From NCBI GenBank assembly GCA_050253075.1, contig JBFWJS010000004.1, positions 96,001 through 160,000 on the forward strand: a stretch of DNA of 64,000 nucleotides. Reading direction: 5' to 3'. Below the pieces are notes generated by a model, which was not told where the DNA came from, made no database searches, and saw nothing but the letters and a program-made list of their open reading frames with translations. Below are positions 1-64,000 of this stretch, one piece after another. The stretch's first letter is position 1, and every line of letters begins with the position of its first letter. Source of the DNA: Deferribacterales bacterium. Lineage in GTDB: Bacteria > Chrysiogenota > Deferribacteres > Deferribacterales > Geovibrionaceae. The position numbers were made by a program, and so were the translations under genes.

Positions 1-1
1 C

Positions 2-457
2 GGAAAGAACCTTATCAAAACATATAACCACTACAGCCGTATCCACGAGCTGTATCTCACAGACATATCACTGATGAACTGCGTAGAGGCAGTCATCGCA
101 AGCGTCACCCCCGACGGATACGCCACGGCAAAGACCACAGGCGGAGAGACCATCGCATGCGTGCTGCTCGACAGCGATATAAAAGCCGAAGACAGCGTGA
201 ACCTCTTCATAAAACCGTCCGACATCATACTGCTGGACAGCGACAATTTTGAATCCAGCGCCAGAAACCTGCTGAAAACAAAGGTGAAATCACTGAGTAA
301 ATCAGAAGGAAAGGCAGATATAGTCCTCACTACGGATAAAGGCACGACACTCACCGTGCGCATCACTCAGCAGAGTGCCGAAAAGATGAAGATATCCAAA
401 GGGAAAGAGATTTTCGCCCTGTTCAAGACAGCTTCCGTACTAGCTGCCCACAGGTAG
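2..457 (+). CDS. ModE-family molybdate-responsive regulator, C-terminal TOBE domains (5' partial)
   Basis: Frame is open from base 2 (GKNLIKTYNHYSRIHELYL...) into ORF 74..457; contains SARNLL and ALFKTASV TOBE/Mop motifs. Confidence 0.75.
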   Translation, partial: GKNLIKTYNHYSRIHELYLTDISLMNCVEAVIASVTPDGYATAKTTGGETIACVLLDSDIKAEDSVNLFIKPSDIILLDSDNFESSARNLLKTKVKSLSKSEGKADIVLTTDKGTTLTVRITQQSAEKMKISKGKEIFALFKTASVLAAHR

Positions 458-459
458 AT

Positions 460-2574
460 CTAGAGTACTTTCAGGAATGTCACGCGGATCTTTTTCAGAC
501 CTGCGGATTTAAAGAAAACATCGGCGTTTGCACTGTCGCCCGTGCCTGAGATGGCGACGACCATCCCCTCACCAAATTTATCATGGGTCACTTTCGTTCC
601 GTTCTTTATACCGTTCACTTCCACTACTTTCTTTGTATAGGTCGGCTTTGTCGCTTTCGGCAGAGGCATGTTTGCACTCTTTGGTCTGCTGAAGCCCAGT
701 ATGCCCATTTCGTCTATGAAGACAGACCTGTTCTGAGGCATGTATTTACCGTATATCATACGTGTGGATGCATATGTCATGTGCAGATTCTGCTTAGCAC
801 GGGTAACCCCCACATAGCAGAGTCTGCGCTCTTCTTCCAGCTCGTCGGGCTCGTCCAGCGAACCGTGCAGAGGGAAAAGTCCGTTCTCCAGCCCGGTCAG
901 GAATACCGTCTCGAACTCCAGCCCCTTTGCGGAGTGTATTGTCATAAGCTGAATGCAGTTTTCAGCAGGTTCGTCAGATGATGTGGCTATCGCCGTAGCA
1001 GCTAGGAAGTCTGTAATGAGAGCATATTCGTTGCTCATCTCAAACGACACTGCGGCGTTGTAAAGTTCGTCGATGTTGCTTATACGGCGTTCGGCTTCCT
1101 GCTCGTCCTCATAGCGTTTCACATAGTCTTTATACTCTGTCATGTCTATGACGGTCTTCACCATCTCGCTTACTTTCAGACATGAGGACAGCTCGTTGAA
1201 CACGTTCAGGAACTTGCGGAATCCGTCTTTCTGCGCACCCCTTATCTGGTCGTTCATGGCATATATCGCTTCGAGTATGCTCATGCCGTTCTGGGATGCG
1301 TATTCGCCCACTTTATTTATGGTGGTGTCGCCTATGCCCCTCGGCGGAACCTTGATGGCACGTCGGAAAGATACTGAATCATATGGATTATCAAACAGCC
1401 TGAGATAGCTGAGGATGTCTTTGATCTCTCTGCGCTGATAGAATCCCACGGATCCGATGACCTTATAGGATATCCCCTCTCTGTTCAGCAGAACTTCGAA
1501 GTTTCTCGACTGTCCGTTTGTGCGGTAAAGGACGGCTATCTCGTTCGCCTTTACGCCCTCGGCGAGGTATTTATTCACCTGATCGACGACAAAATCTGCC
1601 TCGTCTGTCTCTCTGGAAACAGGGAGCACCTGCACCATCCCGCCCTCTTCACGGAAGGCGATGAGGTCTTTCCCTTTACGCAGTTTATTGTTTTTTATCA
1701 GCTTGTTCGCAGCTTGCAGTATCTGCGGGCGGCTGCGGTAGTTTTCTACGAGTCTTATTATCTTTGTCCCTTCGAATACGGTGTCGAACTCGAGGATATT
1801 GCGGATGTCCGCACCCCTCCATCCATAGATGGACTGGTCGTCGTCGCCCACCACGCAAAGATTTCCTGCATTGCCTGCGAGCAGATGGAGAAAGAGGAAC
1901 TGGATATCGTTCGTATCCTGATACTCGTCCACCAGTATGTACTGAAACAGCTCTTTGTAGTATGCCACAGTCTCGGGATGCTCTTTAAACATGCGGATGG
2001 TCAGTGCGAGCATATCGTCAAAGTCGATGAGCTTCTGATCTTTCAGACGCTGCTGATATGCGGCATATACATCGCCGAAGTGATATGTCAGCTCTTCGGG
2101 CTTCTTTCCGTCCACGTATGGACGTGTATTTTTATAAGCAGATATCATGTTCATATACTGCTTTGCGGGATATTTCTTATGGTCTATGTTCAGGTTCTTT
2201 ATGATGTCACGCAGGGTAGCCATCCTGTCGTCCTGATCGAGTATGCCGAATCCTGCTGCCAGCCCTGCCTTTTCAGGGTCACGGCGGAGCAGACGGAGGC
2301 ATATGCTGTGGAAAGTGCCTATCCAGATGTCCGCATCCTCATAGCTCACCAGCTTAAGGATACGCTCCTTCATCTCTCCTGCTGCCTTGTTTGTGAATGT
2401 AACGGCGAGGATGTTCCTCGACGGCACGCCGATATTATTTATCAGATGGGCGATGCGGTAAGTGATCACACGTGTCTTCCCCGTACCCGCACCTGCAAGA
2501 ACGAGCAGAGGCCCCTCTGTTGTGACAACGGCGTCATACTGCGCCTGATTCAGTTCGTGTTTATAATCAGGCAT
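460..2574 (-). CDS. pcrA: UvrD/PcrA superfamily 1 DNA helicase
   Basis: AGAGTGKT Walker A, VDEYQD, VGDDDQSIYGWRGA, TIHSAKGLEF, EEERRLCYVGVTRA, C-terminal Tudor-like VTHDKFGEG. Confidence 0.95.
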   Translation of the reverse strand: MPDYKHELNQAQYDAVVTTEGPLLVLAGAGTGKTRVITYRIAHLINNIGVPSRNILAVTFTNKAAGEMKERILKLVSYEDADIWIGTFHSICLRLLRRDPEKAGLAAGFGILDQDDRMATLRDIIKNLNIDHKKYPAKQYMNMISAYKNTRPYVDGKKPEELTYHFGDVYAAYQQRLKDQKLIDFDDMLALTIRMFKEHPETVAYYKELFQYILVDEYQDTNDIQFLFLHLLAGNAGNLCVVGDDDQSIYGWRGADIRNILEFDTVFEGTKIIRLVENYRSRPQILQAANKLIKNNKLRKGKDLIAFREEGGMVQVLPVSRETDEADFVVDQVNKYLAEGVKANEIAVLYRTNGQSRNFEVLLNREGISYKVIGSVGFYQRREIKDILSYLRLFDNPYDSVSFRRAIKVPPRGIGDTTINKVGEYASQNGMSILEAIYAMNDQIRGAQKDGFRKFLNVFNELSSCLKVSEMVKTVIDMTEYKDYVKRYEDEQEAERRISNIDELYNAAVSFEMSNEYALITDFLAATAIATSSDEPAENCIQLMTIHSAKGLEFETVFLTGLENGLFPLHGSLDEPDELEEERRLCYVGVTRAKQNLHMTYASTRMIYGKYMPQNRSVFIDEMGILGFSRPKSANMPLPKATKPTYTKKVVEVNGIKNGTKVTHDKFGEGMVVAISGTGDSANADVFFKSAGLKKIRVTFLKVL

Positions 2575-4321
2575 CCGCCACCTTCATACTTGCTATTGTT
2601 TTGTTATACTGCATGATGATGTCGCCCCTCTTGAGGAGTCCTTTCAGCACCATCCTGCCGTCTTCTATCTCTATAACGGGGAGAGCCCCGAGGTCTTTTA
2701 TACCCAGCTTTTCCGTAGCAGTGAGGAGAGTATCCCCCTCTGTCACGTATATCAGCTTTTCTCTGGTGCATATCTCGCCTGCGACGACGATATCCTCCAG
2801 CCCTTCTTCGAAAATTATCTCACGGATATTGTCCAGAGACAGCATCCCCACAAGGTATCCCTCGCTGCTGAGAACGGGGAAGTATGTGTGGTTAGCCAGC
2901 TTCACGCTTTCGAGCACCTGACGGAAAGGCGTGTCTTCTCTGAATGTTGTCACATCCTTCATCATAACGTCGCCCACATGGAGCTTCTCCAGCACAGATT
3001 CCTCTGCGCCCTTTCGGATGCGCACGCCCTGCTTTGTCAGTATCCACGTAAATATGGACTCCTTCTCCAGCCATCCCGCAAAGATATTGGCGACTATCGC
3101 CGTCATCATAAGGGGGAGTATGACAGTGTAGCTCTGGGTGATCTCGAAGATGATGAGCATAGCAGTAAGGGGTGCCCTGATAGTAGCGGCGAGCATTGCG
3201 CTCATAGCCACCAGGCCATATGCACCGGGGCCGCCCGTCATGGTAGGGAATATGAGGTTGACCAGCCAGCCGAAGAATCCGCCTGTGGCTGCACCTATGT
3301 AAAGCGAAGGAACGAACAGACCGCCCGAACCGCCCGAACCGAGGGTCAGGGATGTCGCTATTATTTTAAGGAAAACGAGTATAATGAGGAAAAAGCCCGT
3401 CTCGTGACGGAGGATAGAGTCTATCGTGTCGTATCCGACCCCCATTACATCACGGGAGGCGAGAGCCACACAGCCCATAAGCAGACCGCCCACGGCAGGC
3501 TTCAGCCAGCTGGGGAGTGCCATAGACTCAAACTTTTCCTCGAATCTGTAGAATGTACGTATAAATATGACACCGATAAATGCACAGAGCATGCCCATTA
3601 TGGCGTAAAGGGGGAGCTCAAAGATGCTGTGTATGATATATTCGGGTGCTTCAAATGTGAGATGGTCGCCGATGTATGCTCTGGAGACCACGGTTGCGAT
3701 AACGGATGATATGATTATCGGGCTGAATGTCTTAAGCCCGAATTCGCCGAGGAGAACCTCCGCAGCAAACATCGCACCGCCTATGGGAGCGTTGAACGTC
3801 GCCGCCAAACCGCCCGCAGCACCGCATGCCACGACAGTCTTCATTCTGGATGATGAAAAGTTGAAAACCTTCCCCACGCCTGAGCCGATAGCTGCGCCTA
3901 TCTGTACGATGGGACCCTCACGTCCGGCAGAACCGCCTGTTCCCAGTGTGATGGCGGAGGAAACTGCCTTTATGATGGCTATAGCGGGGGATATGCTCCT
4001 GTTCAGAGCAATCGCTTTTATAACATCAGGCACGCCGTGCCCTTTTGCGAATTTGAACATTATGGATATGAACCCCACCATGAGACCGCCGACGGCAGGG
4101 ACAAGGACTATCTTATAAACAGGGGCTGCCTTTAAAGCATCGAGAACGTATTCGCTCTTTGTACCATAGAAAAGATCCTGTACAAAGGCGATGAGGAAAC
4201 GGAAAACAAGGTTTCCGTAGCCTGCGCACACGCCGACAAGCACCGCGATTAAGACCATGTAGAGGTCGTCGTGGCGGTTTAAAAAAGACTTCAGGCTGTT
4301 TCGCGCGCTGTTTACGTTCAT
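2567..4321 (-). CDS. ClC chloride channel/antiporter with CBS domains
   Basis: GHGVP, GREGP, GLFVP signature motifs; C-terminal CBS pair; start moved to ATG at 4321. Confidence 0.92.
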   Translation of the reverse strand: MNVNSARNSLKSFLNRHDDLYMVLIAVLVGVCAGYGNLVFRFLIAFVQDLFYGTKSEYVLDALKAAPVYKIVLVPAVGGLMVGFISIMFKFAKGHGVPDVIKAIALNRSISPAIAIIKAVSSAITLGTGGSAGREGPIVQIGAAIGSGVGKVFNFSSSRMKTVVACGAAGGLAATFNAPIGGAMFAAEVLLGEFGLKTFSPIIISSVIATVVSRAYIGDHLTFEAPEYIIHSIFELPLYAIMGMLCAFIGVIFIRTFYRFEEKFESMALPSWLKPAVGGLLMGCVALASRDVMGVGYDTIDSILRHETGFFLIILVFLKIIATSLTLGSGGSGGLFVPSLYIGAATGGFFGWLVNLIFPTMTGGPGAYGLVAMSAMLAATIRAPLTAMLIIFEITQSYTVILPLMMTAIVANIFAGWLEKESIFTWILTKQGVRIRKGAEESVLEKLHVGDVMMKDVTTFREDTPFRQVLESVKLANHTYFPVLSSEGYLVGMLSLDNIREIIFEEGLEDIVVAGEICTREKLIYVTEGDTLLTATEKLGIKDLGALPVIEIEDGRMVLKGLLKRGDIIMQYNKTIASMKVADA

Positions 4322-4391
4322 CTTATTCACTTCTTTAAATAAAGGCAACGTATCGGTTTAAACCATTAGGACTGATGTGTCAAGGATGGAA

Positions 4392-4934
4392 CTACTTTTT
4401 GCCCAAATAGGCTTTGTAAGCCCCAAAACAAGCTATGGATATGCTGTGCACTATGCGTCCGTCGAGTATCATCTCCGCCACTTCTTCGACGGTGAATTCC
4501 ACAGGCTCTATATCCTCGAACGGGTCGAGGTTCTGCCCGCCGGTCTTTTCACAGTTTTCAGCCAGATAAGTATAGCAGATGTTGTCCATGAAAGCGGGGT
4601 TGGGCGACATTTCGCACAGGGCGGAGAAATCTCCGGAAAAGCCTGTCTCCTCCGAAAGCTCCCTTTGTGCTCCTTCCATAGGGTTTTCGCCCTCTTCCAG
4701 TGCGCCTCCGGGGAACTCGTATGCCACTTCCTGTGTGCCCACACGGTACTGCTTCACCAGCACCATTTTTCCATCTTTTGTGACGGGGACGATGACCGCC
4801 CAGTTGCGCATCTTCACAACGGTGAATGTGCCTGTGCTGTCATTCTTTTTAAAGTGAAAATTCCTGTGCTCCACACGAAGCACAGGGTCTGTATATACTG
4901 TCTTACTTCCGGTCAGGGTCCAGTTTTCTTTCAT
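4392..4934 (-). CDS. NUDIX hydrolase (ADP-ribose pyrophosphatase-like)
   Basis: Nudix box GALEEGENPMEGAQRELSEETG; KQYR motif. Confidence 0.9.
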   Translation of the reverse strand: MKENWTLTGSKTVYTDPVLRVEHRNFHFKKNDSTGTFTVVKMRNWAVIVPVTKDGKMVLVKQYRVGTQEVAYEFPGGALEEGENPMEGAQRELSEETGFSGDFSALCEMSPNPAFMDNICYTYLAENCEKTGGQNLDPFEDIEPVEFTVEEVAEMILDGRIVHSISIACFGAYKAYLGKK

Positions 4935-5272
4935 TAAAGGATAAGACCCGAACCGCCGCCCTGCTGTCCGCCTCCGCCGAAGCCGTTCATGCTTGGGGCT
5001 CTTCTGATGTTTGTCTTTGTCTCTATATATTTATCTGCGAGGTCTGTCGGTACTTCTTTAAACTCGAAGAGGACATTAGCCAGAGCTATCTCGCCCCTGA
5101 CCTCATCCTCGAAAGGAAAGCCGAAAGGCACGATGGCGATCTGCATGCCGCCTGTCTGTGTCGGCATTACCTGAACCTGACAGATATTCCTTACAACGCC
5201 TGCTTCGGCATCTTTTTCAGCGAGGATCATTTCGCCCGATACGAGTTTCGCAAATACTATTTTATCACTCAT
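4934..5272 (-). CDS. Hypothetical protein, possibly Sm-like fold
   Basis: GGAG RBS upstream; stop overlaps the NUDIX start; KLVSGE motif. Confidence 0.7.
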   Translation of the reverse strand: MSDKIVFAKLVSGEMILAEKDAEAGVVRNICQVQVMPTQTGGMQIAIVPFGFPFEDEVRGEIALANVLFEFKEVPTDLADKYIETKTNIRRAPSMNGFGGGGQQGGGSGLIL

Positions 5273-5300
5273 TTATATATGCTCCTTTACTTATATCTAA

Positions 5301-5379
5301 GTCACTCTGAACGTATGTGAAGAGTCCGGGGACGGTATTTCAGCGTCGGGCTGAGTTCCTTCGCAGGGCTCAGGATGGC
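5301..5379. repeat. Intergenic GTCAY...RTGRC palindromic repeat (REP-like), degenerate
   Basis: GTCACTCTGAAC...GCTCAGGATGGC; same family as the copies at 26700 and 37462. Confidence 0.6.
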
Positions 5380-5552
5380 GACGGGTGGAAAGTTAGCCGC
5401 ATGACTTTCATACGTGTAATAAATGCACTTCTGTTTAATATAGTAAAAAAAATATTAGTTCAATATGTTTCTATAAACATATGAGGCATAAAGCCTAATC
5501 ATATTTTGTGAGTAAAATTGCTGTCAGATGGGAAAAAATGAGCTTTTTCTTA

Positions 5553-5581
5553 TTGACTTTGTGTCGCTTAGGTTTTATTAA
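5553..5581 (+). promoter_or_regulatory. Putative sigma70 promoter for the ferredoxin gene
   Basis: TTGACT-17bp-TATTAA. Confidence 0.45.
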
Positions 5582-5611
5582 ACCAAGAGTAAGACTAACG
5601 GAGGTGCTATT

Positions 5612-5779
5612 ATGGCTTACACAATTAACGATAGCTGCACAAACTGCGGCGTATGTGAAGATGAGTGTCCAGTAGGCGCTATCACTGAAGGTGATGATGT
5701 AAGAGTTATCGATGGCGATACCTGCACAGACTGCGGCGCTTGCGCTGAAGTTTGCCCAGTTGATGCAATCGATGCTTAA
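5612..5779 (+). CDS. fdx: 2[4Fe-4S] ferredoxin, 55 aa (not in ORF track)
   Basis: GGAGG RBS; MAYTINDSCTNCGVCEDECPVGAITEGDDVRVIDGDTCTDCGACAEVCPVDAIDA with two CxxCxxCxxxCP motifs. Confidence 0.97.
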   Translation: MAYTINDSCTNCGVCEDECPVGAITEGDDVRVIDGDTCTDCGACAEVCPVDAIDA

Positions 5780-5808
5780 TTAATCTGGCAACAACTAACT
5801 TTTAATAT

Positions 5809-5836
5809 AGCCCTGTGCTTACAGGGCTTTATTTTT
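5809..5836 (+). terminator. Intrinsic terminator after ferredoxin
   Basis: AGCCCTGT-GCTT-ACAGGGCT followed by a T-rich tract. Confidence 0.75.
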
Positions 5837-5865
5837 AAATATAAATACTACAAGGATACTAGGAT

Positions 5866-6528
5866 ATGAGCATTCTTAAAACACTGAAAGAGGAGATCGA
5901 CACCGTTTTTGAAAGAGACCCCGCTGCGAAAAGCAAGATGGAGGTTATCTTCTGTTATCCGGGCTTTCACGCTATCCTTTTTTACCGTACTGCTCATTGG
6001 CTTTGGGTTCGTAAATTCTATTTTCTGGGAAGGTTTACTTCGCACCTCGGCAGGTTCTTCACAGGGATAGAGATACACCCCGGTGCCACCATCGGCAAAC
6101 GCTTCTTCATCGACCACGGTATGGGTGTGGTGATAGGCGAGACAGCAGAGATAGGCAACGACGTTACGCTTTATCACGGGGTTACCCTCGGCGGCGTCAG
6201 CCTTGAAAAGGTGAAGCGTCACCCCACCATCGAGGACAATGTCGTCGTCGGTTCGGGCGCAAAGGTTCTCGGACCTTTCACCGTGAAAAAAGGCGCAAAG
6301 ATCGGTTCCAACTCCGTAGTAGTAAAAGAAGTGCCTGAGGATGCCACTGTGGTCGGCATCCCCGGTAAGATCGTCAAAGGTGCAGACGACCGCAAGAGCT
6401 TTGACCACAACAAGCTCCCCGACCCCGTAGCAAGAGCCATCACAGACATGGCCACACGTATGTGCTATATGGAAGCGGAGATAAACGAACTCAGAAAAAA
6501 ACTTAAAAATTATGAAGATAACGACTAA
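5866..6528 (+). CDS. cysE: Serine O-acetyltransferase
   Basis: [39 protein letters not shown]. Confidence 0.96.
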
Positions 6529-6943
6529 GAGCAGGTACGCTATACGCTCCATATTCGCCCTGGTTTTAATGGGCGGAGACGAGCGTCCCATAGCCCTGAC
6601 ACAGATAGCCGAGCATGAAGACATCAGCAGAAAGTATCTCGAGCAGATATTCATAAAGCTGAAAAAGGCAGGCATAGTCGAGGGCTCCAGAGGAGCACAG
6701 GGCGGATATATGCTGGCGAGATCACCCGAAAGCATAAGGCTGAAAGAGGTGATATACGCCATGGACGGCCCTGTGAAAATATCCGACTGCACACAGGAGG
6801 AGACATGCGACAACTTCTCATCCTGCGGGATAAACTGGCTGTGGAGCGGACTGAAAGAAACAGTAGATAACTATCTGGATAATATAACAATACAAGACCT
6901 AAAACGTCAGGCCTTTGGAGGAAAAGATGTCAATCTATCTTGA
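6512..6943 (+). CDS. Rrf2-family regulator (IscR/CymR-like)
   Basis: [24 protein letters not shown]-x5-C-x5-C putative Fe-S ligands. Confidence 0.92.
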
Positions 6944-8084
6944 CTACAGTGCTACAACACCTATGGACCCCGCTGTTTTCGAGGCAATGAAACCTTATTT
7001 TGTTGAAAAGTTCGCAAACCCTTCAAGCATCCACTCAATGGGACGCGAGATAAGAGAGGATGTCGAAGCGGCCAGAGCAACAGTGGCAAAGTCTATCGGA
7101 GCCGAGGCACACGAGATAATCTTTACCGGAAGCGGTACAATAGCAGATAATATGGCAGTTCGCACAACGGCAGAGCTGTTTAAAAATAAAGGAAAACACA
7201 TCATCACATCCGCCATCGAGCACAAGGCTATCCTTGAGAGCTGTCATGTGCTGGAGGAGCAGGGATTCGAGGTGACTTACCTCCCCGTAGAGCCGAACGG
7301 CATAGTGCCCCTTCAGGCGGTGAAAGATGCTATCCGTGAGGATACCATCCTCGTATCAGTGATGCTGGTGAACAACGAGATAGGTACAATCCAGCCCATC
7401 AGAGAGATCGCAGAGATAGCCAAACCAAAGGGCATCATCGTGCATACAGACGCCGTGCAGGCAATGGGCAAGATGAAGATAGACGTGGGCGAGCTCGGCG
7501 TTGACCTGCTCACCATATCAGGACATAAGCTCTGCGGACCGAAAGGCATCGGCGTACTCTACATAGACGAAAACCTTAAAGAAGACTTCAAACCGCTCAT
7601 CGTGGGCGGAGCGCAGGAATTCGGCCTCCATGCCGGTACAGAAGCAGTCCAGAACATCATAGGACTCGCCAAAGCCTGCGAGCTCATCATGGCAAACCTT
7701 GAAAATGAAAAAGCCCATATCAAAAACCTCCGTGACCTCTTTGAAAAAAGACTGATCGAGGAAGTGGGCGACGTGAACATAAACGGCGACAGAGAAAAGC
7801 GTGTCTGCTCCGTGTCTAACCTCGCATTCAGATACATCGAGGCAGAGGCACTTATGATATACGCAGAGGAAGTCTGCTGCTCGACAGGGAGCGCATGCTC
7901 ATCCGAAAGCGTAGACGCATCACACGTGCTTTACGCCATCGGCGTAGACCCTGTGGATCTCCACGGTGCTATCAGATTCAGCTTCGGACGTTTCAACACG
8001 GAGGAAGAAGTGAACAGAGCCGTAGACATCATCAAAGACAGCGTAATAAAACTGAGAGCTATGTCTCCCCTTATAAATAAATAG
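6927..8084 (+). CDS. iscS: Cysteine desulfurase (IscS/NifS)
   Basis: [16 protein letters not shown] lysine, STGSACSS; start at ATG 6927 after GGAGG. Confidence 0.93.
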   Translation: MSIYLDYSATTPMDPAVFEAMKPYFVEKFANPSSIHSMGREIREDVEAARATVAKSIGAEAHEIIFTGSGTIADNMAVRTTAELFKNKGKHIITSAIEHKAILESCHVLEEQGFEVTYLPVEPNGIVPLQAVKDAIREDTILVSVMLVNNEIGTIQPIREIAEIAKPKGIIVHTDAVQAMGKMKIDVGELGVDLLTISGHKLCGPKGIGVLYIDENLKEDFKPLIVGGAQEFGLHAGTEAVQNIIGLAKACELIMANLENEKAHIKNLRDLFEKRLIEEVGDVNINGDREKRVCSVSNLAFRYIEAEALMIYAEEVCCSTGSACSSESVDASHVLYAIGVDPVDLHGAIRFSFGRFNTEEEVNRAVDIIKDSVIKLRAMSPLINK

Positions 8085-8112
8085 TGTATACTGCTGTTTA
8101 TTAAGGTGAGAA

Positions 8113-9258
8113 ATGACTGATAATTCGAATTACAAGAGGACAGCATTTTTACTGTCCTCTTTTTTCTTTCTGCACTATGCCACACTGGGCATCATATTCC
8201 CCTTCACAGGATACTATTTTAAGCTGGCGGGCTTTTCAGGTACGGAGATAGGCATATTCCTGTCCATCTTCCCACTTGTAAAGTTTCTGCTGACAGCCAG
8301 ATGGCTTCACTTCTTTTCAAAGGTGAAGAATAAGAATCTATTCGTGGCAGCCTGCGTGGTGATATCCACCTTCGCCATATTTCCACTGACACTGACAAAC
8401 AACAGGCTCCTCGTGGGTCTGATACTCTTCATATTCTCTGTCACACGCACGGGCGTTATCCCCGTCATAGACAGCATAGCCGTGTCGATGGACTCACACA
8501 TCCCATACGGCAGGATACGTCTCTTCGGCTCCATAGGCTTCATATGCACATCCATCATCGGCGGTATGCTGATGGACAAGATCGGCCCCAGCGCATTCGT
8601 ATGGACATACACGGCAGCAGGTCTCCTCGCCGCCGTGCCCGCTTTCCTCACTGATTATTCAGGAGATTTCCTGAAACCTCGGTCAAAGGCGGAGCGGAAG
8701 CTGACGCCTGAGCTGGCAGTATTCTTCCTCGGGGTGACGGTATACCTCACCTCTTTCGGATTCCTCAGCAACTTTTTCAATATCAAGGTGTCCGAGGCGG
8801 GTTACTCACAAACGTGGGCAGGCTATATGTGGTCCATAGGCGTGTTGACTGAGATAGTCTTCCTTTATAATCAGGAGATAATACTGAAGATGTTCCGTGT
8901 GAAGACACTGCTCGCCCTTTCGATGTTTATGGCGGGTGTGCGGTATCTTGTCACGGGATATACGGATTCCCTCCTTGTGCTTTGCATATTTTCCACTTTT
9001 AACGGATTTGCCTACGGAGGCGTACACATCGCCATCATGAGATATATAAGGCGCTATGTCCCCGACAGGCTGAAGCTGAAGGCGCAGGGGATGTATTCAG
9101 GCTTTGGATACGGGCTGGGAACCATCATCGGATCGCTGATATCGGGCATAGTATACGACATCAGCGGTATTCAGGCAGTGTTCGCCGCATCTTTTGTTTT
9201 GTGTACGGCTGCAGCTATGATAATATACTTCTTAACAGGTAAGACCGAAGAGGCATAA
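8113..9258 (+). CDS. MFS transporter
   Basis: About 12 hydrophobic segments; YGRIRLFGSIGF motif. Confidence 0.88.
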   Translation: MTDNSNYKRTAFLLSSFFFLHYATLGIIFPFTGYYFKLAGFSGTEIGIFLSIFPLVKFLLTARWLHFFSKVKNKNLFVAACVVISTFAIFPLTLTNNRLLVGLILFIFSVTRTGVIPVIDSIAVSMDSHIPYGRIRLFGSIGFICTSIIGGMLMDKIGPSAFVWTYTAAGLLAAVPAFLTDYSGDFLKPRSKAERKLTPELAVFFLGVTVYLTSFGFLSNFFNIKVSEAGYSQTWAGYMWSIGVLTEIVFLYNQEIILKMFRVKTLLALSMFMAGVRYLVTGYTDSLLVLCIFSTFNGFAYGGVHIAIMRYIRRYVPDRLKLKAQGMYSGFGYGLGTIIGSLISGIVYDISGIQAVFAASFVLCTAAAMIIYFLTGKTEEA

Positions 9259-9522
9259 ATGAGCACTACCAGTCAGAAGACTGCAAAACTTTTGGAAGAG
9301 CTGGAGGCTGTCGCCACAAAGCTCGATATAAAGCTGCGCTATGAAGTGACAAAAGCGAGGGGCGGGCTGTGCACCGTGGACGGACAGCTCATGTTCATCC
9401 TCGACAGGAAATCGTCCAAAGAATACAAGCTGCTCATGCTGGCCCGTGCCGTTAAAGAATTCGACATTTCCGACATATACATCAGCCCGAAGCTGAGAGA
9501 ATTCCTCGATGAAGAAAGCTGA
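9259..9522 (+). CDS. Hypothetical protein
   Basis: Abuts upstream stop, overlaps nth start; GGLCTVDG motif. Confidence 0.75.
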
Positions 9523-10168
9523 TATCCATAAGGTATACGACATCCTCGAAGACGTTTATAAAAACATGGAGGAGCCGTCCGTAACCAAGATATCCAAACA
9601 GACAAAGCGTGACCCTTTCCGTGTGCTGGTGAGCTGTCTCATATCTCTCCGCACAAAGGACGAGGTGACACTCGAGGCTTCAACACGCCTCTTTGCCAAA
9701 GCAGACAACCCCGCAGACATGCTGAAACTCTCCGAAGAGGAGATAGGCAGGCTGATATATCCTGCGGGATTTTATAAAACCAAAGCCGTGACAATCACAA
9801 ACATATGCAGGATATTACTGGACGAATACGACGGGAAAGTCCCCGATGAGATAGACGAGCTGCTCAAGCTGAAAGGCGTGGGGAGAAAAACTGCTAACCT
9901 TGTGGTTGTGGAGGGGTACGGACGTGACGCCATCTGCGTGGACACACACGTACACCGCATCTTTAACCGTCTGGGGTATGTGAAAACAAAGAACCCCGAC
10001 AAAACAGAGATGGAGCTGCGCAGGATACTGCCTCAGAAATACTGGATACGCATCAATGAGATATTGGTGTCCTACGGACGAGAGATATGTAAGCCCGTAT
10101 CGCCCCATTGTTCAACTTGCAGATTGTCCGAAATATGTGATAAGGTCTCTGTAGACAAGCGGAGGTAG
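9509..10168 (+). CDS. nth: Endonuclease III
   Basis: Hh[17 protein letters not shown]-x6-C-x2-C-x5-C. Confidence 0.95.
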
Positions 10169-10174
10169 CACTTT

Positions 10175-10630
10175 ATGCGTGGTCAGATAGACGAAAAAGA
10201 CAGACAGATACTCAACCTTCTGATGGAAAATGCACGGATATCCTATGCCGATATAGCAAAGGCAGTGGGTATGAAATCCCCCTCCGTGATAGACCGCATA
10301 AAAAGGCTGGAGCAGATAGGCATCATAAAGGGCTACAGCGCAGACATAGACTATAAAAAACTCGGCGACGACATCAACGCCTTCATCGGCGTCTCCATAG
10401 ACAACGCAAAGCACATCGAGGAATTCGAGCAGCAGCTCAAAGACATCGACCCCGACGTAATCGACTGCCACCACGTGACAGGCGACTACACATTCCTCAT
10501 CAGCGTCACCACCAGAAATACTCAGTCCCTCAGCAGCATCATCAAAAAGATAAGGAACGTGAGCGGTGTGGACAAGACAAACACCATGCTCATCTTCTCT
10601 ACCCTGATGGATAGAAAAAGACAGGTATGA
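10175..10630 (+). CDS. Lrp/AsnC-family regulator
   Basis: IDEKDRQILNLLMENARISY, VTGDY. Confidence 0.93.
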   Translation: MRGQIDEKDRQILNLLMENARISYADIAKAVGMKSPSVIDRIKRLEQIGIIKGYSADIDYKKLGDDINAFIGVSIDNAKHIEEFEQQLKDIDPDVIDCHHVTGDYTFLISVTTRNTQSLSSIIKKIRNVSGVDKTNTMLIFSTLMDRKRQV

Positions 10631-11397
10631 CATTCACCGTAATCATCCCCGTTTTTAACCGCACATCAACACTTAAAACAGCGATAGAATCTGTCCTCTG
10701 CCAGAAGACCTTCATGCGGTACGAGATAATCGTAGTGGACGACGGCTCGGACGAATCCGTCATGCAGGCTCTGCGCCCGTATTTCAGCCGTATACGCTAT
10801 ATCCGTGTGGCAAAGAACAGAGGCGTCAGCGCAGCACGAAACCTCGCAATACAAAAATCAAAGGGCGACTTCATCGCCTTTCTAGATTCCGATGATATAT
10901 GGCTCCCGGATAAGCTCCAGTCCCAGTACCGAACCATGAAGAATGAAAAGACGGCAGTCTGCCATACGAACGAGTTCTGGTACCGCAAAGACAGGTTTGT
11001 AAATCAGGGTAAAAAGCACGAAAGATACGGCGGGGACATCTTCGACAAGATTCTCGATTTTTGCCGTATCAGCCCTTCGTCCGTGATGATACGCAGGGAT
11101 GTCTTCTACGAGTGCGGATTCTTCGACGAAAACATGCGTGTCTGCGAAGACTACGACCTCTGGCTGAGGATATGCTCAAAGTATAAGGTGAGCTACATAC
11201 CAGAGAAACTGATCATAAAACGGGCAGTAACAGACGACCAGCTATCTGATACTATTCAAAATATCGAATATATACGCCTCGTTTCACTCGCCAGATTCGT
11301 CAGATGCAAAGTTTTATCTCCTTCGCAAAAGCTGAGCGCAGTTAAAGAGATAGCCAGAAAGTACGATATTATTAAGGGCGCCGTCGATAATTTTTGA
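10627..11397 (+). CDS. Glycosyltransferase family 2
   Basis: VIIPVFN, VDDGS, FLDSDD, EDYDLW. Confidence 0.92.
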   Translation: MTFTVIIPVFNRTSTLKTAIESVLCQKTFMRYEIIVVDDGSDESVMQALRPYFSRIRYIRVAKNRGVSAARNLAIQKSKGDFIAFLDSDDIWLPDKLQSQYRTMKNEKTAVCHTNEFWYRKDRFVNQGKKHERYGGDIFDKILDFCRISPSSVMIRRDVFYECGFFDENMRVCEDYDLWLRICSKYKVSYIPEKLIIKRAVTDDQLSDTIQNIEYIRLVSLARFVRCKVLSPSQKLSAVKEIARKYDIIKGAVDNF

Positions 11398-11408
11398 TCT
11401 TAAGGCAC

Positions 11409-11436
11409 TTGATTTTGAACCATCTTCATGTAAGAT
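11409..11436 (+). promoter_or_regulatory. Putative sigma70 promoter
   Basis: TTGATT-16bp-TAAGAT. Confidence 0.4.
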
Positions 11437-11463
11437 GCGTCTGATAAAGAACTAGGATAAAAC

Positions 11464-13242
11464 ATGAAACGATTATTTATATATATATTGATAACAGCGG
11501 CTTTGGCCGCATGCCAGTCTCAGATAACAGGTCCGGAAGCGCCGATGAAAGGCGAGGCTGATCTGCAGGATACATTCAGATTCTCCAAATACGAACACCC
11601 CGAATTCCGTAAACAGATAGACGAAAGTCTCAGCATATATACAGTGGTGAAGAAGGACCACGAATTCCACTTCGGCCCGCACGATACAGAATACGGCAAG
11701 TATGACGTTATCCCGCTCGTGGAGAACAGCAGATTCGACTATTACGTCAGGCTCTTCACAGGAAACTACCGCAATGTTTTCCAGAAATGGCTCGACAGAT
11801 CAAACGAATATATATACATCGTCCGTGACATCCTCCGCCGTGAGGGCGTTCCGGAGGAGCTTGTCTACCTCCCGTTTACCGAGAGCGGGTTCAACCCTGC
11901 GATAACATCCCATGCAGGCGCAGCAGGCATGTGGCAGTTCATGAAAGGCACGGGGAAGATATACGGGCTGGATGTCAACTTCTGGGTTGATGAAAGGAAC
12001 GACTTTGAAAAATCCACGGTAGCGGCAGCACGCCACCTGCGTGACCTGTATGACAGGCTCGGAGACTGGTATCTCGCCATGGCCGCCTATAACGCAGGTC
12101 TGGGCAAGGTTCTGAACGCTATCAAAAGATACAACACACGGGACTTCTTCGTGATGAGTCAGCGTAAATACAGATATCTGAAGCTGGAAACAAAGGACTA
12201 TGTGCCGAAATATCTCGCCCTCAGATACCTTGTGAGAAACTATCAGGAATACGGCTTTGAGACACCGAGCGGTCAGCCGCAGCTTTTCGAAAGGGTGACG
12301 CTGTACCGTCAGGCAAACCTTTATGTGATAGCCAGCCTTATCGGAGTGGACATAGAATCTCTCCGTGAGATGAACCCAGAGCTGATGACGCCTATGACAC
12401 CGCCTGTGGAGGAATACTCCCTGCGCATCCCATACGGAAAGAAACAGCAGCTCGAGGAAGAGCTCGAACACATCACAGATGAAGAGCTCTCACAGTTCCA
12501 CATAGAATTCGCCCGCAAAGGCCAGAGCGTATCCACATACGCAAAGAAATACGGCATGACATCCAACGAGCTTAAGAATATAAACGGGCTCCGTCATAAC
12601 AACATACTGAGAGATACTTACCTCTTTATCCCGATACAGGGCGTGTACGACAACGAACTGAACTCTATGTTCGTACAGGAGCTGAAAAGATATAACCCGA
12701 AAGTGCACACTGTCAGAAGCGGCGACAACATGTATGCCATCGCACATAAATACGGCATGTCGCTCTATGAGCTTATGTCTCTGAACCGTGACGTAAACCC
12801 GAACAGGATACGCCCGGGGCAGACCATCATAGTCTCCGACTCTTACTATAACTCCAGAGCCAGCAGAAAGGCTCCGACCAGAAAATATGCAGCAAAAGCA
12901 GAAAGCAGAAGCTCATACAAAGAAATCAGCCACAAGGTGCGCAGCGGTGAGAGCCTCTGGAGCATAGCAAACAAATACGGCACTACCATATCACAGATAA
13001 AACAGTCCAACGGTCTGAGAAACAGCAATATCCAGATCGGCAAATGGCTGAAAGTACGCAACTATAAAGCAGCGTCATCATCAACATCTGCATCCTCGGG
13101 CAACGGTAAATACACCGTGCGCAACGGCGACAGCCTCTGGGCTATAGCACAGAAGTTCGGCACCAGCGTCAACAGGATAAAGCAGAAGAACAACCTGCGT
13201 GGAAACAACATCCACCCCGGCTCTGTGCTCGTCATAGATTAG
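11464..13242 (+). CDS. mltD: MltD-like lytic transglycosylase lipoprotein with LysM repeats
   Basis: Lipobox LAAC; TESGF, GMWQFM, AAYNAG SLT motifs; several LysM repeats. Confidence 0.9.
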   Translation: MKRLFIYILITAALAACQSQITGPEAPMKGEADLQDTFRFSKYEHPEFRKQIDESLSIYTVVKKDHEFHFGPHDTEYGKYDVIPLVENSRFDYYVRLFTGNYRNVFQKWLDRSNEYIYIVRDILRREGVPEELVYLPFTESGFNPAITSHAGAAGMWQFMKGTGKIYGLDVNFWVDERNDFEKSTVAAARHLRDLYDRLGDWYLAMAAYNAGLGKVLNAIKRYNTRDFFVMSQRKYRYLKLETKDYVPKYLALRYLVRNYQEYGFETPSGQPQLFERVTLYRQANLYVIASLIGVDIESLREMNPELMTPMTPPVEEYSLRIPYGKKQQLEEELEHITDEELSQFHIEFARKGQSVSTYAKKYGMTSNELKNINGLRHNNILRDTYLFIPIQGVYDNELNSMFVQELKRYNPKVHTVRSGDNMYAIAHKYGMSLYELMSLNRDVNPNRIRPGQTIIVSDSYYNSRASRKAPTRKYAAKAESRSSYKEISHKVRSGESLWSIANKYGTTISQIKQSNGLRNSNIQIGKWLKVRNYKAASSSTSASSGNGKYTVRNGDSLWAIAQKFGTSVNRIKQKNNLRGNNIHPGSVLVID

Positions 13243-13332
13243 TATCCAAACAAATATTGAACTACTTGTGTTAAATAAGTATCATAGCTAATATAATAGT
13301 TTAGCGCCGCTTGACGTAAAGGGGATACGAAA

Positions 13333-14289
13333 TTGGACAACAAACTGATAGAATTGGCAAAACACGTGTTTGAGCTCGAGGCGAAAGCAGTCTCTGCTCT
13401 TTCAGACAAAATAGACGAAACCTTCCTTAATGCTGTGGATAAGATATACGGACTCTCGGGCAGACTCGTGGTCTGCGGAATGGGTAAATCCGGCCACATA
13501 GGCAAAAAGATCGCAGCAACACTCGCCAGCACGGGCACACCCAGCTTTTTCATGCACCCCAGCGAAGCCTACCACGGCGACCTCGGCATGCTGACAGAGT
13601 ATGACATGATAATGCTGATATCCAACTCGGGCGAGACAGAAGAGATATTAAAACTTATCCCCACACTGAAACTGAGAAAGATCCCCATCGTATCTATAAC
13701 AAGCAAAGCGGACTCCACCCTCAGCAGGATGAGCGATTATAACCTAGACATAGGATTTCAGGACGAGGCCTGCCTGCTCGGGCTGGCACCGACCACATCG
13801 ACAACATCCACCCTTGCTATGGGCGATGCTCTCGCTGTCTGCCTCATGCAGAAGCGTGATTTCAAACCCGAGCACTTCGCAATGTTTCACCCCGGCGGAA
13901 GCCTCGGCAGGAAACTGCTCACAAAGGTCAGAGACATTATGGTGGATAAAAACCTGCCCGTCGTTTCCCCTGAAACGGCGTTCCCGCACCTGCTGCACAT
14001 CATCACAAAGTGCCGCATGGGCGTAGCCATCGTCATGGACGGAGAGGAACTCGCAGGTATCATCACAGACGGAGACCTTCGCCGTGCACTGCTGAAGGAT
14101 GAAAAGCCGAGGATAGATTTCAAAGCACGTGAGATAATGACCACATCGCCCGTCACCATAGACGCAGAAGAAAATGCGAGCTCTATCGAAGCACTTATGA
14201 TACAAAAGAAAATAAACGAACTGATCGTCACAGAAAACGGAAAAGTGGTCGGGCTCGTTCAGCTTTACGATATAGGTAATATCAGCTAA
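13333..14289 (+). CDS. kdsD: Arabinose-5-phosphate isomerase (KpsF/GutQ)
   Basis: GMGKSGHIG, HGDLG, HPGGSLG, CBS pair; next to kdsA. Confidence 0.93.
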   Translation: MDNKLIELAKHVFELEAKAVSALSDKIDETFLNAVDKIYGLSGRLVVCGMGKSGHIGKKIAATLASTGTPSFFMHPSEAYHGDLGMLTEYDMIMLISNSGETEEILKLIPTLKLRKIPIVSITSKADSTLSRMSDYNLDIGFQDEACLLGLAPTTSTTSTLAMGDALAVCLMQKRDFKPEHFAMFHPGGSLGRKLLTKVRDIMVDKNLPVVSPETAFPHLLHIITKCRMGVAIVMDGEELAGIITDGDLRRALLKDEKPRIDFKAREIMTTSPVTIDAEENASSIEALMIQKKINELIVTENGKVVGLVQLYDIGNIS

Positions 14290-14298
14290 GAGGTTTAT

Positions 14299-15069
14299 AT
14301 GCTTTATAATAAGATAAAATCCGGCATGTTCGTCATGGCGGGTCCATGCGTCATAGAGAACGAAGCAAACATCATGACCATCGCCGAAGAAGTTAAGAAG
14401 ATAAGCGAAGAGCTTAAATTCACATATATATTCAAATCATCATTCGACAAGGCAAACAGGACATCCATAGACTCCTACAGAGGCCCGGGACTGGACGAGG
14501 GGCTGAAACTCCTTCAGAAAGTAAAGGACACCTTCGAGCTGCCTGTCGTCACAGACATACACGAGCCTTATCAGGCTGCGGCTGCTGCCGAGGTTGCAGA
14601 TATTTTACAGATACCAGCGTTCCTCTGCAGACAGACTGACCTGCTGGTCGCCGCTGCTAAAACAGGCAAGATCATCAATATCAAAAAGGCGCAGTTCCTC
14701 GACGGAAGCGACATGAAATACCCTGCACAGAAAGTTGCCGAGAGCGGTAACGAGCAGATCATCCTCACAGAAAGAGGCTCTATGTTCGGCCCGGGCAGAC
14801 TTGTAGTGGATTTCACCCAGATAGTCGATATGAAGAAGCTCGGCTACCCTGTCGTAATGGACGTCACACACTCTACACAACGCCCCGGAGGCGGTGCGAC
14901 ATCAGGCGGTAAACCTGAGTATGCTCCTTATATAGCAAAGGCTGCAAAGGCTGTCGGCGTGGACGGATTCTTCTTTGAAGTACACCCAAACCCTGCCGAG
15001 GCACTCTCCGACGGCAGTAATATGGTGAGACTCTCCGAATTTAAAGAACTGCTTTCAAATACGCTTTAA
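14299..15069 (+). CDS. kdsA: KDO 8-phosphate synthase
   Basis: AGPCVIE, DKANRTS, IPAFLCRQTDL. Confidence 0.96.
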   Translation: MLYNKIKSGMFVMAGPCVIENEANIMTIAEEVKKISEELKFTYIFKSSFDKANRTSIDSYRGPGLDEGLKLLQKVKDTFELPVVTDIHEPYQAAAAAEVADILQIPAFLCRQTDLLVAAAKTGKIINIKKAQFLDGSDMKYPAQKVAESGNEQIILTERGSMFGPGRLVVDFTQIVDMKKLGYPVVMDVTHSTQRPGGGATSGGKPEYAPYIAKAAKAVGVDGFFFEVHPNPAEALSDGSNMVRLSEFKELLSNTL

Positions 15070-15074
15070 CAGGA

Positions 15075-15848
15075 TTATTTCGAACGTGAGATGATTGCGT
15101 ATGCGCTGTGGTTGTGGATGCTCTCCATATTTTCACTGGAGACCTCAAACCATGTGACACGGTCGTGGTTCATCAGCTTTCCCGCTGCGTTTCTCACGAC
15201 ATCTTCTACAAAAGCGGGGTTTTCATAAGACTGCTCGGTGACAAACTTTTCGTCCTCACGTTTGAGCAGAGGGTAAATAGGCGAGCTTGCGCAGGATTCC
15301 GCCAGCTCGATGAGCTCTTCTATCCATATCATCTTTTTCATACGCACACTTATGGAGACATAGCTTCTCTGATTATGAGCACCGTATGAGCTGATCTCCT
15401 TCGAACAAGGGCAAAGAGTCATCACAGGCACCTTTACGGTGAGAATCTGGTCGTGCTTCCCGTGCATATCGGAGGAGCCGAAGTACTGGCACTGATAGTC
15501 CATCACGGCTTCCTGCCCTGTGACGGGCGCCTTCTTTTTCATGAAATAGTCAAAGCTGAGCTCGATGAACGCCTCTTCACTGTCTAGGGTTTCCTTCATT
15601 TCTTTCAGGATGTCGCCTATGGTGCTGAGGTTGATATCTGATGAACGTCTGCTGAGTATCTCAACAAATCGGGACATATGTGTGCCTTTGAAATTATGAG
15701 GCAGTTTCACATACATGTTGATAAGGGCGACCGTGTGCTGGCTGCCCCTCTCTTTATCAGAAAGCACGATGGGATACTTGATATCCTTTATCCCCACCTT
15801 ATCTATATCAAGATTACGCGGGTCGTGCTGGCTCTGTATATCTTTCAA
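15075..15848 (-). CDS. folE2: GTP cyclohydrolase I type B
   Basis: KGTHMSRF, CPCSK, HNQR, ESIHNH. Confidence 0.95.
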   Translation of the reverse strand: MKDIQSQHDPRNLDIDKVGIKDIKYPIVLSDKERGSQHTVALINMYVKLPHNFKGTHMSRFVEILSRRSSDINLSTIGDILKEMKETLDSEEAFIELSFDYFMKKKAPVTGQEAVMDYQCQYFGSSDMHGKHDQILTVKVPVMTLCPCSKEISSYGAHNQRSYVSISVRMKKMIWIEELIELAESCASSPIYPLLKREDEKFVTEQSYENPAFVEDVVRNAAGKLMNHDRVTWFEVSSENMESIHNHSAYAIISRSK

Positions 15849-15850
15849 TA

Positions 15851-16573
15851 TTATCTTCTCTTCATGCGCTGGTTCATGAGGAACTGCTGATACTGCTGTC
15901 CGCCCTGAGGGTTTTTACCGCCGAGGTGCATCTGAAGCCAGTAGTTGCCGTAGTTCTGCATTTTCAGCTTTTTGCCGTTTTTCACAGCGTCGAGGTTAGA
16001 GCTGAGTCTTTCGTCGATAGGGTTCTTCTCCACACCCTTAGTGAGCACTTCCATAGCTTTCTCTTTCTCGCCCTTTTCCATGAGGAACCAAGCGTAAAGA
16101 GCATACATGAATGTCTCTTTCGGAGCGCCTTTGATACCCTTATCCATGACTTTCTTCACTTTGTCCATATCGCCTTTTTTATAATGTGCGGCTGCTCTCA
16201 TGGACATTGCCATCCAGTTTTTGGAGAAAGCGTTCTCGAGGTAAGGCTCTGCCTTGTCGAAGTCCTTCGCTGTGTAGTAAAGGATACCGATCTGAGAATC
16301 TATCTGCTCTTTCACCATGAACTGCCATTTTGCATATGTGTATCCGCTCTTCAGCTTTTCCACTGCCTTTTCGACACGTCCGCCCTGAATATCTTTCTCA
16401 ATGGATCTGAAAAGTCCTTCGAGCTTTTTAACGACTTTTCTACCGATATAAAAATTGAGACCGAGGATACCGACCACCATAATGAAAAGCGGCCAGAATA
16501 TCTGATAAGTAAGGAAATAAAGACCAAGTGCCGCGGCTGTTGATATCGCCACTGAAATAAGAAGAGTGTACAT
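15851..16573 (-). CDS. Membrane-anchored TPR-like hypothetical protein
   Basis: Two N-terminal TM segments then helical repeat pattern. Confidence 0.75.
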   Translation of the reverse strand: MYTLLISVAISTAAALGLYFLTYQIFWPLFIMVVGILGLNFYIGRKVVKKLEGLFRSIEKDIQGGRVEKAVEKLKSGYTYAKWQFMVKEQIDSQIGILYYTAKDFDKAEPYLENAFSKNWMAMSMRAAAHYKKGDMDKVKKVMDKGIKGAPKETFMYALYAWFLMEKGEKEKAMEVLTKGVEKNPIDERLSSNLDAVKNGKKLKMQNYGNYWLQMHLGGKNPQGGQQYQQFLMNQRMKRR

Positions 16574-16676
16574 CTATGTTTCTCCTGAAAGTTTTCAAAA
16601 TCTGGTTTGGAGGCAAGATTATATCATTCGCTCATATTTTTTCAAGAAATTACTTTTACGGGTGACATCATTTAAA

Positions 16677-16750
16677 GTCATTCTGAACGAACAGTGTGAG
16701 TGAAAAATCCGTGTAAGAGATATCCGGATACTTATGCAGACATCAGGATA
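16677..16750. repeat. Intergenic GTCATTCTGA repeat, degenerate
   Basis: GTCATTCTGAAC...GTGAAAAATC...TCAGGATA. Confidence 0.55.
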
Positions 16751-16759
16751 AATGAAAGA

Positions 16760-17095
16760 TCAGCAGAAAGCGTTTGTAATATGCGTTATTTCGTCGCCGT
16801 CGATGGAGACAACATCAAACTGTGCCGGACATTCGCCCTTTTCTGCCATGTATGCCTCGGCGGTTTTTATCAGCTTTGTCTGCTTTGCCTGACCGACAGC
16901 CTCATACCCCATACCGAATCTGGCGGAGCTTCGTGCCTTTACCTCGATAAAGTGCGTCACGCCGTCCTTTTTGGCTATGATGTCTATCTCTCCGAACTTA
17001 GAGCGGTAGTTCAGCTCCACCACGTGATATCCGTTACGTTTGAGATATCTTGCGGCGGTCTTCTCCCCCTTTCTGCCGGCGAGGATATGCCTCAT
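16760..17095 (-). CDS. YraN-family (UPF0102) nuclease-like protein
   Basis: GEIDII, FIEVK, FDVV; follows rnhB. Confidence 0.92.
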   Translation of the reverse strand: MRHILAGRKGEKTAARYLKRNGYHVVELNYRSKFGEIDIIAKKDGVTHFIEVKARSSARFGMGYEAVGQAKQTKLIKTAEAYMAEKGECPAQFDVVSIDGDEITHITNAFC

Positions 17096-17646
17096 TTTAT
17101 AAAATTCCCGCAGAATGAGCGTCTGTGCAGAGGGGTCAGACCTATCTCTTTTATCTTTTCGATGTGAATCTTGGCTCCGTAGCCTTTGTTTGAGTACCAG
17201 TTATACTCGGGATAGTCTATGTGGTGCTTTGTCATCAGGGCATCACGATAGACCTTTGCGATAATGGAGGCCGCAGCCACACACTGAAACTTGTCCTCTG
17301 CCTTGAACGGGTTCTCCAGAGGCACTTTCACATTTTCCAGCTTTACAGCGTCCACGATTATCTTGTCGTAGGGCACTGTTATCTGCTCGAGGGCTATCAT
17401 CATAGCCTTCTTTGTGCTGGGCACAATGCCGAACTCGTCTATCTCTTCACTGCTGACGGCGCCTATGCCGAATGCGAGGGCATTGGCACGCACGACACCG
17501 TCCATGAGCTTGCGTTTCTTTTCGGATATCTTTTTCGAATCGACCAGACGGTCGTCTGAAAAATCAACGGGCAGAAGCACCGCAGCAGCCACGACAGGCC
17601 CCGCCAGACATCCTCTGCCTACCTCGTCTATCCCTACTATCAGCAT
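17092..17646 (-). CDS. rnhB: Ribonuclease HII
   Basis: GIDEVGRGCLAGPV, DSKK, AAASIIAKVYRD; start at ATG 17646 just after the hypB stop. Confidence 0.96.
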   Translation of the reverse strand: MLIVGIDEVGRGCLAGPVVAAAVLLPVDFSDDRLVDSKKISEKKRKLMDGVVRANALAFGIGAVSSEEIDEFGIVPSTKKAMMIALEQITVPYDKIIVDAVKLENVKVPLENPFKAEDKFQCVAAASIIAKVYRDALMTKHHIDYPEYNWYSNKGYGAKIHIEKIKEIGLTPLHRRSFCGNFIK

Positions 17647-17647
17647 C

Positions 17648-18304
17648 TTAGCCTTTTTTCGCCTTAATGCGTTTTTCGATGTAAGCCATGATGTCTTCGA
17701 GACCTTCCTTTGTCTTGCATGAAACTTTGAAAACATCGAGCCCTGCATTGATGCCTTTTGCGTAGTTTATGCATTTCTCAATGTCGAAATCCACGTAAGG
17801 GAGCAGGTCTGTTTTGTTAACGATGAAGGCTTCGCTGGCACGTATCATGACAGGATATTTGATAGGCTTGTCCTCACCCTCTGTGGTGGAAAGGACTGTT
17901 ATCTTTCCGTCTTCGCCGAGGTCAAATTCCGCAGGGCAAACGAGGTTTCCCACGTTTTCAACGATCACGAGGTCGTAGTCGTATCCGAGGGCGTTCATCC
18001 CTCTTTCGATATCGGCTGCCTCGAGATGGCATCCGTTCCCTGTGTTCACCTGAAAGGCTTTCACGCCTGTTGCCTCGATGCGGTCAGCGTCGTTTGTTGT
18101 CTGCTGGTCGCCTTCAATGACGGCTATTTTGTATTTATCTTTAAGTGTTACCAGTATATTTTCGAGTATCGTAGTCTTACCGCTGCCGGGGGAAGACATG
18201 ATGTTCAGTACACATATCCCTTTTTCTGCGAATATTTTACGCATTTCTGCGGCTTTCTGTTCGTTTTTGGTTAATATCTTCTTTTCGACTTCAACTTTCC
18301 CCAT
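17648..18304 (-). CDS. hypB: Hydrogenase nickel-insertion GTPase
   Basis: SSPGSGKTT, GCHL, ENVGNLVCPAEFDLGE, NKTD. Confidence 0.96.
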   Translation of the reverse strand: MGKVEVEKKILTKNEQKAAEMRKIFAEKGICVLNIMSSPGSGKTTILENILVTLKDKYKIAVIEGDQQTTNDADRIEATGVKAFQVNTGNGCHLEAADIERGMNALGYDYDLVIVENVGNLVCPAEFDLGEDGKITVLSTTEGEDKPIKYPVMIRASEAFIVNKTDLLPYVDFDIEKCINYAKGINAGLDVFKVSCKTKEGLEDIMAYIEKRIKAKKG

Positions 18305-18306
18305 GA

Positions 18307-18651
18307 TCAATCCACCTCTATTTCAGTAATGGTAAGCTCTTCCCCTGTGAGAAGTTTTACCTCGAAGGAGCCGCACTTGCTGCACGCAAAGAACATCTCC
18401 TCGTATGTATCTTCCGCTCCGCACTTCTGACATTTGCCCGTGATAGGCACGTCTTCGATGATCAGTTCGGACTCGGCTATTGTCGGGTATTCGTCCTTTA
18501 TAGCATCATAGGCGAAGAGGAGCGCATCTATCTCGACGGCTGCCAGACGGCCTATCTTTGCGAATACCTTATTTACTTTTTTTGAATTGTTTTCCTCGGC
18601 TGTGTTTAAAACTATCTCAATCAAACTTGCGGCTATGCTCGCTTCATGCAT
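18307..18651 (-). CDS. hypA: Hydrogenase nickel metallochaperone
   Basis: MHE N-terminus, two CxxC, GEEL. Confidence 0.94.
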   Translation of the reverse strand: MHEASIAASLIEIVLNTAEENNSKKVNKVFAKIGRLAAVEIDALLFAYDAIKDEYPTIAESELIIEDVPITGKCQKCGAEDTYEEMFFACSKCGSFEVKLLTGEELTITEIEVD

Positions 18652-18667
18652 TTTCACTCTCTCATTC

Positions 18668-18693
18668 AGATTCTTCGCTCCGCTCAGAATGAC
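18668..18693. repeat. Intergenic repeat, right half-copy
   Basis: AGATTCTTCGCTCCGCTCAGAATGAC. Confidence 0.7.
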
Positions 18694-18714
18694 ATCCTTT
18701 ACGAAGCAATTCGT

Positions 18715-19332
18715 CTATTTATTCTTTTCACCGTATCTGGTCAGCGTTATCAGCTCGTAAACCCTTTCCACGTCTGCTTTCAGGCTTTCTAGGTCACCGG
18801 AGTTGTCTATTACATAATGGGCAAATTTCAGCTTTTCGTCCAGAGGCATTTGCGCACGGATTATCTTCTGCGCCTCTTCCTCGGAGATGTTATCCCTCTC
18901 CATCACACGCCTGAGCTGTGTGGCAGGATCGGCGTAGACTACTATCAGCCTGTCGAAACGCTTGTGCGTGCCAGCTTCGATGGCGACTGCTGCCTGTGTT
19001 ATGATTATCGCCTTATCGTCCTGACCTTTTATCCGCCCCACTTCCTTACGCTCGTATTCACGTATGGCGGGCTGGACTATCTGCTCCAGCTTATGCCTCA
19101 TCTCGGGATTGTCGAAAACTATCTGTCGCAGTGCTTTCCTGTCGAGGGTCTTATCCTCTGCCAGCACTCCTTCGCCAAAGGTTTCGACTATCTTTTCATA
19201 TGCTGCTTCATTCGGCTGCATAACGATACGGCTGATGCTGTCCGCATCCAGAACGTAACACCCGAGCTCTTCGAAAAACTTTGCCGCCGTGCTCTTTCCG
19301 CTGGCGATATTACCTGTCAGACCTAAGTACAC
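18715..19332 (-). CDS. coaE: Dephospho-CoA kinase
   Basis: GLTGNIASGKST, DADSI, LDRKAL, IDNSG. Confidence 0.94.
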   Translation of the reverse strand: MYLGLTGNIASGKSTAAKFFEELGCYVLDADSISRIVMQPNEAAYEKIVETFGEGVLAEDKTLDRKALRQIVFDNPEMRHKLEQIVQPAIREYERKEVGRIKGQDDKAIIITQAAVAIEAGTHKRFDRLIVVYADPATQLRRVMERDNISEEEAQKIIRAQMPLDEKLKFAHYVIDNSGDLESLKADVERVYELITLTRYGEKNK

Positions 19333-19342
19333 AAATCACCGT

Positions 19343-19594
19343 TTAAACTTCGTATATCTTTCTATAGATTGCTATTTTCTGCTCATCTGTGAGAGTGCTC
19401 ACAAGGATGCACAGCTCGTCTGGCTGATACCCTTTGCACCCCCACGGGCGGGTTTCATATATGGTGCAGAGGTTTTCTTCTGAGAGGTATTTGCACCTCT
19501 CCCCCGCTTTTTTATCTATCTCTTTTATGTCGAATGCCGTACAGCACGTACCGCATAGCTGACATTCTATCTTTTTATCGCTCATAGGATACAC
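19343..19594 (-). CDS. YkgJ-family cysteine-cluster protein
   Basis: CQLCGTCC...CKYL...CTIYETRPWGC. Confidence 0.85.
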   Translation of the reverse strand: MYPMSDKKIECQLCGTCCTAFDIKEIDKKAGERCKYLSEENLCTIYETRPWGCKGYQPDELCILVSTLTDEQKIAIYRKIYEV

Positions 19595-19596
19595 AT

Positions 19597-19648
19597 GTCA
19601 TACTGAGGCTTTCCGTATGCTCAGATTCTTCACTTTGTTCGGAATGAC
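19597..19648. repeat. Intergenic GTCAT...ATGAC repeat
   Basis: GTCATACTGAG...AGATTCTTCACTTTGTTCGGAATGAC. Confidence 0.65.
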
Positions 19649-20412
19649 TAATTTTCGTCATTGACTATTTTATTCGTCAGCCTGCCGATGCCGTCTATCT
19701 CTACCTCGACAATATCGCCTGCGTCCACTCTGCCCACTCCGGCTGGTGTCCCCGTGGCGATGACATCACCGGGGAGGAGAGTCATTATACCGCTCATAAA
19801 CTCGATGATGGTGGGTATGTCGAATATCATGAGGTCTGTTGTGCCGTCCTGCACGACCTCGCCGTTCTTATATGTTTTCACCCTTGCATTGCGCCAGTCG
19901 AAGTCTGTCTCGATGAACGGTCCGATGGGTGCGAATGAGTCGAATGACTTCGCACGGGTGAACTTAGTATCTATCTTCTGCAGGTCTCTCGCCGTGTAGT
20001 CGTTCATGCATGTGAATCCGAAGATGACGCTTTCGGCATCCTCACGCTTCACTTTTCTGCATTTTTTACCTATCACGATGGCGAGCTCCCCTTCATAGTC
20101 CACCTGCTCTGATTCGGCGGGGATGACGACATACGCCCCGTGAGAATTCACAGCAGTGGAAGGCTTGAGGAATATCATAGGTATCTCGGGCACGTCGTTG
20201 CCGAGCTCTTTTGCATGGGCTACATAGTTTCTCGCTATGCATGGGAACTTGGAAGGGAGCACAGGGGGGAGAAACTCAACGCTGTCCACATCATGCTCTT
20301 TATCCGTTATGACATAGTCGTCAAACATCGAGCCTTCGATCTCTTTTATCTTTCCGTCTACTAAGACACCTTTCTTCTCTACTTTTCCTTCTTTGAATCT
20401 GCAAAATTTCAT
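19648..20412 (-). CDS. Fumarylacetoacetate hydrolase family protein
   Basis: RNYVAH, FLKP, DYEGEL, NDYTARD, GDVIATGTP; start at ATG 20412. Confidence 0.92.
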   Translation of the reverse strand: MKFCRFKEGKVEKKGVLVDGKIKEIEGSMFDDYVITDKEHDVDSVEFLPPVLPSKFPCIARNYVAHAKELGNDVPEIPMIFLKPSTAVNSHGAYVVIPAESEQVDYEGELAIVIGKKCRKVKREDAESVIFGFTCMNDYTARDLQKIDTKFTRAKSFDSFAPIGPFIETDFDWRNARVKTYKNGEVVQDGTTDLMIFDIPTIIEFMSGIMTLLPGDVIATGTPAGVGRVDAGDIVEVEIDGIGRLTNKIVNDEN

Positions 20413-20427
20413 AAGTATCTCCGAAAA

Positions 20428-20520
20428 GTCATTACGAACGGAGCGAAACACTCTTCCTTTTCAGAACATTATAGATTCGGAAGACTGCCGCATCGGACAC
20501 GAAGCCCTCCTCGCAGTGAC
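20428..20520. repeat. Intergenic GTCATT...GCAGTGAC repeat
   Basis: GTCATTACGAACGGAGCG...CTCCTCGCAGTGAC. Confidence 0.6.
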
Positions 20521-20529
20521 ATGATAAGT

Positions 20530-21699
20530 TTATTGTAAATATTTGCCTTTGATATAGTCTGCGGCCTTTTCCAGAGTATTCAGCTCGCCCGATGCCATCA
20601 TCGGCTTAACTTCTTTCAGAATCTCGCCCATCATCGGCCCCGGTGCAACGCCTATTTCCTGAAGGAGTGCTCCGTTCAGCCTTTCGGGCAGGTTAAAGTT
20701 TATGTAAGGAAGCTGGGACATGATCTTGAATTCCTTGTCCTCCACCTCTTCCTCTGCGACACCGTCGCATTTCGACTTTATCATATACAGCTTTACGCCG
20801 TCGTCAAGCTCGTCGGGATATTCATATATAAGTTTTCTTATGGCGATGTTGTTTTCCCTCGGCAGTATATTGCCCAGCTCTGATGCAAAATGCGCGATGC
20901 GTGCCGCTTTTTTCTTCATAGCATTGGGGAAATTCAGCCGTGAAGCCAGCTTTTCCTTCTCTTCCTTATCCAGACGGCAAAAGAGCGACGAAGCAAAGAA
21001 AACAAGCCCTCTGCCTGCGCATGAGGCCTCTTCGTCATAGCAGTCGCATGCTATACCGCCTGTCATAATGCGGAAAACACCGCTGTCTTCCATAGCTTTC
21101 AGAGCATCACATGCGTATCCGCCCTTAAACAGCTTGTCCACCTCTCCGTATATCCTCTCGGATGCGGTCTGTTCGAGGAGATGTCTCTCACGGAATATCT
21201 TATTCAGTGAGTCCTGATCTATTATAAAGCCGAGCTGAGACATAAACCTGAAAGCACGGAGTATGCGTATCGGGTCGTCTGAAAATGTCTCTTCGCCTAT
21301 GTGTCTGATTATCTTGTTGTCGAGGTCGCTTCTGTCGCCGTAGACGTTTCCGCCCGTATCCATGGCTAGGTTGTTTATGGTGAAGTCCCTCTTTGTAAGG
21401 TCATCGGCGAGCTTTTCGCCCCTTGGTTTAGAGATGTCTATCTCTGTCATGCCTCGGACGAGGCGTATATTATCTTTAAATTCCACCCACACGGAAGGCA
21501 CTGCCTCCTTCACCGCAGATGCGAAATCTTTATAATCGTGGGAGAAACATACGAGGTCTATATCCTGTATCTCTCGGCCGAGAAGGATATCACGGACGCA
21601 TCCGCCTACGAAATATGCGTCGAACCCGCCATCCAGAATAACCTTTTTCAGCTCTGAAAAGAACGGAATCTTCAAAAGATCATTATGCATGGCAAGCAT
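20530..21699 (-). CDS. Class II tRNA nucleotidyltransferase, probably CC-adding type
   Basis: VGGCVRD, DIDL, RDFTIN, DDPIRILRAFRF; very short segment before motif B. Confidence 0.85.
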   Translation of the reverse strand: MLAMHNDLLKIPFFSELKKVILDGGFDAYFVGGCVRDILLGREIQDIDLVCFSHDYKDFASAVKEAVPSVWVEFKDNIRLVRGMTEIDISKPRGEKLADDLTKRDFTINNLAMDTGGNVYGDRSDLDNKIIRHIGEETFSDDPIRILRAFRFMSQLGFIIDQDSLNKIFRERHLLEQTASERIYGEVDKLFKGGYACDALKAMEDSGVFRIMTGGIACDCYDEEASCAGRGLVFFASSLFCRLDKEEKEKLASRLNFPNAMKKKAARIAHFASELGNILPRENNIAIRKLIYEYPDELDDGVKLYMIKSKCDGVAEEEVEDKEFKIMSQLPYINFNLPERLNGALLQEIGVAPGPMMGEILKEVKPMMASGELNTLEKAADYIKGKYLQ

Positions 21700-21802
21700 T
21701 TCTCAGGCTCCGACGGCTCTTTTCATTGTTGACACCGTCTCCTATGCTAAAATAAAATATACACCTAGTACGCAAAACGTACCTCCACACTAAGGACATG
21801 AA

Positions 21803-22291
21803 ATGAACATACTTATAATATCAGATACACATACCGATTCAATAACAAAACTCCCAATGTCGGTAAGAGATGAGGCAGGCAAAGCTGATGCTATCATCCA
21901 CGCAGGAGATGTCGTCGGTTTTAAGGTCATACACGACCTTAAACATATTAACCCAAATGTCTACGCCGTGAAAGGGAATATGGACCCTGCACTTGGTGAA
22001 GATTACCTTCCGATAAAGCAAGTCATTGAGATAGAAGGAGTAAAGATAGGAATTTCCCACGGCGAAGGGAGCCCCCACGGGATAGAAAACAGACTGCTCT
22101 ATACATTCGAAGAGGACAATGTGGACATCATCATCTTCGGACATACGCACAAGCCCTTCTGGGGCGTTATCGGCGGCGTACACTTCCTGAACCCGGGAAG
22201 CCCGACGAATAAACGCACCGAGCAGTATCACACATACGCCGTGCTCACAGTCGAAGACGGCAAGTTCCACGCAGAGATAAAGAGGGTATGA
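21803..22291 (+). CDS. YfcE/MJ0936-family metallophosphoesterase
   Basis: SDTH, HAGD, GNMD, GHTH, NPGS. Confidence 0.92.
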   Translation: MNILIISDTHTDSITKLPMSVRDEAGKADAIIHAGDVVGFKVIHDLKHINPNVYAVKGNMDPALGEDYLPIKQVIEIEGVKIGISHGEGSPHGIENRLLYTFEEDNVDIIIFGHTHKPFWGVIGGVHFLNPGSPTNKRTEQYHTYAVLTVEDGKFHAEIKRV

Positions 22292-23640
22292 TGAAAATAG
22301 CTATAATAGGTGCGGGCAGCGCAGGCATGACCGCCGCATATAACTTTCTGGATAAAGATATCGAAGTCGACATGTTTGAAAAAGGGAACGGGCTGGAGAC
22401 CAGAAACCGTAACGAAGTGATGGAAGGATTCGGCGGTGCGGGGGCATACTCCGACGGGAAGCTGACCCTCACCACGGAATACGGCGGATGGCTGACAGAC
22501 TATATGCCCGAATCCGAGCTGGAAGCACTGATAGACGAAGCGGACAAGATGTGGAAGGAGATCAGCGGTGTGCTCGATCTCTCCTCAGGCGGAGACTATG
22601 ACACCACAAAACAGCTCCAGTATGAGTGTTCGCAGAACAGGCTGAAGCTATACCCCGCAAAGATACGCCACCTCGGCACAGACAACTGCCTCCTCTTCAT
22701 CAAGCGGATATACGAGATGGTAAAAGGTGCGAAAAACATAAACCTGATATGTAATGCAGACGTCACCGACCTGATAGTCGAAAACGACGCAGTGAAAGGG
22801 ATAGAGGTAAACATAAACGGCGGTGTCGAAAAGAGATATTACGACAAAGTGATAGTCGGTGTCGGCAGAAGCGGGAACGCATGGATGCAGGACATGGTGC
22901 GTAAATACGGCATAAAGAACGACCTGAACCCCGTGGATATCGGCGTCAGAGTCGAGGTGCCCCGCTCTATCACGGATAAATACACCGACAACCTTTACGA
23001 ATTTAAAATAAAATATTTCACCAGCGAGTTCGAAGACGAGGTACGCACCTTCTGCGTGAACCCGGGCGGATTCATCTCCATCGAAAAGAATACGGGCGGA
23101 CTTCTCACCGTGAACGGACACAGCTATAAAAACCGCCACAGCGAAAACACAAACTTTGCCCTGCTGGTTTCCACAAAATTTACCGAGCCGTTCGACGAAC
23201 CGCTCAAATACGGCAGGTATATAGCAAACCTTTCAAACATGCTGGCAGGCGGAGACAACATCATCGTACAGAGATTCGGCGATCTGAAAAGGGGCAGACG
23301 CTCCACCGAAAGCCGCATCAGGAAAAATACCGTACAGCCCACGCTGGACGCACTGCCCGGCGATTTATCATTCGTGCTGCCGTACAGATATCTCTATAAC
23401 CTGATAGAAACTATCGAACAGCTGGACAAGGTTATGCCGGGGATGGCATATCCAGACACATTATTATACGGTGTGGAGGTAAAGTTTTACTCCGTGCGTA
23501 TAAAAGTGGATAAGCACATGAGATCCGAATCCCTCGAAAACCTGTACTGCACAGGGGACGGAGCAGGACTCACCCGAGGCATCATACAGGCGAGCGTCTC
23601 AGGGCTCATCGCAGCAAAGGATATTTTGGGAATAAATTAA
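22288..23640 (+). CDS. FAD-dependent oxidoreductase (COG2509-like)
   Basis: GAGSAG, GGAGAYSDGKL, GVRVE, RTFCVNPGG, GDGAG. Confidence 0.88.
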   Translation: MMKIAIIGAGSAGMTAAYNFLDKDIEVDMFEKGNGLETRNRNEVMEGFGGAGAYSDGKLTLTTEYGGWLTDYMPESELEALIDEADKMWKEISGVLDLSSGGDYDTTKQLQYECSQNRLKLYPAKIRHLGTDNCLLFIKRIYEMVKGAKNINLICNADVTDLIVENDAVKGIEVNINGGVEKRYYDKVIVGVGRSGNAWMQDMVRKYGIKNDLNPVDIGVRVEVPRSITDKYTDNLYEFKIKYFTSEFEDEVRTFCVNPGGFISIEKNTGGLLTVNGHSYKNRHSENTNFALLVSTKFTEPFDEPLKYGRYIANLSNMLAGGDNIIVQRFGDLKRGRRSTESRIRKNTVQPTLDALPGDLSFVLPYRYLYNLIETIEQLDKVMPGMAYPDTLLYGVEVKFYSVRIKVDKHMRSESLENLYCTGDGAGLTRGIIQASVSGLIAAKDILGIN

Positions 23641-23641
23641 A

Positions 23642-23667
23642 AAGGATACGGTTTTCGCCGTATCCTT
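23642..23667. terminator. Probable bidirectional terminator between convergent genes
   Basis: AAGGATACGG-TTTTCG-CCGTATCCTT. Confidence 0.75.
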
Positions 23668-23671
23668 CTCT

Positions 23672-24049
23672 TTAAAGCTGTGTGGATGCTTTTTCAACGT
23701 GGACTACAAGAGCGCCGCGTGACCAGACGAATTTTTCCTTCATGATATCGGCAAATCTGCCTTCGTTCTGAACTTCGGCTGTCCCTTTGAGGAAGCATCC
23801 TTTGCCCGCACTGTTTGCTCCCATCACTTGTCTGGTCCCGCATAAAAGCTCGATCTTGTTATTAACCGCCAGATTCTTGCTTGTCTTGACATATCCGCCC
23901 ACAGGGATGAGAATCGTGTCTTCCTCTATAAACTCAAGATAGTCGCACCATGTACCGACAACGTGTGCGCCCTCTTCCCCCTCTGTGGCTATGGCTATCC
24001 ATTCTGATTTGTTGATTATTTCCAGATGCTTTTCAGTTATTACAGACAT
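23672..24049 (-). CDS. FMN-binding split-barrel (pyridoxamine 5'-phosphate oxidase family) protein
   Basis: AIAT...AHVVGTW, KTSKNL pattern of small FMN-binding proteins. Confidence 0.8.
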   Translation of the reverse strand: MSVITEKHLEIINKSEWIAIATEGEEGAHVVGTWCDYLEFIEEDTILIPVGGYVKTSKNLAVNNKIELLCGTRQVMGANSAGKGCFLKGTAEVQNEGRFADIMKEKFVWSRGALVVHVEKASTQL

Positions 24050-24092
24050 TATATTCCTCCGACATGATTTATATCGGGAATATAGACCCTGT

Positions 24093-24977
24093 CTATTTTT
24101 CTTGATTGTATAAACGGGACATCTTTTTGTCGGAATGATATTCTTTCGGCGTGAGGTTCACGACGTCTTTGAACTCTTTGATAAAATGTGCCTGATCATA
24201 ATATTCACATTCATAACCCACTGTGGTCAATGACACTTCGTCCTTGTCCCGCATTAGCGATCTCGCCTTTGCTATGCGTGCTATTCTCAGATACTGCTTA
24301 GGGGTCAGCCCTGCTTCCTGCTTGAATTTCCTGCTGAACTGCCGTCTGGATAAAGCAAATTTTGATGCGATATCCTCTACGGATTCATTCCCGCCGCAGT
24401 CGTTGATGTGGTCTATCACTCTGAGTATCCAGGCTTTCTCCGCTGTGAGATGCTCTCGGAAAACATTCATGAGAAAGCTGTCGAGCAGCTTTGTCTTTTC
24501 ATCAAACCCGACGGCATTGAGTATTTCATCATACACCGTTGACAGCCCCTGAATAACGCTGTCATCCACAGCACCGATGCTGTTAATATTCTCTTTCAGA
24601 AAGTCGTCAAGGATGAGAGATGACACACCGGGGAAGAATCTTATGCCGACGGCATCGACCCTGTGCTTCAGCTTTAGGAGAACTGTCTGGTCGGTGACAC
24701 CCGTAAAGACTGTTTTCCCCTTTACGAGGCAGGTTTCTTCGCCTGAGTATATGATGAACGGAGTGCCAAAATTAAGGACAAAGCCTGAACCGCCGTCTGA
24801 GATTATCTTATTTATCATCGGCTCACGGAGCCTTTCATCAGTTTTTATAAACCAGTAGCACTGGATAAACCCCTTAAGCTGTTCGCACGGCTCAGTCATG
24901 ACAAACCCGATGGCATTAAGACCTTTATCCTGTTTCCTGATCACATCTGCACCTTTACTATATAGATATCTACGCAA
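24093..24977 (-). CDS. AraC-family regulator (start uncertain)
   Basis: LSRRQFSRKFKQEAGLTPKQY, YYDQAHFIKEFK. Confidence 0.9.
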   Translation of the reverse strand: MRRYLYSKGADVIRKQDKGLNAIGFVMTEPCEQLKGFIQCYWFIKTDERLREPMINKIISDGGSGFVLNFGTPFIIYSGEETCLVKGKTVFTGVTDQTVLLKLKHRVDAVGIRFFPGVSSLILDDFLKENINSIGAVDDSVIQGLSTVYDEILNAVGFDEKTKLLDSFLMNVFREHLTAEKAWILRVIDHINDCGGNESVEDIASKFALSRRQFSRKFKQEAGLTPKQYLRIARIAKARSLMRDKDEVSLTTVGYECEYYDQAHFIKEFKDVVNLTPKEYHSDKKMSRLYNQEK

Positions 24978-24989
24978 ATGCCGTAAATA

Positions 24990-25041
24990 AAAAACTCCCG
25001 TCGGCGGGTTTGCTGGCTAAAGCAAACACCCAACAGGAGTT
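24990..25041 (-). terminator. Long hairpin terminator
   Basis: Minus strand AACTCCTGTTGGGTGTTTGCT-TTAGCC-AGCAAACCCGCCGACGGGAGTT then T-run. Confidence 0.6.
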
Positions 25042-25069
25042 TATATACTTATTTAATTTTACGCCGATA

Positions 25070-25312
25070 TCAGAAGATAGCGTGCTTCACTATGCTTCCC
25101 AGCGAATCCGGTCCTTCTATCTTATATGACTGCTTTCCGTTCAGTACAACCATAGGAGGATTAATAGTGCCATAGCTCTCCGGTGCTGTCTCTTCGGAAA
25201 TATCGAGTAAGTAGATATCAGCCTTATCACCATATTTCTCTTTCATTTCGTCAGCTTTTCCCGGAGTCTCATTATCTACCGAACCGTCATAAAATATCTC
25301 TATTTTTAACAT
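25070..25312 (-). CDS. Small hypothetical protein, possible Cys-less thioredoxin-like fold
   Basis: AAGGAGG RBS; KIEIF...PMVVLNGK. Confidence 0.7.
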   Translation of the reverse strand: MLKIEIFYDGSVDNETPGKADEMKEKYGDKADIYLLDISEETAPESYGTINPPMVVLNGKQSYKIEGPDSLGSIVKHAIF

Positions 25313-25465
25313 AATGGACCTCCTTATAAAAAATATGCCGAAACATTGTCTTATACTACTATTATAGCACTCTTATAAATGTCTGCAACCTCACCCGATT
25401 TTTCAATGAATATACAAAACCTACAAAAAGGGTATAATATATAGTCTGAATAGACTGATGGCTGA

Positions 25466-25494
25466 TTGACTTGTGTTTTCGACTGTAGTATTTT
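25466..25494 (+). promoter_or_regulatory. Putative sigma70 promoter
   Basis: TTGACT-17bp-TATTTT. Confidence 0.45.
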
Positions 25495-25538
25495 AAAAAT
25501 CTGCGTTCGAAAATTTATACCCTGAGAGGTTTTAAGCG

Positions 25539-26687
25539 ATGCTTAAGAAATATCTTATCGCACCCGGGCCCACACCTGTGCCTGAGAGGGTGCTTCTGGA
25601 GATGGCGAAACCTGTCATCCACCATAGAACCAGTGAATTTGAAGCGATTTTCGGCAAAGTGGCAGAGGGTCTCAAAGCTGTGTTTAACACAAAGCAGGAT
25701 GTCCTCATGCTCGCAGGCAGCGGTACAGCAGCCATGGAAGCAGCCGTCATCAACACTCTGAACCCGGGCGACAGCGTGCTCGTCGTCGATGCGGGTAAAT
25801 TCGGCCAGAGATGGCGGGACATTTGTAAAACATACGGTATAAACGTATCATCCATCGAGCTCGACTGGGGCAGATCCGTTAAGGCTGAAATGATAGAAGA
25901 ATTCCTCAGTGCAAACCCTGAGACAAAAGCTGTCCTCATGCAGGGGAGCGAAACATCCACAACAGCGTATCACCCTGTGGAGGATATCGCAAAAGTTGTT
26001 TCCAAAAGGGACAACTGCCTTTTCATCGTGGACGGCATCACATCCATCGGCGTACACGAGACAAAATTCGACGAGTGGGGCATAGACATAGCAGTGACAG
26101 GCTCACAAAAGGCCTTTATGCTGCCGCCCGGGCTCTCATTCATATGTCTCAGCGAAAAGGCGTGGAGATTCGCAGAGAGCTCCACAATACCCAAATACTA
26201 CCTTAATCTGAAAAAAGAGCTCAAATCCCAGAGCAAGAACACCACAGCATACACACCTGCCACCACCCTCATATCAGGGCTCGCAGAGGTGCTGAAAATG
26301 TTTATGGAAGAGGGACTTGAGAACGTATATAAACGTCACGCCGTAAATGCGGAAGCAACAAGAGCGGCCATCACGGCTATGGGCTTCGAGCTTCTTGCCG
26401 AGGTTCCTTCGAACGCTGCCACAGGCTTTTACCTGCCTGAGAGCATCGACGGAGGCAAGCTCGTGAAATTTATGCGTGAGAAAGTGGGCATAACATACGC
26501 CGGCGGTCAGGATCACCTGAAAGGCAGGATAGTGCGTGTCTCCCACCTCGGATACCACGACGCTTTCGACACCATCACAGCCATAAGCGGGCTTGAGATG
26601 GGACTGCGCAATATGGGATACGACCTCAAGCTCGGCACAGGCGTTGCCGCCGCAGAGGAAGTTCTGCAGAGCTACATAGGCGAATAA
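25539..26687 (+). CDS. Class V aminotransferase (alanine-glyoxylate/serine-pyruvate family)
   Basis: PGPTPVP, SETST, VDGITS, GSQKAFMLPPG, RVSHLG. Confidence 0.92.
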   Translation: MLKKYLIAPGPTPVPERVLLEMAKPVIHHRTSEFEAIFGKVAEGLKAVFNTKQDVLMLAGSGTAAMEAAVINTLNPGDSVLVVDAGKFGQRWRDICKTYGINVSSIELDWGRSVKAEMIEEFLSANPETKAVLMQGSETSTTAYHPVEDIAKVVSKRDNCLFIVDGITSIGVHETKFDEWGIDIAVTGSQKAFMLPPGLSFICLSEKAWRFAESSTIPKYYLNLKKELKSQSKNTTAYTPATTLISGLAEVLKMFMEEGLENVYKRHAVNAEATRAAITAMGFELLAEVPSNAATGFYLPESIDGGKLVKFMREKVGITYAGGQDHLKGRIVRVSHLGYHDAFDTITAISGLEMGLRNMGYDLKLGTGVAAAEEVLQSYIGE

Positions 26688-26699
26688 AATATCTTACAA

Positions 26700-26758
26700 G
26701 TCATTCTGAGCCAAAGCGAAGAATCTGTTTTCAGATCCTTCATTACATTCAGGATGAC
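26700..26758. repeat. Intergenic GTCATTCTGA...TCAGGATGAC repeat, complete copy
   Basis: GTCATTCTGAGCCAAAGCGAAGAATCTG-TTTT-CAGATCCTTCATTACATTCAGGATGAC. Confidence 0.75.
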
Positions 26759-26776
26759 GAATACGATGGAGAATAA

Positions 26777-27901
26777 ATGACTGGAAAGATGATGCCGAAT
26801 GCGGCGGGGAACATAGCTCCGGGCAGATCGGTAAAGATGAACAAGATCGAGCAGAGCATCAAAAACTCTGTTCTCGCATACGGATACATGGAGATATTCC
26901 TCCCTGTCTACGAATACTATGACATCCTGAAGGAGACCACGTTCAACTTCAAGGATGAGAACACCATCAGATTCATAGACAGAAACACAGGCAAATCTCT
27001 TGTGCTCCGCCCCGACTTCACACCTCAGGCGGCCAGATATTTTGCCAACTATATGGCAGACTTCCCGCTCCCTGCAAGGGTATGCTACAACGGGCGTGTG
27101 TTCAGAAACGTAAACCTGAACAAAGGGATAAAATCCGAACAGCTTCAGGTGGGTGCTGAGCTCTACGGCAACGACATGCTCGATGCCGACACAGAGCTGC
27201 TGCTCCTTGCGAAGCGTGCATTCGACACACTCGGCATCAAAGGCTGTAAATATGTCTTCGGACACAGCAAATTCACCAGCAGAGCACTCGAGCTCGCAGG
27301 GGAAAAGAAAGAGGCATACCACAAACTGCTCGACGCAAAGAACGTTGCCTCCATCAGACAGATGATAAAAGGCGACAGCGATGCGGAGAAATTTCTCCTC
27401 TTCCTTCCTATGGCTTTCGGCGGGATAGAGACCATCGAAAAGATCATAGACGCTTGTGCATTTGACGAAGAGATGTCTGAGCATATACAATATATTAAGG
27501 CACTCTTTAAAAATCTGATCAGCCTCGGCTTCGACAGAGAAGACCTTGTCTTCGACGCATCAGAATCCAGAGGGCTGGACTATTACACAGGTATCACATT
27601 TGACATCCTCCACGCTGAGGTCGGCGAAACGCTGGCAGGCGGAGGACGTTATGACAACCTCACGAAGAACTTCGGCCGTGATGTACCCGCATGCGGTGTC
27701 GTGTTCAACATTGAGGAGATATACAGAGTAGATAAATCCGACATAAAGCTGAAAGAAATAGACTGGCTTGTGGTCGGCAGAGAAAATTTCGCCAAGTGCG
27801 AGCATCTCCGCAGCGAGAACTTCACTGTTTTCTACGCAGGGGACGAGAAAGAAAAATCCGAGCTCGAGAAGAGCTATAGTTTCCGAAATATACTTTCATA
27901 G
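26777..27901 (+). CDS. hisZ: ATP phosphoribosyltransferase regulatory subunit
   Basis: LRPDFT, QVGAEL, YYTG, GGGRYD; hisZ-purA linkage. Confidence 0.9.
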   Translation: MTGKMMPNAAGNIAPGRSVKMNKIEQSIKNSVLAYGYMEIFLPVYEYYDILKETTFNFKDENTIRFIDRNTGKSLVLRPDFTPQAARYFANYMADFPLPARVCYNGRVFRNVNLNKGIKSEQLQVGAELYGNDMLDADTELLLLAKRAFDTLGIKGCKYVFGHSKFTSRALELAGEKKEAYHKLLDAKNVASIRQMIKGDSDAEKFLLFLPMAFGGIETIEKIIDACAFDEEMSEHIQYIKALFKNLISLGFDREDLVFDASESRGLDYYTGITFDILHAEVGETLAGGGRYDNLTKNFGRDVPACGVVFNIEEIYRVDKSDIKLKEIDWLVVGRENFAKCEHLRSENFTVFYAGDEKEKSELEKSYSFRNILS

Positions 27902-27913
27902 AGGTAAAAGCAA

Positions 27914-29203
27914 ATGAGCTGTACTGTTGTACTGGGCGCCCAATGGGGCGATGAAGGAAAAGGAAAGGTCGTAGACCTCAGCACTGTCGATGCAGACGTT
28001 ATCGTACGTACATCCGGCGGTCACAACGCAGGGCACACTGTAGTAGTAGGGGATACAAAATATATCCTCCACCTTATCCCTTCCGGTATCATCCACAAAG
28101 GAAAAATAAATATCATCGGTAACGGCGTTGTCGTTGCTCCTGATGCCCTCATCGAAGAGATGGAAGGGCTGAAAAAGCAGGGAGTGGTCTTCGAGGAAGG
28201 CTGTTTCTACATCAGCAAACGCGCACACGTCATCATGCCTTACCATAAGACAATAGACGTACTCAGAGAAGAACTTAAAGGTAAAAAGAAGATCGGTACG
28301 ACAGGACGCGGTATCGGGCCTACATACGCTGATAAAGCTGCGAGAAGCGGTATCAGAATATGCGACCTCTACGAGCCTGAAGTTTTCCGTGAGAAGCTCG
28401 AAGCAAACGTGCGTGAAGTGAACTACCTTATGGAGCACCTTTACAAACACGACGCCATCGACGCAGAGAAAATATACGAGCAGTACATGCAGTACGCAGA
28501 GATCATAAAACCTTACGTAACAGAAACTGCGTTCCTTGTGAACAAACTGTACGACGAAGGTAAGAAAATTATGATGGAGGGCGCTCAGGGTGTTCTCCTC
28601 GACGTAGATTTCGGTACATTCCCTTACGTTACATCCAGCAACTCTTCCGCAGGCGGAGCTTGTACCGGTTCCGGTCTCTCCCCTAGAAAGATAGATAACG
28701 TTATGGGTGTTATGAAGGCTTATACAACACGTGTGGGCAGCGGTCCTTTCCCTACTGAGCTCCTCGGCCAGACAGGCGAACAGCTCCGTGAGGCAGGCGG
28801 CGAATACGGCGCCACAACAGGACGCCCCAGAAGATGCGGCTGGCTCGACCTTGTAGCCATGAAATTTGCCGTTGTCATCAACGGTATAAACCACATCGCC
28901 CTTACAAAGCTCGACGTACTCTCCGGCATGGAGAAGGTGAAAGTTTGTACAGGATACAAGTATAAAGGCAAGATACTCGATCAGTTCCCTGCTGAGATCA
29001 ATGCCCTTGAGGAGTGCGAACCGGTTTACACTGAACTCGACGGATGGAGCGAAGACATTACAGGTGCAAAATCTTATGAAGACCTCCCTGTAAATGCCAG
29101 AAAATACTGCCAGTATGTCAGCGATTTCCTCGGCGTAAACTACTGTCTGATAAGCATTGGTACTAAAAGAGACCAGACTATAAAATTAAATGAAATTTTT
29201 TGA
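27914..29203 (+). CDS. purA: Adenylosuccinate synthetase
   Basis: QWGDEGKGK, GIGPTY, TTGRPRRCGW. Confidence 0.97.
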   Translation: MSCTVVLGAQWGDEGKGKVVDLSTVDADVIVRTSGGHNAGHTVVVGDTKYILHLIPSGIIHKGKINIIGNGVVVAPDALIEEMEGLKKQGVVFEEGCFYISKRAHVIMPYHKTIDVLREELKGKKKIGTTGRGIGPTYADKAARSGIRICDLYEPEVFREKLEANVREVNYLMEHLYKHDAIDAEKIYEQYMQYAEIIKPYVTETAFLVNKLYDEGKKIMMEGAQGVLLDVDFGTFPYVTSSNSSAGGACTGSGLSPRKIDNVMGVMKAYTTRVGSGPFPTELLGQTGEQLREAGGEYGATTGRPRRCGWLDLVAMKFAVVINGINHIALTKLDVLSGMEKVKVCTGYKYKGKILDQFPAEINALEECEPVYTELDGWSEDITGAKSYEDLPVNARKYCQYVSDFLGVNYCLISIGTKRDQTIKLNEIF

Positions 29204-29213
29204 CAAAAACTTG

Positions 29214-29242
29214 TTGACATAGGCAAGTTGCTTTGATATAAC
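29214..29242 (+). promoter_or_regulatory. Sigma70 promoter of the tRNA cluster
   Basis: TTGACA-17bp-TATAAC with TG extension. Confidence 0.65.
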
Positions 29243-29284
29243 CTACATCTCGCTAGGGAAACAAGCTTTCCCAAAACGAGATAA

Positions 29285-29357
<73 letters not shown>

Positions 29358-29368
29358 CTTTTTTATCC

Positions 29369-29443
29369 GTCCCCATCGTCTAGCCTGGCCTAGGACATCG
29401 CCCTTTCGAGGCGACGACTGGGGTTCGAATCCCCATGGGGACG
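29369..29443 (+). tRNA. tRNA-Glu(TTC)
   Basis: GTCCCCA...TGGGGACG; loop CTTTCGA; no encoded CCA. Confidence 0.95.
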
Positions 29444-29594
29444 CTTTCTTTTCTTTAAAGGAAAGATTGCTTCACATGACAAGCATCAGGATGATGCTCA
29501 CGGAGCGAAAGCAAAGTGCAGCGAAGTACTGAACTTGTTCTGGACGGAGCGGGTATAAAAATTTCTACGACAGAAATTTTTATTACTACCAATC

Positions 29595-29667
29595 GGGTGG
29601 TTAGCTCAGCTGGGAGAGCATCGGCCTTACAAGCCGAGGGTCACAGGTTCGATCCCTGTACCACCCA
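29595..29667 (+). tRNA. tRNA-Val(TAC)
   Basis: GGGTGGT...ACCACCCA; loop CTTACAA; no encoded CCA. Confidence 0.95.
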
Positions 29668-29686
29668 TTTAAAAGATTTCTAACCT

Positions 29687-29760
<74 letters not shown>

Positions 29761-29765
29761 TTAAC

Positions 29766-29802
29766 AAAAAAGCCTGATACGAAAGTGTCAGGCTTTTTTT
29801 TT
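29766..29802 (+). terminator. Intrinsic terminator of the tRNA cluster
   Basis: AAAAAAGCCTGATAC-GAAA-GTGTCAGGCTTTTTT plus T-run. Confidence 0.85.
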
Positions 29803-29981
29803 GCGTTATAGATTCGCCCTAACCACAGTGCTCCTTTTCTCCACCTTCCCCAATTATGTATAAAATGTGAAAAATAACCATAGCTCATAACCGCATCTCC
29901 TTGACGGTCTGATAAACTGGGATATTCTTGTATAGTTATTATTATTTAAGTCTCATCCAAAGACTTTTCAGGAGAACCCTT

Positions 29982-30812
29982 ATGAAAAAGATCCTAGTCA
30001 TTCTCATGCTCACCCTATTGGTGTCGTCTGCGTATGCGGCATCTAATCCGTGGGATCAGAAGCTCCCTTTCAAAAACGCAACGATCAGCTATAAGCTGAA
30101 CGGCTCCTTCAAAGGAACAAGCACCCTGTACATTAAAGACCACGGCCAGACCAGAGCCGAATACGTCGATTCCGAGATGAAGATACTCGGCATATCAAAC
30201 AAGAGGAAAGAGATAACCATCACAACACCAGACTGGGTATATGTGTATAACGAAAAGGACGGTGTGATAAACAAGCAGACCAACCCTGTGAAGTATATGA
30301 AGGAAGAGTATGAAAAACTCTCTGCATCAGACAAAAAGAAGCTTGTGAAAAACATGGAAGAAACAGGAATATCCACCGTCGAAAGCCTGAACGGCACAGT
30401 CGAAAAAGGCGCAGCGGAGATAATGGGATATAAATGCGACAAGGTCACAATGGCTGGGATAACCACATACACCATGACAGGCACAGACATCGTGCTGAAG
30501 ACCGAAGGCGGTCTCATGGGAATGAAGGAAAACACTGAGGCCGTAAGCATAGACAAAGGCAAACCTGCAAATGATAAGTTTGAACTGCCGAGCGGTGTCG
30601 AGATAGTCTATTCCGCAGAAGCCGATGCCATATCAAAAGAGCATGCCAGATCAGCCGTGCAGATGCTACTTGAGAGTGAAGGCAAGCCCATGATGAGCAT
30701 AAGCAACAGCGAAGCACACGAACAGGCCGCTGAGGAAGACGGAGGATTCGACATGGACGAACAGAAAGAAAAGCTGAAAAGCATGATGAAGATGTTCGGC
30801 GGTCAGCAGTAA
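29982..30812 (+). CDS. Secreted hypothetical protein (DUF4412-like)
   Basis: AGGAG RBS; signal peptide MKKIL...SAYA; IMGYKC motif. Confidence 0.75.
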   Translation: MKKILVILMLTLLVSSAYAASNPWDQKLPFKNATISYKLNGSFKGTSTLYIKDHGQTRAEYVDSEMKILGISNKRKEITITTPDWVYVYNEKDGVINKQTNPVKYMKEEYEKLSASDKKKLVKNMEETGISTVESLNGTVEKGAAEIMGYKCDKVTMAGITTYTMTGTDIVLKTEGGLMGMKENTEAVSIDKGKPANDKFELPSGVEIVYSAEADAISKEHARSAVQMLLESEGKPMMSISNSEAHEQAAEEDGGFDMDEQKEKLKSMMKMFGGQQ

Positions 30813-30881
30813 ACATATCTGATAAAAAAATCCCCGATGCCTGCAAAGACACCGGGGATCTCATTTTATAGCGTATATCGC

Positions 30882-33800
30882 TTATTCTGCATCGTTATTG
30901 ATCATTACTCCGTCTGTCTGGAGAGCCGTCATGAAGGAGCTTCCCATTATCTTAAGCAGAGAGCTCGGCAGATCAACACTGGTATACCATATGAGCATAT
31001 AGTCTTCCTCTTCAAAATTAAGCCCTAAGTTAGGATAATTAGGTTCGAAGAAATCTGCTGCAAGCCCTGTGTCTATGGTCTGCACCATATCCATATCAGT
31101 ATATGCCACCATTATCTTACCGTCGAATCTGCGTATGTCGCCTCTAGGGCTTGCGTAAACTGTCTCGCCCGACAGATCCATCGGCACCACTGTACTGGTG
31201 TAGTACAGTTTGTTGCCCACTGAGCCAAACATCTCAATAGCCGAGCCGGATTCGCCAGGTGCGCCGTCTACCACCATATGTGTTCCGCTTTCGGTACCGT
31301 CTGTGATCCAAAGCTCCTCGCCGGCCTCTTCTGTGGCGGCAGTGAAGAAGACCTTGCCGTCCACTGATCTGAAGTCGTCAGGATAGCTGGAGACCACTCT
31401 GTCTGAGTCGTCTGCGATATTCTTCAGCATGACAGTGCCTGCTAATGTACCGTTTGATACCCAGAGCTCGCTTCCTGCATCGTCTGAGACTAAGTTAAAT
31501 ATGAGCTTATCCTCTGTACCTGCAAAGCCTCTGATAGAAGCCGCTTCTGTGAATTCCATCTCTTTTATCAAAAGAGTGCCGTCTGCTGTTCCGTCTGTGA
31601 CATACAGCCTGGATATGCCCATGAAGTCAATAAGCATGAAGTAAAGATCGGAACCGACCTTTGTCAAATAGCTAGGCTCGACAAAGCGGTTATCGTCGCT
31701 GTTGCGCAGAGCATGTGTGCCTGCGGCTGTACCGTCACTAACATAGAGATATGCAGTGCCTGTATCATCGGCGATGAAGTATATCAAGTCGTCCACAACC
31801 ATAACGTTATATATGTATTCAGACGTCAGGAGCTCCTCTGTGCCTTCTGATGTGCCGTCTGTAATGATAAGTGCGTTAGATACGTTGTAATTCCCCTTAA
31901 TGAGGACAGAGTCGCCGAAAGCCACTATACCGTTGTCACGTGTAACAGGAATTTCCAGAGATTTGGTACCTGCGGCGGTGCCGTCTGTCACCCAATAACT
32001 GTTTGTCCACTCTGTATAAGCTGTGAAGAAATATTTGCCACCTGCTTTTACAAATGAAGCGTCAGCCGTAAGGGACGACATAGGTTTTTTATTAATATCA
32101 GCCACCTGAACAGTTGCGGATGTTGTACCGTCTGTGATCCAAAGCTCAGAGCCGTGCTTGTCGTCATCTGCTCTGAAGAACAGCTTCGAACCTGCCGCTG
32201 TCATATAATCCACACTGGAAGAGCCTGTATCGTCGTTTATATCCATAACCATGACAGTGCCTGCTTCTGTACCGTCGGACTTCCACAGCTCATGGCCGTG
32301 CTCACCGTCATTGGCAGTAAAGAATACTTCATTGCCGAAAACAGTCAGATAGTAAGGCGAGGATTCATCTGTGGCATTAATGTTTTTCACCAGAGTGGCA
32401 GACGCACCCTCAGCTTTATAAAGCTCGACATCGCCAGTGACAAAATCTGACCCGCTGAAGAAGAGCGTATCGCCTATCGTCACGAGATAATTAGCATAAA
32501 GTACGCTGTTGTCAGATTCATCGAGAACCTCTGTGATGCTCGTACCGTCTATATAGTAAAGTTTCTCTGAGCCTCTCATATACAGCTTTGTGTCACCTGC
32601 TGCCATAAAAGTTTTATTGTCGCAGTCGCCCAGATAGCCGAGGTCTGTGGCTGAGGTTCCGCTCACTTTTATCAGCTGGAAATTAGCCTCGAAATACAGA
32701 TCACCCGCAAATGCTACCATTCCCTGTATCTCGGAAACAGAGGAATAGACCTTCTCAGTACCTGCACTTGTGCCGTCTGTCATCCATACGCCGTGACCTA
32801 TGTTATCATTAGCCGTAAAATAGATATAATCACCGACGACTGTGAAAGAATAAGGAGTGCTTCCGCCTGTGCCCGGATAGATATCTTTAACCGGCACTGT
32901 GCCTGCCTCTGTACCGTCTGATATCCACAGCTCATAACCGGCAGCATCTGTATATGCGCCAAAGATCAGCTTTCCGTCGTATGCCGCCATATCTGAGATA
33001 TATGTGGGGTTTCCGCCTTCGTTAATATCGGCGATCATGTATGTACCCGCCGTGGTGCCGTCTGTCGCCCAGAGTTCATAGCCGTATTCGGCTGTCAGAG
33101 CCAGAAAGTATACCTTCCCGCCTGAAGAGATAAAGTACGGACTGGATAAAGAAGATGAACTGCCTTCATAAATATCTTTCAGCATGAATGTGCCTGCATC
33201 TGTACCGTCTGAGACCCACGGCTCATAGCCATGTTCGCTGTCTCTTGCGCCAAATATGACCTTATCACCGAATGCTGCAAAATCCGCAACGGATGCACCA
33301 TATGTCGCTCCGTCGTCCAGATCTTTAAGGAAGCTGAATGTCCTTCCGTCCTGTGTTATCCACAGCTCTTTACCGTGCTCGGCATCATAGCCTGTGAAAA
33401 CCTTATATCTTTCCTCCGCTACGCCGTCGGGCTTCACACCCAGATCGACAATAGCATCATCCATGTGCTGCAGTGCATCCGCAGCAGAGACAAATACCAG
33501 ATGCTCAGGTAGATTTGCACGGAGGAAGTCCTCGAATCCGTCATCTTCAAAATTTATATCACGCAGAGGTGTCAGGTCGGCTTCGTTCGGTGTGATGCCG
33601 TTCGAAGGGTCTCCGTCACTGTCTATACTCTGCAGAAACTGGGCAAGCCTGAGTGCTGCCGTCTCGTTATCGGGATAAATTGTTCTAGGTGTGATGTAAC
33701 CCGCCGCCTGGCACGACCTAAGGGATATACCGCCTATGGAGAAAATTACGGTGTCGCCCGGGTTATAGTTGTAACGTCCCTGAGCGTCTGTAACGCCTGT

Positions 33801-34064
33801 CACGCCTGATGATGTCACATATGAGAGACCTGCCACTTCATTATCTATGAATACGCCCGTCTCGCTCCCTGTGACAGGCAGATCGCCTCCGTCACCGCCT
33901 GAATCACCCGAATCTCCGGAGTCACCGGAGCCGCCTGAATCTCCTGAACCGCCGTCGTCGACAACCGCCGTCCCGCTCGAATTCCCTGAACTTCCTAAGA
34001 AGTTACAGCCGTTTAAAACCATAGAAACCAATAGTAGTAATGTCAGTAATAATTTTTTAGACAT
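30882..34064 (-). CDS. Large lipoprotein with ELWxxDGT beta-propeller repeats
   Basis: GAGGAG RBS before ATG 34064; lipobox LNGC; Gly/Ser/Asp linker; many ELW(I/K/A)(T/S)DGT repeats. Confidence 0.88.
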   Translation of the reverse strand: MSKKLLLTLLLLVSMVLNGCNFLGSSGNSSGTAVVDDGGSGDSGGSGDSGDSGDSGGDGGDLPVTGSETGVFIDNEVAGLSYVTSSGVTGVTDAQGRYNYNPGDTVIFSIGGISLRSCQAAGYITPRTIYPDNETAALRLAQFLQSIDSDGDPSNGITPNEADLTPLRDINFEDDGFEDFLRANLPEHLVFVSAADALQHMDDAIVDLGVKPDGVAEERYKVFTGYDAEHGKELWITQDGRTFSFLKDLDDGATYGASVADFAAFGDKVIFGARDSEHGYEPWVSDGTDAGTFMLKDIYEGSSSSLSSPYFISSGGKVYFLALTAEYGYELWATDGTTAGTYMIADINEGGNPTYISDMAAYDGKLIFGAYTDAAGYELWISDGTEAGTVPVKDIYPGTGGSTPYSFTVVGDYIYFTANDNIGHGVWMTDGTSAGTEKVYSSVSEIQGMVAFAGDLYFEANFQLIKVSGTSATDLGYLGDCDNKTFMAAGDTKLYMRGSEKLYYIDGTSITEVLDESDNSVLYANYLVTIGDTLFFSGSDFVTGDVELYKAEGASATLVKNINATDESSPYYLTVFGNEVFFTANDGEHGHELWKSDGTEAGTVMVMDINDDTGSSSVDYMTAAGSKLFFRADDDKHGSELWITDGTTSATVQVADINKKPMSSLTADASFVKAGGKYFFTAYTEWTNSYWVTDGTAAGTKSLEIPVTRDNGIVAFGDSVLIKGNYNVSNALIITDGTSEGTEELLTSEYIYNVMVVDDLIYFIADDTGTAYLYVSDGTAAGTHALRNSDDNRFVEPSYLTKVGSDLYFMLIDFMGISRLYVTDGTADGTLLIKEMEFTEAASIRGFAGTEDKLIFNLVSDDAGSELWVSNGTLAGTVMLKNIADDSDRVVSSYPDDFRSVDGKVFFTAATEEAGEELWITDGTESGTHMVVDGAPGESGSAIEMFGSVGNKLYYTSTVVPMDLSGETVYASPRGDIRRFDGKIMVAYTDMDMVQTIDTGLAADFFEPNYPNLGLNFEEEDYMLIWYTSVDLPSSLLKIMGSSFMTALQTDGVMINNDAE

Positions 34065-34275
34065 GTTCTGCTCCTCATAAAATCTACACAATTTCATTAT
34101 ACTACATAACTCGAAATGCAATGGTGAATTATTCACAAATACGTGTAAAAATTTCACTCCTTCAGACAACATCGGCAAACGGGTTTTATTCAAACTATTT
34201 AACTCCACTGAACCCTTGAAAAAATCAGAAAAAATCGGCATAATGCCTGCCTAGCCTTTTTTGGAGGATATTATT

Positions 34276-34569
34276 GTGTCTGAGACAATTTCACTGAAAG
34301 ATGTTAAACACATCGCAACGCTGGCACGCCTCAATTTCGAGGAAGCAGAAGCGGAAAAGATAAAAGACGACCTGAACAGCATTCTGGGATACATGGACAA
34401 GCTGAACGAGCTGAATACGGATAACGTAGAGCCCACATCCCACACGCTGGACATATACACTGTCACCAGACCCGACGTGGCGAAGCCTTCCCTCTCGAAT
34501 GAAGAGGCGCTGGCAAACGCTCCGCTGGCTGAGGACGCCCACTTTAAAGTTCCGAAGGTGATCGAATGA
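34276..34569 (+). CDS. gatC: Asp/Glu-tRNA amidotransferase subunit C
   Basis: HIATLARL, NAP, FKVPKVIE; GTG start after GGAGG. Confidence 0.94.
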   Translation: MSETISLKDVKHIATLARLNFEEAEAEKIKDDLNSILGYMDKLNELNTDNVEPTSHTLDIYTVTRPDVAKPSLSNEEALANAPLAEDAHFKVPKVIE

Positions 34570-36023
34570 GTTTTATAAACCTTAGTCTGAAAGCTCTCAC
34601 GGCAGGGCTAAAAAATAAAGAATTCTCCAGCAGGGAACTCGTGCAGTTCTATCTGGACAGGATAGAGAAATACGACGGCGAAGTGCAGGCCTTCAACCAT
34701 GTGAATGAAAACGCCATTGCACAGGCTGATGCCGTCGATGCTAAAAGAGCAAAGGGCGAAGCACTCCCCGAATTCGCAGGTGTGCCTATCGCTCTGAAAG
34801 ACCTGCTCATCACAAAGGGTATGCCCACCACATGCAGCTCAAAGATACTCGAGGGCTTTAAGCCTCCGTTCAACGGCACAGCCGTAGGGCTCGTGGAGGA
34901 AGCAGGATTTATCAACCTCGGTAAGCTCTCAATGGACGAGTTCGCAATGGGTTCCTCAAACGAGACATCTGCATACGCTAAAACACGCAACCCGTGGGAC
35001 ACAGACAGAGTACCGGGCGGTTCATCGGGCGGTTCTGCCGCTGCCGTTGCTGCCGGTTTCGCACCTGTGACACTCGGCTCCGACACAGGCGGTTCCATCC
35101 GTCAGCCCGCATCACTCTGCGGTATCGTCGGCATGAAGCCCACATACGGACGTGTTTCCCGTTTCGGTCTCGTGGCTTTCGCATCTTCCCTCGACCAGAT
35201 CGGCCCGATGGGTAAATCAGCGGAAGACCTCGCATCCGTACTCTCCATCATAGGCGAGCACGACCCGAAGGACTCCACATCTGCAAAGATAGATAAGAAA
35301 GACTATAACGCTGAGTTCACAGGCGACGTTAAAGGGATGAAGATCGGTGTTCCGAAGGAATACTTCGCCGAGGGACTCTCCGCAGACGTTAAAGCCGCCG
35401 TGGACAGCGCAATCAAAAAATATACAGACCTCGGATGTGAGATGGTGGATATATCTCTGCCTCACACTGACTATGCTCTGGCAACATACTACATCCTCGC
35501 CACGGCAGAGGCATCGAGCAACCTCGGACGTTACGACGGCGTACGCTTTGGACGCAGAGCCGAGGCGGAGAACCTGCGTGACATGTATTTCAAATCACGC
35601 TCTGAGGGATTCGGCGACGAAGTAAAGCGCAGGATCATGCTCGGCACATATGTACTCTCAGCGGGATACTACGACGCATACTACATAAAGGCCCAAAAGG
35701 TGAGAACACTCATCAAGCAGGACTTCGTGGAAGCATTCAAGACAGTCGATGCGATCATCTGCCCAACATCGCCTACCACGGCTTTCAAAGCGGGTGAAAA
35801 GACATCAGATCCTATACAGATGTATCTCAGCGATATCTATACACTCTCCCTCAACCTCTTCGGAGGATGCGGGCTATCCGTTCCTTGCGGATTCGGAGAG
35901 GACGGCATGCCGATAGGCGTTCAGCTCATCGGTAACTATTTTGAAGAAGGGAAGATACTGAACCTTGCACACGCTTTCGAGCAGGAAGTGCAGATAAGCC
36001 GTATCTCCGAAAAACTTAAGTAG
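34566..36023 (+). CDS. gatA: Asp/Glu-tRNA amidotransferase subunit A
   Basis: Amidase signature GGSSGGSAAAV, GSDTGGSIRQP, RRIMLG. Confidence 0.97.
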   Translation: MSFINLSLKALTAGLKNKEFSSRELVQFYLDRIEKYDGEVQAFNHVNENAIAQADAVDAKRAKGEALPEFAGVPIALKDLLITKGMPTTCSSKILEGFKPPFNGTAVGLVEEAGFINLGKLSMDEFAMGSSNETSAYAKTRNPWDTDRVPGGSSGGSAAAVAAGFAPVTLGSDTGGSIRQPASLCGIVGMKPTYGRVSRFGLVAFASSLDQIGPMGKSAEDLASVLSIIGEHDPKDSTSAKIDKKDYNAEFTGDVKGMKIGVPKEYFAEGLSADVKAAVDSAIKKYTDLGCEMVDISLPHTDYALATYYILATAEASSNLGRYDGVRFGRRAEAENLRDMYFKSRSEGFGDEVKRRIMLGTYVLSAGYYDAYYIKAQKVRTLIKQDFVEAFKTVDAIICPTSPTTAFKAGEKTSDPIQMYLSDIYTLSLNLFGGCGLSVPCGFGEDGMPIGVQLIGNYFEEGKILNLAHAFEQEVQISRISEKLK

Positions 36024-36032
36024 GTACTAAAT

Positions 36033-37457
36033 ATGAGCTATAAACCAGTCATAGGACTTGAAGTACACGTGCAGATGGCAACAGAATCAAAGATATTCTG
36101 CTCATGCTCTAATAAATTCGGATCAGACCCTAACACAAACGTATGCCCCGTATGCCTCGGTATGCCCGGCGTGCTCCCCGTGCTGAATGAAAAGGTCGTG
36201 GAGTTCACCACAAAGGCGGGACTCGCACTCAACTGCGAAATACGTGAGAAGTCAGTCTTCGCACGTAAGAACTACTTTTACCCCGACCTGCCGAAGGCTT
36301 ACCAGATATCCCAGTACGAACTGCCAATCTGTGAGAACGGATACATAGACATCGAGCTGGAAGACGGCACACAAAAGCGCATAGGTATCACACGTATCCA
36401 CATAGAGGAGGACGCAGGTAAACTAGTCCACTCGTCCGACGGCTCAGGCGTGGACCTTAACCGTACCGGTACGCCTCTGATGGAGATAGTGTCCGAGCCG
36501 GACATCCGCAGTGCAGAGGAAGCAAAGGCATACCTTCAGAAGTTGAAAACTATCCTTAAATACGTGGAGGTCTCCGACTGCAACATGGAGGAAGGCTCCA
36601 TGAGATGCGATGCGAACGTGTCACTTCGCAAAAGCGAAGAAGACCCATTCGGCACACGTGCAGAGATAAAGAACGTAAACTCTTTCAAAAACGTCGAAAG
36701 AGCTATCAAATATGAAGAAAAACGTCAGGCGAAAGTGCTCGACGAAGGCGGCACCATCGTACAGGAAACACGCCTCTTCAACGCCGACACAGGCGTTACT
36801 GCTTCCATGAGAGGCAAGGAAGACGCACACGACTACCGCTACTTCCCGGACCCTGACCTTGTGCCTCTAGTACTGGAAAGATCATTCATAGACAACATAA
36901 AGGTAAACCTGCCGGAGCTCCCTGTGGACAGAAAGGCACGCTTCATGAACGACCTTAAGCTGCCCGCCTACGATGCTGATTTCCTCACATCGGAGAAGAG
37001 CTACGCAGACTTTTTCGAAGAATGTTTAAAAGCGCACAACAACCCAAAGGGTATCAGCAACCTCATCATGACAGAGTTGATGCGCCACGTTAACGAAAAG
37101 CAGTGCGAGATATCCGAAGCAGGTATGTCGCCTGAATCACTCGCTGAGATAGTAGCCCTCCTTGATAAAGGCACCATCAGCGGAAACATCTCGAAAAAGC
37201 TTTTCGAAGAAGTGCTCGAAAGCGGAAAGAAACCTTCCGCTATAGTAGAAGAGAAAGGCATGTCTCAGAACTCCGACGAAGGCGAGCTCGAAAAGATCGT
37301 TCAGAAGATCATCGATGCAAACCCTGACGAGACAGAAAGATTCCGTGCGGGGGATAAAAAGCTCCAGGGATTCTTCATGGGACAGATAATGAGAGAATCA
37401 AAAGGGAAAGCAAACCCCGGCGTTGTCTCTCAGCTGCTGAATAAACTTATTAACTAA
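36033..37457 (+). CDS. gatB: Asp/Glu-tRNA amidotransferase subunit B
   Basis: [28 protein letters not shown]. Confidence 0.97.
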
Positions 37458-37461
37458 ATTG

Positions 37462-37538
37462 GTCATTGCGAGGAGTTACTACGACGAAGCAATCTTCACC
37501 TGAGATTCTCACGTCGGCTAAAGTCTCCTCAGAATGAC
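37462..37538. repeat. Intergenic GTCATTGCGAGG...AGAATGAC repeat, complete copy
   Basis: GTCATTGCGAGGAG...CGACGAAGCAATCT...AGATTCTCACGTCG...CTCCTCAGAATGAC. Confidence 0.78.
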
Positions 37539-37570
37539 ATTAAGATATGCATATTACTGAGGGGGTCATT

Positions 37571-37978
37571 ATGTTAGAGAAGATAGACCATATCGGCATC
37601 GCCGTTAAATGCCTCGACGAGGCGACAGCTTTTTATAAAACAATGGGGATAGTGCCTTACCACTTTGAAGAGGTAGAGAGCCAGAAGGTTCGTGTTGCCT
37701 TCATCAAAATAGGCGAGTCGAACATAGAGCTCCTCGAGCCCACATCAGACGAAAGCCCCATAGCAAAGTTTATGGAGAAAAAAGGCGAAGGGATACACCA
37801 CATAGCGTATAGAGTGGAAGACATCTATAAAGCTCTGGAGATGCTGAAAGCCGACGGCATAAAGCTGATAAACGAAGAGCCAATGAACGGCGCACACGGC
37901 ATGAAGGTTGCATTCGTACACCCGAAAAGCGTGAACGGAGTGCTCACAGAGCTCTCTCAGCCAGGCGACGAACACTAA
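37571..37978 (+). CDS. mce: Methylmalonyl-CoA epimerase
   Basis: IDHIGIAV, IELLEP, GEGIHHIAY, AFVHPK, GVLTEL. Confidence 0.9.
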   Translation: MLEKIDHIGIAVKCLDEATAFYKTMGIVPYHFEEVESQKVRVAFIKIGESNIELLEPTSDESPIAKFMEKKGEGIHHIAYRVEDIYKALEMLKADGIKLINEEPMNGAHGMKVAFVHPKSVNGVLTELSQPGDEH

Positions 37979-38002
37979 TAGGATTTTATCGGAAGATATA
38001 TG

Positions 38003-38032
38003 AAAGGCACAGCTTTGGCTGTGCCTTTTTTT
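38003..38032. terminator. Terminator between convergent mce and glmS
   Basis: AAAGGCACAGC-TTTG-GCTGTGCCTTT plus T-run. Confidence 0.8.
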
Positions 38033-39854
38033 ATTCTACGGTAACTGATTTTGCGAGGTTTCTCGGCTGGTCTACATCCAGTCCGAGCAGATGCGCACAG
38101 TGGTAAGAGAATATCTGCGTAACCACCACGGCAGGGAAAACTGAAAGCTCTTCTATCACATCGGGTATCTCTATGACATGGTCACAGATACCTCTGAGCC
38201 CTTCGTCACCCTCTGTAACGACGGCGATAACTATGCCGTCTCTTGTCTTCACTTCCTCAACGTTTGAGACGACCTTTTCATAAACAGAAGACTTCGGACA
38301 AAGTATAAAAATAGGCAGAGTCTTATCTATCAGGGCGATAGGCCCGTGCTTCATCTCACCTGCGGGGTATCCCTCAGCGTGGATGTATGATATCTCTTTC
38401 AGCTTCAGCGCACCTTCGAGGGCAACGGGATAGTTTACGTTGCGACCCAGATAAAGGAAGTCTGAAGCATCTTTGAATTTCTTCGCCAGTGAGAGTATAT
38501 AGTCTTCCTGAGAGAGGACTTTTTCGATAGCTTCGGGGAGTTTCACCACTTCGCCGAGGTATCTGCCTATCTCGTCTTTTGAGAGCACTCCCCTCTCCTG
38601 TCCCATATAAAGGGCGAGGAGGAAAAGGCTGATCACCTGTGTGGTGAATGCTTTCGTGGATGCCACGCCTATCTCAGGCCCGGCATAAGTATATATCACA
38701 GCGTCGGAATCTCTCGGTATGGATGAGCCCACGGCATTACAGACGGAGAGCACTGTCGCGCCCATCTTTTTCGCCTTACGCAGAGCCATCAGCGTATCTG
38801 CTGTTTCGCCTGACTGGCTGATGCCGAGGAACAGTGTCTTGTCGTCTATCACTAGGTCTCTGTATCTGAACTCGGATGCTATGTCTACCTCTACGGGTAT
38901 CTTGGCGAGCTTTTCTATATAGAATTTAGCGATGAGCCCCGCATGCCAGCTTGTGCCGCATGCCACTATCACTATACGGTTTATCTTATCCATTACGGCG
39001 TCTATCTTTTCAAATTCGGCAAATGAGACGCTGCTGTCATCGAGGGAATATCTCCCCCTGATGGTGTTAATTACGGCTGTTGGCTGTTCGGCTATCTCTT
39101 TCTGCATGAAGTGGTTATAACCTGCTTTCTCAGCCATTACAGGGTTCCAGTCGATTACCTTTACCTCACGGTTGACAGGATTGTCGTTTATATCGAATAT
39201 CACAAAGCTGTCTTTGCTCAGCACTGCCATGTCGCCGTCTTCGAGGAAGACGAACCGGCGTGTGTATGACAGTACCGCAGGCACGTCGCTTGCGGCGAAC
39301 ATTTCACCCTCGCCTATACCGATAACGAGAGGGCTGTCCTTTCGTGCGATGACTATCTTATCAGGTTCATTTTCGGTGATAACACCTAGGGCATATGAGC
39401 CTATTATCTGTTTCAGTGTTTTCTGAACGGCTTTGACAATGTCGCCGTCGTAGTTTGATTTTAAAAGGTGTGCGACAACTTCCGTATCGGTCTCAGAACA
39501 GAATTTCGCACCCTGAGCGATGAGCATTCCTTTCAGCTCAAGGTAGTTCTCGATGATACCGTTGTGCACTATTGTCAGCCCTTCGGAGCTGTGCGGGTGT
39601 GCATTTTCAAAGGATGGCTTGCCGTGGGTCGCCCATCTGGTATGGCCAATGCCCGTGGTAGCGTTAAAAACTTTCTCTTTCAGTTTTTCACTGAGGTTTA
39701 TCAGCTTACCCACGCTGCGTTCCACAGCGATGGAGCCGCCTTCAAGCAGTGCGATGCCTGCCGAGTCGTATCCTCTGTATTCCAGTTTTGAGAGTCCGTT
39801 CATAAGTACGCCGGACGCTTTTCTCTCGCCTATATATCCTACTATTCCACACAT
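38031..39854 (-). CDS. glmS: Glutamine--fructose-6-phosphate aminotransferase
   Basis: MCGIVG, GHTRWATHG, SQSGETADT, PRNLAKSVTVE. Confidence 0.98.
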   Translation of the reverse strand: MCGIVGYIGERKASGVLMNGLSKLEYRGYDSAGIALLEGGSIAVERSVGKLINLSEKLKEKVFNATTGIGHTRWATHGKPSFENAHPHSSEGLTIVHNGIIENYLELKGMLIAQGAKFCSETDTEVVAHLLKSNYDGDIVKAVQKTLKQIIGSYALGVITENEPDKIVIARKDSPLVIGIGEGEMFAASDVPAVLSYTRRFVFLEDGDMAVLSKDSFVIFDINDNPVNREVKVIDWNPVMAEKAGYNHFMQKEIAEQPTAVINTIRGRYSLDDSSVSFAEFEKIDAVMDKINRIVIVACGTSWHAGLIAKFYIEKLAKIPVEVDIASEFRYRDLVIDDKTLFLGISQSGETADTLMALRKAKKMGATVLSVCNAVGSSIPRDSDAVIYTYAGPEIGVASTKAFTTQVISLFLLALYMGQERGVLSKDEIGRYLGEVVKLPEAIEKVLSQEDYILSLAKKFKDASDFLYLGRNVNYPVALEGALKLKEISYIHAEGYPAGEMKHGPIALIDKTLPIFILCPKSSVYEKVVSNVEEVKTRDGIVIAVVTEGDEGLRGICDHVIEIPDVIEELSVFPAVVVTQIFSYHCAHLLGLDVDQPRNLAKSVTVE

Positions 39855-39868
39855 ACGGTCACCCTAAA

Positions 39869-40132
39869 TCATTCTTTTGTTCTGTATTCGAGTATCTTTA
39901 TAAACTTATCGACATCTTTCTTCGGGACAGAACCCTTTTCCGGCAGAATCACTATTTCAAGTTTCTTATAGTAATTCCACATATCCAGCTCGATAATGTC
40001 TCCGGTCTTCACCTTTGAGCTCGGCTTTGCCTGTCTGCCGTTAAGCAGGACAAATCCCTCGTCCGCCATTTCATTGGCAACGGTACGCCTTTTTATCAGC
40101 ATTAAGACCTTGAGGAGCTTATCAATACGCAT
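39869..40132 (-). CDS. RNA-binding S4-domain protein (Hsp15/RqcP-like)
   Basis: MRIDKLLK...IKRRTVA...NGRQAKPS. Confidence 0.88.
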   Translation of the reverse strand: MRIDKLLKVLMLIKRRTVANEMADEGFVLLNGRQAKPSSKVKTGDIIELDMWNYYKKLEIVILPEKGSVPKKDVDKFIKILEYRTKE

Positions 40133-41060
40133 ATTTTTTCTGGATAAGGATCTCTTTTCTGCTGTCGGCCAGCCAGTTGTCAAAGATCTCTTTTGAGCGT
40201 TCCTCGGTGAGAGCTCTCACAATGCTGTCCTTTTTTTCTTCGGGGAGTTCGTTTTTATTCTTAAAACCCTCGACATAAAACACACGGAATCCTCCGTCGC
40301 TGTCTTCGATAGGTTTTGCTATGCCTTTTTTGATGCCTGTGATGGCACTTCTGATGTCGTCATCGAGAAATGCGAGCTCTACCCATCCGAGGTAACCGCC
40401 GCTGTCGGCGTTGCCTGCTGTGGAGTATTTCATCGCTGCTTCTCTGAAGTCACCTGTCTTTTCAAAGTCTGCCATAGCTTCGTCCAGCTTTGCTTTGCTG
40501 TCTGTGGTGAGTATTCTCAGCTCGTATGTGTCGGAAAGTTCGAGCTCTGCCGTGTGTCCGTCCACATATTCCTGAATGTCCTGATCCGTGATGATGATCT
40601 TTGGTCTGAATACGGTGCTGACGAGCCTTGCTTTAAGGATGTCTACCTTGATGCTCCATTTATACTGCTCAAGTGTCTGGTTTGAAGCAGCGAGGAGTTC
40701 TCTCAGGCGGATCTCGTCGACGTTGTTCTTCTCCATGATCTCCTGCACTGCGCCGTCGACCTCTCTGTCTGAAACACGCACGCCCTCTTTGGCCGCTGCC
40801 TGTTCGATGACATAGTTGTCCAGCATCAGGTCGAGTGCACCGTTATAATATCTGGCGAGCTCTGTTTCCAGCTCATCGCCTTTGAATTTTTCATAAATGT
40901 ACTGCAGTCTCTTCGGGTTCATAGTTTCCAGCTCGTACTGAGTGATGATCTTCTCACCCACAACGGCATAGACCCTGTTTATGATCTCCGCATAAGAGCT
41001 AGTTGCTGTCAGAAACAGCAGTATCAGGATAGTTAATTTCAGATTTTTCAAATAAGCCAT
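40122..41060 (-). CDS. SurA-like chaperone/PPIase
   Basis: Signal peptide, NRVYAVVGEKII, GGYLGW. Confidence 0.85.
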   Translation of the reverse strand: MAYLKNLKLTILILLFLTATSSYAEIINRVYAVVGEKIITQYELETMNPKRLQYIYEKFKGDELETELARYYNGALDLMLDNYVIEQAAAKEGVRVSDREVDGAVQEIMEKNNVDEIRLRELLAASNQTLEQYKWSIKVDILKARLVSTVFRPKIIITDQDIQEYVDGHTAELELSDTYELRILTTDSKAKLDEAMADFEKTGDFREAAMKYSTAGNADSGGYLGWVELAFLDDDIRSAITGIKKGIAKPIEDSDGGFRVFYVEGFKNKNELPEEKKDSIVRALTEERSKEIFDNWLADSRKEILIQKKYAY

Positions 41061-41955
41061 CAATATATTCCCTTACAATTTTTTCCTGTTTTAGGCCGTA
41101 AAGTTCGGCATAAAGTTTCTTTTTCAGAGTTTCAAAACCGATGTCGGACTTCTTCTGCACATCTATCAGCTTAAAGATGTGAAAGCCGTATTCAGATTTC
41201 AGAATTCCGCTGACCTGCCCTTTTTTAAGACTGAGCGCCTCTTTAAAGATATCAGGATATTCATTCACGTTTATAAAGCCGAGGTCTCCGCCGTTTTCCT
41301 TCTCTGGTGCTACGGAGAATTTCTCCGCCACTTCAGAGAACGGGATGCCCTGTTTGATCAGAGAGAGGGCATTTTGTGCGGCCTTTTCCTCATACACTAC
41401 TATATGCTGTATATGAGCCGAAACAACGGCGTTAAGTTCATTTTTTTTCTCTTCGTAAAATGCCTTAAGCTCTTCTTCGCTGATTACGATATCAGAGCCT
41501 GCGATCTGCTCCAGCAGCTTGCCTATCATAATGCGCTGACGGAGGAGTTTTTTGAGTGATTCAAAGTCGAGGTTGAGCTGTCTTTCAAATTCGCTCAGCA
41601 TCTTCTGCCCTTTGATGGTCTGGAAGGATTCGACTATCTCGTTAAATTTTGCCTCGTCTACATCAACATTCTCTTCCACAGCTTTCTGCAGGAGGAGCCT
41701 GTGTTCGATGAAGTCCTTTTTAAGTGTCTCCACTATCACAGGGTTTGATCTGGTCTCTATATCCATAACGGAGATAGTATATGCGATGAATGCCTCGTAG
41801 TCTGCCTTTGACACATTTTCACCGTTTACGATGACAAATGTATTCGCCGGGTCGTCCTTGCCGAGACCCTCTTTTTCATCATTTTTACCGGAAAAACATG
41901 ATGCGAGCGACAAGCTCAAAATAGTTATAATTAAAAGAATTAGATATTTTTTCAT
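40999..41955 (-). CDS. PpiC-type peptidyl-prolyl isomerase lipoprotein (PrsA-like)
   Basis: Lipobox LASC, HIVV, GGDLG, GFHIFK. Confidence 0.88.
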   Translation of the reverse strand: MKKYLILLIITILSLSLASCFSGKNDEKEGLGKDDPANTFVIVNGENVSKADYEAFIAYTISVMDIETRSNPVIVETLKKDFIEHRLLLQKAVEENVDVDEAKFNEIVESFQTIKGQKMLSEFERQLNLDFESLKKLLRQRIMIGKLLEQIAGSDIVISEEELKAFYEEKKNELNAVVSAHIQHIVVYEEKAAQNALSLIKQGIPFSEVAEKFSVAPEKENGGDLGFINVNEYPDIFKEALSLKKGQVSGILKSEYGFHIFKLIDVQKKSDIGFETLKKKLYAELYGLKQEKIVREYIDGLFEKSEINYPDTAVSDSN

Positions 41956-42007
41956 AGCGTATTAGAATACCTTAAACCTGTATATTTTTGCAATAGTCTT
42001 ATTGATA

Positions 42008-45000
42008 TCAGACAGCGGGTATTTTGATCAGTTCACCGATAAAAGTAATTGCCTTGTCCAGCACCCTCTGCTCCTTTTCAAAAAAGAGCGATAAAGTGAA
42101 CTCATTCTCAAATTTCGACCCTGCCCCTGCCTTCTGTATGGATTCCATGATCCGCTGAGGGTTCACGGGAGTGCCTTTGGTGAACACCATCTTCAGCTTA
42201 TTGCTGTATATGAACATTTTCTCCATATTGGCAAATCCTGCCAGTTTCTTTATCAGCATGATCCGACCGAGGTTTTCCGTCTCTTCCTTCAGCTCGCCGT
42301 AAAGCTCCGACAGCTCGTTCAGTATCTCGTACACGCCTTCCATATCCTCCTGTTCGGAGAATTTGCGGTAGTAATCAAGGCGTATCTTCGTGTCCTCGAT
42401 ATAGTCTGCGGGGATAAAGTGAGGTATCGACGTGATAACCTCTGTATCTGCCGAAATGCTGGCGATACCTTTCAGGTCTTTAACAGCCTCGTCTATCATG
42501 GCGATGAAGAGCTCATAGCCCACCTTCACCATGAAGCCCGACTGGTCTGCCCCCAGCAGGTCTCCCGCTCCTCTGAGCTGAAGGTCGTAAAAGGCGATCT
42601 TCACCCCGCTGCCGAGGTCTGAAAGCTGCTGGATTATCTTCAGCCTCTTCTGTGCGACCTCCGTCAGTGCGGAGAACTGCTCGACTATGAGGTAGCAATA
42701 CCCACGTCTGCCCGATCTGCCCACACGTCCTTTGAGCTGATATATCTGCGCCAGCCCGAGGTGGGCGGCGTCGTTTATGATTATGGTATTCGCATTTGCG
42801 ATGTCTATTCCGTTTTCGATGATGGCAGTACAAACAAGCACGTCTGTCTCACCAGAATAAAACTTCATCAATATCTTTTCAAGCTCGCTGCTGCTCATCT
42901 GCCCGTGGGCAATGGCCACAGATGCGCCTGGGAGCATATTCTTCACGCCTGCCGCTATCTGGGTGATGTTCTCCACCCTGTTATGCAGGAAAAAGACCTG
43001 TCCGCCACGCTCAAGCTCACGCTGAATGGCGTTCTTGACCTCCATATCCCTCTTTATCACCTTTGTGATGACAGGCAGTCTGTCCACAGGGGGCGTATCG
43101 ATGGTGGATATGTCACGTATCCCCGAAAGGGATAGCTGAAGTGTACGGGGGATAGGCGTTGCGGAGAGATAAAGCACATCCACGTTACTGCGCATTGCCT
43201 TTATCTTTTCCTTATGGGCGACGCCGAAGCGCTGCTCCTCATCTATTATCAGCAGACCGAGGTCCTGAAATTCTATCTCTTTCGACAGCATCTTGTGCGT
43301 GCCTATCAGTATGTCCAGATTACCCTTAGAGAGCTTCTGCAGTATCTCACGGGTGTCCTTCGCACTGCGGAAACGGCTGACATAGTCCACACTGACGGGC
43401 ATATCGCCGAATCGCTTGTGAAATGTAAGGTAATGCTGACGGGCAAGGACAGTCGTAGGCACAAGCACAGCGACCTGCTTCCCGCCTGCGACGGCTTTAC
43501 ATGCGGCACGCATCGCCACCTCTGTCTTGCCGAAGCCGACATCGCCGCAAACTAGCCTTTCCATAGGCATGCTCGCCTCCATGTCGCTGTATACGTCATG
43601 GATAGCTGCGAGCTGATCGTCTGTCTCGTCATATTCAAATTTATGTTCGAACTCATCGAGCATCTGCCCGTCGTCCGTGAATGAGAATCCCTTCTCCACC
43701 TTACGCTGTGCATAAAGTTTCAGAAGGTCCATAGCTATCTTTTTCGCTCTGGCCTTCGCCTGCGCTTTCACCTTTTTCCACTGCTGAGTCTGCAGTGAGC
43801 TTATTCGTGGGCGGGAGCCTTCCTGACCTATATATTTCTGTATCTGACCGATGGATGAAAGGGGCACATAGAGGAATTCGTTATTATCGTATTCCAGCTG
43901 GATAAAGTCCCCTTCGACACCGCCGATGCTCTGGTGCACCAGCCCGACGTATATACCGATACCGTAATCCACATGGACGACATGGTCGCCCGCCTCGAGG
44001 TCGGATATTGTTGTGGAATACAGCTCTTTCTTTCCACGTTTCGGTCTTTTCTTTGCAGTGCCGAAGATGTCTTCGTCGGTGAAAACGGCAAACATGAGCT
44101 TGTCGTCGACGAATCCTCCACGGAACTTTTCAGGGTGCAGATAAAGCCCTGCCTTATCCACCTCTTTATATTTTGCAACCTCTAGGGGTATGTAAGCGTA
44201 ATCTTTTGAGAATTCAGTGAAAAGTTTTGCAAGTCTGTCACTTTCAATGGAGCAGAGCACCCTGTATCCGTCCGAAGTATAGCCCTTTATGATGTCCATA
44301 GCAGAGGACATGGACTGATACAGATTTCCCTTTTTCCCTGCGAAGATCATGGCACTGCTTTTGTATCTCATGGTCTCGGATTCGGCTGTGGTGATGTCGG
44401 CCATGATGTTCACTTTTTCGGGAGGCATATGCAGGAGCATACGTGATGGAGCAATGAAATTATTCCTCCAAAAATTTTCGCCCTCTGGTATCTTATCATC
44501 TATTAAAACACGGAAATCTGTGAAAATTGTTCTGAAATCTTCTGTGAAAAATAAGAGATTGTAATCCTCTCCCACATAGTCCACAAAGGACTCCATATTA
44601 TGCACCGCAGGGGTCAGCCAGTGACAGCCTGCGTATTTGCCGTAGAGCTCGATCTTATCTTTGATATCAGTGTCGATGATGTTCTTCATCAGGTCGTCCA
44701 CGTCGAAAAGAGCCTCGGACGCAGGGAGCAGTCTCACGCTGTCAGCCGTCTTTTTCGTGCGGCGTGTGCGTGTATCCACATATGCTATCCGCTCCGCCTC
44801 ATCGTCAAAGAACTCTATCAGGCACGGCATGTCGCTGTCAGCGGGGAAGACCTCTAAGGTATCGCCTCGGAATGCGTATTCACCCGCACCTTCCACCATC
44901 TCGACATTTACGTATCCGCTGTAGCCGAGTATATATTCCAGCTCTTCACGCTCATAGCTTTTACCCGCCACGATGTCAGCCGTGGCAGATGCAAAGACAT

Positions 45001-45319
45001 CCTTCGGAGGCAGACTTTTCAGCAGTCCGTACGGAGTGGTGACAACTATGCAGCTCTCTTTGCTGTTTAAAAGGAAATCTAGGGTCGAGGCACGCCTGGC
45101 GAAAACCTCGGGGAGGACACGGGCCTCCTCGTATGGATCCTGCGTGTATTCGGGGAAACCGAGTACACGAACACCCGAAAAGAAGAATTCAGCCTCCTGC
45201 AGGATGAGCTCATACTCACGTTTATTACCTGCGACAAGTATGCTCACACGCCCTTTAGGTCGGTTGTTTAGGAAGTGCCAAACGGACGAACACCCCCACA
45301 GGCTGCTTAAAACTGACAT
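42008..45319 (-). CDS. mfd: Transcription-repair coupling factor
   Basis: GDVGFGKTEV, DEEQRFGV, SATPIPRTL, QLKGRVGR. Confidence 0.96.
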   Translation of the reverse strand: MSVLSSLWGCSSVWHFLNNRPKGRVSILVAGNKREYELILQEAEFFFSGVRVLGFPEYTQDPYEEARVLPEVFARRASTLDFLLNSKESCIVVTTPYGLLKSLPPKDVFASATADIVAGKSYEREELEYILGYSGYVNVEMVEGAGEYAFRGDTLEVFPADSDMPCLIEFFDDEAERIAYVDTRTRRTKKTADSVRLLPASEALFDVDDLMKNIIDTDIKDKIELYGKYAGCHWLTPAVHNMESFVDYVGEDYNLLFFTEDFRTIFTDFRVLIDDKIPEGENFWRNNFIAPSRMLLHMPPEKVNIMADITTAESETMRYKSSAMIFAGKKGNLYQSMSSAMDIIKGYTSDGYRVLCSIESDRLAKLFTEFSKDYAYIPLEVAKYKEVDKAGLYLHPEKFRGGFVDDKLMFAVFTDEDIFGTAKKRPKRGKKELYSTTISDLEAGDHVVHVDYGIGIYVGLVHQSIGGVEGDFIQLEYDNNEFLYVPLSSIGQIQKYIGQEGSRPRISSLQTQQWKKVKAQAKARAKKIAMDLLKLYAQRKVEKGFSFTDDGQMLDEFEHKFEYDETDDQLAAIHDVYSDMEASMPMERLVCGDVGFGKTEVAMRAACKAVAGGKQVAVLVPTTVLARQHYLTFHKRFGDMPVSVDYVSRFRSAKDTREILQKLSKGNLDILIGTHKMLSKEIEFQDLGLLIIDEEQRFGVAHKEKIKAMRSNVDVLYLSATPIPRTLQLSLSGIRDISTIDTPPVDRLPVITKVIKRDMEVKNAIQRELERGGQVFFLHNRVENITQIAAGVKNMLPGASVAIAHGQMSSSELEKILMKFYSGETDVLVCTAIIENGIDIANANTIIINDAAHLGLAQIYQLKGRVGRSGRRGYCYLIVEQFSALTEVAQKRLKIIQQLSDLGSGVKIAFYDLQLRGAGDLLGADQSGFMVKVGYELFIAMIDEAVKDLKGIASISADTEVITSIPHFIPADYIEDTKIRLDYYRKFSEQEDMEGVYEILNELSELYGELKEETENLGRIMLIKKLAGFANMEKMFIYSNKLKMVFTKGTPVNPQRIMESIQKAGAGSKFENEFTLSLFFEKEQRVLDKAITFIGELIKIPAV

Positions 45320-45321
45320 AA

Positions 45322-45903
45322 TTAACCGGCGAATTTACCGAACATTATTTCATCTACAAGCTGACAGATGATGTGCGCTGCCGCTATGTGTATCTCCTGA
45401 ATACGGCCTGTATTTTCCGATGGAGACTGAAAGAGCAGGTCGCAAAGGCCTTTCATCTTTCCGCCGTCTCTGCCGGTGAAGCCGATGATCTTCATATTGC
45501 CTCTGGCCGCTTCACGGAGGGCACGAACCACATTCTCGGAATTACCGCTGGTGGATATACCCCACACAAGGTCGTCTTCGTTACCGAGGGCGGACACCTG
45601 TTTTATGAATATATCGTTGAACTCGTAGTCGTTGCCTATGGATGTGAGTATCGACGTATCGGTGGTGAAAGCTATCGCAGGAAGGGGCGGACGCTCCATC
45701 TTATACCTGTTTACAAACTCGGCTGCGATGTGCTGAGCGTCGGAAGCCGAGCCTCCGTTGCCGAATATCATCAGCTTACCGCCATTAATGAAGCACTGGG
45801 CTATCTCTGTGGCGATGGCTATCAGCACGGGGGCAGACTCAGCGATGAATCTGTTCTGCGTTTCACGCATCTCGTCGAATATATCTGAAATGTATTTTTC
45901 CAT
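45322..45903 (-). CDS. gmhA: Phosphoheptose isomerase
   Basis: GNGGSASDAQH, STSGNS, RIQEIH. Confidence 0.95.
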   Translation of the reverse strand: MEKYISDIFDEMRETQNRFIAESAPVLIAIATEIAQCFINGGKLMIFGNGGSASDAQHIAAEFVNRYKMERPPLPAIAFTTDTSILTSIGNDYEFNDIFIKQVSALGNEDDLVWGISTSGNSENVVRALREAARGNMKIIGFTGRDGGKMKGLCDLLFQSPSENTGRIQEIHIAAAHIICQLVDEIMFGKFAG

Positions 45904-45960
45904 AAAAATTACCTTTAAATTTCTATACTTATTACAGTATTTTCCAATTAAATAAAAATA

Positions 45961-46560
45961 TCAATAGCTAACAGGAGGACGGGTCATTATAAAATATTCA
46001 GTGCTTGTCAAAGGCTCTGTGAATGATGCAGATTCCGCATATCCCAGCCTTTTATAGAAAGACATGTTCCTCGGAGTGAATGTCTCCAGATATGTCGGGA
46101 CGCCTGCCTCGTCGGCCTCTTTCAGCACACTTTCCACCAATCCGACACCGAGCCCCTGCCCCTGATATTCGGGGAGTACGCCCAGTATCGAGAGATACCA
46201 GTATTCATCCGTGACAGCCTCTTCCGCCCTCGCAGACATGAATTCCACGATGGTTTTATAAGTGTCCAGACTCCCCTTCCCCATGTGCTCCATGATAAAG
46301 CTCTTTTTAAGTGAGGAACGCTCCGCCTCACGCTCTGCACTGAGCGGCTTTGACCATATGGACACCCCGCACCTGTGGGACTGCGGTATATACAGCCTGC
46401 CGTACTCGGCCGCCTCTTTCATCGAAAAGTCCATATACCTCAGCATTGCTTCCTTACCGTCGCCGTCGGCACTGTTTTCCATAGCGATGTAAAAAGCATC
46501 CTCTTTCAGCGCATGATACAGCGCTTCGGCGAGGTCGGGATAGTGAAAAACATAAGACAT
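45961..46560 (-). CDS. GNAT acetyltransferase
   Basis: YLSILGVLPEYQGQGLG, YLET, FYKRLGY. Confidence 0.9.
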   Translation of the reverse strand: MSYVFHYPDLAEALYHALKEDAFYIAMENSADGDGKEAMLRYMDFSMKEAAEYGRLYIPQSHRCGVSIWSKPLSAEREAERSSLKKSFIMEHMGKGSLDTYKTIVEFMSARAEEAVTDEYWYLSILGVLPEYQGQGLGVGLVESVLKEADEAGVPTYLETFTPRNMSFYKRLGYAESASFTEPLTSTEYFIMTRPPVSY

Positions 46561-46689
46561 AAATGCTCCGTCATATTATTGATAACCAATATTTATCTCA
46601 GCCGTGAGAAATCCGCAAGCCATTAAACCTGCATATCCTAACAAAAAAAATCATTGACACTAAACTCGATATAGTTTATTTGAACTTAT

Positions 46690-46773
46690 ATGAATAACAG
46701 GACAAATTTCGAACTTAACTTTTTTGGTTTCTTTTTTAGCTGGTATTTTAGCACTAGGAGTGTAGCCGTATAA
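46690..46773 (+). CDS. Aromatic-rich attenuator leader peptide, 27 aa (not in ORF track)
   Basis: MNNRTNFELNFFGFFFSWYFSTRSVAV; lies between a TTGACA promoter element and a terminator upstream of DAHP synthase. Confidence 0.85.
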   Translation: MNNRTNFELNFFGFFFSWYFSTRSVAV

Positions 46774-46806
46774 GTTCGACCTGTTGACAGAATAATAAGA
46801 TTAAAC

Positions 46807-46850
46807 AGGCCGCAGCGGCTTCACTTTCGAAGCTGTTGCGGCCTTTTTTT
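46807..46850 (+). terminator. Attenuator terminator hairpin in the DAHP synthase leader
   Basis: AGGCCGCAGCGGCTTC / GAAGCTGTTGCGGCCT (two G-U pairs) plus T-run. Confidence 0.85.
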
Positions 46851-46930
46851 GTGCCTATCAGCATAGGCAGGCACACCGGAGAGCGCATTTTGTACCGCCA
46901 CTCTTCACAGCTCACGATGCTCGCATAAGA

Positions 46931-46966
46931 GTCATTGCGAGGAGCAGAAGGCGACACGGCAATCTC
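46931..46966. repeat. Intergenic repeat, left half-copy
   Basis: GTCATTGCGAGGAGCAGAAGGCGACACGGCAATCTC. Confidence 0.7.
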
Positions 46967-47022
46967 CGGGTTTACAAGGGAAATTAGATTTAGGTTTTTA
47001 AATAAAAATACGGAGGATCAAA

Positions 47023-48042
47023 ATGATCGTAGTAATGAAGATCGGAGCAACAAAGGATGAAATGGCTAAAGTGACTCAGTCTGCTGAGGAGCTTGGTTTC
47101 TCCACACACATCATCGAGGGTAAAGAGCGCAACGTTATCGGGCTTGTCGGCGTTTCCGGACAGAGAGACAAGGTAAACGTTATCTGGCAGCTCCCCGGTG
47201 TTGAAAACATCGTACCAATAAGCAAACCTTACAAGCTCTCCAGCAAAGAGGTTAAGCGTGAGCCCAGCATCATTGATGTCTGCGGTGTAAAATTCGGCGG
47301 AGAGGATGTGCCCGTCATAGCGGGGCCATGTTCCGTAGAGAGCGAATTACAGGTTATCAAAACTGCTGAATTCATCAAAGCAGGGGGCGCAAAGATGCTC
47401 CGTGGAGGCGCATTCAAACCGAGAACATCTCCATACTCTTTCCAGGGTCTCGAAGAGGACGGCCTGAAGATACTCGCTAAAGCAAGGGAAGAGACAGGTC
47501 TGCCTATCGTCACAGAGGTCACAAACCCGAAATACGTCGATATGGTATACAAGTACGCAGATATGTTTCAGGTGGGTGCGAGAAACGTTCAGAACTTCGC
47601 CCTGCTCTCCGAACTCGGTAAAACAGATAAGCCCGTGCTGCTGAAAAGAGGCATGTCCACAACGATAGAGGAATACCTTAACGCATGTGAGTACATCCTT
47701 TCCGAAGGGAACAGCAAAGTTATCCTTTGCGAGAGAGGACTCAGAACATTTGAAACAGCCACAAGAAACACGCTCGACATCAGCGCCGTGCCTGTTATAA
47801 AGGAAAAGTCCCACCTGCCTATCATCATAGACCCAAGCCATGCGGCAGGTCACTGGCAGTATGTAGGCCCTCTGTCTAAGGCGGCTGTTGCTATCGGCGC
47901 AGACGGTCTCATCATAGAGGTTCACCCCGAGCCTGAAAAAGCATGGTCAGACGGCGCACAGTCTCTGACACCTACACAGTTCCTCGAGCTGATGGGCAGC
48001 ATGCGTTCTATCGCCCTCGCAGTAGGACGTACAATAGGCTGA
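47023..48042 (+). CDS. aroF: DAHP synthase type I-beta with N-terminal regulatory domain
   Basis: IAGPCSVE, GGAFKPRTSPYSFQG, DPSH. Confidence 0.95.
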   Translation: MIVVMKIGATKDEMAKVTQSAEELGFSTHIIEGKERNVIGLVGVSGQRDKVNVIWQLPGVENIVPISKPYKLSSKEVKREPSIIDVCGVKFGGEDVPVIAGPCSVESELQVIKTAEFIKAGGAKMLRGGAFKPRTSPYSFQGLEEDGLKILAKAREETGLPIVTEVTNPKYVDMVYKYADMFQVGARNVQNFALLSELGKTDKPVLLKRGMSTTIEEYLNACEYILSEGNSKVILCERGLRTFETATRNTLDISAVPVIKEKSHLPIIIDPSHAAGHWQYVGPLSKAAVAIGADGLIIEVHPEPEKAWSDGAQSLTPTQFLELMGSMRSIALAVGRTIG

Positions 48043-48054
48043 TAATATATCGGA

Positions 48055-48082
48055 TTTCCCCCTTCGGCTAAGAAGGGGGAAA
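48055..48082. terminator. Hairpin after aroF
   Basis: TTTCCCCCTTC-GGCTAA-GAAGGGGGAAA. Confidence 0.65.
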
Positions 48083-48129
48083 CATTTACGCCGCTGATAA
48101 ATCTTTTTTAAAAAGTTATGAAATAGATA

Positions 48130-48158
48130 TTGACAACGAAGGCGTTTTTCGATATTTT
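48130..48158 (+). promoter_or_regulatory. Sigma70 promoter of tRNA-Phe
   Basis: TTGACA-17bp-TATTTT. Confidence 0.6.
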
Positions 48159-48188
48159 TAGACCTCGCTTTTGAGAGCAACCTAAATT

Positions 48189-48264
48189 GCCCAGGTAGCT
48201 CAGTCGGTAGAGCAGGGGACTGAAAATCCCCGTGTCGATGGTTCGATTCCGTCCCTGGGCACCA
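48189..48264 (+). tRNA. tRNA-Phe(GAA)
   Basis: GCCCAGG...CCTGGGCACCA; loop CTGAAAA; CCA encoded. Confidence 0.97.
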
Positions 48265-48293
48265 TTTTTTATAATACTATCAATGATTTACAC

Positions 48294-48326
48294 AAAGACT
48301 AGTGTTTCGGCACTGGTCTTTTTTTT
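48294..48326 (+). terminator. Terminator after tRNA-Phe
   Basis: AAAGACTAGTG-TTTCGG-CACTGGTCTTT plus T-run. Confidence 0.75.
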
Positions 48327-48345
48327 GTGGTACACTCGTGGTACA
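48327..48345. repeat. Tandem GTGGTACA direct repeat, candidate integrase arm-type sites
   Basis: GTGGTACA-CTC-GTGGTACA about 60 bp inside the island edge. Confidence 0.6.
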
Positions 48346-48438
48346 TTTTTGATTGAGATCTTGTGGTTAGGATTGGTTAAAAGTAGTGTATTATGAAATG
48401 TTTAGCCTTTGTTAAAGCATGAGTAATATAACATAGAG

Positions 48439-48825
48439 CTATTTTTCTAAAATATTGATAGATTTCGCCACCAAATATTCTGGAAATAATTCTAAGCTAA
48501 ATCCATTAATAATCAGATATATCTTCTTTTCAACTTCATTGAGTTTCGGATAAATCTCATCATTCAAGAATCCTTCATCCACTAAGTTCTTTAGTTTAAG
48601 GTCTCTTTCGGCTAAATCTTCCTCAAGCTCTTCTTTAGAATTAAACTCGCTGCCATTTATTAAAATACAAGCGACTAAATTCTTATATATTTCATCGTCA
48701 GTATTGACTGAATCTACCGTGTCTTGATAAATCTTCTTAAATGTATTCTTAGCTGATCTATCTTTGAAAAAGATCACAGCTGATACTCCGATGATAACCA
48801 TTACAAACATAGTTACTAATTTCAT
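48439..48825 (-). CDS. Hypothetical membrane-anchored protein
   Basis: GAGG RBS; N-terminal TM segment. Confidence 0.65.
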   Translation of the reverse strand: MKLVTMFVMVIIGVSAVIFFKDRSAKNTFKKIYQDTVDSVNTDDEIYKNLVACILINGSEFNSKEELEEDLAERDLKLKNLVDEGFLNDEIYPKLNEVEKKIYLIINGFSLELFPEYLVAKSINILEK

Positions 48826-48895
48826 ATTCTTGACCTCGCTATAAACTTTCCCAATTATGAATTAACTCAAAATAAATCGCCACTGAATTGGTCGG

Positions 48896-49231
48896 CTATC
48901 TGTCTAATTCTAGTTCCAATTCAATAATTCTTTCCTCTAGCTCATTAATTTTCTCTTCTAGCGTTGTTGCCTCATCGAAAGTGTTTTTGTTACTTATGTT
49001 TTGATAAACTTTGTTGAAATGGAAATTGGCTTCTAATGTATTTAAATGGTTTTGGAATGAATTTGATTCTATGCTGAAAATCAAGTATCCAATAACTACA
49101 TATAATCCATACTCGAAATAAATTATCATTAATATAGCAATAATTAGCTTAATTGCAGTAAATGAAATAATGCTAAAATATTTGCTATCCTTTTTTGATT
49201 GGATATTAATGTCATAATCAAGCATAAACAC
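48896..49231 (-). CDS. Hypothetical membrane protein with C-terminal coiled coil
   Basis: AGGAG RBS before GTG; hydrophobic middle, LEEKINELEERI. Confidence 0.6.
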   Translation of the reverse strand: MFMLDYDINIQSKKDSKYFSIISFTAIKLIIAILMIIYFEYGLYVVIGYLIFSIESNSFQNHLNTLEANFHFNKVYQNISNKNTFDEATTLEEKINELEERIIELELELDR

Positions 49232-49324
49232 GCTCCTACGAATTTATTACTTAAATCATAACTCATATTTTACATAATTGTGTATTTGATTGTACTTATG
49301 CTATTATCAATGTGAGGTATTGAT

Positions 49325-49996
49325 ATGGAATTAACAAAAATCATGATGTTGGTATGTTTCGCACTCGTTTTGGTTTCATGTGGCAGTAGGTATGGACTAG
49401 ATGTTACAGGATATGGCGATATTAGTAATGAAATAAAAACTTATGATGTTGCATTAACACCACAGCTGAAAAAAGACCTCGAATATATGGAATATGTGAA
49501 GTTGCTTGATAATAAAATGAGATGTCTGGGGTGGACTAAAACAACTGACAATCCTATATACCTTGTGCATCTTCAAGCTGGAATTGATGGAGGACGTAAT
49601 TCTACCTCTGCTGTACCAATATTTGGGCAAACAGGTGGTGGCTCAAGTTATACTACTGGTTCTTTTAATACAACAAGCACATATGGAACGTACACAGCGC
49701 GAACAACTTACTCTCCAAGTTTCGGAATGGTAGGAGTATTACCTGTAAATGTAACAACCTATACTCGATATGTTACGATATCCTTATATGATCCGACTAA
49801 TAGTACAGAAACTCCTGTATGGATGGGAAAAACCATTAGTAGAGGGTCAACGGGAGTCCTAAACAAAGTAATGCCTGTGTTGATGGAGTATACAGTTAAA
49901 GAAATTGGTAAAAGTACTAATGGAACAAAAAGTTTTACTGTAACATTATCTGAAAAAGACGTTGAGCAGCTACGAACAACCTGTAGTGTCAGGTAA
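49325..49996 (+). CDS. Lipoprotein (DUF4136-like)
   Basis: GAGG RBS; lipobox LVSC; YTRYVTISLYD...VWMG. Confidence 0.75.
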   Translation: MELTKIMMLVCFALVLVSCGSRYGLDVTGYGDISNEIKTYDVALTPQLKKDLEYMEYVKLLDNKMRCLGWTKTTDNPIYLVHLQAGIDGGRNSTSAVPIFGQTGGGSSYTTGSFNTTSTYGTYTARTTYSPSFGMVGVLPVNVTTYTRYVTISLYDPTNSTETPVWMGKTISRGSTGVLNKVMPVLMEYTVKEIGKSTNGTKSFTVTLSEKDVEQLRTTCSVR

Positions 49997-49998
49997 TT

Positions 49999-50027
49999 CT
50001 ACTCAGCCCATTTTTCGTTCTAAATTG
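49999..50027 (+). repeat. 29-bp arm-spacer-arm site A
   Basis: CTACTCAGCC-CATTTTTCG-TTCTAAATTG. Confidence 0.65.
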
Positions 50028-50124
50028 AATCTCGCCCAATTCTGTCCAAAACTTATAAAAATTCAGTAACTGCATCCTGTAATAATGAACAATAAATATG
50101 TATTTGCTCGTTAGTGGTGCTTAC

Positions 50125-50178
50125 GTGAAAATCATTAAGAACTTAAAAGACGACAATGTAGAAATATATCAGCGAGGA
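50125..50178 (+). pseudogene. 5' remnant of a second copy of the island integrase
   Basis: VKIIKNLKDDNVEIYQRG vs integrase MKIIKSLQDGDVALYQRG (12/18 counting the shared GTG start). Confidence 0.75.
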
Positions 50179-50188
50179 ATATTCCTCG
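50173..50188. repeat. GAGGAATATTCCTC palindrome copy 1
   Basis: CGAGGAATATTCCTCG. Confidence 0.9.
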
Positions 50189-50338
50189 TTGAACAGATTA
50201 TTATTATGTTCAAACTGTTCATAGATTGTTACAATATCACACTGAAAATCACTTATGATGTTACGGCTATCTGTATCATGATAGTCATATTATATTTCGT
50301 TGGTAAAAGCACAAAAGAGATGAAGGTAAAGTTGAGCT

Positions 50339-51118
50339 ATGACATCTGAAAAATTTGGTTATTCTGAAAAATCATCTAAAGAGATAATGCATATTTTCTG
50401 GAAAAATTTGCAAAAAGATCCTAAGAACAGAAAATTTCTGTTTTTCTACATTATGATAAGTGAGAAACAGTGCTTCACAAGTAATGAAAGTTTCATGCAC
50501 ATTTTAGAAATGATACCTGCTCTAACCCCAGAGCAAGAAATAAAAGACTTATATATTGAATTGCTTGCAGTTATAAAAAAAATAATGCCAGATACAGGGC
50601 TAACAAACAAAGAGGAACTGGTTAATAATTGTCTCGAAAATCCTGAACTTATAACAAGTATGACAGAAGTAGCAAAAGAAGATAGAGACTATTACGATGC
50701 ATTAAAAGAAGTTATCAGGATTTATATCGAAGATGTTGACCTTGACGTATCACAGATACCTTTCAAAACACAAGTAGCATTCTTAGACTGTTTTTCCGAA
50801 ACTCAAAAAGCACCTATAAGCAAAAAGAAAAATTTGATCCGAACGGATTACAGAAAAGCTTTTTCCGTATGGGCATTAAACGCATTTTTTGGGATAAACC
50901 CAACAAGAAATGACAAAACAGATCGGAATACTAATCCATGTGGATGTGATTTTGTCGCAGATGCTGAAAATTGTAAGTACGGTGAAATAAAAGAGCTTTG
51001 GTTCGATCATAAATTTAAGTTTTACCGTATGTCTGAGATCGAAGATATTTCATACATAATTAAAGATAAAGAAAATAACAAAACTTTATTTTCTCTGGGT
51101 TCAGGGCTAAGTAAGTAG
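50339..51118 (+). CDS. Hypothetical protein, paralog 1
   Basis: Colinear similarity to 51252..52052. Confidence 0.8.
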   Translation: MTSEKFGYSEKSSKEIMHIFWKNLQKDPKNRKFLFFYIMISEKQCFTSNESFMHILEMIPALTPEQEIKDLYIELLAVIKKIMPDTGLTNKEELVNNCLENPELITSMTEVAKEDRDYYDALKEVIRIYIEDVDLDVSQIPFKTQVAFLDCFSETQKAPISKKKNLIRTDYRKAFSVWALNAFFGINPTRNDKTDRNTNPCGCDFVADAENCKYGEIKELWFDHKFKFYRMSEIEDISYIIKDKENNKTLFSLGSGLSK

Positions 51119-51130
51119 CTTTATATCATC

Positions 51131-51144
51131 GAGGAATATTCCTC
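51131..51144. repeat. GAGGAATATTCCTC palindrome copy 2
   Basis: GAGGAATATTCCTC starting 13 bp after the paralog 1 stop. Confidence 0.85.
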
Positions 51145-51251
51145 TCTGCCCAAGACACAAGTTACTTATGAACGCCTTGCTGACTCATAAGAGAAGACAT
51201 ATGAAGCAGTGTTGAATTGACTAATAGATAATTTCTGAGAGGCAAGCCAAT

Positions 51252-52052
51252 ATGTTTACAGATAATAACGAGTACAAAAATGAAATAGAACTTTTGTGTG
51301 AAGAAGAAGCAAAAGAACGGATGAAGTCCTTTTGGTCAGCATTAATAGCTAATCCAGATTATAAAAAATTTCTTTATTATTATATTTTGACAAGTGAAAA
51401 GCAATATTTCAAAAATGACGAGGCTTACAGGCAAATTGAAGAAGAGTTAGAAACCATAACCAAAAATCAAAACGAAGAAGATGTCTATCATGAATTTCTT
51501 GAAGTCATAAAGAAATTGTTGCCCGACACAGAACCAACAAACAAAGATCAGATTATTAAAAAATGTGTCAGCAATCCAGATTTTATAAGACATGTTGCAA
51601 TAAATTCAAAAACAGACAGAGACTACTACGATGCTTTCATGGAAGTCATGAAAATGCTTTTTGAAGATAAGATAAGCATATTAGAGCTACCACCAGAAGC
51701 ATATACTGTATGGTTAAGTTTTACTTGTGGTGCATTAAATCCTACTCAGGCTAAGAAGAAAGTTCTAATCACTGAAGAGCATAGAAAAGTATTTTCCGTA
51801 TGGGCACTAAATGAGTTTTTTAAAGTAAAGCCAAGCACAACTGTTAATGGGGACAAAAACGGTGTTGTTAAGACTTGTGGATTCGACTTAGTAGCCAATG
51901 CTGAATATACTAGTTATGAAGCAATGAAAACACTCTGGAGTAATTATAGGCGTAAAAATACTTACAAATTTTATCGCTTATCTGAAATTGAAGATTTGCC
52001 AGTGATAATAACTGATGAAAACAAAAAGCTACTATTCGAAATAAACGACTGA
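51252..52052 (+). CDS. Hypothetical protein, paralog 2
   Basis: Shares SEKQ, PDT, DRDYYDA, FSVWALN, KFYRxSEIED with paralog 1. Confidence 0.8.
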   Translation: MFTDNNEYKNEIELLCEEEAKERMKSFWSALIANPDYKKFLYYYILTSEKQYFKNDEAYRQIEEELETITKNQNEEDVYHEFLEVIKKLLPDTEPTNKDQIIKKCVSNPDFIRHVAINSKTDRDYYDAFMEVMKMLFEDKISILELPPEAYTVWLSFTCGALNPTQAKKKVLITEEHRKVFSVWALNEFFKVKPSTTVNGDKNGVVKTCGFDLVANAEYTSYEAMKTLWSNYRRKNTYKFYRLSEIEDLPVIITDENKKLLFEIND

Positions 52053-52202
52053 TCATACATGATATTTAACCTCATCATCCTGAATTAATAATCTCCGTGT
52101 GGCACAACCACATCAAATCTTCCCCACTTATTTTTACCACTCATCACAGATATAGTTTTCTTAACAAATGGCTCGCAAGAGTCAAAAAAAGGAGACACTA
52201 TT

Positions 52203-52784
52203 ATGTGTAAATTAAACAATGTATCAAAAATGTCCGAAGAACAAAAAACTATGTCAGCAGAGCTTAATGACTATCTGTATCGAATTCATGAAGCTATCAG
52301 CGAAGCCAGAAAATCATCTTATAACATTTTCGCTGTATTTCTTGAGGCGCATGAGAATCTTAGCAACATTGAGTTCAATGATTTCTTAGACAAGGTTGAG
52401 TATGAAAAGAGCAGTATCAACAAGATGATGAAAATCTGTAAAAACAAGACTCTAGTCAAGCACATCGGCTTAGGGGGGCTTCCTGAAAGTTGGGGCACAC
52501 TTCATCAAATCGCATTTCTGAAAGAAAGTGATATTGATAACTTCATTAGTGACGGTTCACTAAACAAGAACTCGACCTTTAATGACGTTACGAAGTTACG
52601 TGATTCTACCAAGACTAACTCTGCTAGTACTGGCAGTAAACGTTACGTTCTTCAATTTAAAGAATCTGTCGAAATAGACAACATTGCAAAAAATGAAATA
52701 AAGCAAGCCATAAAAATATTTGAGAAGTACTTTTCTACTGATGGCAAATTATTCAACAAAATATTTGGAAATAGTGAAGGTTAA
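52203..52784 (+). CDS. Phage-type hypothetical protein (DUF3102-like)
   Basis: AGGAG RBS; KMMKIC...LPESWGTLHQI motif. Confidence 0.6.
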   Translation: MCKLNNVSKMSEEQKTMSAELNDYLYRIHEAISEARKSSYNIFAVFLEAHENLSNIEFNDFLDKVEYEKSSINKMMKICKNKTLVKHIGLGGLPESWGTLHQIAFLKESDIDNFISDGSLNKNSTFNDVTKLRDSTKTNSASTGSKRYVLQFKESVEIDNIAKNEIKQAIKIFEKYFSTDGKLFNKIFGNSEG

Positions 52785-52786
52785 TC

Positions 52787-53407
52787 ATGAATAACATGAA
52801 AACATTCGATGATTTCATATTTCATTCAGTACTAAGGAATGAACTAAAATATCTGCTAAATAACCCAGAGAGGATTCCAAGTCCTCTCTGCTTCTACGGC
52901 AGACCAGGCAACGGCAAGACATCTTTTGCTAATTATATAGCAGAAACATTTTGCTCTGAAGGATTTTACTATGACATGAATGAATACAAAAAGAGTGGTG
53001 CAAGTAGTGGGAAACTGCTGGAAACCATTAACCGTTATGCGTCTATGGCAACAATAAATGATGAAAGCAAACCTCTAGGTAAATGTATAATACTCGATGA
53101 ATGGCACAACGCCACATACTCGCAACAAGATGCATATAAAGTGCCTTTTGAAACGTACTCGCAAAAAGCAAACGTACTATTCATACTATGCTTAAACACA
53201 GACTGGAGCCTGCCCATTGAAAAGGCTCTTAGTCCTGCTATTAAGTCTAGGTGTCACTGTGTTTCATTTGATACAAGAAGTTCACAGTTGCCAGAACTTA
53301 AAGCACTAGTTAGTGAGCGATACCCTAATTTGAGTGAGACACAAATAGCTACTGCTTTACCAGACATGCGGGTAATACAGAGACTTGCTGATATGTACTC
53401 AGCTTAA
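52787..53407 (+). CDS. AAA+ ATPase of the clamp-loader clade (RFC/gp44-like)
   Basis: KTFDD, GRPGNGKTS, IILDE, FILCLN, AIKSRC, PDMR. Confidence 0.8.
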   Translation: MNNMKTFDDFIFHSVLRNELKYLLNNPERIPSPLCFYGRPGNGKTSFANYIAETFCSEGFYYDMNEYKKSGASSGKLLETINRYASMATINDESKPLGKCIILDEWHNATYSQQDAYKVPFETYSQKANVLFILCLNTDWSLPIEKALSPAIKSRCHCVSFDTRSSQLPELKALVSERYPNLSETQIATALPDMRVIQRLADMYSA

Positions 53408-53421
53408 GTTCATCAATAATG

Positions 53422-53447
53422 ATCAGCGAGGAATATTCCTCGCTGAT
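53422..53447. repeat. GAGGAATATTCCTC palindrome copy 3 (26-bp perfect)
   Basis: ATCAGCGAGGAATATTCCTCGCTGAT. Confidence 0.92.
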
Positions 53448-53553
53448 TTATTTTCTGAATGCCTGACCGTTTTTATGCAACTCCCCAGCATAACCATTAA
53501 CTAAAGATGTATTTCTTAAACTAGGAATATTATAATCACTACGAGGTGTTTAA

Positions 53554-54759
53554 GTGAAGATTATCAAGAGTTTACAAGACGGTGACGTAGCTCTTTACCA
53601 GAGAGGTAAATACTACCACTGCCGACTGAAAGTGAATAACGAATATATTAAAAAATCATGCAAAACAAAGCATTTAAATGAGGCTGAGAAGTTCGCCTTA
53701 GACAAGTACCTTGAGATCAGGTACAGAGCGGAACATAACCTTCCGATTGAGTCTAAAAAATTCCAGAATGTTGCACATATAGCAATCAGGAACTTACAGA
53801 ACCAACTGGATTCAGGGGATGGCAAGGAGGTCTATTCTCACTACATTGGTTGCTTGAGGCGATATTTCATTCCTTTTTTCAAAAACAAGAACATCGACCT
53901 GATCGGGTACAAAGAAATGAAAGAGTTTGACGAATTCAGAAGAAAGAAGATGGGTAGAGTCCCATCTGCATCTACAATCAAGACTCACACTTCTGCCCTG
54001 AACTATGTCTTTGACATTGCAATTCAGCATCAGTGGATATTGAAGTCACAAATTCCACACCCCAAAAATCAAGGGCGTAAAGCGAGCAGAAGACCGCATT
54101 TTACTAGAGAAGAGTACAGGAAACTCGTTAGGAACATGACTGAATGGTCTAAAACAGGTCACAGAAAAACAACTCGTGATATCAGAGTGCTACTGAGAGA
54201 CTATGTACTGATTCTGGCACATACTGGCATGAGGTGTGGTAGGGAAAGTCTAAACCTTAAATGGAATCAAATCGAGTTCTTTAAGCATAATGGTGATGAA
54301 TATCTCAAGTTCTATGTTGATGGAAAAACAGGTAAGAGAGAACTGATTGCTCACAATAATATAAGAACCTATCTGGAGCGGATTAAGGACAGATTTGAGG
54401 ATTTGAAAGACTTATCTCTGAAAGAATGTACCAATTCAAATGAGTATGTTTTCAGAACTCCTGACGGTAGGAGACCGGGAAATCTGCTTAGAAGTTTTGA
54501 ACAGCTTCTGGTTTATTGTGACCTGTTACATGACAAGTACGGAGACAGAAGAACCCTTTACTCTATTCGCCACACATACGCTACAAAACAACTGAGCAAA
54601 GGAGTTAATATTCACCTACTCGCAAAACAGATGGGGACATCGGTAAAAATGATTGAGGAACACTACTCGCATCTGGTTCCGTCCATGTCTGCGGATATGT
54701 TATCTGGCAGGAATCATTTCAAAGAAGAAATAAATAGTATAAAAGTGGTGGTTAAATGA
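53554..54759 (+). CDS. Tyrosine integrase
   Basis: TGMRCG, GKTG, YSIRHTYAT, QMGTS, EEHY; N-terminal arm-binding-like region. Confidence 0.93.
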   Translation: MKIIKSLQDGDVALYQRGKYYHCRLKVNNEYIKKSCKTKHLNEAEKFALDKYLEIRYRAEHNLPIESKKFQNVAHIAIRNLQNQLDSGDGKEVYSHYIGCLRRYFIPFFKNKNIDLIGYKEMKEFDEFRRKKMGRVPSASTIKTHTSALNYVFDIAIQHQWILKSQIPHPKNQGRKASRRPHFTREEYRKLVRNMTEWSKTGHRKTTRDIRVLLRDYVLILAHTGMRCGRESLNLKWNQIEFFKHNGDEYLKFYVDGKTGKRELIAHNNIRTYLERIKDRFEDLKDLSLKECTNSNEYVFRTPDGRRPGNLLRSFEQLLVYCDLLHDKYGDRRTLYSIRHTYATKQLSKGVNIHLLAKQMGTSVKMIEEHYSHLVPSMSADMLSGRNHFKEEINSIKVVVK

Positions 54760-54941
54760 GTTTCATAGAAATGCTAAAAAAATCTGATAAGAATTGCTTT
54801 GAGTACGACGGGGCTTATATCCTGATTTCAGAGACTAAGGCAGAAATTGTTCATGTCCGAGAAGGTCAGGTTAAGTCCTCGTACTTCAAGCTAAAAATCC
54901 CCAAGAGATTAAAGAGATCTGAGATCATCTATCTCGGATAA
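54756..54941 (+). CDS. Small hypothetical protein coupled to the integrase
   Basis: ATGA overlap with the integrase stop. Confidence 0.5.
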   Translation: MSFIEMLKKSDKNCFEYDGAYILISETKAEIVHVREGQVKSSYFKLKIPKRLKRSEIIYLG

Positions 54942-55016
54942 TTGGCAGAACAATTATGAATTACCGTCGTTGTGAGCTCAAAAAGGTCATCAACTTGAAG
55001 CCTACCAGATTATAAT

Positions 55017-56129
55017 TTAATTTTCTGTTACCTCACAATATTCAATCGAACTATTTATAATGCGTACTTTTTTTATGTCTCCATTTGGTTTTGCTGAATC
55101 AACGCCGAAAAGAACATAATTATCACCTGTAGCTTTATTACTCTTGTATTTAACCCCATGAACAAAAGGTTTTCTACGGTCATCAGATCGTAATGATTTA
55201 AGATATTCACACAAATATTGTGTTGGTAGATATTCAAATTCACTGTTTTCTTCTAATACCGGCTTATTTAACTCCTGTGCAACATAATTCAAAAGGTCAC
55301 GGTAACGTAATTTATCTTTAAATCCATCAACAAACGGAGACTCAATAACCATTTCTTTTCCCAAATCAAGAATTCTCAATTTTTTAACAGCATTAAACTT
55401 TACATAACAGACTTCTGTCTTTACAGGTGGTCGAACCTCATTTATTGCTGTATCAACGTCTGAAGCTAAATACAAGTACGGTATCCCTTTTGGGTTAGCT
55501 CTTCCAGAATTAGCCTTACCAAATGGAGGAGCTTTCAAATCTTTAAATTTGTATTTAGCACCTCCATCATGAATCCGTGCTCTATAAAAGATTTTAGATG
55601 CGTCTACAATTTCATAATTTTTGAATGTAGCGATTCCTGTTTTAATTAAACTTTCAAAATCTTCAAAATCTCTGCCTCTTAATAAAAATCTATTCTTGAA
55701 AATTATGCTTTGAGATATTTTTTGAAAACAAATCTTTCCGTATTCACTATATAAAGAGGAACGATTAGGGAAAATACGACCTATACTATTTGCTGATAAC
55801 TGCAATATAGAATCTTTCTCATCTTTAAAAAGATCGCTTAGTATCAATTCGCATCTCGATTGAGCGATAAACATGTCCCAATCTTTCTGTATTCCTTGAA
55901 AAAGATTAATTTCCCATTTTGATAAAAATGCTGCTCCAAAAATGGAATCGTTGTTATTGATAACTTTATAGAAATTGATTAATTCTAGGAATCTTTCTTT
56001 TAAGGCTAAAATATCTATGACATGATCTCTTATGGCATTACAGTAAGAGCATTTCCCACTGTGCCCTGACTTCAATATATCATTTTTAATAATTTTATCG
56101 TTAAAACACTCTGTACAACAATAACTCAT
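55017..56129 (-). CDS. RES-domain protein with N-terminal Cys-rich region
   Basis: CTECF...CSYC; YRAR, GRANPKGIPYLY, EVRP, YLPTQ, YKS; start at ATG 56129. Confidence 0.88.
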   Translation of the reverse strand: MSYCCTECFNDKIIKNDILKSGHSGKCSYCNAIRDHVIDILALKERFLELINFYKVINNNDSIFGAAFLSKWEINLFQGIQKDWDMFIAQSRCELILSDLFKDEKDSILQLSANSIGRIFPNRSSLYSEYGKICFQKISQSIIFKNRFLLRGRDFEDFESLIKTGIATFKNYEIVDASKIFYRARIHDGGAKYKFKDLKAPPFGKANSGRANPKGIPYLYLASDVDTAINEVRPPVKTEVCYVKFNAVKKLRILDLGKEMVIESPFVDGFKDKLRYRDLLNYVAQELNKPVLEENSEFEYLPTQYLCEYLKSLRSDDRRKPFVHGVKYKSNKATGDNYVLFGVDSAKPNGDIKKVRIINSSIEYCEVTEN

Positions 56130-56212
56130 GTCTTGCCTCACAATTTTTACGTTAATAAAAACACAACTAAATTGCAATTCAATTACGATATGTTTAGAGT
56201 GTACTTCTAAGT

Positions 56213-56845
56213 CTAAAATAAATCCATTGTGCTGTTCGACTGATCTATAGAGTTGAACAATTCCTCGTTATGATATTTCAGATAAATCAGCGTGTTATTG
56301 ATTGATTTATGTCCCAAGAATTTCTGTAAGAGAACTATGTTCATACCTGTTGAGAGAAGGTGAATTGCTCTGGAATGGCGGAACATATGAGAATGTCCGA
56401 AACTCTCTTTAGACTCTCCCAGAGTCCTCCTGATTAGTTTTCTCAGCCTGTACCAGATAGCAGGGTTGGAGATTTGCTTCTTTCCAGATTTCTTTGAAAA
56501 GATGTAGTCCGAATTATTCATATAGTTTTCAGTCTTATGAAGCATGAGTAATTTGGTGAGTTCGGACGAGAGTTTCAGGATACGAAAAGAGGGTTTTCTT
56601 TGCTTAAGTGTCATGACCTTAACCTTGTTCTCATAGAACATAACATCATCAAATTTCACGTTCATCCCTTCTGTTATTCTACATCCAGTCTCGAACATGA
56701 ACAGGAACACCATTTTCCAGAATTTTGAATCCTCTGCCGAAATCAGGGTCATTATATCGGACACATGAAGGTACTTGATTTCGTCTGATTTTTCAGATTT
56801 GACCACTTGAACTAATGTAGTATCACAGATTTGTATTTCTTGCAT
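56213..56845 (-). CDS. Small tyrosine recombinase (ResD-like resolvase)
   Basis: TGCRITE, TLKQR, HMFRHS, LGH, TLIY; no arm-binding domain. Confidence 0.88.
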
Positions 56846-56851
56846 AAATAG

Positions 56852-56900
56852 CTCCTAGATTTAGACTTTTACCACTTGGTTATTATATTAAATCTAGGAG
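56852..56900. promoter_or_regulatory. Inverted repeat upstream of the resolvase (candidate res site or operator)
   Basis: CTCCTAGATTTA-25bp-TAAATCTAGGAG. Confidence 0.7.
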
Positions 56901-56988
56901 AGAAATACAGAGAAGAAATAGCATAAAGCTATTAAATACCAATAGTTTAGTTATCAGCATTTAACATTATAGTTCATTCTATTAAATT

Positions 56989-57017
56989 CAATTCAGACCG
57001 TTTTTCGTTCTAAATTA
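56989..57017 (+). repeat. 29-bp arm-spacer-arm site B
   Basis: CAATTCAGAC-CGTTTTTCG-TTCTAAATTA. Confidence 0.8.
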
Positions 57018-58463
57018 ATAGGTCTTTTCAGAGAAGCCAATAATCATGTTCAGTTCTTGGTAGATGAATTGCCTCAGTTCATTTACATCAATTTTACCAT
57101 CAAAGATTACACAGTCATGTATCTGGTAAAAATCAGCGATTCCTTTGCTTTCAATAAATTCAATCATCTTTAATCTAACCTGCCGTTCAACCAGTTCATA
57201 GATTCTGTAAATTCTCCTATCATCTAGAGATTTGCCCCTGCCTTTCCCTTTAAGTGTTTGATTATGTTCCTGTATCTCAGCATCAATCATGTCTTTGAAA
57301 TCCTTAACCCTGATATTGCCAATCTTGAAGAATTCATTTGAATCAGAATTTTGGTGATAGAACTTTTCAAGAACTCTTTCCCTTAGTTTATTTGTTTCTG
57401 CGATATACGGTTCAACTAGTTTCTTGCATTGAAGAATTGATTTTGGCGAAAAAAGATTATTCCTCTGTTTGCAGTATTTGTATATGATTCTGCTCTTTGG
57501 CGAGTAGCTAATAGAAGTAATGATCTCTTTTGCCAGCGGTTCACTGCATCTGAAAACATTGGTGTATTTCCATCTGAACATTGACTTATTGGTTATCAAT
57601 GAATAATGGGCTGGGAAATCTTCTTTAAGATAACTCAGAGAATTCCTCTTGCTCTGAATAATCGTGTTCATGTAATACAGGTTCACCAGAACAGATTGAA
57701 TGGCAGAGTTAATATCTATTTCCGTGTATCCCTTCAATATCACTGACCTGAAATTCTTTGAAAACATACCTATTGTCGTGTATTCCCTTCCGTGCCCCTC
57801 AAGGCTCGACTTTAAGACCTCGTTTTCAGCATATACATATTCACTATCACTACCGATGCAGTTATTCAGCAGTATAAGGAAATCATCACAAAGCCCTTTC
57901 TTAAACTCCTTGTACAGCTTCAAGAAGATGTCTTTTCTCACTTTGATAAAACTATCTGCTTTTTGATCTGCATCGGTTCTGAGAACTGTTCTAATCTTCT
58001 CTTTATGAGCATCTTCGTAATATTGGAACTTATCTAAGTACTTGATCTGTCTAACTGTCAGCCACATTGCAGTATCAACAGCTTTATTGATTAAATCAGA
58101 ATATGTATACCAATGTGGGTAGCCATTACGCTCTGAACCTTTGCTGTTGTTTCTGTGATATGTCGAGTTATCCCCCCTTCGGAAGAATACAAAATACTTA
58201 CTGAGCTTGTTCCTCTTTAATATTGCTAAGTCAGTACTGAAAATGTGGTATTCGTCAACATGTCCGCTACTGGGAAGGTGCTTATTCTGGTAAGAATAAC
58301 TGATTATCTTGGCTAATGTTTCAACCAACCCTTTCAGCGTTAAATGATGGTACTTCACATCCTTGTACTTTCTCAGGATTCTAATCTGGTTTAATATCTT
58401 TTTATTCAGAACTAATTCTAACTTCTCTTGAAATATCTGTTTCATATCTGGCATGTTATTCAA
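57015..58463 (-). CDS. Minimal family-A/T7-like polymerase (TV-Pol-like), start uncertain
   Basis: GREY, motif A EIDINSA, motif B AKEIITSISY (K-x7-Y), motif C QIHDC. Confidence 0.7.
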   Translation of the reverse strand: MNNMPDMKQIFQEKLELVLNKKILNQIRILRKYKDVKYHHLTLKGLVETLAKIISYSYQNKHLPSSGHVDEYHIFSTDLAILKRNKLSKYFVFFRRGDNSTYHRNNSKGSERNGYPHWYTYSDLINKAVDTAMWLTVRQIKYLDKFQYYEDAHKEKIRTVLRTDADQKADSFIKVRKDIFLKLYKEFKKGLCDDFLILLNNCIGSDSEYVYAENEVLKSSLEGHGREYTTIGMFSKNFRSVILKGYTEIDINSAIQSVLVNLYYMNTIIQSKRNSLSYLKEDFPAHYSLITNKSMFRWKYTNVFRCSEPLAKEIITSISYSPKSRIIYKYCKQRNNLFSPKSILQCKKLVEPYIAETNKLRERVLEKFYHQNSDSNEFFKIGNIRVKDFKDMIDAEIQEHNQTLKGKGRGKSLDDRRIYRIYELVERQVRLKMIEFIESKGIADFYQIHDCVIFDGKIDVNELRQFIYQELNMIIGFSEKTY

Positions 58464-58713
58464 TTAAGTGATTTGACCGAGAAGCTCACGAGCGGAAACT
58501 AAGAGTTCTAATACAGTAATGTTTGATGAACCAAAACCAAACAAAAAAGCAACTTTTACTGCTAAGGAAAACTAATCCCTTCTTTGTGTTCCTTTAGTTC
58601 CCTTCTATTAGTTCTAACCTCTTATTTCTTTATTTCTCTTTAATCACCTTTCCTTTAATTTTCCTCTATTATGTTGAACAAGTAACAACCACTTAACCTA
58701 GTTAAATGGCTTT

Positions 58714-58742
58714 TAATTCAGAATATTTTTCGTTCTGAATTA
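58714..58742 (+). repeat. 29-bp arm-spacer-arm site C (perfect arms)
   Basis: TAATTCAGAA-TATTTTTCG-TTCTGAATTA. Confidence 0.82.
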
Positions 58743-58982
58743 GTCCTGTCTTTCTCTTAGTTCTCTGATTAGATCGGCTGTACTGATTGGTTGTATTGCA
58801 GGTTTCATGACCTCTTGTTCCTGAACAATATTGCTTCTTGTACTCTCAGTACCATGCTTGTAATGATGCTCTTTTACCAGATCACAGATAAATGAACTCA
58901 TATTGTTTGACGATGTTTTCAGAATCTCGTAAACCTCTTCTGTAACTGATATTGTCATTGCCTTTTTCTTGTAGTTTTTCAT
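58740..58982 (-). CDS. Ribbon-helix-helix-like small DNA-binding protein
   Basis: AAGGAG RBS; KAMTISVTEEVYEILK...NMSSFICDLV. Confidence 0.7.
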   Translation of the reverse strand: MKNYKKKAMTISVTEEVYEILKTSSNNMSSFICDLVKEHHYKHGTESTRSNIVQEQEVMKPAIQPISTADLIRELRERQD

Positions 58983-59153
58983 GATTTTATCTCCTTTAGA
59001 TAATATTATTTATATCTCTAAATAGGCATTTAAATACTCACAGCGACACAGATAATGGCTAAATAATAGTTTATTACCATATGTTTAACTAAAGAGAGTA
59101 TGAGTCATTTATGAATATTAAGGAATGAACAGGATAAATCCCGAAAGTTATAT

Positions 59154-59173
59154 AGCGAGGAATATTCCTCGCT
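59154..59173. repeat. GAGGAATATTCCTC palindrome copy 4 (20-bp perfect)
   Basis: AGCGAGGAATATTCCTCGCT. Confidence 0.9.
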
Positions 59174-59266
59174 TGTTAGATTTTTTCATATATGGACGTA
59201 CTTGGTTTTAGAGTAAATTGTCTTTGTATCTTTTTGGTGCTAAAATCACCATTAGTGAGGTCAAAC

Positions 59267-59620
59267 ATGAGAACAAACTCTAAAAGCTACATTCAAAATA
59301 ATTTCCCCGACTTACTTCAATATAAATGTACTACTAGTCGCATGTATGAGAGCAAAGATAAATCTAGCTATAATGATAACTGGTGGTTCAACTTCAATCT
59401 TAATGATTTAGGGAAGGACGATTACATAGTATTTGCAGGAGCTTTAGACTACAATAATCAGGATTTTCGCATTTACAAAGTACCAGTTGATTTCATTAAG
59501 AATAATCTCCAACATCTTTATAACAAAGAAGGATTTGTAATTTTGTATATCACTATGGAATCATCTATCGACATCAGGACAAAAAACAAAATTTCTTTCA
59601 ATGCTTTTAGATTAAATTAA
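59267..59620 (+). CDS. Hypothetical protein
   Basis: GAGG RBS before ATG 59267. Confidence 0.7.
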   Translation: MRTNSKSYIQNNFPDLLQYKCTTSRMYESKDKSSYNDNWWFNFNLNDLGKDDYIVFAGALDYNNQDFRIYKVPVDFIKNNLQHLYNKEGFVILYITMESSIDIRTKNKISFNAFRLN

Positions 59621-59649
59621 GCATAAACTTGGCAAGATAAAGTTCAAAA

Positions 59650-59677
59650 AAGGAGCCTCCCTATCGGGAGACTCCTT
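59650..59677. terminator. Hairpin between convergent genes
   Basis: AAGGAGCCTCCC-TATC-GGGAGACTCCTT with upstream A-run. Confidence 0.65.
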
Positions 59678-59715
59678 GAGACCTATATTATTCCCTTTGT
59701 TTGTAGATTTAGCTG

Positions 59716-60969
59716 TTATAAGGAACTGGCATAGCCAATGAGTTCATTGTAATCCAGAGTTCCGTAGTTATCTGAGAAATTGAACCAACCAGAAAGACCA
59801 AATGGTGCTGATTCTGTATTCTGCTCTGATACAGAGTCAATTCGGGTGAGAATATTCCTTGTTGTTGCTTCAAGCTCAAAATCATCGACAGTACAGCCGT
59901 CAAAATCAGCAGACGATTTATTCACGATGTTCTGAATCTCGTACATGTTCTGAGTTCCGGCAATGTCATTCAGAATGTCTTCATCAGCATAGATGTAACC
60001 CTCTGAACTCTGACATGTATAATCGGAATCATCACCGAGCCTTGATTCAAAAGTGGTGAATGTATAGACCTCAGTGTTCGAGTCAGGATTCTGTCTCACT
60101 CTTTCACTATAAGATATTGGTCTGATTTCGGTTTCCAGATCATCTTCTACTTTAGTGAGTTCGTAGATTGTTCTCTCGTTAGTGAACACGATTACGTCTT
60201 TATACCAAGCATCTGGATAAGCATTTTTGTTGTCGATTTCACTGCCCTGATAGTATTGAACCATTACAAAGTTAGTGTCACCGTACTGTGCTTTGAGAGC
60301 AAGTGTGTCCTCAAGAGACTTGGCAAGGACAGGTACAATGTCTCCTGCAAGGTCATGAGCGACAGCATTCTGTTCTTCTACATAGTCAGAATAGAGTTCT
60401 TCTTCTGTAAGCCCAAGTGTCTGAGACACGTTCTGAACTGTTTCATCCATGAGCAAAAGAATGTCCTGAACTGCTGATGGGTTTGATGAGAAATAGTCAC
60501 ATGTTACATCTGCACCATATTCCTGAAATATCATGCTCTGAATCTTAGTCCAGAGAACAGAAGTTAAAGGTGTGATGTGAGCTGTTGTTTTCTCAGTTGT
60601 GCCGCCAAAATTTGGTGTTCTGAACATCTGATATGCTTCTGTTACTGTGCCATTCTCTAGGTCAACTGCACCGACAGGAACATCAACCACGAGTGGCGAG
60701 TTCCAAGCACATGCTTTCTGTGTTTCATCTTCAAAAGTCAGGTTAAAGAGTCCGCCTTCTCCAGATACTACAGATGGTTCACCATCATCAAGCTCACCGT
60801 TGTAGTTCAGGTCATAAAAGATTGTTGCTCCTTCAATGTAACCATCAATGACCTTACCTGCCATATCAGCAGTGGTTAAGTCTGAATCTGATGAACTGGA
60901 AGACGAACCGCCACCTCCACATGCAGTCAAGGAAAGAAGCACTAATAACATCAAGCAGTATCTTTTCAT
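59716..60969 (-). CDS. Acidic surface lipoprotein
   Basis: GGAGG RBS; lipobox LTAC plus GGGGSSSS; GKVIDGYIEGATIFYDLNYNGELDDGEP, ITPLTS. Confidence 0.8.
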   Translation of the reverse strand: MKRYCLMLLVLLSLTACGGGGSSSSSSDSDLTTADMAGKVIDGYIEGATIFYDLNYNGELDDGEPSVVSGEGGLFNLTFEDETQKACAWNSPLVVDVPVGAVDLENGTVTEAYQMFRTPNFGGTTEKTTAHITPLTSVLWTKIQSMIFQEYGADVTCDYFSSNPSAVQDILLLMDETVQNVSQTLGLTEEELYSDYVEEQNAVAHDLAGDIVPVLAKSLEDTLALKAQYGDTNFVMVQYYQGSEIDNKNAYPDAWYKDVIVFTNERTIYELTKVEDDLETEIRPISYSERVRQNPDSNTEVYTFTTFESRLGDDSDYTCQSSEGYIYADEDILNDIAGTQNMYEIQNIVNKSSADFDGCTVDDFELEATTRNILTRIDSVSEQNTESAPFGLSGWFNFSDNYGTLDYNELIGYASSL

Positions 60970-61042
60970 TGTAAAACCTCCATAAATGATTGTAAAAATT
61001 AGATTTTATAAGGTTATTCACTTATAAATCTTCGACAATAGA

Positions 61043-61058
61043 ACCGCATATATGCGGT
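61043..61058. promoter_or_regulatory. Perfect palindrome, candidate operator of the XRE regulator
   Basis: ACCGCATATATGCGGT in a divergent intergenic region. Confidence 0.65.
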
Positions 61059-61092
61059 GTATAAACTTTAAACTTTAATGCAGAATTTGTAA

Positions 61093-61311
61093 ATGGATAA
61101 TATCAATTTAAGATTTGCAAAAACGCTTAGAATGTTACGAACTGAAAGGAACATGACTCAGGAAGAACTGGCAGAAAAGTCAGGTATTGACTATAAGTAT
61201 CTTCAGAAATTAGAAGGGCAAAATCCTTCATCACCAACATTATCGACCCTTGAAAAACTTGCCAAAGGGTTGAGTATAACAATAATACAGCTTTTAGCAG
61301 ATATTCAGTAA
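61093..61311 (+). CDS. XRE-family HTH regulator
   Basis: LRMLRTERNMTQEELAEKSGIDYKYLQKLE...PTLSTLEKLAKGL. Confidence 0.9.
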   Translation: MDNINLRFAKTLRMLRTERNMTQEELAEKSGIDYKYLQKLEGQNPSSPTLSTLEKLAKGLSITIIQLLADIQ

Positions 61312-61501
61312 TACACGCAGCATTTCAGCCGTGTTATTGAACGATATTTCTGTTGCTCTTAATGTGTCAATTTCAGAGCTAATGCAACACGACCACAAAG
61401 ACGATAGCGAACTTCTAAAGAAAGAGGTCATAAAGTATATCAACAATGCCAGCCCAGAAACCATTCAGAAGATATACTTCTTTATTAAGAATATATTATA
61501 G
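61310..61501 (+). pseudogene. C-terminal remnant of another XRE regulator
   Basis: NTRSISAVLLNDISVALNVSISELM...TIQKIYFFIKNIL; lacks the first HTH helices. Confidence 0.55.
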
Positions 61502-61515
61502 ATGACTATATGATA

Positions 61516-61544
61516 CAATTTAGACCATTTTTCCTTCTGAATTA
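61516..61544 (+). repeat. 29-bp arm-spacer-arm site D
   Basis: CAATTTAGAC-CATTTTTCC-TTCTGAATTA. Confidence 0.78.
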
Positions 61545-61599
61545 ACAGGATTATTGCCTGAATTGACTTTCAAAGATCATAAATGTTAAACTAAATTCA

Positions 61600-62322
61600 C
61601 TAAATGATATTTTTAAAAACAACAATAAAAGCACAAAGAATAAGCATCAAGTTAACTATTACAGAGAAAGTCCTGTCGCTAATTTTCCTGAGGAATTTAC
61701 GACCAAAATAATTACCCGTAACCGCCCCAACTCCTGCTATAACCCCAATAAGCAAGACTTTGGAATCTATCATGCCAACTGTAGTGTATGTGCCTGCTTT
61801 GAATAATTGCATAACAATAACAACAGCAGCTTTTGTGCCTAGTAGCATTTCTTTTTGCATGCCATAGTTCATGTAAAACGGATTCATTAAAGGACCGCCC
61901 ACACCAACAATCCCTGATATAAAAGAAGAGATTGTTCCGGCTATTGGAAAGTGCCAGTTTTTAACTTGAAACAGCTTTTTCTCTTTGAAAAATAGTGCCC
62001 ATACGCCATTTAACAAATAGAATCCTGCCAAAAAATATGCAATTACCACAGGGTTAACAAAAGAGAATAGGTAAGCTCCAGACACCGCTCCGATTATGAC
62101 ACCCGGCATAACAAGCAATGAGACTCTAACATTAATTGATTTTCTGTATAAGACTATTCTGCTTAAACCAGACAACAAACCTGCAACAGCGACAGCAGGT
62201 GCTACTGTCTGTATCGAAAAGAACATTCCTGAAACAGGGACAAAAATCATTGCCCCTCCGCCACCAGCCAGAGTACTGAAAAACCAAGATAAAGCACCTA
62301 AAACAAAAGGTAATAAAAGCAT
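61600..62322 (-). CDS. TauE/SafE (TSUP) family transporter
   Basis: AGGGGAMIFVP and GVGGP repeats; multiple TM segments. Confidence 0.9.
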   Translation of the reverse strand: MLLLPFVLGALSWFFSTLAGGGGAMIFVPVSGMFFSIQTVAPAVAVAGLLSGLSRIVLYRKSINVRVSLLVMPGVIIGAVSGAYLFSFVNPVVIAYFLAGFYLLNGVWALFFKEKKLFQVKNWHFPIAGTISSFISGIVGVGGPLMNPFYMNYGMQKEMLLGTKAAVVIVMQLFKAGTYTTVGMIDSKVLLIGVIAGVGAVTGNYFGRKFLRKISDRTFSVIVNLMLILCAFIVVFKNII

Positions 62323-62343
62323 AATCCCTCATGTAATAATGTA

Positions 62344-63258
62344 TTAAAATTCTATAACTATCTTTCCCATATCTTTTGTGTCGTAACCGCCAATATGGGC
62401 AAATTCATCTCTGAAAGCATCTGAACGTATTATGCTTAATAAAGATTCAATCTCAGGAGTCCCCATATCTTCTCTCTTGAATACTAAGTCATACCTTTCT
62501 TTTTTGATTGGAACAAATTCAATGCCTTCAACTTGTTTAGCGATTTTCTCAGAACCGATAGCGACATCAGCCTTTCCTGAAGCAACAACACTTGCGACAG
62601 TTAAATGAGACTGGATTTCTTTTTCGTATCCTGAAATATCCTTTCCGAAAATACCTAAAAGTCTGAGGTTCTCATCCAGCAGTACCCTAGAGCCTGAGCC
62701 TTGTTCACGGTTGACCATCGTTATGTCATCACGCCTAAAGTCTTCCCATTTTATTATATTTTTCGGGTTTCCTTTGGCGACATAAAAACCTTGGATGCGA
62801 CAGGTTAAGTGGACAATAACAGCAGGAATCCCAGGTAGCAGTCTACGCACATAAGGAACATTGTATGTGTCAGTGTCGCTGTCCCAGAGGTGGGCTGATG
62901 CAACACTTACCTGATTCCGATAAAGAGCGACAAGGCTATCATAGCTCCCAATGTATGCTCGCAATGCAGGTGTATTATGCTGACGCATATAGTTTGAGAG
63001 TATATCCAGTATTATATCCTGACCACATAACACAAACCCTTTATTTGCGATACCACTGATTGCTTCATTTTTAACGGGGATATTCGCTTGTTTGCGACCT
63101 TTAATATATGATTTGACATCATCTTCTGAAAAACGAATTTTCCGTCCAACTTTGTAAGATGGTAACTCACCGTTTTTTATTAAGCTATAAACCTTGCTCT
63201 TACTGATTTTTAGCATTTCGCTAATATCTTCTACAGAAAGCTCATCTCTTGACATCAT
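62344..63258 (-). CDS. Excisionase-type HTH plus PBP-domain regulator (oxyanion-sensing family)
   Basis: LSVEDISEMLKISKSKVYSLIKNGELPSYKVG; GSYDSL, AHLWD, NREQGSGSR, ERYD; GGAGG RBS. Confidence 0.88.
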   Translation of the reverse strand: MMSRDELSVEDISEMLKISKSKVYSLIKNGELPSYKVGRKIRFSEDDVKSYIKGRKQANIPVKNEAISGIANKGFVLCGQDIILDILSNYMRQHNTPALRAYIGSYDSLVALYRNQVSVASAHLWDSDTDTYNVPYVRRLLPGIPAVIVHLTCRIQGFYVAKGNPKNIIKWEDFRRDDITMVNREQGSGSRVLLDENLRLLGIFGKDISGYEKEIQSHLTVASVVASGKADVAIGSEKIAKQVEGIEFVPIKKERYDLVFKREDMGTPEIESLLSIIRSDAFRDEFAHIGGYDTKDMGKIVIEF

Positions 63259-63272
63259 AAAGCCTCCAAATC

Positions 63273-63300
63273 TTGACAAATACGCCAATTAATTTAAAAT
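63273..63300 (+). promoter_or_regulatory. Putative sigma70 promoter of the gap paralog
   Basis: TTGACA-16bp-TAAAAT. Confidence 0.5.
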
Positions 63301-63422
63301 AAGACATAAAGCATAATTTATACATGTTTTAGTGTTATTTAATCTATTTAAGCACAGCTCAAGACGAGAAACAAGAACATTTAAGTTGAAAATTATTTCT
63401 TAATAAAACAAGGAGTGATTCT

Positions 63423-64000
63423 ATGAATAAAAAAATTGCAATTAATGGATTTGGAAGGATAGGTAGAGTTTTATTTAAACAGATTATTAACGATGACAGA
63501 TATGAAGTAAAAATAATAAACGATCCCGCAACAACAGAGATGATGGTTTACTTATTAAAACATGATAGTACTCTTGGCACAATGGATATGCAAAACGAAT
63601 TGAAAACGGGCTGTGATTTCATAGATGTACATGGACAACATATACATACAACACATGAAATTGAGCCAGATAACCTATTATGGGGTAAATACGATATAGA
63701 TATTGTAATCGACTGCTCAGGCACTTACCTTTCTAAAGAGAAAGCACAGAAGCATCTTGATGCCGGAGCAAAGAAAGTCATATTGTCTGCCCCTGCTGGT
63801 CATGATATACCAACTGTCGTATACGGAGTTAATACAGAAATATTGACATCAGATGACCGTATCATTTCTGCGGCATCTTGTTCTACCAATGCACTTGCGC
63901 CTATGGTGAAAGCCTTGAGTCAGTATGCCAATATTTTAGCTGGGAACATGCTTACAGTTCACGGATATACTGCAAGCCAAGTTCTTGTGGATAATGCACA
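63423..64000 (+). CDS. gap: Type I glyceraldehyde-3-phosphate dehydrogenase paralog (3' partial; not in ORF track)
   Basis: AGGAG RBS; MNKKIAINGFGRIGR, IND, GAKKVILSAP, SAASCSTNALAP. Confidence 0.92.
   Translation, partial: MNKKIAINGFGRIGRVLFKQIINDDRYEVKIINDPATTEMMVYLLKHDSTLGTMDMQNELKTGCDFIDVHGQHIHTTHEIEPDNLLWGKYDIDIVIDCSGTYLSKEKAQKHLDAGAKKVILSAPAGHDIPTVVYGVNTEILTSDDRIISAASCSTNALAPMVKALSQYANILAGNMLTVHGYTASQVLVDNA

Follow-up and report, generated by a model that had tools for sequence, protein, structure and literature searches.

Organization of the island

The window, a stretch of 64,000 nucleotides of Deferribacterales DNA, ends within a 16.5-kb island inserted in a tRNA gene, tRNA-Phe(GAA). 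The island spans positions 48220–64724 and has a GC content of 35% versus 47%. Its attL core is a 48-bp repeat that recurs identically as attR at 64677–64724 (C4:160677–160724), beyond the window end. An earlier note had placed an integrative element at 49999–61544; the element is integrative, but those borders did not hold, the true span running from tRNA-Phe (48220) to attR. All the parts named there are present (both tyrosine recombinases, an AAA+ ATPase with an SRC motif, a polymerase ORF, four A sites and four B palindromes; Table 1) and, in agreement with its statement on capsid, relaxase and T4SS genes, none of these families was matched above the cut-off by any island ORF scanned. A tra region is present elsewhere in the same genome, outside the island.

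Beyond the two GTGGTACA repeats near attL, further copies lie past the window end at 64542 and, with one mismatch, at 64612. The left arm with GTGGTACA is common to the related loci G023, G030, G031 and L109. Circular junctions of the kind anticipated earlier are represented by an attP-type joint (64729 to 48292, attR-to-attL) in one X4 contig from a public run. In the 10 loci checked, the DNA that follows attR was never found joined to an unoccupied tRNA-Phe site.

Table 1. Features of the tRNA-Phe island, in window coordinates
Feature	Position	Strand	Remarks
tRNA-Phe(GAA)	48189–48264	+	integration target; attL core (48220–48267) starts in anticodon loop
Two GTGGTACA repeats	48327–48345	+	likely integrase arm-type sites
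Cargo slot 1	48439–49996		128-aa, 111-aa and DUF4136 lipoprotein genes
Site A1	49999–50027	+	11-7-11, left arm degenerate
Leader and integrase relic	50028–50178	+	conserved leader and 18-codon relic of integrase 5′ end, up to B1
Site B1	50174–50187		
Paralogous genes	50339–52052	+	259 and 266 aa, 40% identical, no family match
Site B2	51131–51144		separates 259-aa and 266-aa paralogues
193-aa protein	52203–52784	+	candidate binder of site B
Short AAA+ ATPase	52787–53407	+	clamp-loader clade, without C-terminal collar region
Site B3	53421–53448		longest palindrome (GAGGAATATTCCTC at 53428), also terminator-like
401-aa tyrosine integrase	53554–54759	+	Pfam Phage_integrase above cut-off
RES-domain cargo gene	55017–56177	−	neither A nor B at its borders
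210-aa tyrosine recombinase	56213–56845	−	catalytic domain only; Pfam Phage_integrase above cut-off
Site A2	56989–57017	+	143 bp upstream of 210-aa resolvase start; last three bases are polymerase stop codon
482-aa polymerase	57015–58463	−	minimal family A, TV-Pol-like; predicted fold
Site A3	58714–58742	+	last three bases are stop codon of 80-aa gene
80-aa RHH-like gene	58740–58982	−	weak matches only
Site B4	59157–59170		
142-aa gene, 417-aa lipoprotein, 72-aa XRE regulator, 56-aa relic	59192–61501		
Site A4	61516–61544	+	
A4–A5 module	61600–64000		TauE, HTH-PBP regulator, GAPDH-like gene; on past window end to A5
Site A5	64485–64513		G000:C4:160485–160513, just past window end

Site A and the two tyrosine recombinases

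Site A was defined by inspection as a 29-bp arm-spacer-arm core (11-7-11), of which the island holds five direct copies. Scanned with a matrix derived solely from 12 sites of other genomes, the 3.04-Mb genome contains exactly seven sites, with scores of 32–45; the best of 100 island shuffles scores 19.3. These seven are the five island copies and two beside a tRNA-Leu on contig C3. An alignment of 19 A sites, from which that of G027 was omitted for its 1-nt insertion, shows an asymmetric spacer with three invariant T residues and six invariant positions in the arms. Within the island, the spacer of A2 departs at a single base from that of the other four copies. Thirteen of the 14 A sites in the genome studied (G000) and G023 are direct within their own island; G023 has seven, one of them inverted. 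A canonical host dif candidate lies near the skew peak on contig C6, a dif being built of a XerC arm, a 6-bp spacer and a XerD arm. The A matrix does not pick it up, and the identity of site A with host dif was rejected because the arms and spacer length differ.

Both tyrosine recombinases keep the R-K-(Y/H)xxR-Y catalytic set. The 401-aa integrase, which starts 5.3 kb from attL, likely acts on the tRNA att core, and the 210-aa recombinase is likely the resolvase of site A. Relatives of the latter (36–43%) lie beside Tn3 transposases, which adjoin them in four of 10 distant loci inspected, and the nearest contexts found for the enzyme, labelled ResD-like in the earlier note, are Tn3-family resolvases. 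A core site upstream of tnpI is a known arrangement in that family, as part of one account describes (PMC7157771), and together with the Tn3 neighbours this supports action of the 210-aa enzyme on A. Palindrome enrichment upstream of resolvase relatives is weak: with a 7-bp spacer, p ≤ 0.05 is reached at three of 11 loci (two related, one AT-only), and A2 itself does not reach it. Two further results argue against the assignment: G023 has no close resolvase homologue (best E 1e-11) despite its seven A sites, and no A site lies near a 57% homologue in G032 in the 20 kb examined. No Tn3 transposase was matched among the island ORFs, the longest of which is 482 aa. An integron was rejected on the IntI criterion: the scores with profile TIGR02249, 49 and 19 bits, fall below its cut-off of 265.

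Site B accompanies a small protein and a short clamp-loader ATPase

The palindrome GAGGAATATTCCTC (site B) occurs four times in the island and nowhere else in the genome. Among 207 distinct perfect 14-bp palindromes (one an N run), it is the sole four-copy member, the N run aside. B accompanies the 193-aa gene and the short clamp-loader ATPase, not the recombinases. L174, a distant 193-aa/AAA element in an IMG/VR record, has nine B copies with the same core but different recombinases. The earlier idea that both site families are recombination sites is not supported for B, which tracks the 193-aa/AAA pair. Look-alikes of the 193-aa protein in the Atlas are unnamed phage proteins, with DUF3102 on 13% of one cluster. 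The ATPase has Walker A, Walker B and SRC motifs, matches an RFC profile over positions 16–161 of 322 and has PHROG 168, a clamp loader, as its best PHROG match (E 3e-18).

It is possible, if doubtful, that B is also a joining point, at which modules were inserted or duplicated by an activity linked to the 193-aa/AAA pair; this would be compatible with exchange at A. The integrase relic stops at B1, B2 lies between the two paralogues with an integrase-like left flank, and in L174 two of the B copies have an 11-bp left flank in common and most stand at gene borders. However, homology to G023, X3, X5 and X7 crosses the shared B sites and breaks 26–55 bp beyond them or never, and the B core is unchanged in L174 with its other recombinases. 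The centre of B is also symmetric, whereas recombination spacers mostly are not.

A predicted minimal family-A polymerase beside the candidate resolvase

The 482-aa protein has the predicted fold of a minimal family-A polymerase. Residues R226, D250, K312, H449 and D450 are invariant, the hairpin arginine R226 and the palm aspartates D250 and D450 being so in 34 sequences. Residues 169–482 align to Pol nu, Klenow and T7 DNAP over ∼260 residues (Z 10.3–10.9, rmsd 4.4–4.7), and the best viral fold matches include virophage replication proteins. The N-terminal 167-aa domain is modelled as helices with three short strands (best Z 5.6, no clear fold match), and no exonuclease family was matched. 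Within the RxxxK fingers motif K312 is invariant, and position 308, here a glutamate, varies across the family. As the arginine is missing, we class the enzyme as TV-Pol-like rather than as a TV-Pol member. The suggestion that it is undescribed in kind is not supported, to judge from the part of the TV-Pol account used here (PMC2579912). A pipolin identity was rejected: the piPolB hallmark is absent and family-A folds rank first.

The resolvase adjoins the polymerase in the G000 island and in X3, X5 and X7. The gene reported to precede the polymerase as an RHH gene is present, but all matches behind the RHH label are sub-threshold. A 94% copy of it adjoins an A site in the G023 tRNA-Leu island.

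Where cargo borders fall in related islands

A same-genus genome and contigs of independent public runs carry this backbone again, with different cargo. The genes co-occur elsewhere (long contigs in X3, X5 and X7) and relatives carry the sites, as the earlier note had expected, and the island comparisons bear out an integrative element, one whose backbone is conserved and whose modules vary. The note's shuffling of modules by the element's own recombinases fared less evenly: borders fall at A in some comparisons, but other cargo edges lie off A.

Slot 1 holds other DNA in G023, G030, G031, X3 and X5, and the slot of the paralogues holds ∼1 kb of other DNA in X3. The RES gene is cleanly absent from X3, X5, X7 and X20 (joint 54942 to 56213). 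In G023, the lipoprotein-XRE block sits in another island, at tRNA-Leu, and the A4–A5 module is the first after tRNA-Phe. This module is replaced in X3 and X5, and C3 holds a copy of it (85%) that lacks A sites. A retron RT-Toprim, methyltransferases and an HNH protein are among the cargo found next to A in relatives.

Exchange at A is favoured by several junctions. At site Phe2 of G023, the left flank is that of G000 A5 but the right flank is that of G000 A1, and homology blocks 61442–64519 and 50003–51360 meet inside the site. At the end of the G023 tRNA-Leu island, an A site and the same arm region as after G000 A5 are followed by a tRNA-Leu att core. Direct A pairs enclose an ATPase/restriction-like and cytosine methyltransferase gene pair on C3 and a single LUD gene in L099. 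The G023 TauE-PBP-GAPDH module matches the C3 copy of G000 at 95.5% from 2 bp past one A to 4 bp into the next. Homology to X5 resumes at 50003 (inside A1) and at 64513 (the last base of A5), and that to X3 at 50057 and 64492.

Other results count against such exchange. There is no A-by-A joint among the joints listed in eight runs, whose contigs drop rare variants, and the polymerase module between A3 and A2 is unmoved in X3, X5 and X7. The edges of the RES gene and the left edge of slot 1 (48384) lie off A, and the left edge of the A4 slot lies 15–19 bp before A4 (61497–61501) in X3, X5 and the G023 Leu island.

Proposed module exchange and its alternatives

On balance, and with confidence slightly better than even, we favour a reading in which blocks of the island are bounded by direct A sites and are swapped between related islands, likely by its own 210-aa recombinase. 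The 401-aa integrase would use the GTGGTACA arms for insertion and excision of the island, acting at the anticodon loop of tRNA-Phe or tRNA-Leu(TAA). Once excised and circular, the island would consist of five segments, that with attP among them, each bounded by A. The resolvase, which would normally split circle dimers, could then fuse two related elements at one A pair and split them at another, so that modules, often defence cargo, would be swapped or permuted. The TV-Pol-like enzyme may prime or copy the circle, although no helicase or SSB partner was matched above the cut-off among the island ORFs. As a separate, optional module, the 193-aa protein would bind palindrome B and work with the short clamp-loader ATPase.

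A wider proposal is more tentative. It envisages a self-contained cassette system, in which a short tyrosine recombinase and a 29-bp site may trade defence and metabolic modules, the polymerase gene and even the attachment site among Deferribacterota islands, without integron or host Xer. Alongside it would stand another undescribed module: its small protein might read a 12-bp palindrome conserved between very distant elements, recruit a shortened clamp-loader ATPase and start replication by a minimal PolA.

We consider it unlikely that the island is a plain mosaic, whose A sites are resolution sites left behind as related small elements repeatedly co-integrated and decayed, and whose cargo turns over by homologous or illegitimate recombination beside conserved DNA, with no working cassette exchange. 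The off-A edges and the missing A-by-A joint described above fit a mosaic, as do the many remnants that stop in the decayed integrase 5′ end and not at a site, and the reshaping of the G023 islands by IS elements. However, the A5/A1 junction in G023 changes partner inside the 29 bp, the A-bounded single-gene and two-gene modules exist, two genes have their stop codon exactly at the end of an A site, and the A spacers are conserved.

Distinctly improbable is a role of the 401-aa integrase (or host XerCD) in recombining or binding A, with the 210-aa enzyme acting elsewhere, for instance on the inverted repeat that immediately precedes its own gene. The integrase leader follows A in at least seven of 20 A sites, being found there also on C3 and in G023, G027, G030, L099 and L109, an arrangement that implicates the integrase no less than the resolvase. 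In the ancestral layout A precedes the start of the integrase by ∼100–130 bp, one X4 joint connects 50114 to 53545, and G023 has an integrase and A sites but no resolvase. Against this, a 50% integrase homologue in G032 lies ∼250 bp from a tRNA-Leu att repeat, which it likely uses, and has no A; the att cores of the islands are ordinary tRNA ones, accompanied by arm repeats; and A is unlike host dif.

It is very unlikely that the island is a phage satellite or a self-replicating plasmid that a helper amplifies and packages: the polymerase, RHH-like gene and resolvase are plasmid-like, G032 has an HUH Rep-like gene (sub-threshold Rep_1 match) between integrase and resolvase, and L174 is an IMG/VR record, but no packaging, capsid or interference family (PHROG, Pfam) was matched among the island ORFs, several of which are family-less, searches of 72,556 plasmids and of 50,697 phages gave no match to the polymerase, and the A pattern has none in IMG/VR.

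Relation to known systems

The comparisons below refer to parts of the accounts cited. With Acinetobacter dif modules (pdif), the island shares a backbone and accessory modules split by short recombination sites; there, deletion, inversion and co-integrates between spacer-matched sites bring about shuffling (PMC13141974). It differs in that site A is 11-7-11 with near-symmetric arms and no resemblance to host dif, its copies are direct whereas pdif sites alternate inverted around C/D modules, and the platform is a tRNA island with its own candidate recombinase rather than a Rep_3/OrfX plasmid (PMC13141974).

The resolvase/integrase-linked subset of TV-Pol (PMC2579912) likewise has a minimal family-A core with an extra N-terminal domain and no exonuclease, a lambda-type integrase and resolvase nearby, and restriction-modification cargo. 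In the island, by contrast, E308 replaces the RxxxK arginine, the N-terminal domain is predicted to be alpha/beta and not all-helical, the resolvase is a tyrosine enzyme, and there are multiple internal recombinase-type sites, which are undescribed in those parts of the account (PMC2579912). As with Tn3 TnpI/irs, the candidate tyrosine resolvase would have a core site upstream of its own gene; unlike the Tn3 family, the island lacks TnpA and has five sites instead of one, with no accessory DR1/DR2 identified (PMC7157771). Inter-transposon hybrids formed by recombination at resolution sites do exchange modules, as demonstrated for TnpR res sites (PMC7157771).

Pipolins (bioRxiv 2024.05.22.595293) and tycheposons (bioRxiv 2020.12.28.424599) are similarly 10–20 kb, tRNA-integrating elements with a small replication core and fast-changing, often defensive cargo, and the island has tRNA integration with att repeats, as tycheposons do (bioRxiv 2020.12.28.424599). 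Its polymerase is of family A and not piPolB (bioRxiv 2024.05.22.595293), its integrase is internal and not at an end, and its internal recombinase-type sites are undescribed in the pipolin and tycheposon passages (bioRxiv 2024.05.22.595293, 2020.12.28.424599). Like SCCmec CcPol-MP-Cch2, in which CcPol is a biochemically tested primase-polymerase, it carries a minimal PolA on an integrative island; unlike that system, no MP-like SSB or D5-type helicase was found in the island, and its ATPase is of the clamp-loader clade and in a separate operon (PMC7581432; bioRxiv 2022.12.02.518924).

Implications

One uncharacterised module is represented in the island by its DNA site (B), a candidate binder and an ATPase, and the island also provides a minimal polymerase without RxxxK, a motif regarded as conserved. 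Integrons and Acinetobacter dif modules are known to shuffle cassettes bounded by sites, the latter borrowing host XerCD. If the proposed exchange at A is real, it would be a third cassette form, with a single element-encoded recombinase and independent of host machinery. The 210-aa enzyme and its 29-bp site would then make a compact recombination tool, and their activity would explain the quick change of cargo in small defence islands.

The island at tRNA-Phe and its parts

Low-GC DNA starts directly after tRNA-Phe, and the 3′ half of this gene, from the anticodon loop on, is repeated over 48 bp just beyond the window. The island measures 16.5 kb and has 35.3% GC, against 46.6% for the genome. 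The genes that the earlier note had listed from the sequence were all recovered in the island by ORF and family scans, and close homologues of the integrase and the ATPase carry Denitrovibrio labels in the source databases, from which the host is assigned to Deferribacterota. A check of 10 loci for an empty tRNA-Phe integration site gave none, and a promoter scan of the island gave a result no higher than in shuffles. Contig depth across the island was level in the public runs X1 and X2, which may be the source runs, although contig depth is not copy number.

Coordinates of the features (window positions unless a contig or locus is named)
Feature	Location	Remark
Island	48220-64724	
Second copy of tRNA-Phe repeat	64677	beyond window
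Site A, A1 to A5	49999, 56989, 58714, 61516, 64485	29 bp; A5 beyond window
Site B, B1 to B4	50174, 51131, 53428, 59157	palindrome
DUF4136 lipoprotein gene	49325-49996	29% paralogue on contig C9
Inverted repeat	~56853-56901	12 bp, perfect, ~25-bp gap; directly upstream of resolvase start
GHKL ATPase and cytosine methyltransferase genes	G000:C3:91745-95346 (L002)	between two direct A sites, immediately after tRNA-Leu(TAA)
Second TauE-PBP-GAPDH module	G000:C3:8059-11013 (L003:5060-8014)	no recognisable A sites
dif-like canonical 28-mer	G000:C6:29909 region	by GC-skew peak
Inverted A site in G023	L084:11439	~70 bp upstream of RHH-like gene
Retron type I-C RT-Toprim gene in G031	L087:15955-17646	main cargo between tRNA-Phe and A

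Form and distribution of site A

Site A is an imperfect inverted repeat of 11-7-11 form with an asymmetric, T-rich centre (alignment of 20 copies). The stop ends of the polymerase gene and of the RHH-like gene both coincide with the final three bases of an A site. A matrix trained solely on 12 sites from other genomes found exactly seven A sites in the present genome: five direct sites in the island and two beside tRNA-Leu that bracket a restriction-modification-like gene pair. Between the tRNA-Leu sites lie a GHKL ATPase, with restriction-enzyme and spbK-like matches, and a cytosine methyltransferase.

The A pattern was matched in five of 68 genomes of the phylum, with the one in G053 being a candidate at two mismatches. 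With so patchy a spread, A is not a housekeeping site. Only two of 18 matches in a metagenome scan were genuine (loci L099 and L109); the other 16 lay without island genes and were taken as chance. A host dif or pdif identity for A was ruled out, as the canonical dif was found elsewhere, on contig C6. This dif was located by its XerD-arm motif, and its surroundings are likely the chromosome terminus.

Signs of module exchange between related islands

A complete genome of the same genus, G023, carries islands at both tRNA-Phe and tRNA-Leu. There the TauE-PBP-GAPDH module, which occupies the A4–A5 block in the present genome, stands first, and the next A site joins the left flank of our A5 to the right flank of our A1. 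The tRNA-Leu island of G023 carries RHH-like, lipoprotein and XRE genes of the present type, and it ends in an A site plus the arm region that precedes attR in the present genome. G023 also holds the sole inverted A site, at a place where the present genome has none; it could allow the RHH-like gene or its promoter to be flipped.

When eight public runs were compared, the backbone (the 193-aa, ATPase, integrase, resolvase, polymerase and RHH-like genes) recurred with other cargo on long contigs from three studies, on one contig in X3, two in X5 and several in X7. In X5, homology to the present genome resumes at two A sites, inside A1 and on the final base of A5. Smaller remnants (G027, G030, G031, L099 and L109) hold cargo, methyltransferases and a retron RT-Toprim among others, together with one or two A sites and a partial leader (the conserved DNA after A1) or a decayed integrase start. 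Island-family remnants were also seen at a non-tRNA site (L089, L091 and L109), flanked by thiL-like and RNase J-like genes and with cargo differing per genome.

Four observations stand against a pure cassette model: a RES gene is gained or lost without any site, two of the slots that carry other cargo in related islands have left edges outside A, no moved polymerase module was seen in the compared islands and runs, and no A-by-A joint was among those listed from the public runs.

The second TauE-PBP-GAPDH module of the present genome shares 95.5% identity with its counterpart in the G023 island, but only 85% with the island copy of its own genome. It lies in a conjugative region, next to traE, traK and traB-like genes, which may offer a route for module transfer.

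Recombinases and their probable sites

In genome G032, a 50% homologue of the 401-aa integrase adjoins a tRNA-Leu att repeat. The tRNA-Phe and tRNA-Leu cores begin at similar anticodon loops, and GTGGTACA arms are common to both island types. One contig of run X4 contains an attR-to-attL junction (short side 54 letters, depth 6), which would be expected of an excised circle or a tandem copy.

The 210-aa enzyme consists of a catalytic domain alone, and its gene starts 143 bp from A2. Tn3 transposases flank four of the ten distant relatives inspected, an arrangement known for TnpI resolvases (PMC7157771). An 11-7-11 repeat lies 102–122 bp upstream of the recombinase in L120, L123, L124 and L127, although it was weak in a shuffle test. 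G023 has A sites without a close homologue of the 210-aa enzyme, and G032 has a homologue of the enzyme without A sites in the 20 kb examined. Because of these two genomes and the weak shuffle test, we infer rather than assert the assignment: the 210-aa enzyme, and not the integrase, probably acts on A. Loci L120, L122, L123 and L124 are Tn3-family transposons of Spirochaetota MAGs with a short tyrosine recombinase of the 210-aa type. The inverted repeat upstream of the resolvase gene could be an operator or an accessory site.

Site B and the 193-aa/ATPase pair

All four B copies share a 12-bp core, and further copies occur in G023 and on the X3, X5 and X7 contigs. The 193-aa protein most likely binds DNA at B. 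Support for a link to the 193-aa/ATPase pair comes from one distant element, IMG/VR record L174 (G071), in which both members of the pair have homologues (30% for the 193-aa protein, 37% for the ATPase) alongside unrelated recombinases. Its 12.4 kb contain nine B cores at up to one mismatch, seven of them exact, against a maximum of one in 300 shuffles. L174 is probably an island, not a virus; by inspection its genes include HUH Rep-like, RHH-like, short tyrosine recombinase and large serine recombinase genes.

B may additionally be a joining point, since an integrase relic ends at B1. One X4 contig joins the A1 leader directly to the integrase without the B1–B3 block, which is therefore an optional insert. 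A tie between B and the integrase or resolvase was ruled out, as the integrase relics L089, L090, L091, L099 and L109 and the G032 element are without B; the absence of exact cores from 860 kb of loci L118–L172 also counts against it. A host regulator box was ruled out because the exact core occurs four times in the genome, only in the island.

Exact cores were likewise absent from 17 distant clamp-loader loci, and B matches in G026, G028 and L173 were set aside as one copy each with no island genes alongside. Atlas look-alikes of the 193-aa protein are phage proteins without names, some with DUF3102. The ATPase has a homologue in G023 only among 67 genomes of the phylum and no match in 401 genomes around G068; one of 18 IMG/VR loci was close.

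The polymerase

The model of the 482-aa polymerase is confident (pLDDT 87), and residues 169–482 match family-A polymerases in structure. Its catalytic residues are invariant; the arginine of RxxxK is not. Five residues after D250 it has Ile, at the position where Pol I carries its ribonucleotide-excluding Glu; this exchange would suit a primase role. In the comparison with viral models, ranks 7 and 9 go to virophage replication proteins, which stand ahead of annotated PolA. The enzyme is TV-Pol-like (PMC2579912).

Protein searches returned 19 and 109 matches in overlapping sets. No polymerase locus was found in the 67 other genomes of the phylum, in 301 genomes around G069, in three contig collections, in plasmids or in phages. 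A profile search against solved structures found no match, none of 33 distant relatives had a Pfam match over the cut-off, and a fold search with the N-terminal domain found no clear match. In G032, a Rep-like gene lies between the integrase and resolvase homologues, a position that fits a replaceable replication slot.

Relation to known systems

In the open literature searched, we found no description of the A or B sites or of the island. The island is analogous to dif modules (PMC13141974) in its site-bounded organisation, yet it departs from that family: its sites do not resemble the host dif, and all five point the same way instead of alternating in orientation. Its parts are of known kinds, namely a tRNA island, a TV-Pol-like enzyme and a resolvase. 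What is new is the organisation of these parts by a private, repeated, direct site, with signs of exchange.

Follow-up and report, generated by a model that had tools for sequence, protein, structure and literature searches.

In this work we describe a 29-bp repeat at which strains appear to exchange island DNA and which, from comparisons of sequence, we take with a probability of about 0.7 to be a tyrosine-recombinase core site, most likely the one used by Int210, a recombinase of 210 amino acids encoded among the repeats. Similar repeats occur at tRNA and tmRNA islands in four genera of one bacterial family, with unrelated DNA on their flanks.

The 29-bp site and its distribution

Four copies lie on the + strand of the window (the whole stretch of 64,000 nucleotides analysed here): site A (49999..50027), site B (56989..57017), site C (58714..58742) and site D (61516..61544). 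Coordinates, strand, sequences and spacings of all four are as the initial annotation gave them, and a matrix scan found a fifth, site E, just past the window end (64485-64513 in window numbering; G000:C4:160485). A degenerate pattern allowing up to three mismatches occurs at these four places only (six matches if the reverse readings of B and C are counted), and had no match in 100 dinucleotide-shuffled controls. The layout first proposed was 10-9-10, with a 9-bp spacer, but a comparison of 22 sites shows complementarity between positions 11 and 19 in 16/22 and between positions 12 and 18 in only 5/22, and the repeat is therefore better read as two arms of 11 bp around a spacer of 7 bp. Its consensus is YAATTYAGAMC RTTTTTC GTTCTRAATTR, with G8 and C22 invariant in the 22 sites; the arms are near-symmetric, and the spacer is asymmetric and conserved to the same degree as the arms. 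Core sites of tyrosine recombinases consist of arm, spacer and arm, with a spacer of 6–8 bp. The 11-7-11 sites have the inverted arms of about 11–13 bp and the asymmetric 6–8-bp spacer that define such a core; IntA att (PMC4928290) and XerC/D sites (PMC5790767) are examples of this layout.

The genome (G000) contains seven sites, five in an island at tRNA-Phe and two on contig C3 (91745 and 95318), where they surround a restriction-modification pair at tRNA-Leu. With leave-one-out matrices the left-out sites score 28.8–37.8 bits and unrelated DNA of the 3.04-Mb genome 20.4 bits at most; when the matrix is made solely from 15 sites in other genomes and contigs, all seven sites come first (30.8–44.3 bits), the next unrelated place scoring 11.9 bits and 200 simulated islands peaking at 15.3. 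All 7/7 strong matches are in low-GC islands (35% GC at tRNA-Phe and 34%, against 48% for the genome), so that the motif is enriched in islands, as had been expected, and is not equally common genome-wide. Matches were found in 5/68 genomes of the phylum, all of one family, with none for a reversed-pattern control, and arms and spacer are kept across four genera although the flanks are unrelated. The loci are islands at tRNA-Phe, tRNA-Leu and tmRNA, plus one other locus. The common orientation of A–D holds: at tRNA or tmRNA loci 19/20 sites are co-oriented with the tRNA or tmRNA gene, irrespective of the direction of neighbouring genes, although the p value of this bias is overstated because the loci are kin. 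An inverted site was seen in G023, and a weak site in G030 is probably inverted as well.

The strict pattern had no match in genome_contigs; a looser one had two matches there, eight in metagenome_contigs and none in viral_contigs. Among these ten, L086 repeats L084, L080 was left out of the site set, and L081, L083, L087, L088 and L089, lone matches without island features, were discarded as chance. Searches of plasmids with the primary site plus promoter, or with the polymerase-like protein described below, gave no match, and a literature search covering texts without supplements and few subscription papers returned no description of the 29-bp site or of the element.

The tRNA-Phe island, its recombinases and its modules

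The island spans 16.5 kb at tRNA-Phe(GAA) (48189..48264, + strand), its integration site. Positions 48220-48276 are repeated at the far end as attR (64677-64733, beyond the window); the repeat is 57 bp long with 94.7% identity between copies 16.5 kb apart, and identity begins at the anticodon loop. With attL and attR at a tRNA 3' end, an integrase gene and deviant GC, the island has the features of a tRNA-targeted integrative element, and an attP-type joint is present in run X6. Its conserved left end (48265..48400, +) contains a terminator-like hairpin and a direct pair of TGGTACA repeats (48328 and 48339), with a further pair located between site E and attR; these repeats are likely arm-type sites of the tRNA integrase. 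That integrase is likely Int401 (53554..54759, +), a 401-amino-acid tyrosine integrase with R227, K258, R339 and Y371. Its relatives are no more than about 330 bases from a called tRNA in 6/8 viral loci examined (two look like one element), with no repeated 11-7-11 site found at those loci, and in G032 a relative sits beside a tRNA-Leu att copy. Int401 is thus accounted for by the tRNA att, the core of which is unlike the 29-bp site. A sequence search of the PDB returned nothing for Int401.

Int210 (56213..56845, −) retains all six catalytic residues (R56, K81, H153, R156, H179 and Y188) and, judged by its length and matches, would consist of a catalytic domain only; both recombinase frames are intact in this island. 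It was found in just 2/68 genomes; the other four that bear sites gave no match. G032 has homologs of both Int210 (58–61%) and Int401 (51–52%), with no 29-bp site (best score 5.2 bits) and, in a de novo search, no other repeated 11-7-11 site. More remote relatives of Int210, at about 35% identity, occur in contigs of Mu-like phages, and no repeated 11-7-11 site was seen at the 7/16 loci examined. Int210 is the likelier enzyme purely by elimination, because Int401 is likely the tRNA integrase. Given that recombination occurs at the sites, we would name Int210 with slightly better than even odds, Int401 as a possible but clearly less probable enzyme, and another recombinase acting in trans as improbable. 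A 12-bp inverted repeat upstream of Int210 was set aside, as it resembles the arms weakly and mismatches an invariant position.

Site A, of the type that we call primary, closes cargo slot 1 (48401..49998; 128-amino-acid, 111-amino-acid and DUF4136 lipoprotein genes), which is filled by different DNA in other strains, the fill stopping at site A. It is followed by the integrase promoter region, a conserved promoter-like stretch together with 20 initial codons of a gene of the Int401 type (50028..50184, +), here a truncated copy; in run X6 the same stretch runs straight into an intact integrase start. The RES-domain gene (55017..56177, −) is missing in 6/8 strain runs and has no 29-bp site at either edge. 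Site B lies 143 bases upstream of the Int210 start, and its final three bases form the stop codon of a gene for a 482-amino-acid protein (57015..58463, −) with a predicted family-A polymerase-like fold (TV-Pol/CCPol-like). The model (pLDDT 89) has Pol I and T7 polymerase as top Foldseek matches (E 8.6e-5, TM 0.25–0.38), D250 is invariant and QxHD nearly so, and by this predicted fold the gene likely serves replication or priming; a sequence search of the PDB returned nothing for the protein, and neither a helicase nor an SSB was found as a partner. The last three bases of site C are the stop codon of an 80-amino-acid ORF, which opens module C-D (58740..61501) and is accompanied by a 142-amino-acid ORF, a 417-amino-acid lipoprotein gene and a frameshifted XRE-type HTH gene; homologous pieces of this module are present in the tRNA-Leu array of G023. 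Module D-E (61545..64000, and on to site E beyond the window) carries TauE, HTH-PBP and GAPDH genes. A half-site at the 3' end of the HTH gene was considered as an entry site and dropped, since homology merely stops at the stop codon. Rfam finds only tRNA in the island, and a promoter scan stayed at chance level (59 found, 60.7 expected). A 16-bp perfect palindrome has four copies, all within the island.

Exchange of flanking DNA at the sites

The exchange of flanking DNA that characterizes a core site is seen here both as reassortment of flanks and as strain joints at A and E. One right flank, the integrase promoter region, is common to 11/25 copies, which have 10 different left flanks, so that exchange is commonest at the promoter-side site. 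Sharing may also be limited to one side: the left flank for E and 023A, the right flank for E and 023E and for 023L3 and 029a. Several modules stand between sites in different contexts, namely TauE (G000 and G023), a 525/414-amino-acid gene (G023 and G029) and a 174/163-amino-acid gene (G030 and L085). The TauE module is flanked by sites at another position in the sister genome G023, in the order TauE module, site, integrase core, a site-E/site-A junction of the kind that recombination between sites E and A would give. An ICE-like region on C3 has a copy without sites, whose match begins at the outer edge of D and ends within the left arm of E. Site A (3001-3004) and site E (17492 and 17513) are points where strain contigs depart from the island or return to it, and in run X3 one loose end begins at the first spacer base of A. 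Among the 31 breakpoint groups listed, three are located in a site (expected fraction 0.009, p 0.003), or four when a margin of 20 bases is allowed; the 27 others are away from sites, many of them alignment drop-outs. Together with the enrichment in low-GC islands and the constant orientation, the reassortment of flanks supports the initial annotation in its proposal of tyrosine-recombinase-type sites that delimit modules.

Some observations fit less simply. Among them are the 27 breakpoint groups away from sites, the loss of the RES gene with no site at its edges, the rarity of Int210, and G032 with homologs of both recombinases but no site. A C at position 10 of the left arm occurs in 10/11 primary and 4/13 other sites (p 0.005; within one spacer class p 0.11, not significant), and E and 023E have an odd left arm in common, so that left-arm variants partly travel with the right flank, which crossover in the spacer does not predict. 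No clean deletion between two sites was found in the strain contigs examined, and the long X3 and X4 contigs retain the B-C module. Neither main cargo slot has a site at its left edge (L106 1384; 14497-14500, the HTH stop codon), and the tRNA-Leu array of G023 lacks one where D stands here.

The strongest competing explanation, which we consider rather unlikely, is that the sites are Int401 att cores of elements composed of site, promoter, integrase and cargo, and that the arrays arose by tandem accretion, the integrase genes having later decayed. A 7-bp overlap is usual for arm-binding integrases, and the 7-bp spacer fits it. Besides the promoter region after 11/25 sites, a recognisable Int401 start follows 92–127 bases on in six of these, tblastn detects remnants, L082 and L084 each have two tandem sites and then promoter or integrase remnants, and in run X6 the site A promoter joins the intact gene directly. 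Against this, relatives of Int401, including that of G032, are found at tRNA genes where short arm repeats in direct orientation are present but the 29-bp site is not, the island owns a tRNA attL/attR with TGGTACA arms and an attP-type joint whose core is unlike the site, and the non-primary sites have no common flanking arm sequence; the promoter linkage may reflect simple descent.

It is less probable still that the sites are relics of a lost mobile element (ends or footprints), serving as short homology for rare deletions and fusions with no dedicated enzyme today. Such decay would agree with the finding of integrase remnants only at most site loci, with decay of some sites (G026, and 8-base spacers in G027 and L084), and with the lack of clean two-site excision in the strain contigs examined. 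But both recombinase frames are intact, and the conservation of arms and spacer across four genera amid unrelated flanks requires selection or recent activity.

We also doubt that the sites are operators of a dimeric island regulator (the 80-amino-acid ORF or the HTH protein) and the swaps incidental; an operator for a regulator or Rep was the alternative offered initially, and it fits worse than recombination sites. Three sites do lie upstream of genes (A 97 bases before the integrase remnant, B 143 before Int210 and C 250 before the polymerase-like gene), and a ribosome-binding site immediately follows 023L3 and 029a. However, D and E are at gene 3' ends and B and C overlap stop codons, the spacer, conserved like the arms, has a constant direction irrespective of gene orientation, the sites are points of flank reassortment, and the island-confined 16-bp palindrome is a better operator candidate. 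Finally, it is very improbable that the sites are pdif-like targets of host XerC/XerD: two Xer-sized recombinases are present in 16/16 family genomes and the layout of modules resembles that of pdif modules (PMC5790767, PMC9455709), but the host dif candidate is a 28-bp (11-6-11) single copy in 16/16 genomes whose 6-bp centre differs and neither arm of which matches the site, and identity with dif or pdif was rejected.

Comparison with known systems and a possible mechanism

The nearest parallel is with the XerC/XerD pdif modules of Acinetobacter, in which many short arm-spacer-arm sites lie on one mobile replicon (PMC5790767, PMC9455709). As in our island, short sites bound accessory genes of either orientation, one module occurs in different contexts, IS elements erode arrays, and fusion at one pair followed by resolution at another is the likely route. 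The sites described here differ in their 11-7-11 layout, near-symmetric arms, lack of relation to host dif and nearly uniform orientation, and they lie in tRNA-integrated chromosomal islands, not plasmids, with an enzyme that is likely element-encoded. By analogy, the element can be regarded as working in the manner of Acinetobacter pdif modules, with a site of its own. The attA and attD sites of Rhizobium etli are 23-bp palindromes in which two arms enclose a divergent centre, and IntA, a tyrosine recombinase that the element encodes, recombines them in either direction (PMC4928290); the short palindromic arm-spacer-arm site and the element-encoded candidate enzyme are shared with our island, but IntA has two sites per genome for plasmid cointegration instead of arrays around cargo, and the sequence differs. 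In the modular excision of PAISt, internal direct sites divide an island into modules, and there, as in tandem att-flanked accretion, the internal site is the chromosomal att (PMC4057263). Here the internal sites are unlike the tRNA att, which implies two recombination systems in this island.

Integrons have a primary site by the integrase 5' end, variable cargo beyond it, co-oriented sites and defence genes among the cargo. Similarly, the primary site here adjoins an integrase 5' end and variable cargo (11 sites, 10 left flanks), and co-oriented sites part cargo that includes defence genes. Unlike in integrons there is no attC hairpin: A, D and E fold weakly or not at all, and identity with attC or a structured RNA was rejected for 29-bp sites with single-strand folds of 0 to -6.2 kcal/mol and no Rfam family other than tRNA. 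Neither recombinase is an IntI (TIGR02249 scores 19.1 and 49.2 bits, cut-off 265), and the modules are multi-gene, with genes facing either way and with core genes of the element itself among them.

We propose that Int401 would insert and excise the whole element at the tRNA anticodon loop via the TGGTACA arm repeats, and that the excised circle would be copied by the polymerase-like protein. Recombination by Int210 would take place between sites whose 7-bp spacers match and would serve first to resolve multimers; the enzyme would thereby also fuse two elements at one site pair and resolve them at another, so that modules, with defence and metabolic genes among them, are swapped or permuted. 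More tentatively, this might be a self-contained gene-capture platform unlike integrons or pdif, in which a catalytic-domain-only recombinase shuffles site-flanked modules in a replicating, tRNA-integrating element, the promoter-side site serves as entry, and defence cassettes stay at tRNA genes after the enzymes decay. The modules so captured might, on the same speculative footing, comprise restriction-modification systems, a retron, nucleases, ICE-derived metabolic blocks and those modules by which the element itself replicates and attaches.

By what means tRNA island hotspots swap accessory and anti-phage genes so rapidly is an open question, and the site-specific answers known are integrons and pdif modules. 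With a defined site, a pair of candidate enzymes and natural permuted alleles, a possible third route becomes accessible to test here, within the narrow range of one bacterial family. If Int210 works on the symmetric 29-bp site without accessory arms, it would make a very small Cre-like tool.

The 29-bp sites

The four 29-bp repeats that the initial annotation reported at positions 49999, 56989, 58714 and 61516 of the window (sites A to D) are present in the sequence, and 100 shuffles yielded no similar match. A whole-genome matrix scan had been proposed; over the 3.04 Mb of this genome (G000; 17 contigs) it returned only seven high-scoring places, five on the contig that holds the window (A to D, and E at 64485–64513, beyond the window) and two, F and G, on contig C3 (91745 and 95318). 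A second matrix, built solely on 15 sites that lie in other genomes or contigs, puts the same seven on top, at 30.8–44.3 bits, the next unrelated place in G000 scoring 11.9 bits. The 9-bp spacer originally assigned to the sites had to be revised: comparison of 22 sites gives arms of 11 bases and a spacer of 7, with complementarity between positions 11 and 19 in 16 of the 22 and between positions 12 and 18 in 5, and G8 and C22 are invariant. Most spacers read RTTTTTC, and a second, GATTTTT-like class comprises five sites in the arrays of two other genomes, G023 and G029; sites of different classes may not recombine with each other.

Among 68 genomes of the phylum, 5 contain matches to the pattern, each of them from the family of the window, and the reversed pattern matches none of the 68. 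Decayed copies occur in two further genomes, and collection scans added a Deferribacteraceae record and three independent metagenome loci, five other matches being judged chance. Genes adjoining the sites include restriction-modification genes, genes for HNH and NERD nucleases, for a retron Ec67-type RT and for a trypsin-like protease, besides metabolic genes (TauE, GAPDH, LUD); for most cargo genes no family match was found. The retron RT-Toprim gene of genome G031 (L025:10696–13128) has tRNA-Phe on one side and a 29-bp site on the other, and the retron piece is enclosed by two copies of one terminator hairpin. Remnants of the element, with cargo, a site, the promoter and ~45 integrase codons, lie 5' of an RNase J gene at three loci (G026:C46, L114 in G027, and L085), with no tRNA nearby; judged from sequence, this position is a further resting place of the element.

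The tRNA loci

Sites A to E all lie inside a 16.5-kb island with a GC content of 35%, against 48% in the flank. The island is bordered by tRNA-Phe(GAA) on one side and on the other by a 57-base copy of the 3' part of this tRNA, starting at the anticodon loop; TGGTACA repeats stand in pairs at both ends and are conserved in relatives. On a contig of run X6, from another strain, the right end is fused to the left end in an attP-like joint. Among the genes of the island are those for two tyrosine recombinases, Int401 (401 aa; 53554..54759, + strand) and Int210 (210 aa; 56213..56845, − strand). A 482-aa protein encoded between B and C has a structure model (pLDDT 89) that best matches family-A polymerases, at low TM. 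Polymerase-like primases of such type are reported in mobile elements (bioRxiv 2022.12.02.518924; PMC2579912).

On C3, F and G enclose a BbrUII-like restriction gene and a cytosine methyltransferase directly behind tRNA-Leu(TAA), and no recombinase gene was found at this locus. By sequence comparison, one and the same right end, made up of a site, 165 bases that contain TGGTACA repeats and the tRNA copy, is found at tRNA-Phe in G000 and at tRNA-Leu in G023 (region L021:4330–4549; G023:C1:785471–785722), and both tRNA copies begin at the anticodon loop.

Flanks and strain joints

We consider the 29-mers to be real and most likely recombination sites, at which the island would exchange DNA, probably through Int210, and give this account as a whole a probability of about 0.7; that some tyrosine recombinase recombines them is somewhat more probable. 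When the 100-base flanks of 25 sites were clustered, the largest group held 11 sites with a common right flank (the Int401-type promoter region that follows primary sites such as A) and 10 different left flanks. E shares only its left flank with 023A and only its right flank with 023E, both in G023, and 023L3 (G023) and 029a (G029) have only the right flank in common. In G023, a TauE-PBP-GAPDH module stands between tRNA-Phe and the integrase core and is joined to the core at a site, which is the product expected of recombination between E and A. A site-less copy of this module (TauE, HTH-PBP, GAPDH; 85% identity), in an ICE-like region of C3 that also has type IV secretion genes and HipA (G000:C3:8056–10991), aligns with it from D's outer edge into the left arm of E. 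Site direction agrees with tRNA/tmRNA direction in 19 of 20 sites, irrespective of gene direction. Strains were compared through eight of 23 listed runs, one of which, X1, may be the source of the window; contigs from the seven other runs keep much of the backbone and carry different DNA in the slots from the left end to A and from the HTH gene to E, with joints at 3001–3004 (A) and 17492 or 17513 (E) in the L106 coordinate frame of the island. Among the joints listed, rows marked 'same length, diverged' being omitted, breakpoints merge into 31 groups, of which 3 fall within a site and 4 no more than 20 bases from one (p 0.003–0.004).

Several observations speak against exchange at the sites or fit it poorly. 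Of these 31 groups, 27 lie away from sites; the RES gene is missing in 6 of 8 runs and has no site at its edges; and no clean two-site deletion was seen in contigs of the runs compared. Neither cargo slot has a site at its left edge, the G023 tRNA-Leu array has none at the position equivalent to D, and G023 holds one inverted site. Variants of the left arm go partly with the right flank, and 023E is a mosaic: it agrees with E in its left arm and right flank but with the neighbouring 023L3 in its spacer and right arm. Neither this linkage nor this mosaic is accounted for by a plain crossover within the spacer. Site-specific exchange is therefore one route of change in the island, and others exist.

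The enzyme

The Int401 gene shows physical linkage to the primary site. For its relatives, 46 viral loci were returned; in 6 of the 8 that were examined, the relative lies at most ~330 bases from a called tRNA, with short direct repeats and no repeated 11-7-11 site. The G032 relative adjoins a tRNA-Leu att copy. Arm-binding integrases use att sites with arm repeats (PMC8138268), a pattern that fits Int401 plus the TGGTACA repeats, and we infer that Int401 carries an N-terminal arm-binding domain, albeit one with no profile match. The dissimilarity of the tRNA core to the 29-bp site, together with the lack of common flanks among non-primary sites, points to a second enzyme, one that is independent of arm repeats. 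XerC/XerD are unlikely to be this enzyme, because the host dif candidate of this family, single copy in 16 of 16 genomes (C6:29892–29919 in G000), is a different 28-mer. By elimination rather than proof, Int210 is thus the implied candidate: its catalytic residues are intact and its gene starts 143 bases from B. Against it, G032 has a homolog (58–61%) and no sites, and Int210 was not found in the other four site-bearing genomes.

In the mechanism that we propose, Int401 would integrate and excise the element, the excised circle would be copied by the polymerase-like protein, and multimers would be resolved by Int210 acting at the 29-bp site. With several sites present, Int210 could join two elements through one pair of sites and separate them again through a different pair, so that modules are swapped; once the enzyme genes had decayed, cargo would remain behind at tRNA genes, still flanked by sites, as is the case on C3. 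The proposed exchange resembles that of pdif modules (PMC5790767; PMC9455709), but the 29-bp site lacks their defining likeness to dif. Integrons likewise have a primary site beside the integrase, whereas IntI and attC are absent here. A short symmetric site served by an enzyme of the element itself has a precedent in IntA/attA (PMC4928290), and modular islands have one in PAISt (PMC4057263). No published description of the site or element was found in the openly accessible literature that was searched.

Other repeats and genes

A 16-base palindrome, CGAGGAATATTCCTCG, occurs four times in the island (50173, 51130, 53427 and 59156), nowhere else in the genome with up to 2 mismatches, and three times in G023. 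Three copies lie 5' of genes (those for a 259-aa protein, a 266-aa protein and Int401). One of the copies stands exactly at the end of the truncated integrase start; the palindrome is a candidate operator or hairpin. Two paralogous ORFs (50339–51118 and 51252–52052; 67% DNA identity across 287 bases), for which no family was found, belong to a 3.3-kb block that stands between the primary-site promoter and the intact integrase and is missing in run X6. At 56852–56900, a perfect 12-base inverted repeat surrounds the −10-like box and ribosome-binding site of Int210, possibly an autoregulatory site or an anti-SD hairpin. An XRE-type HTH gene at 61093–61501 carries a frameshift, and intact 105-aa relatives stand at the equivalent place in G032 and G023.
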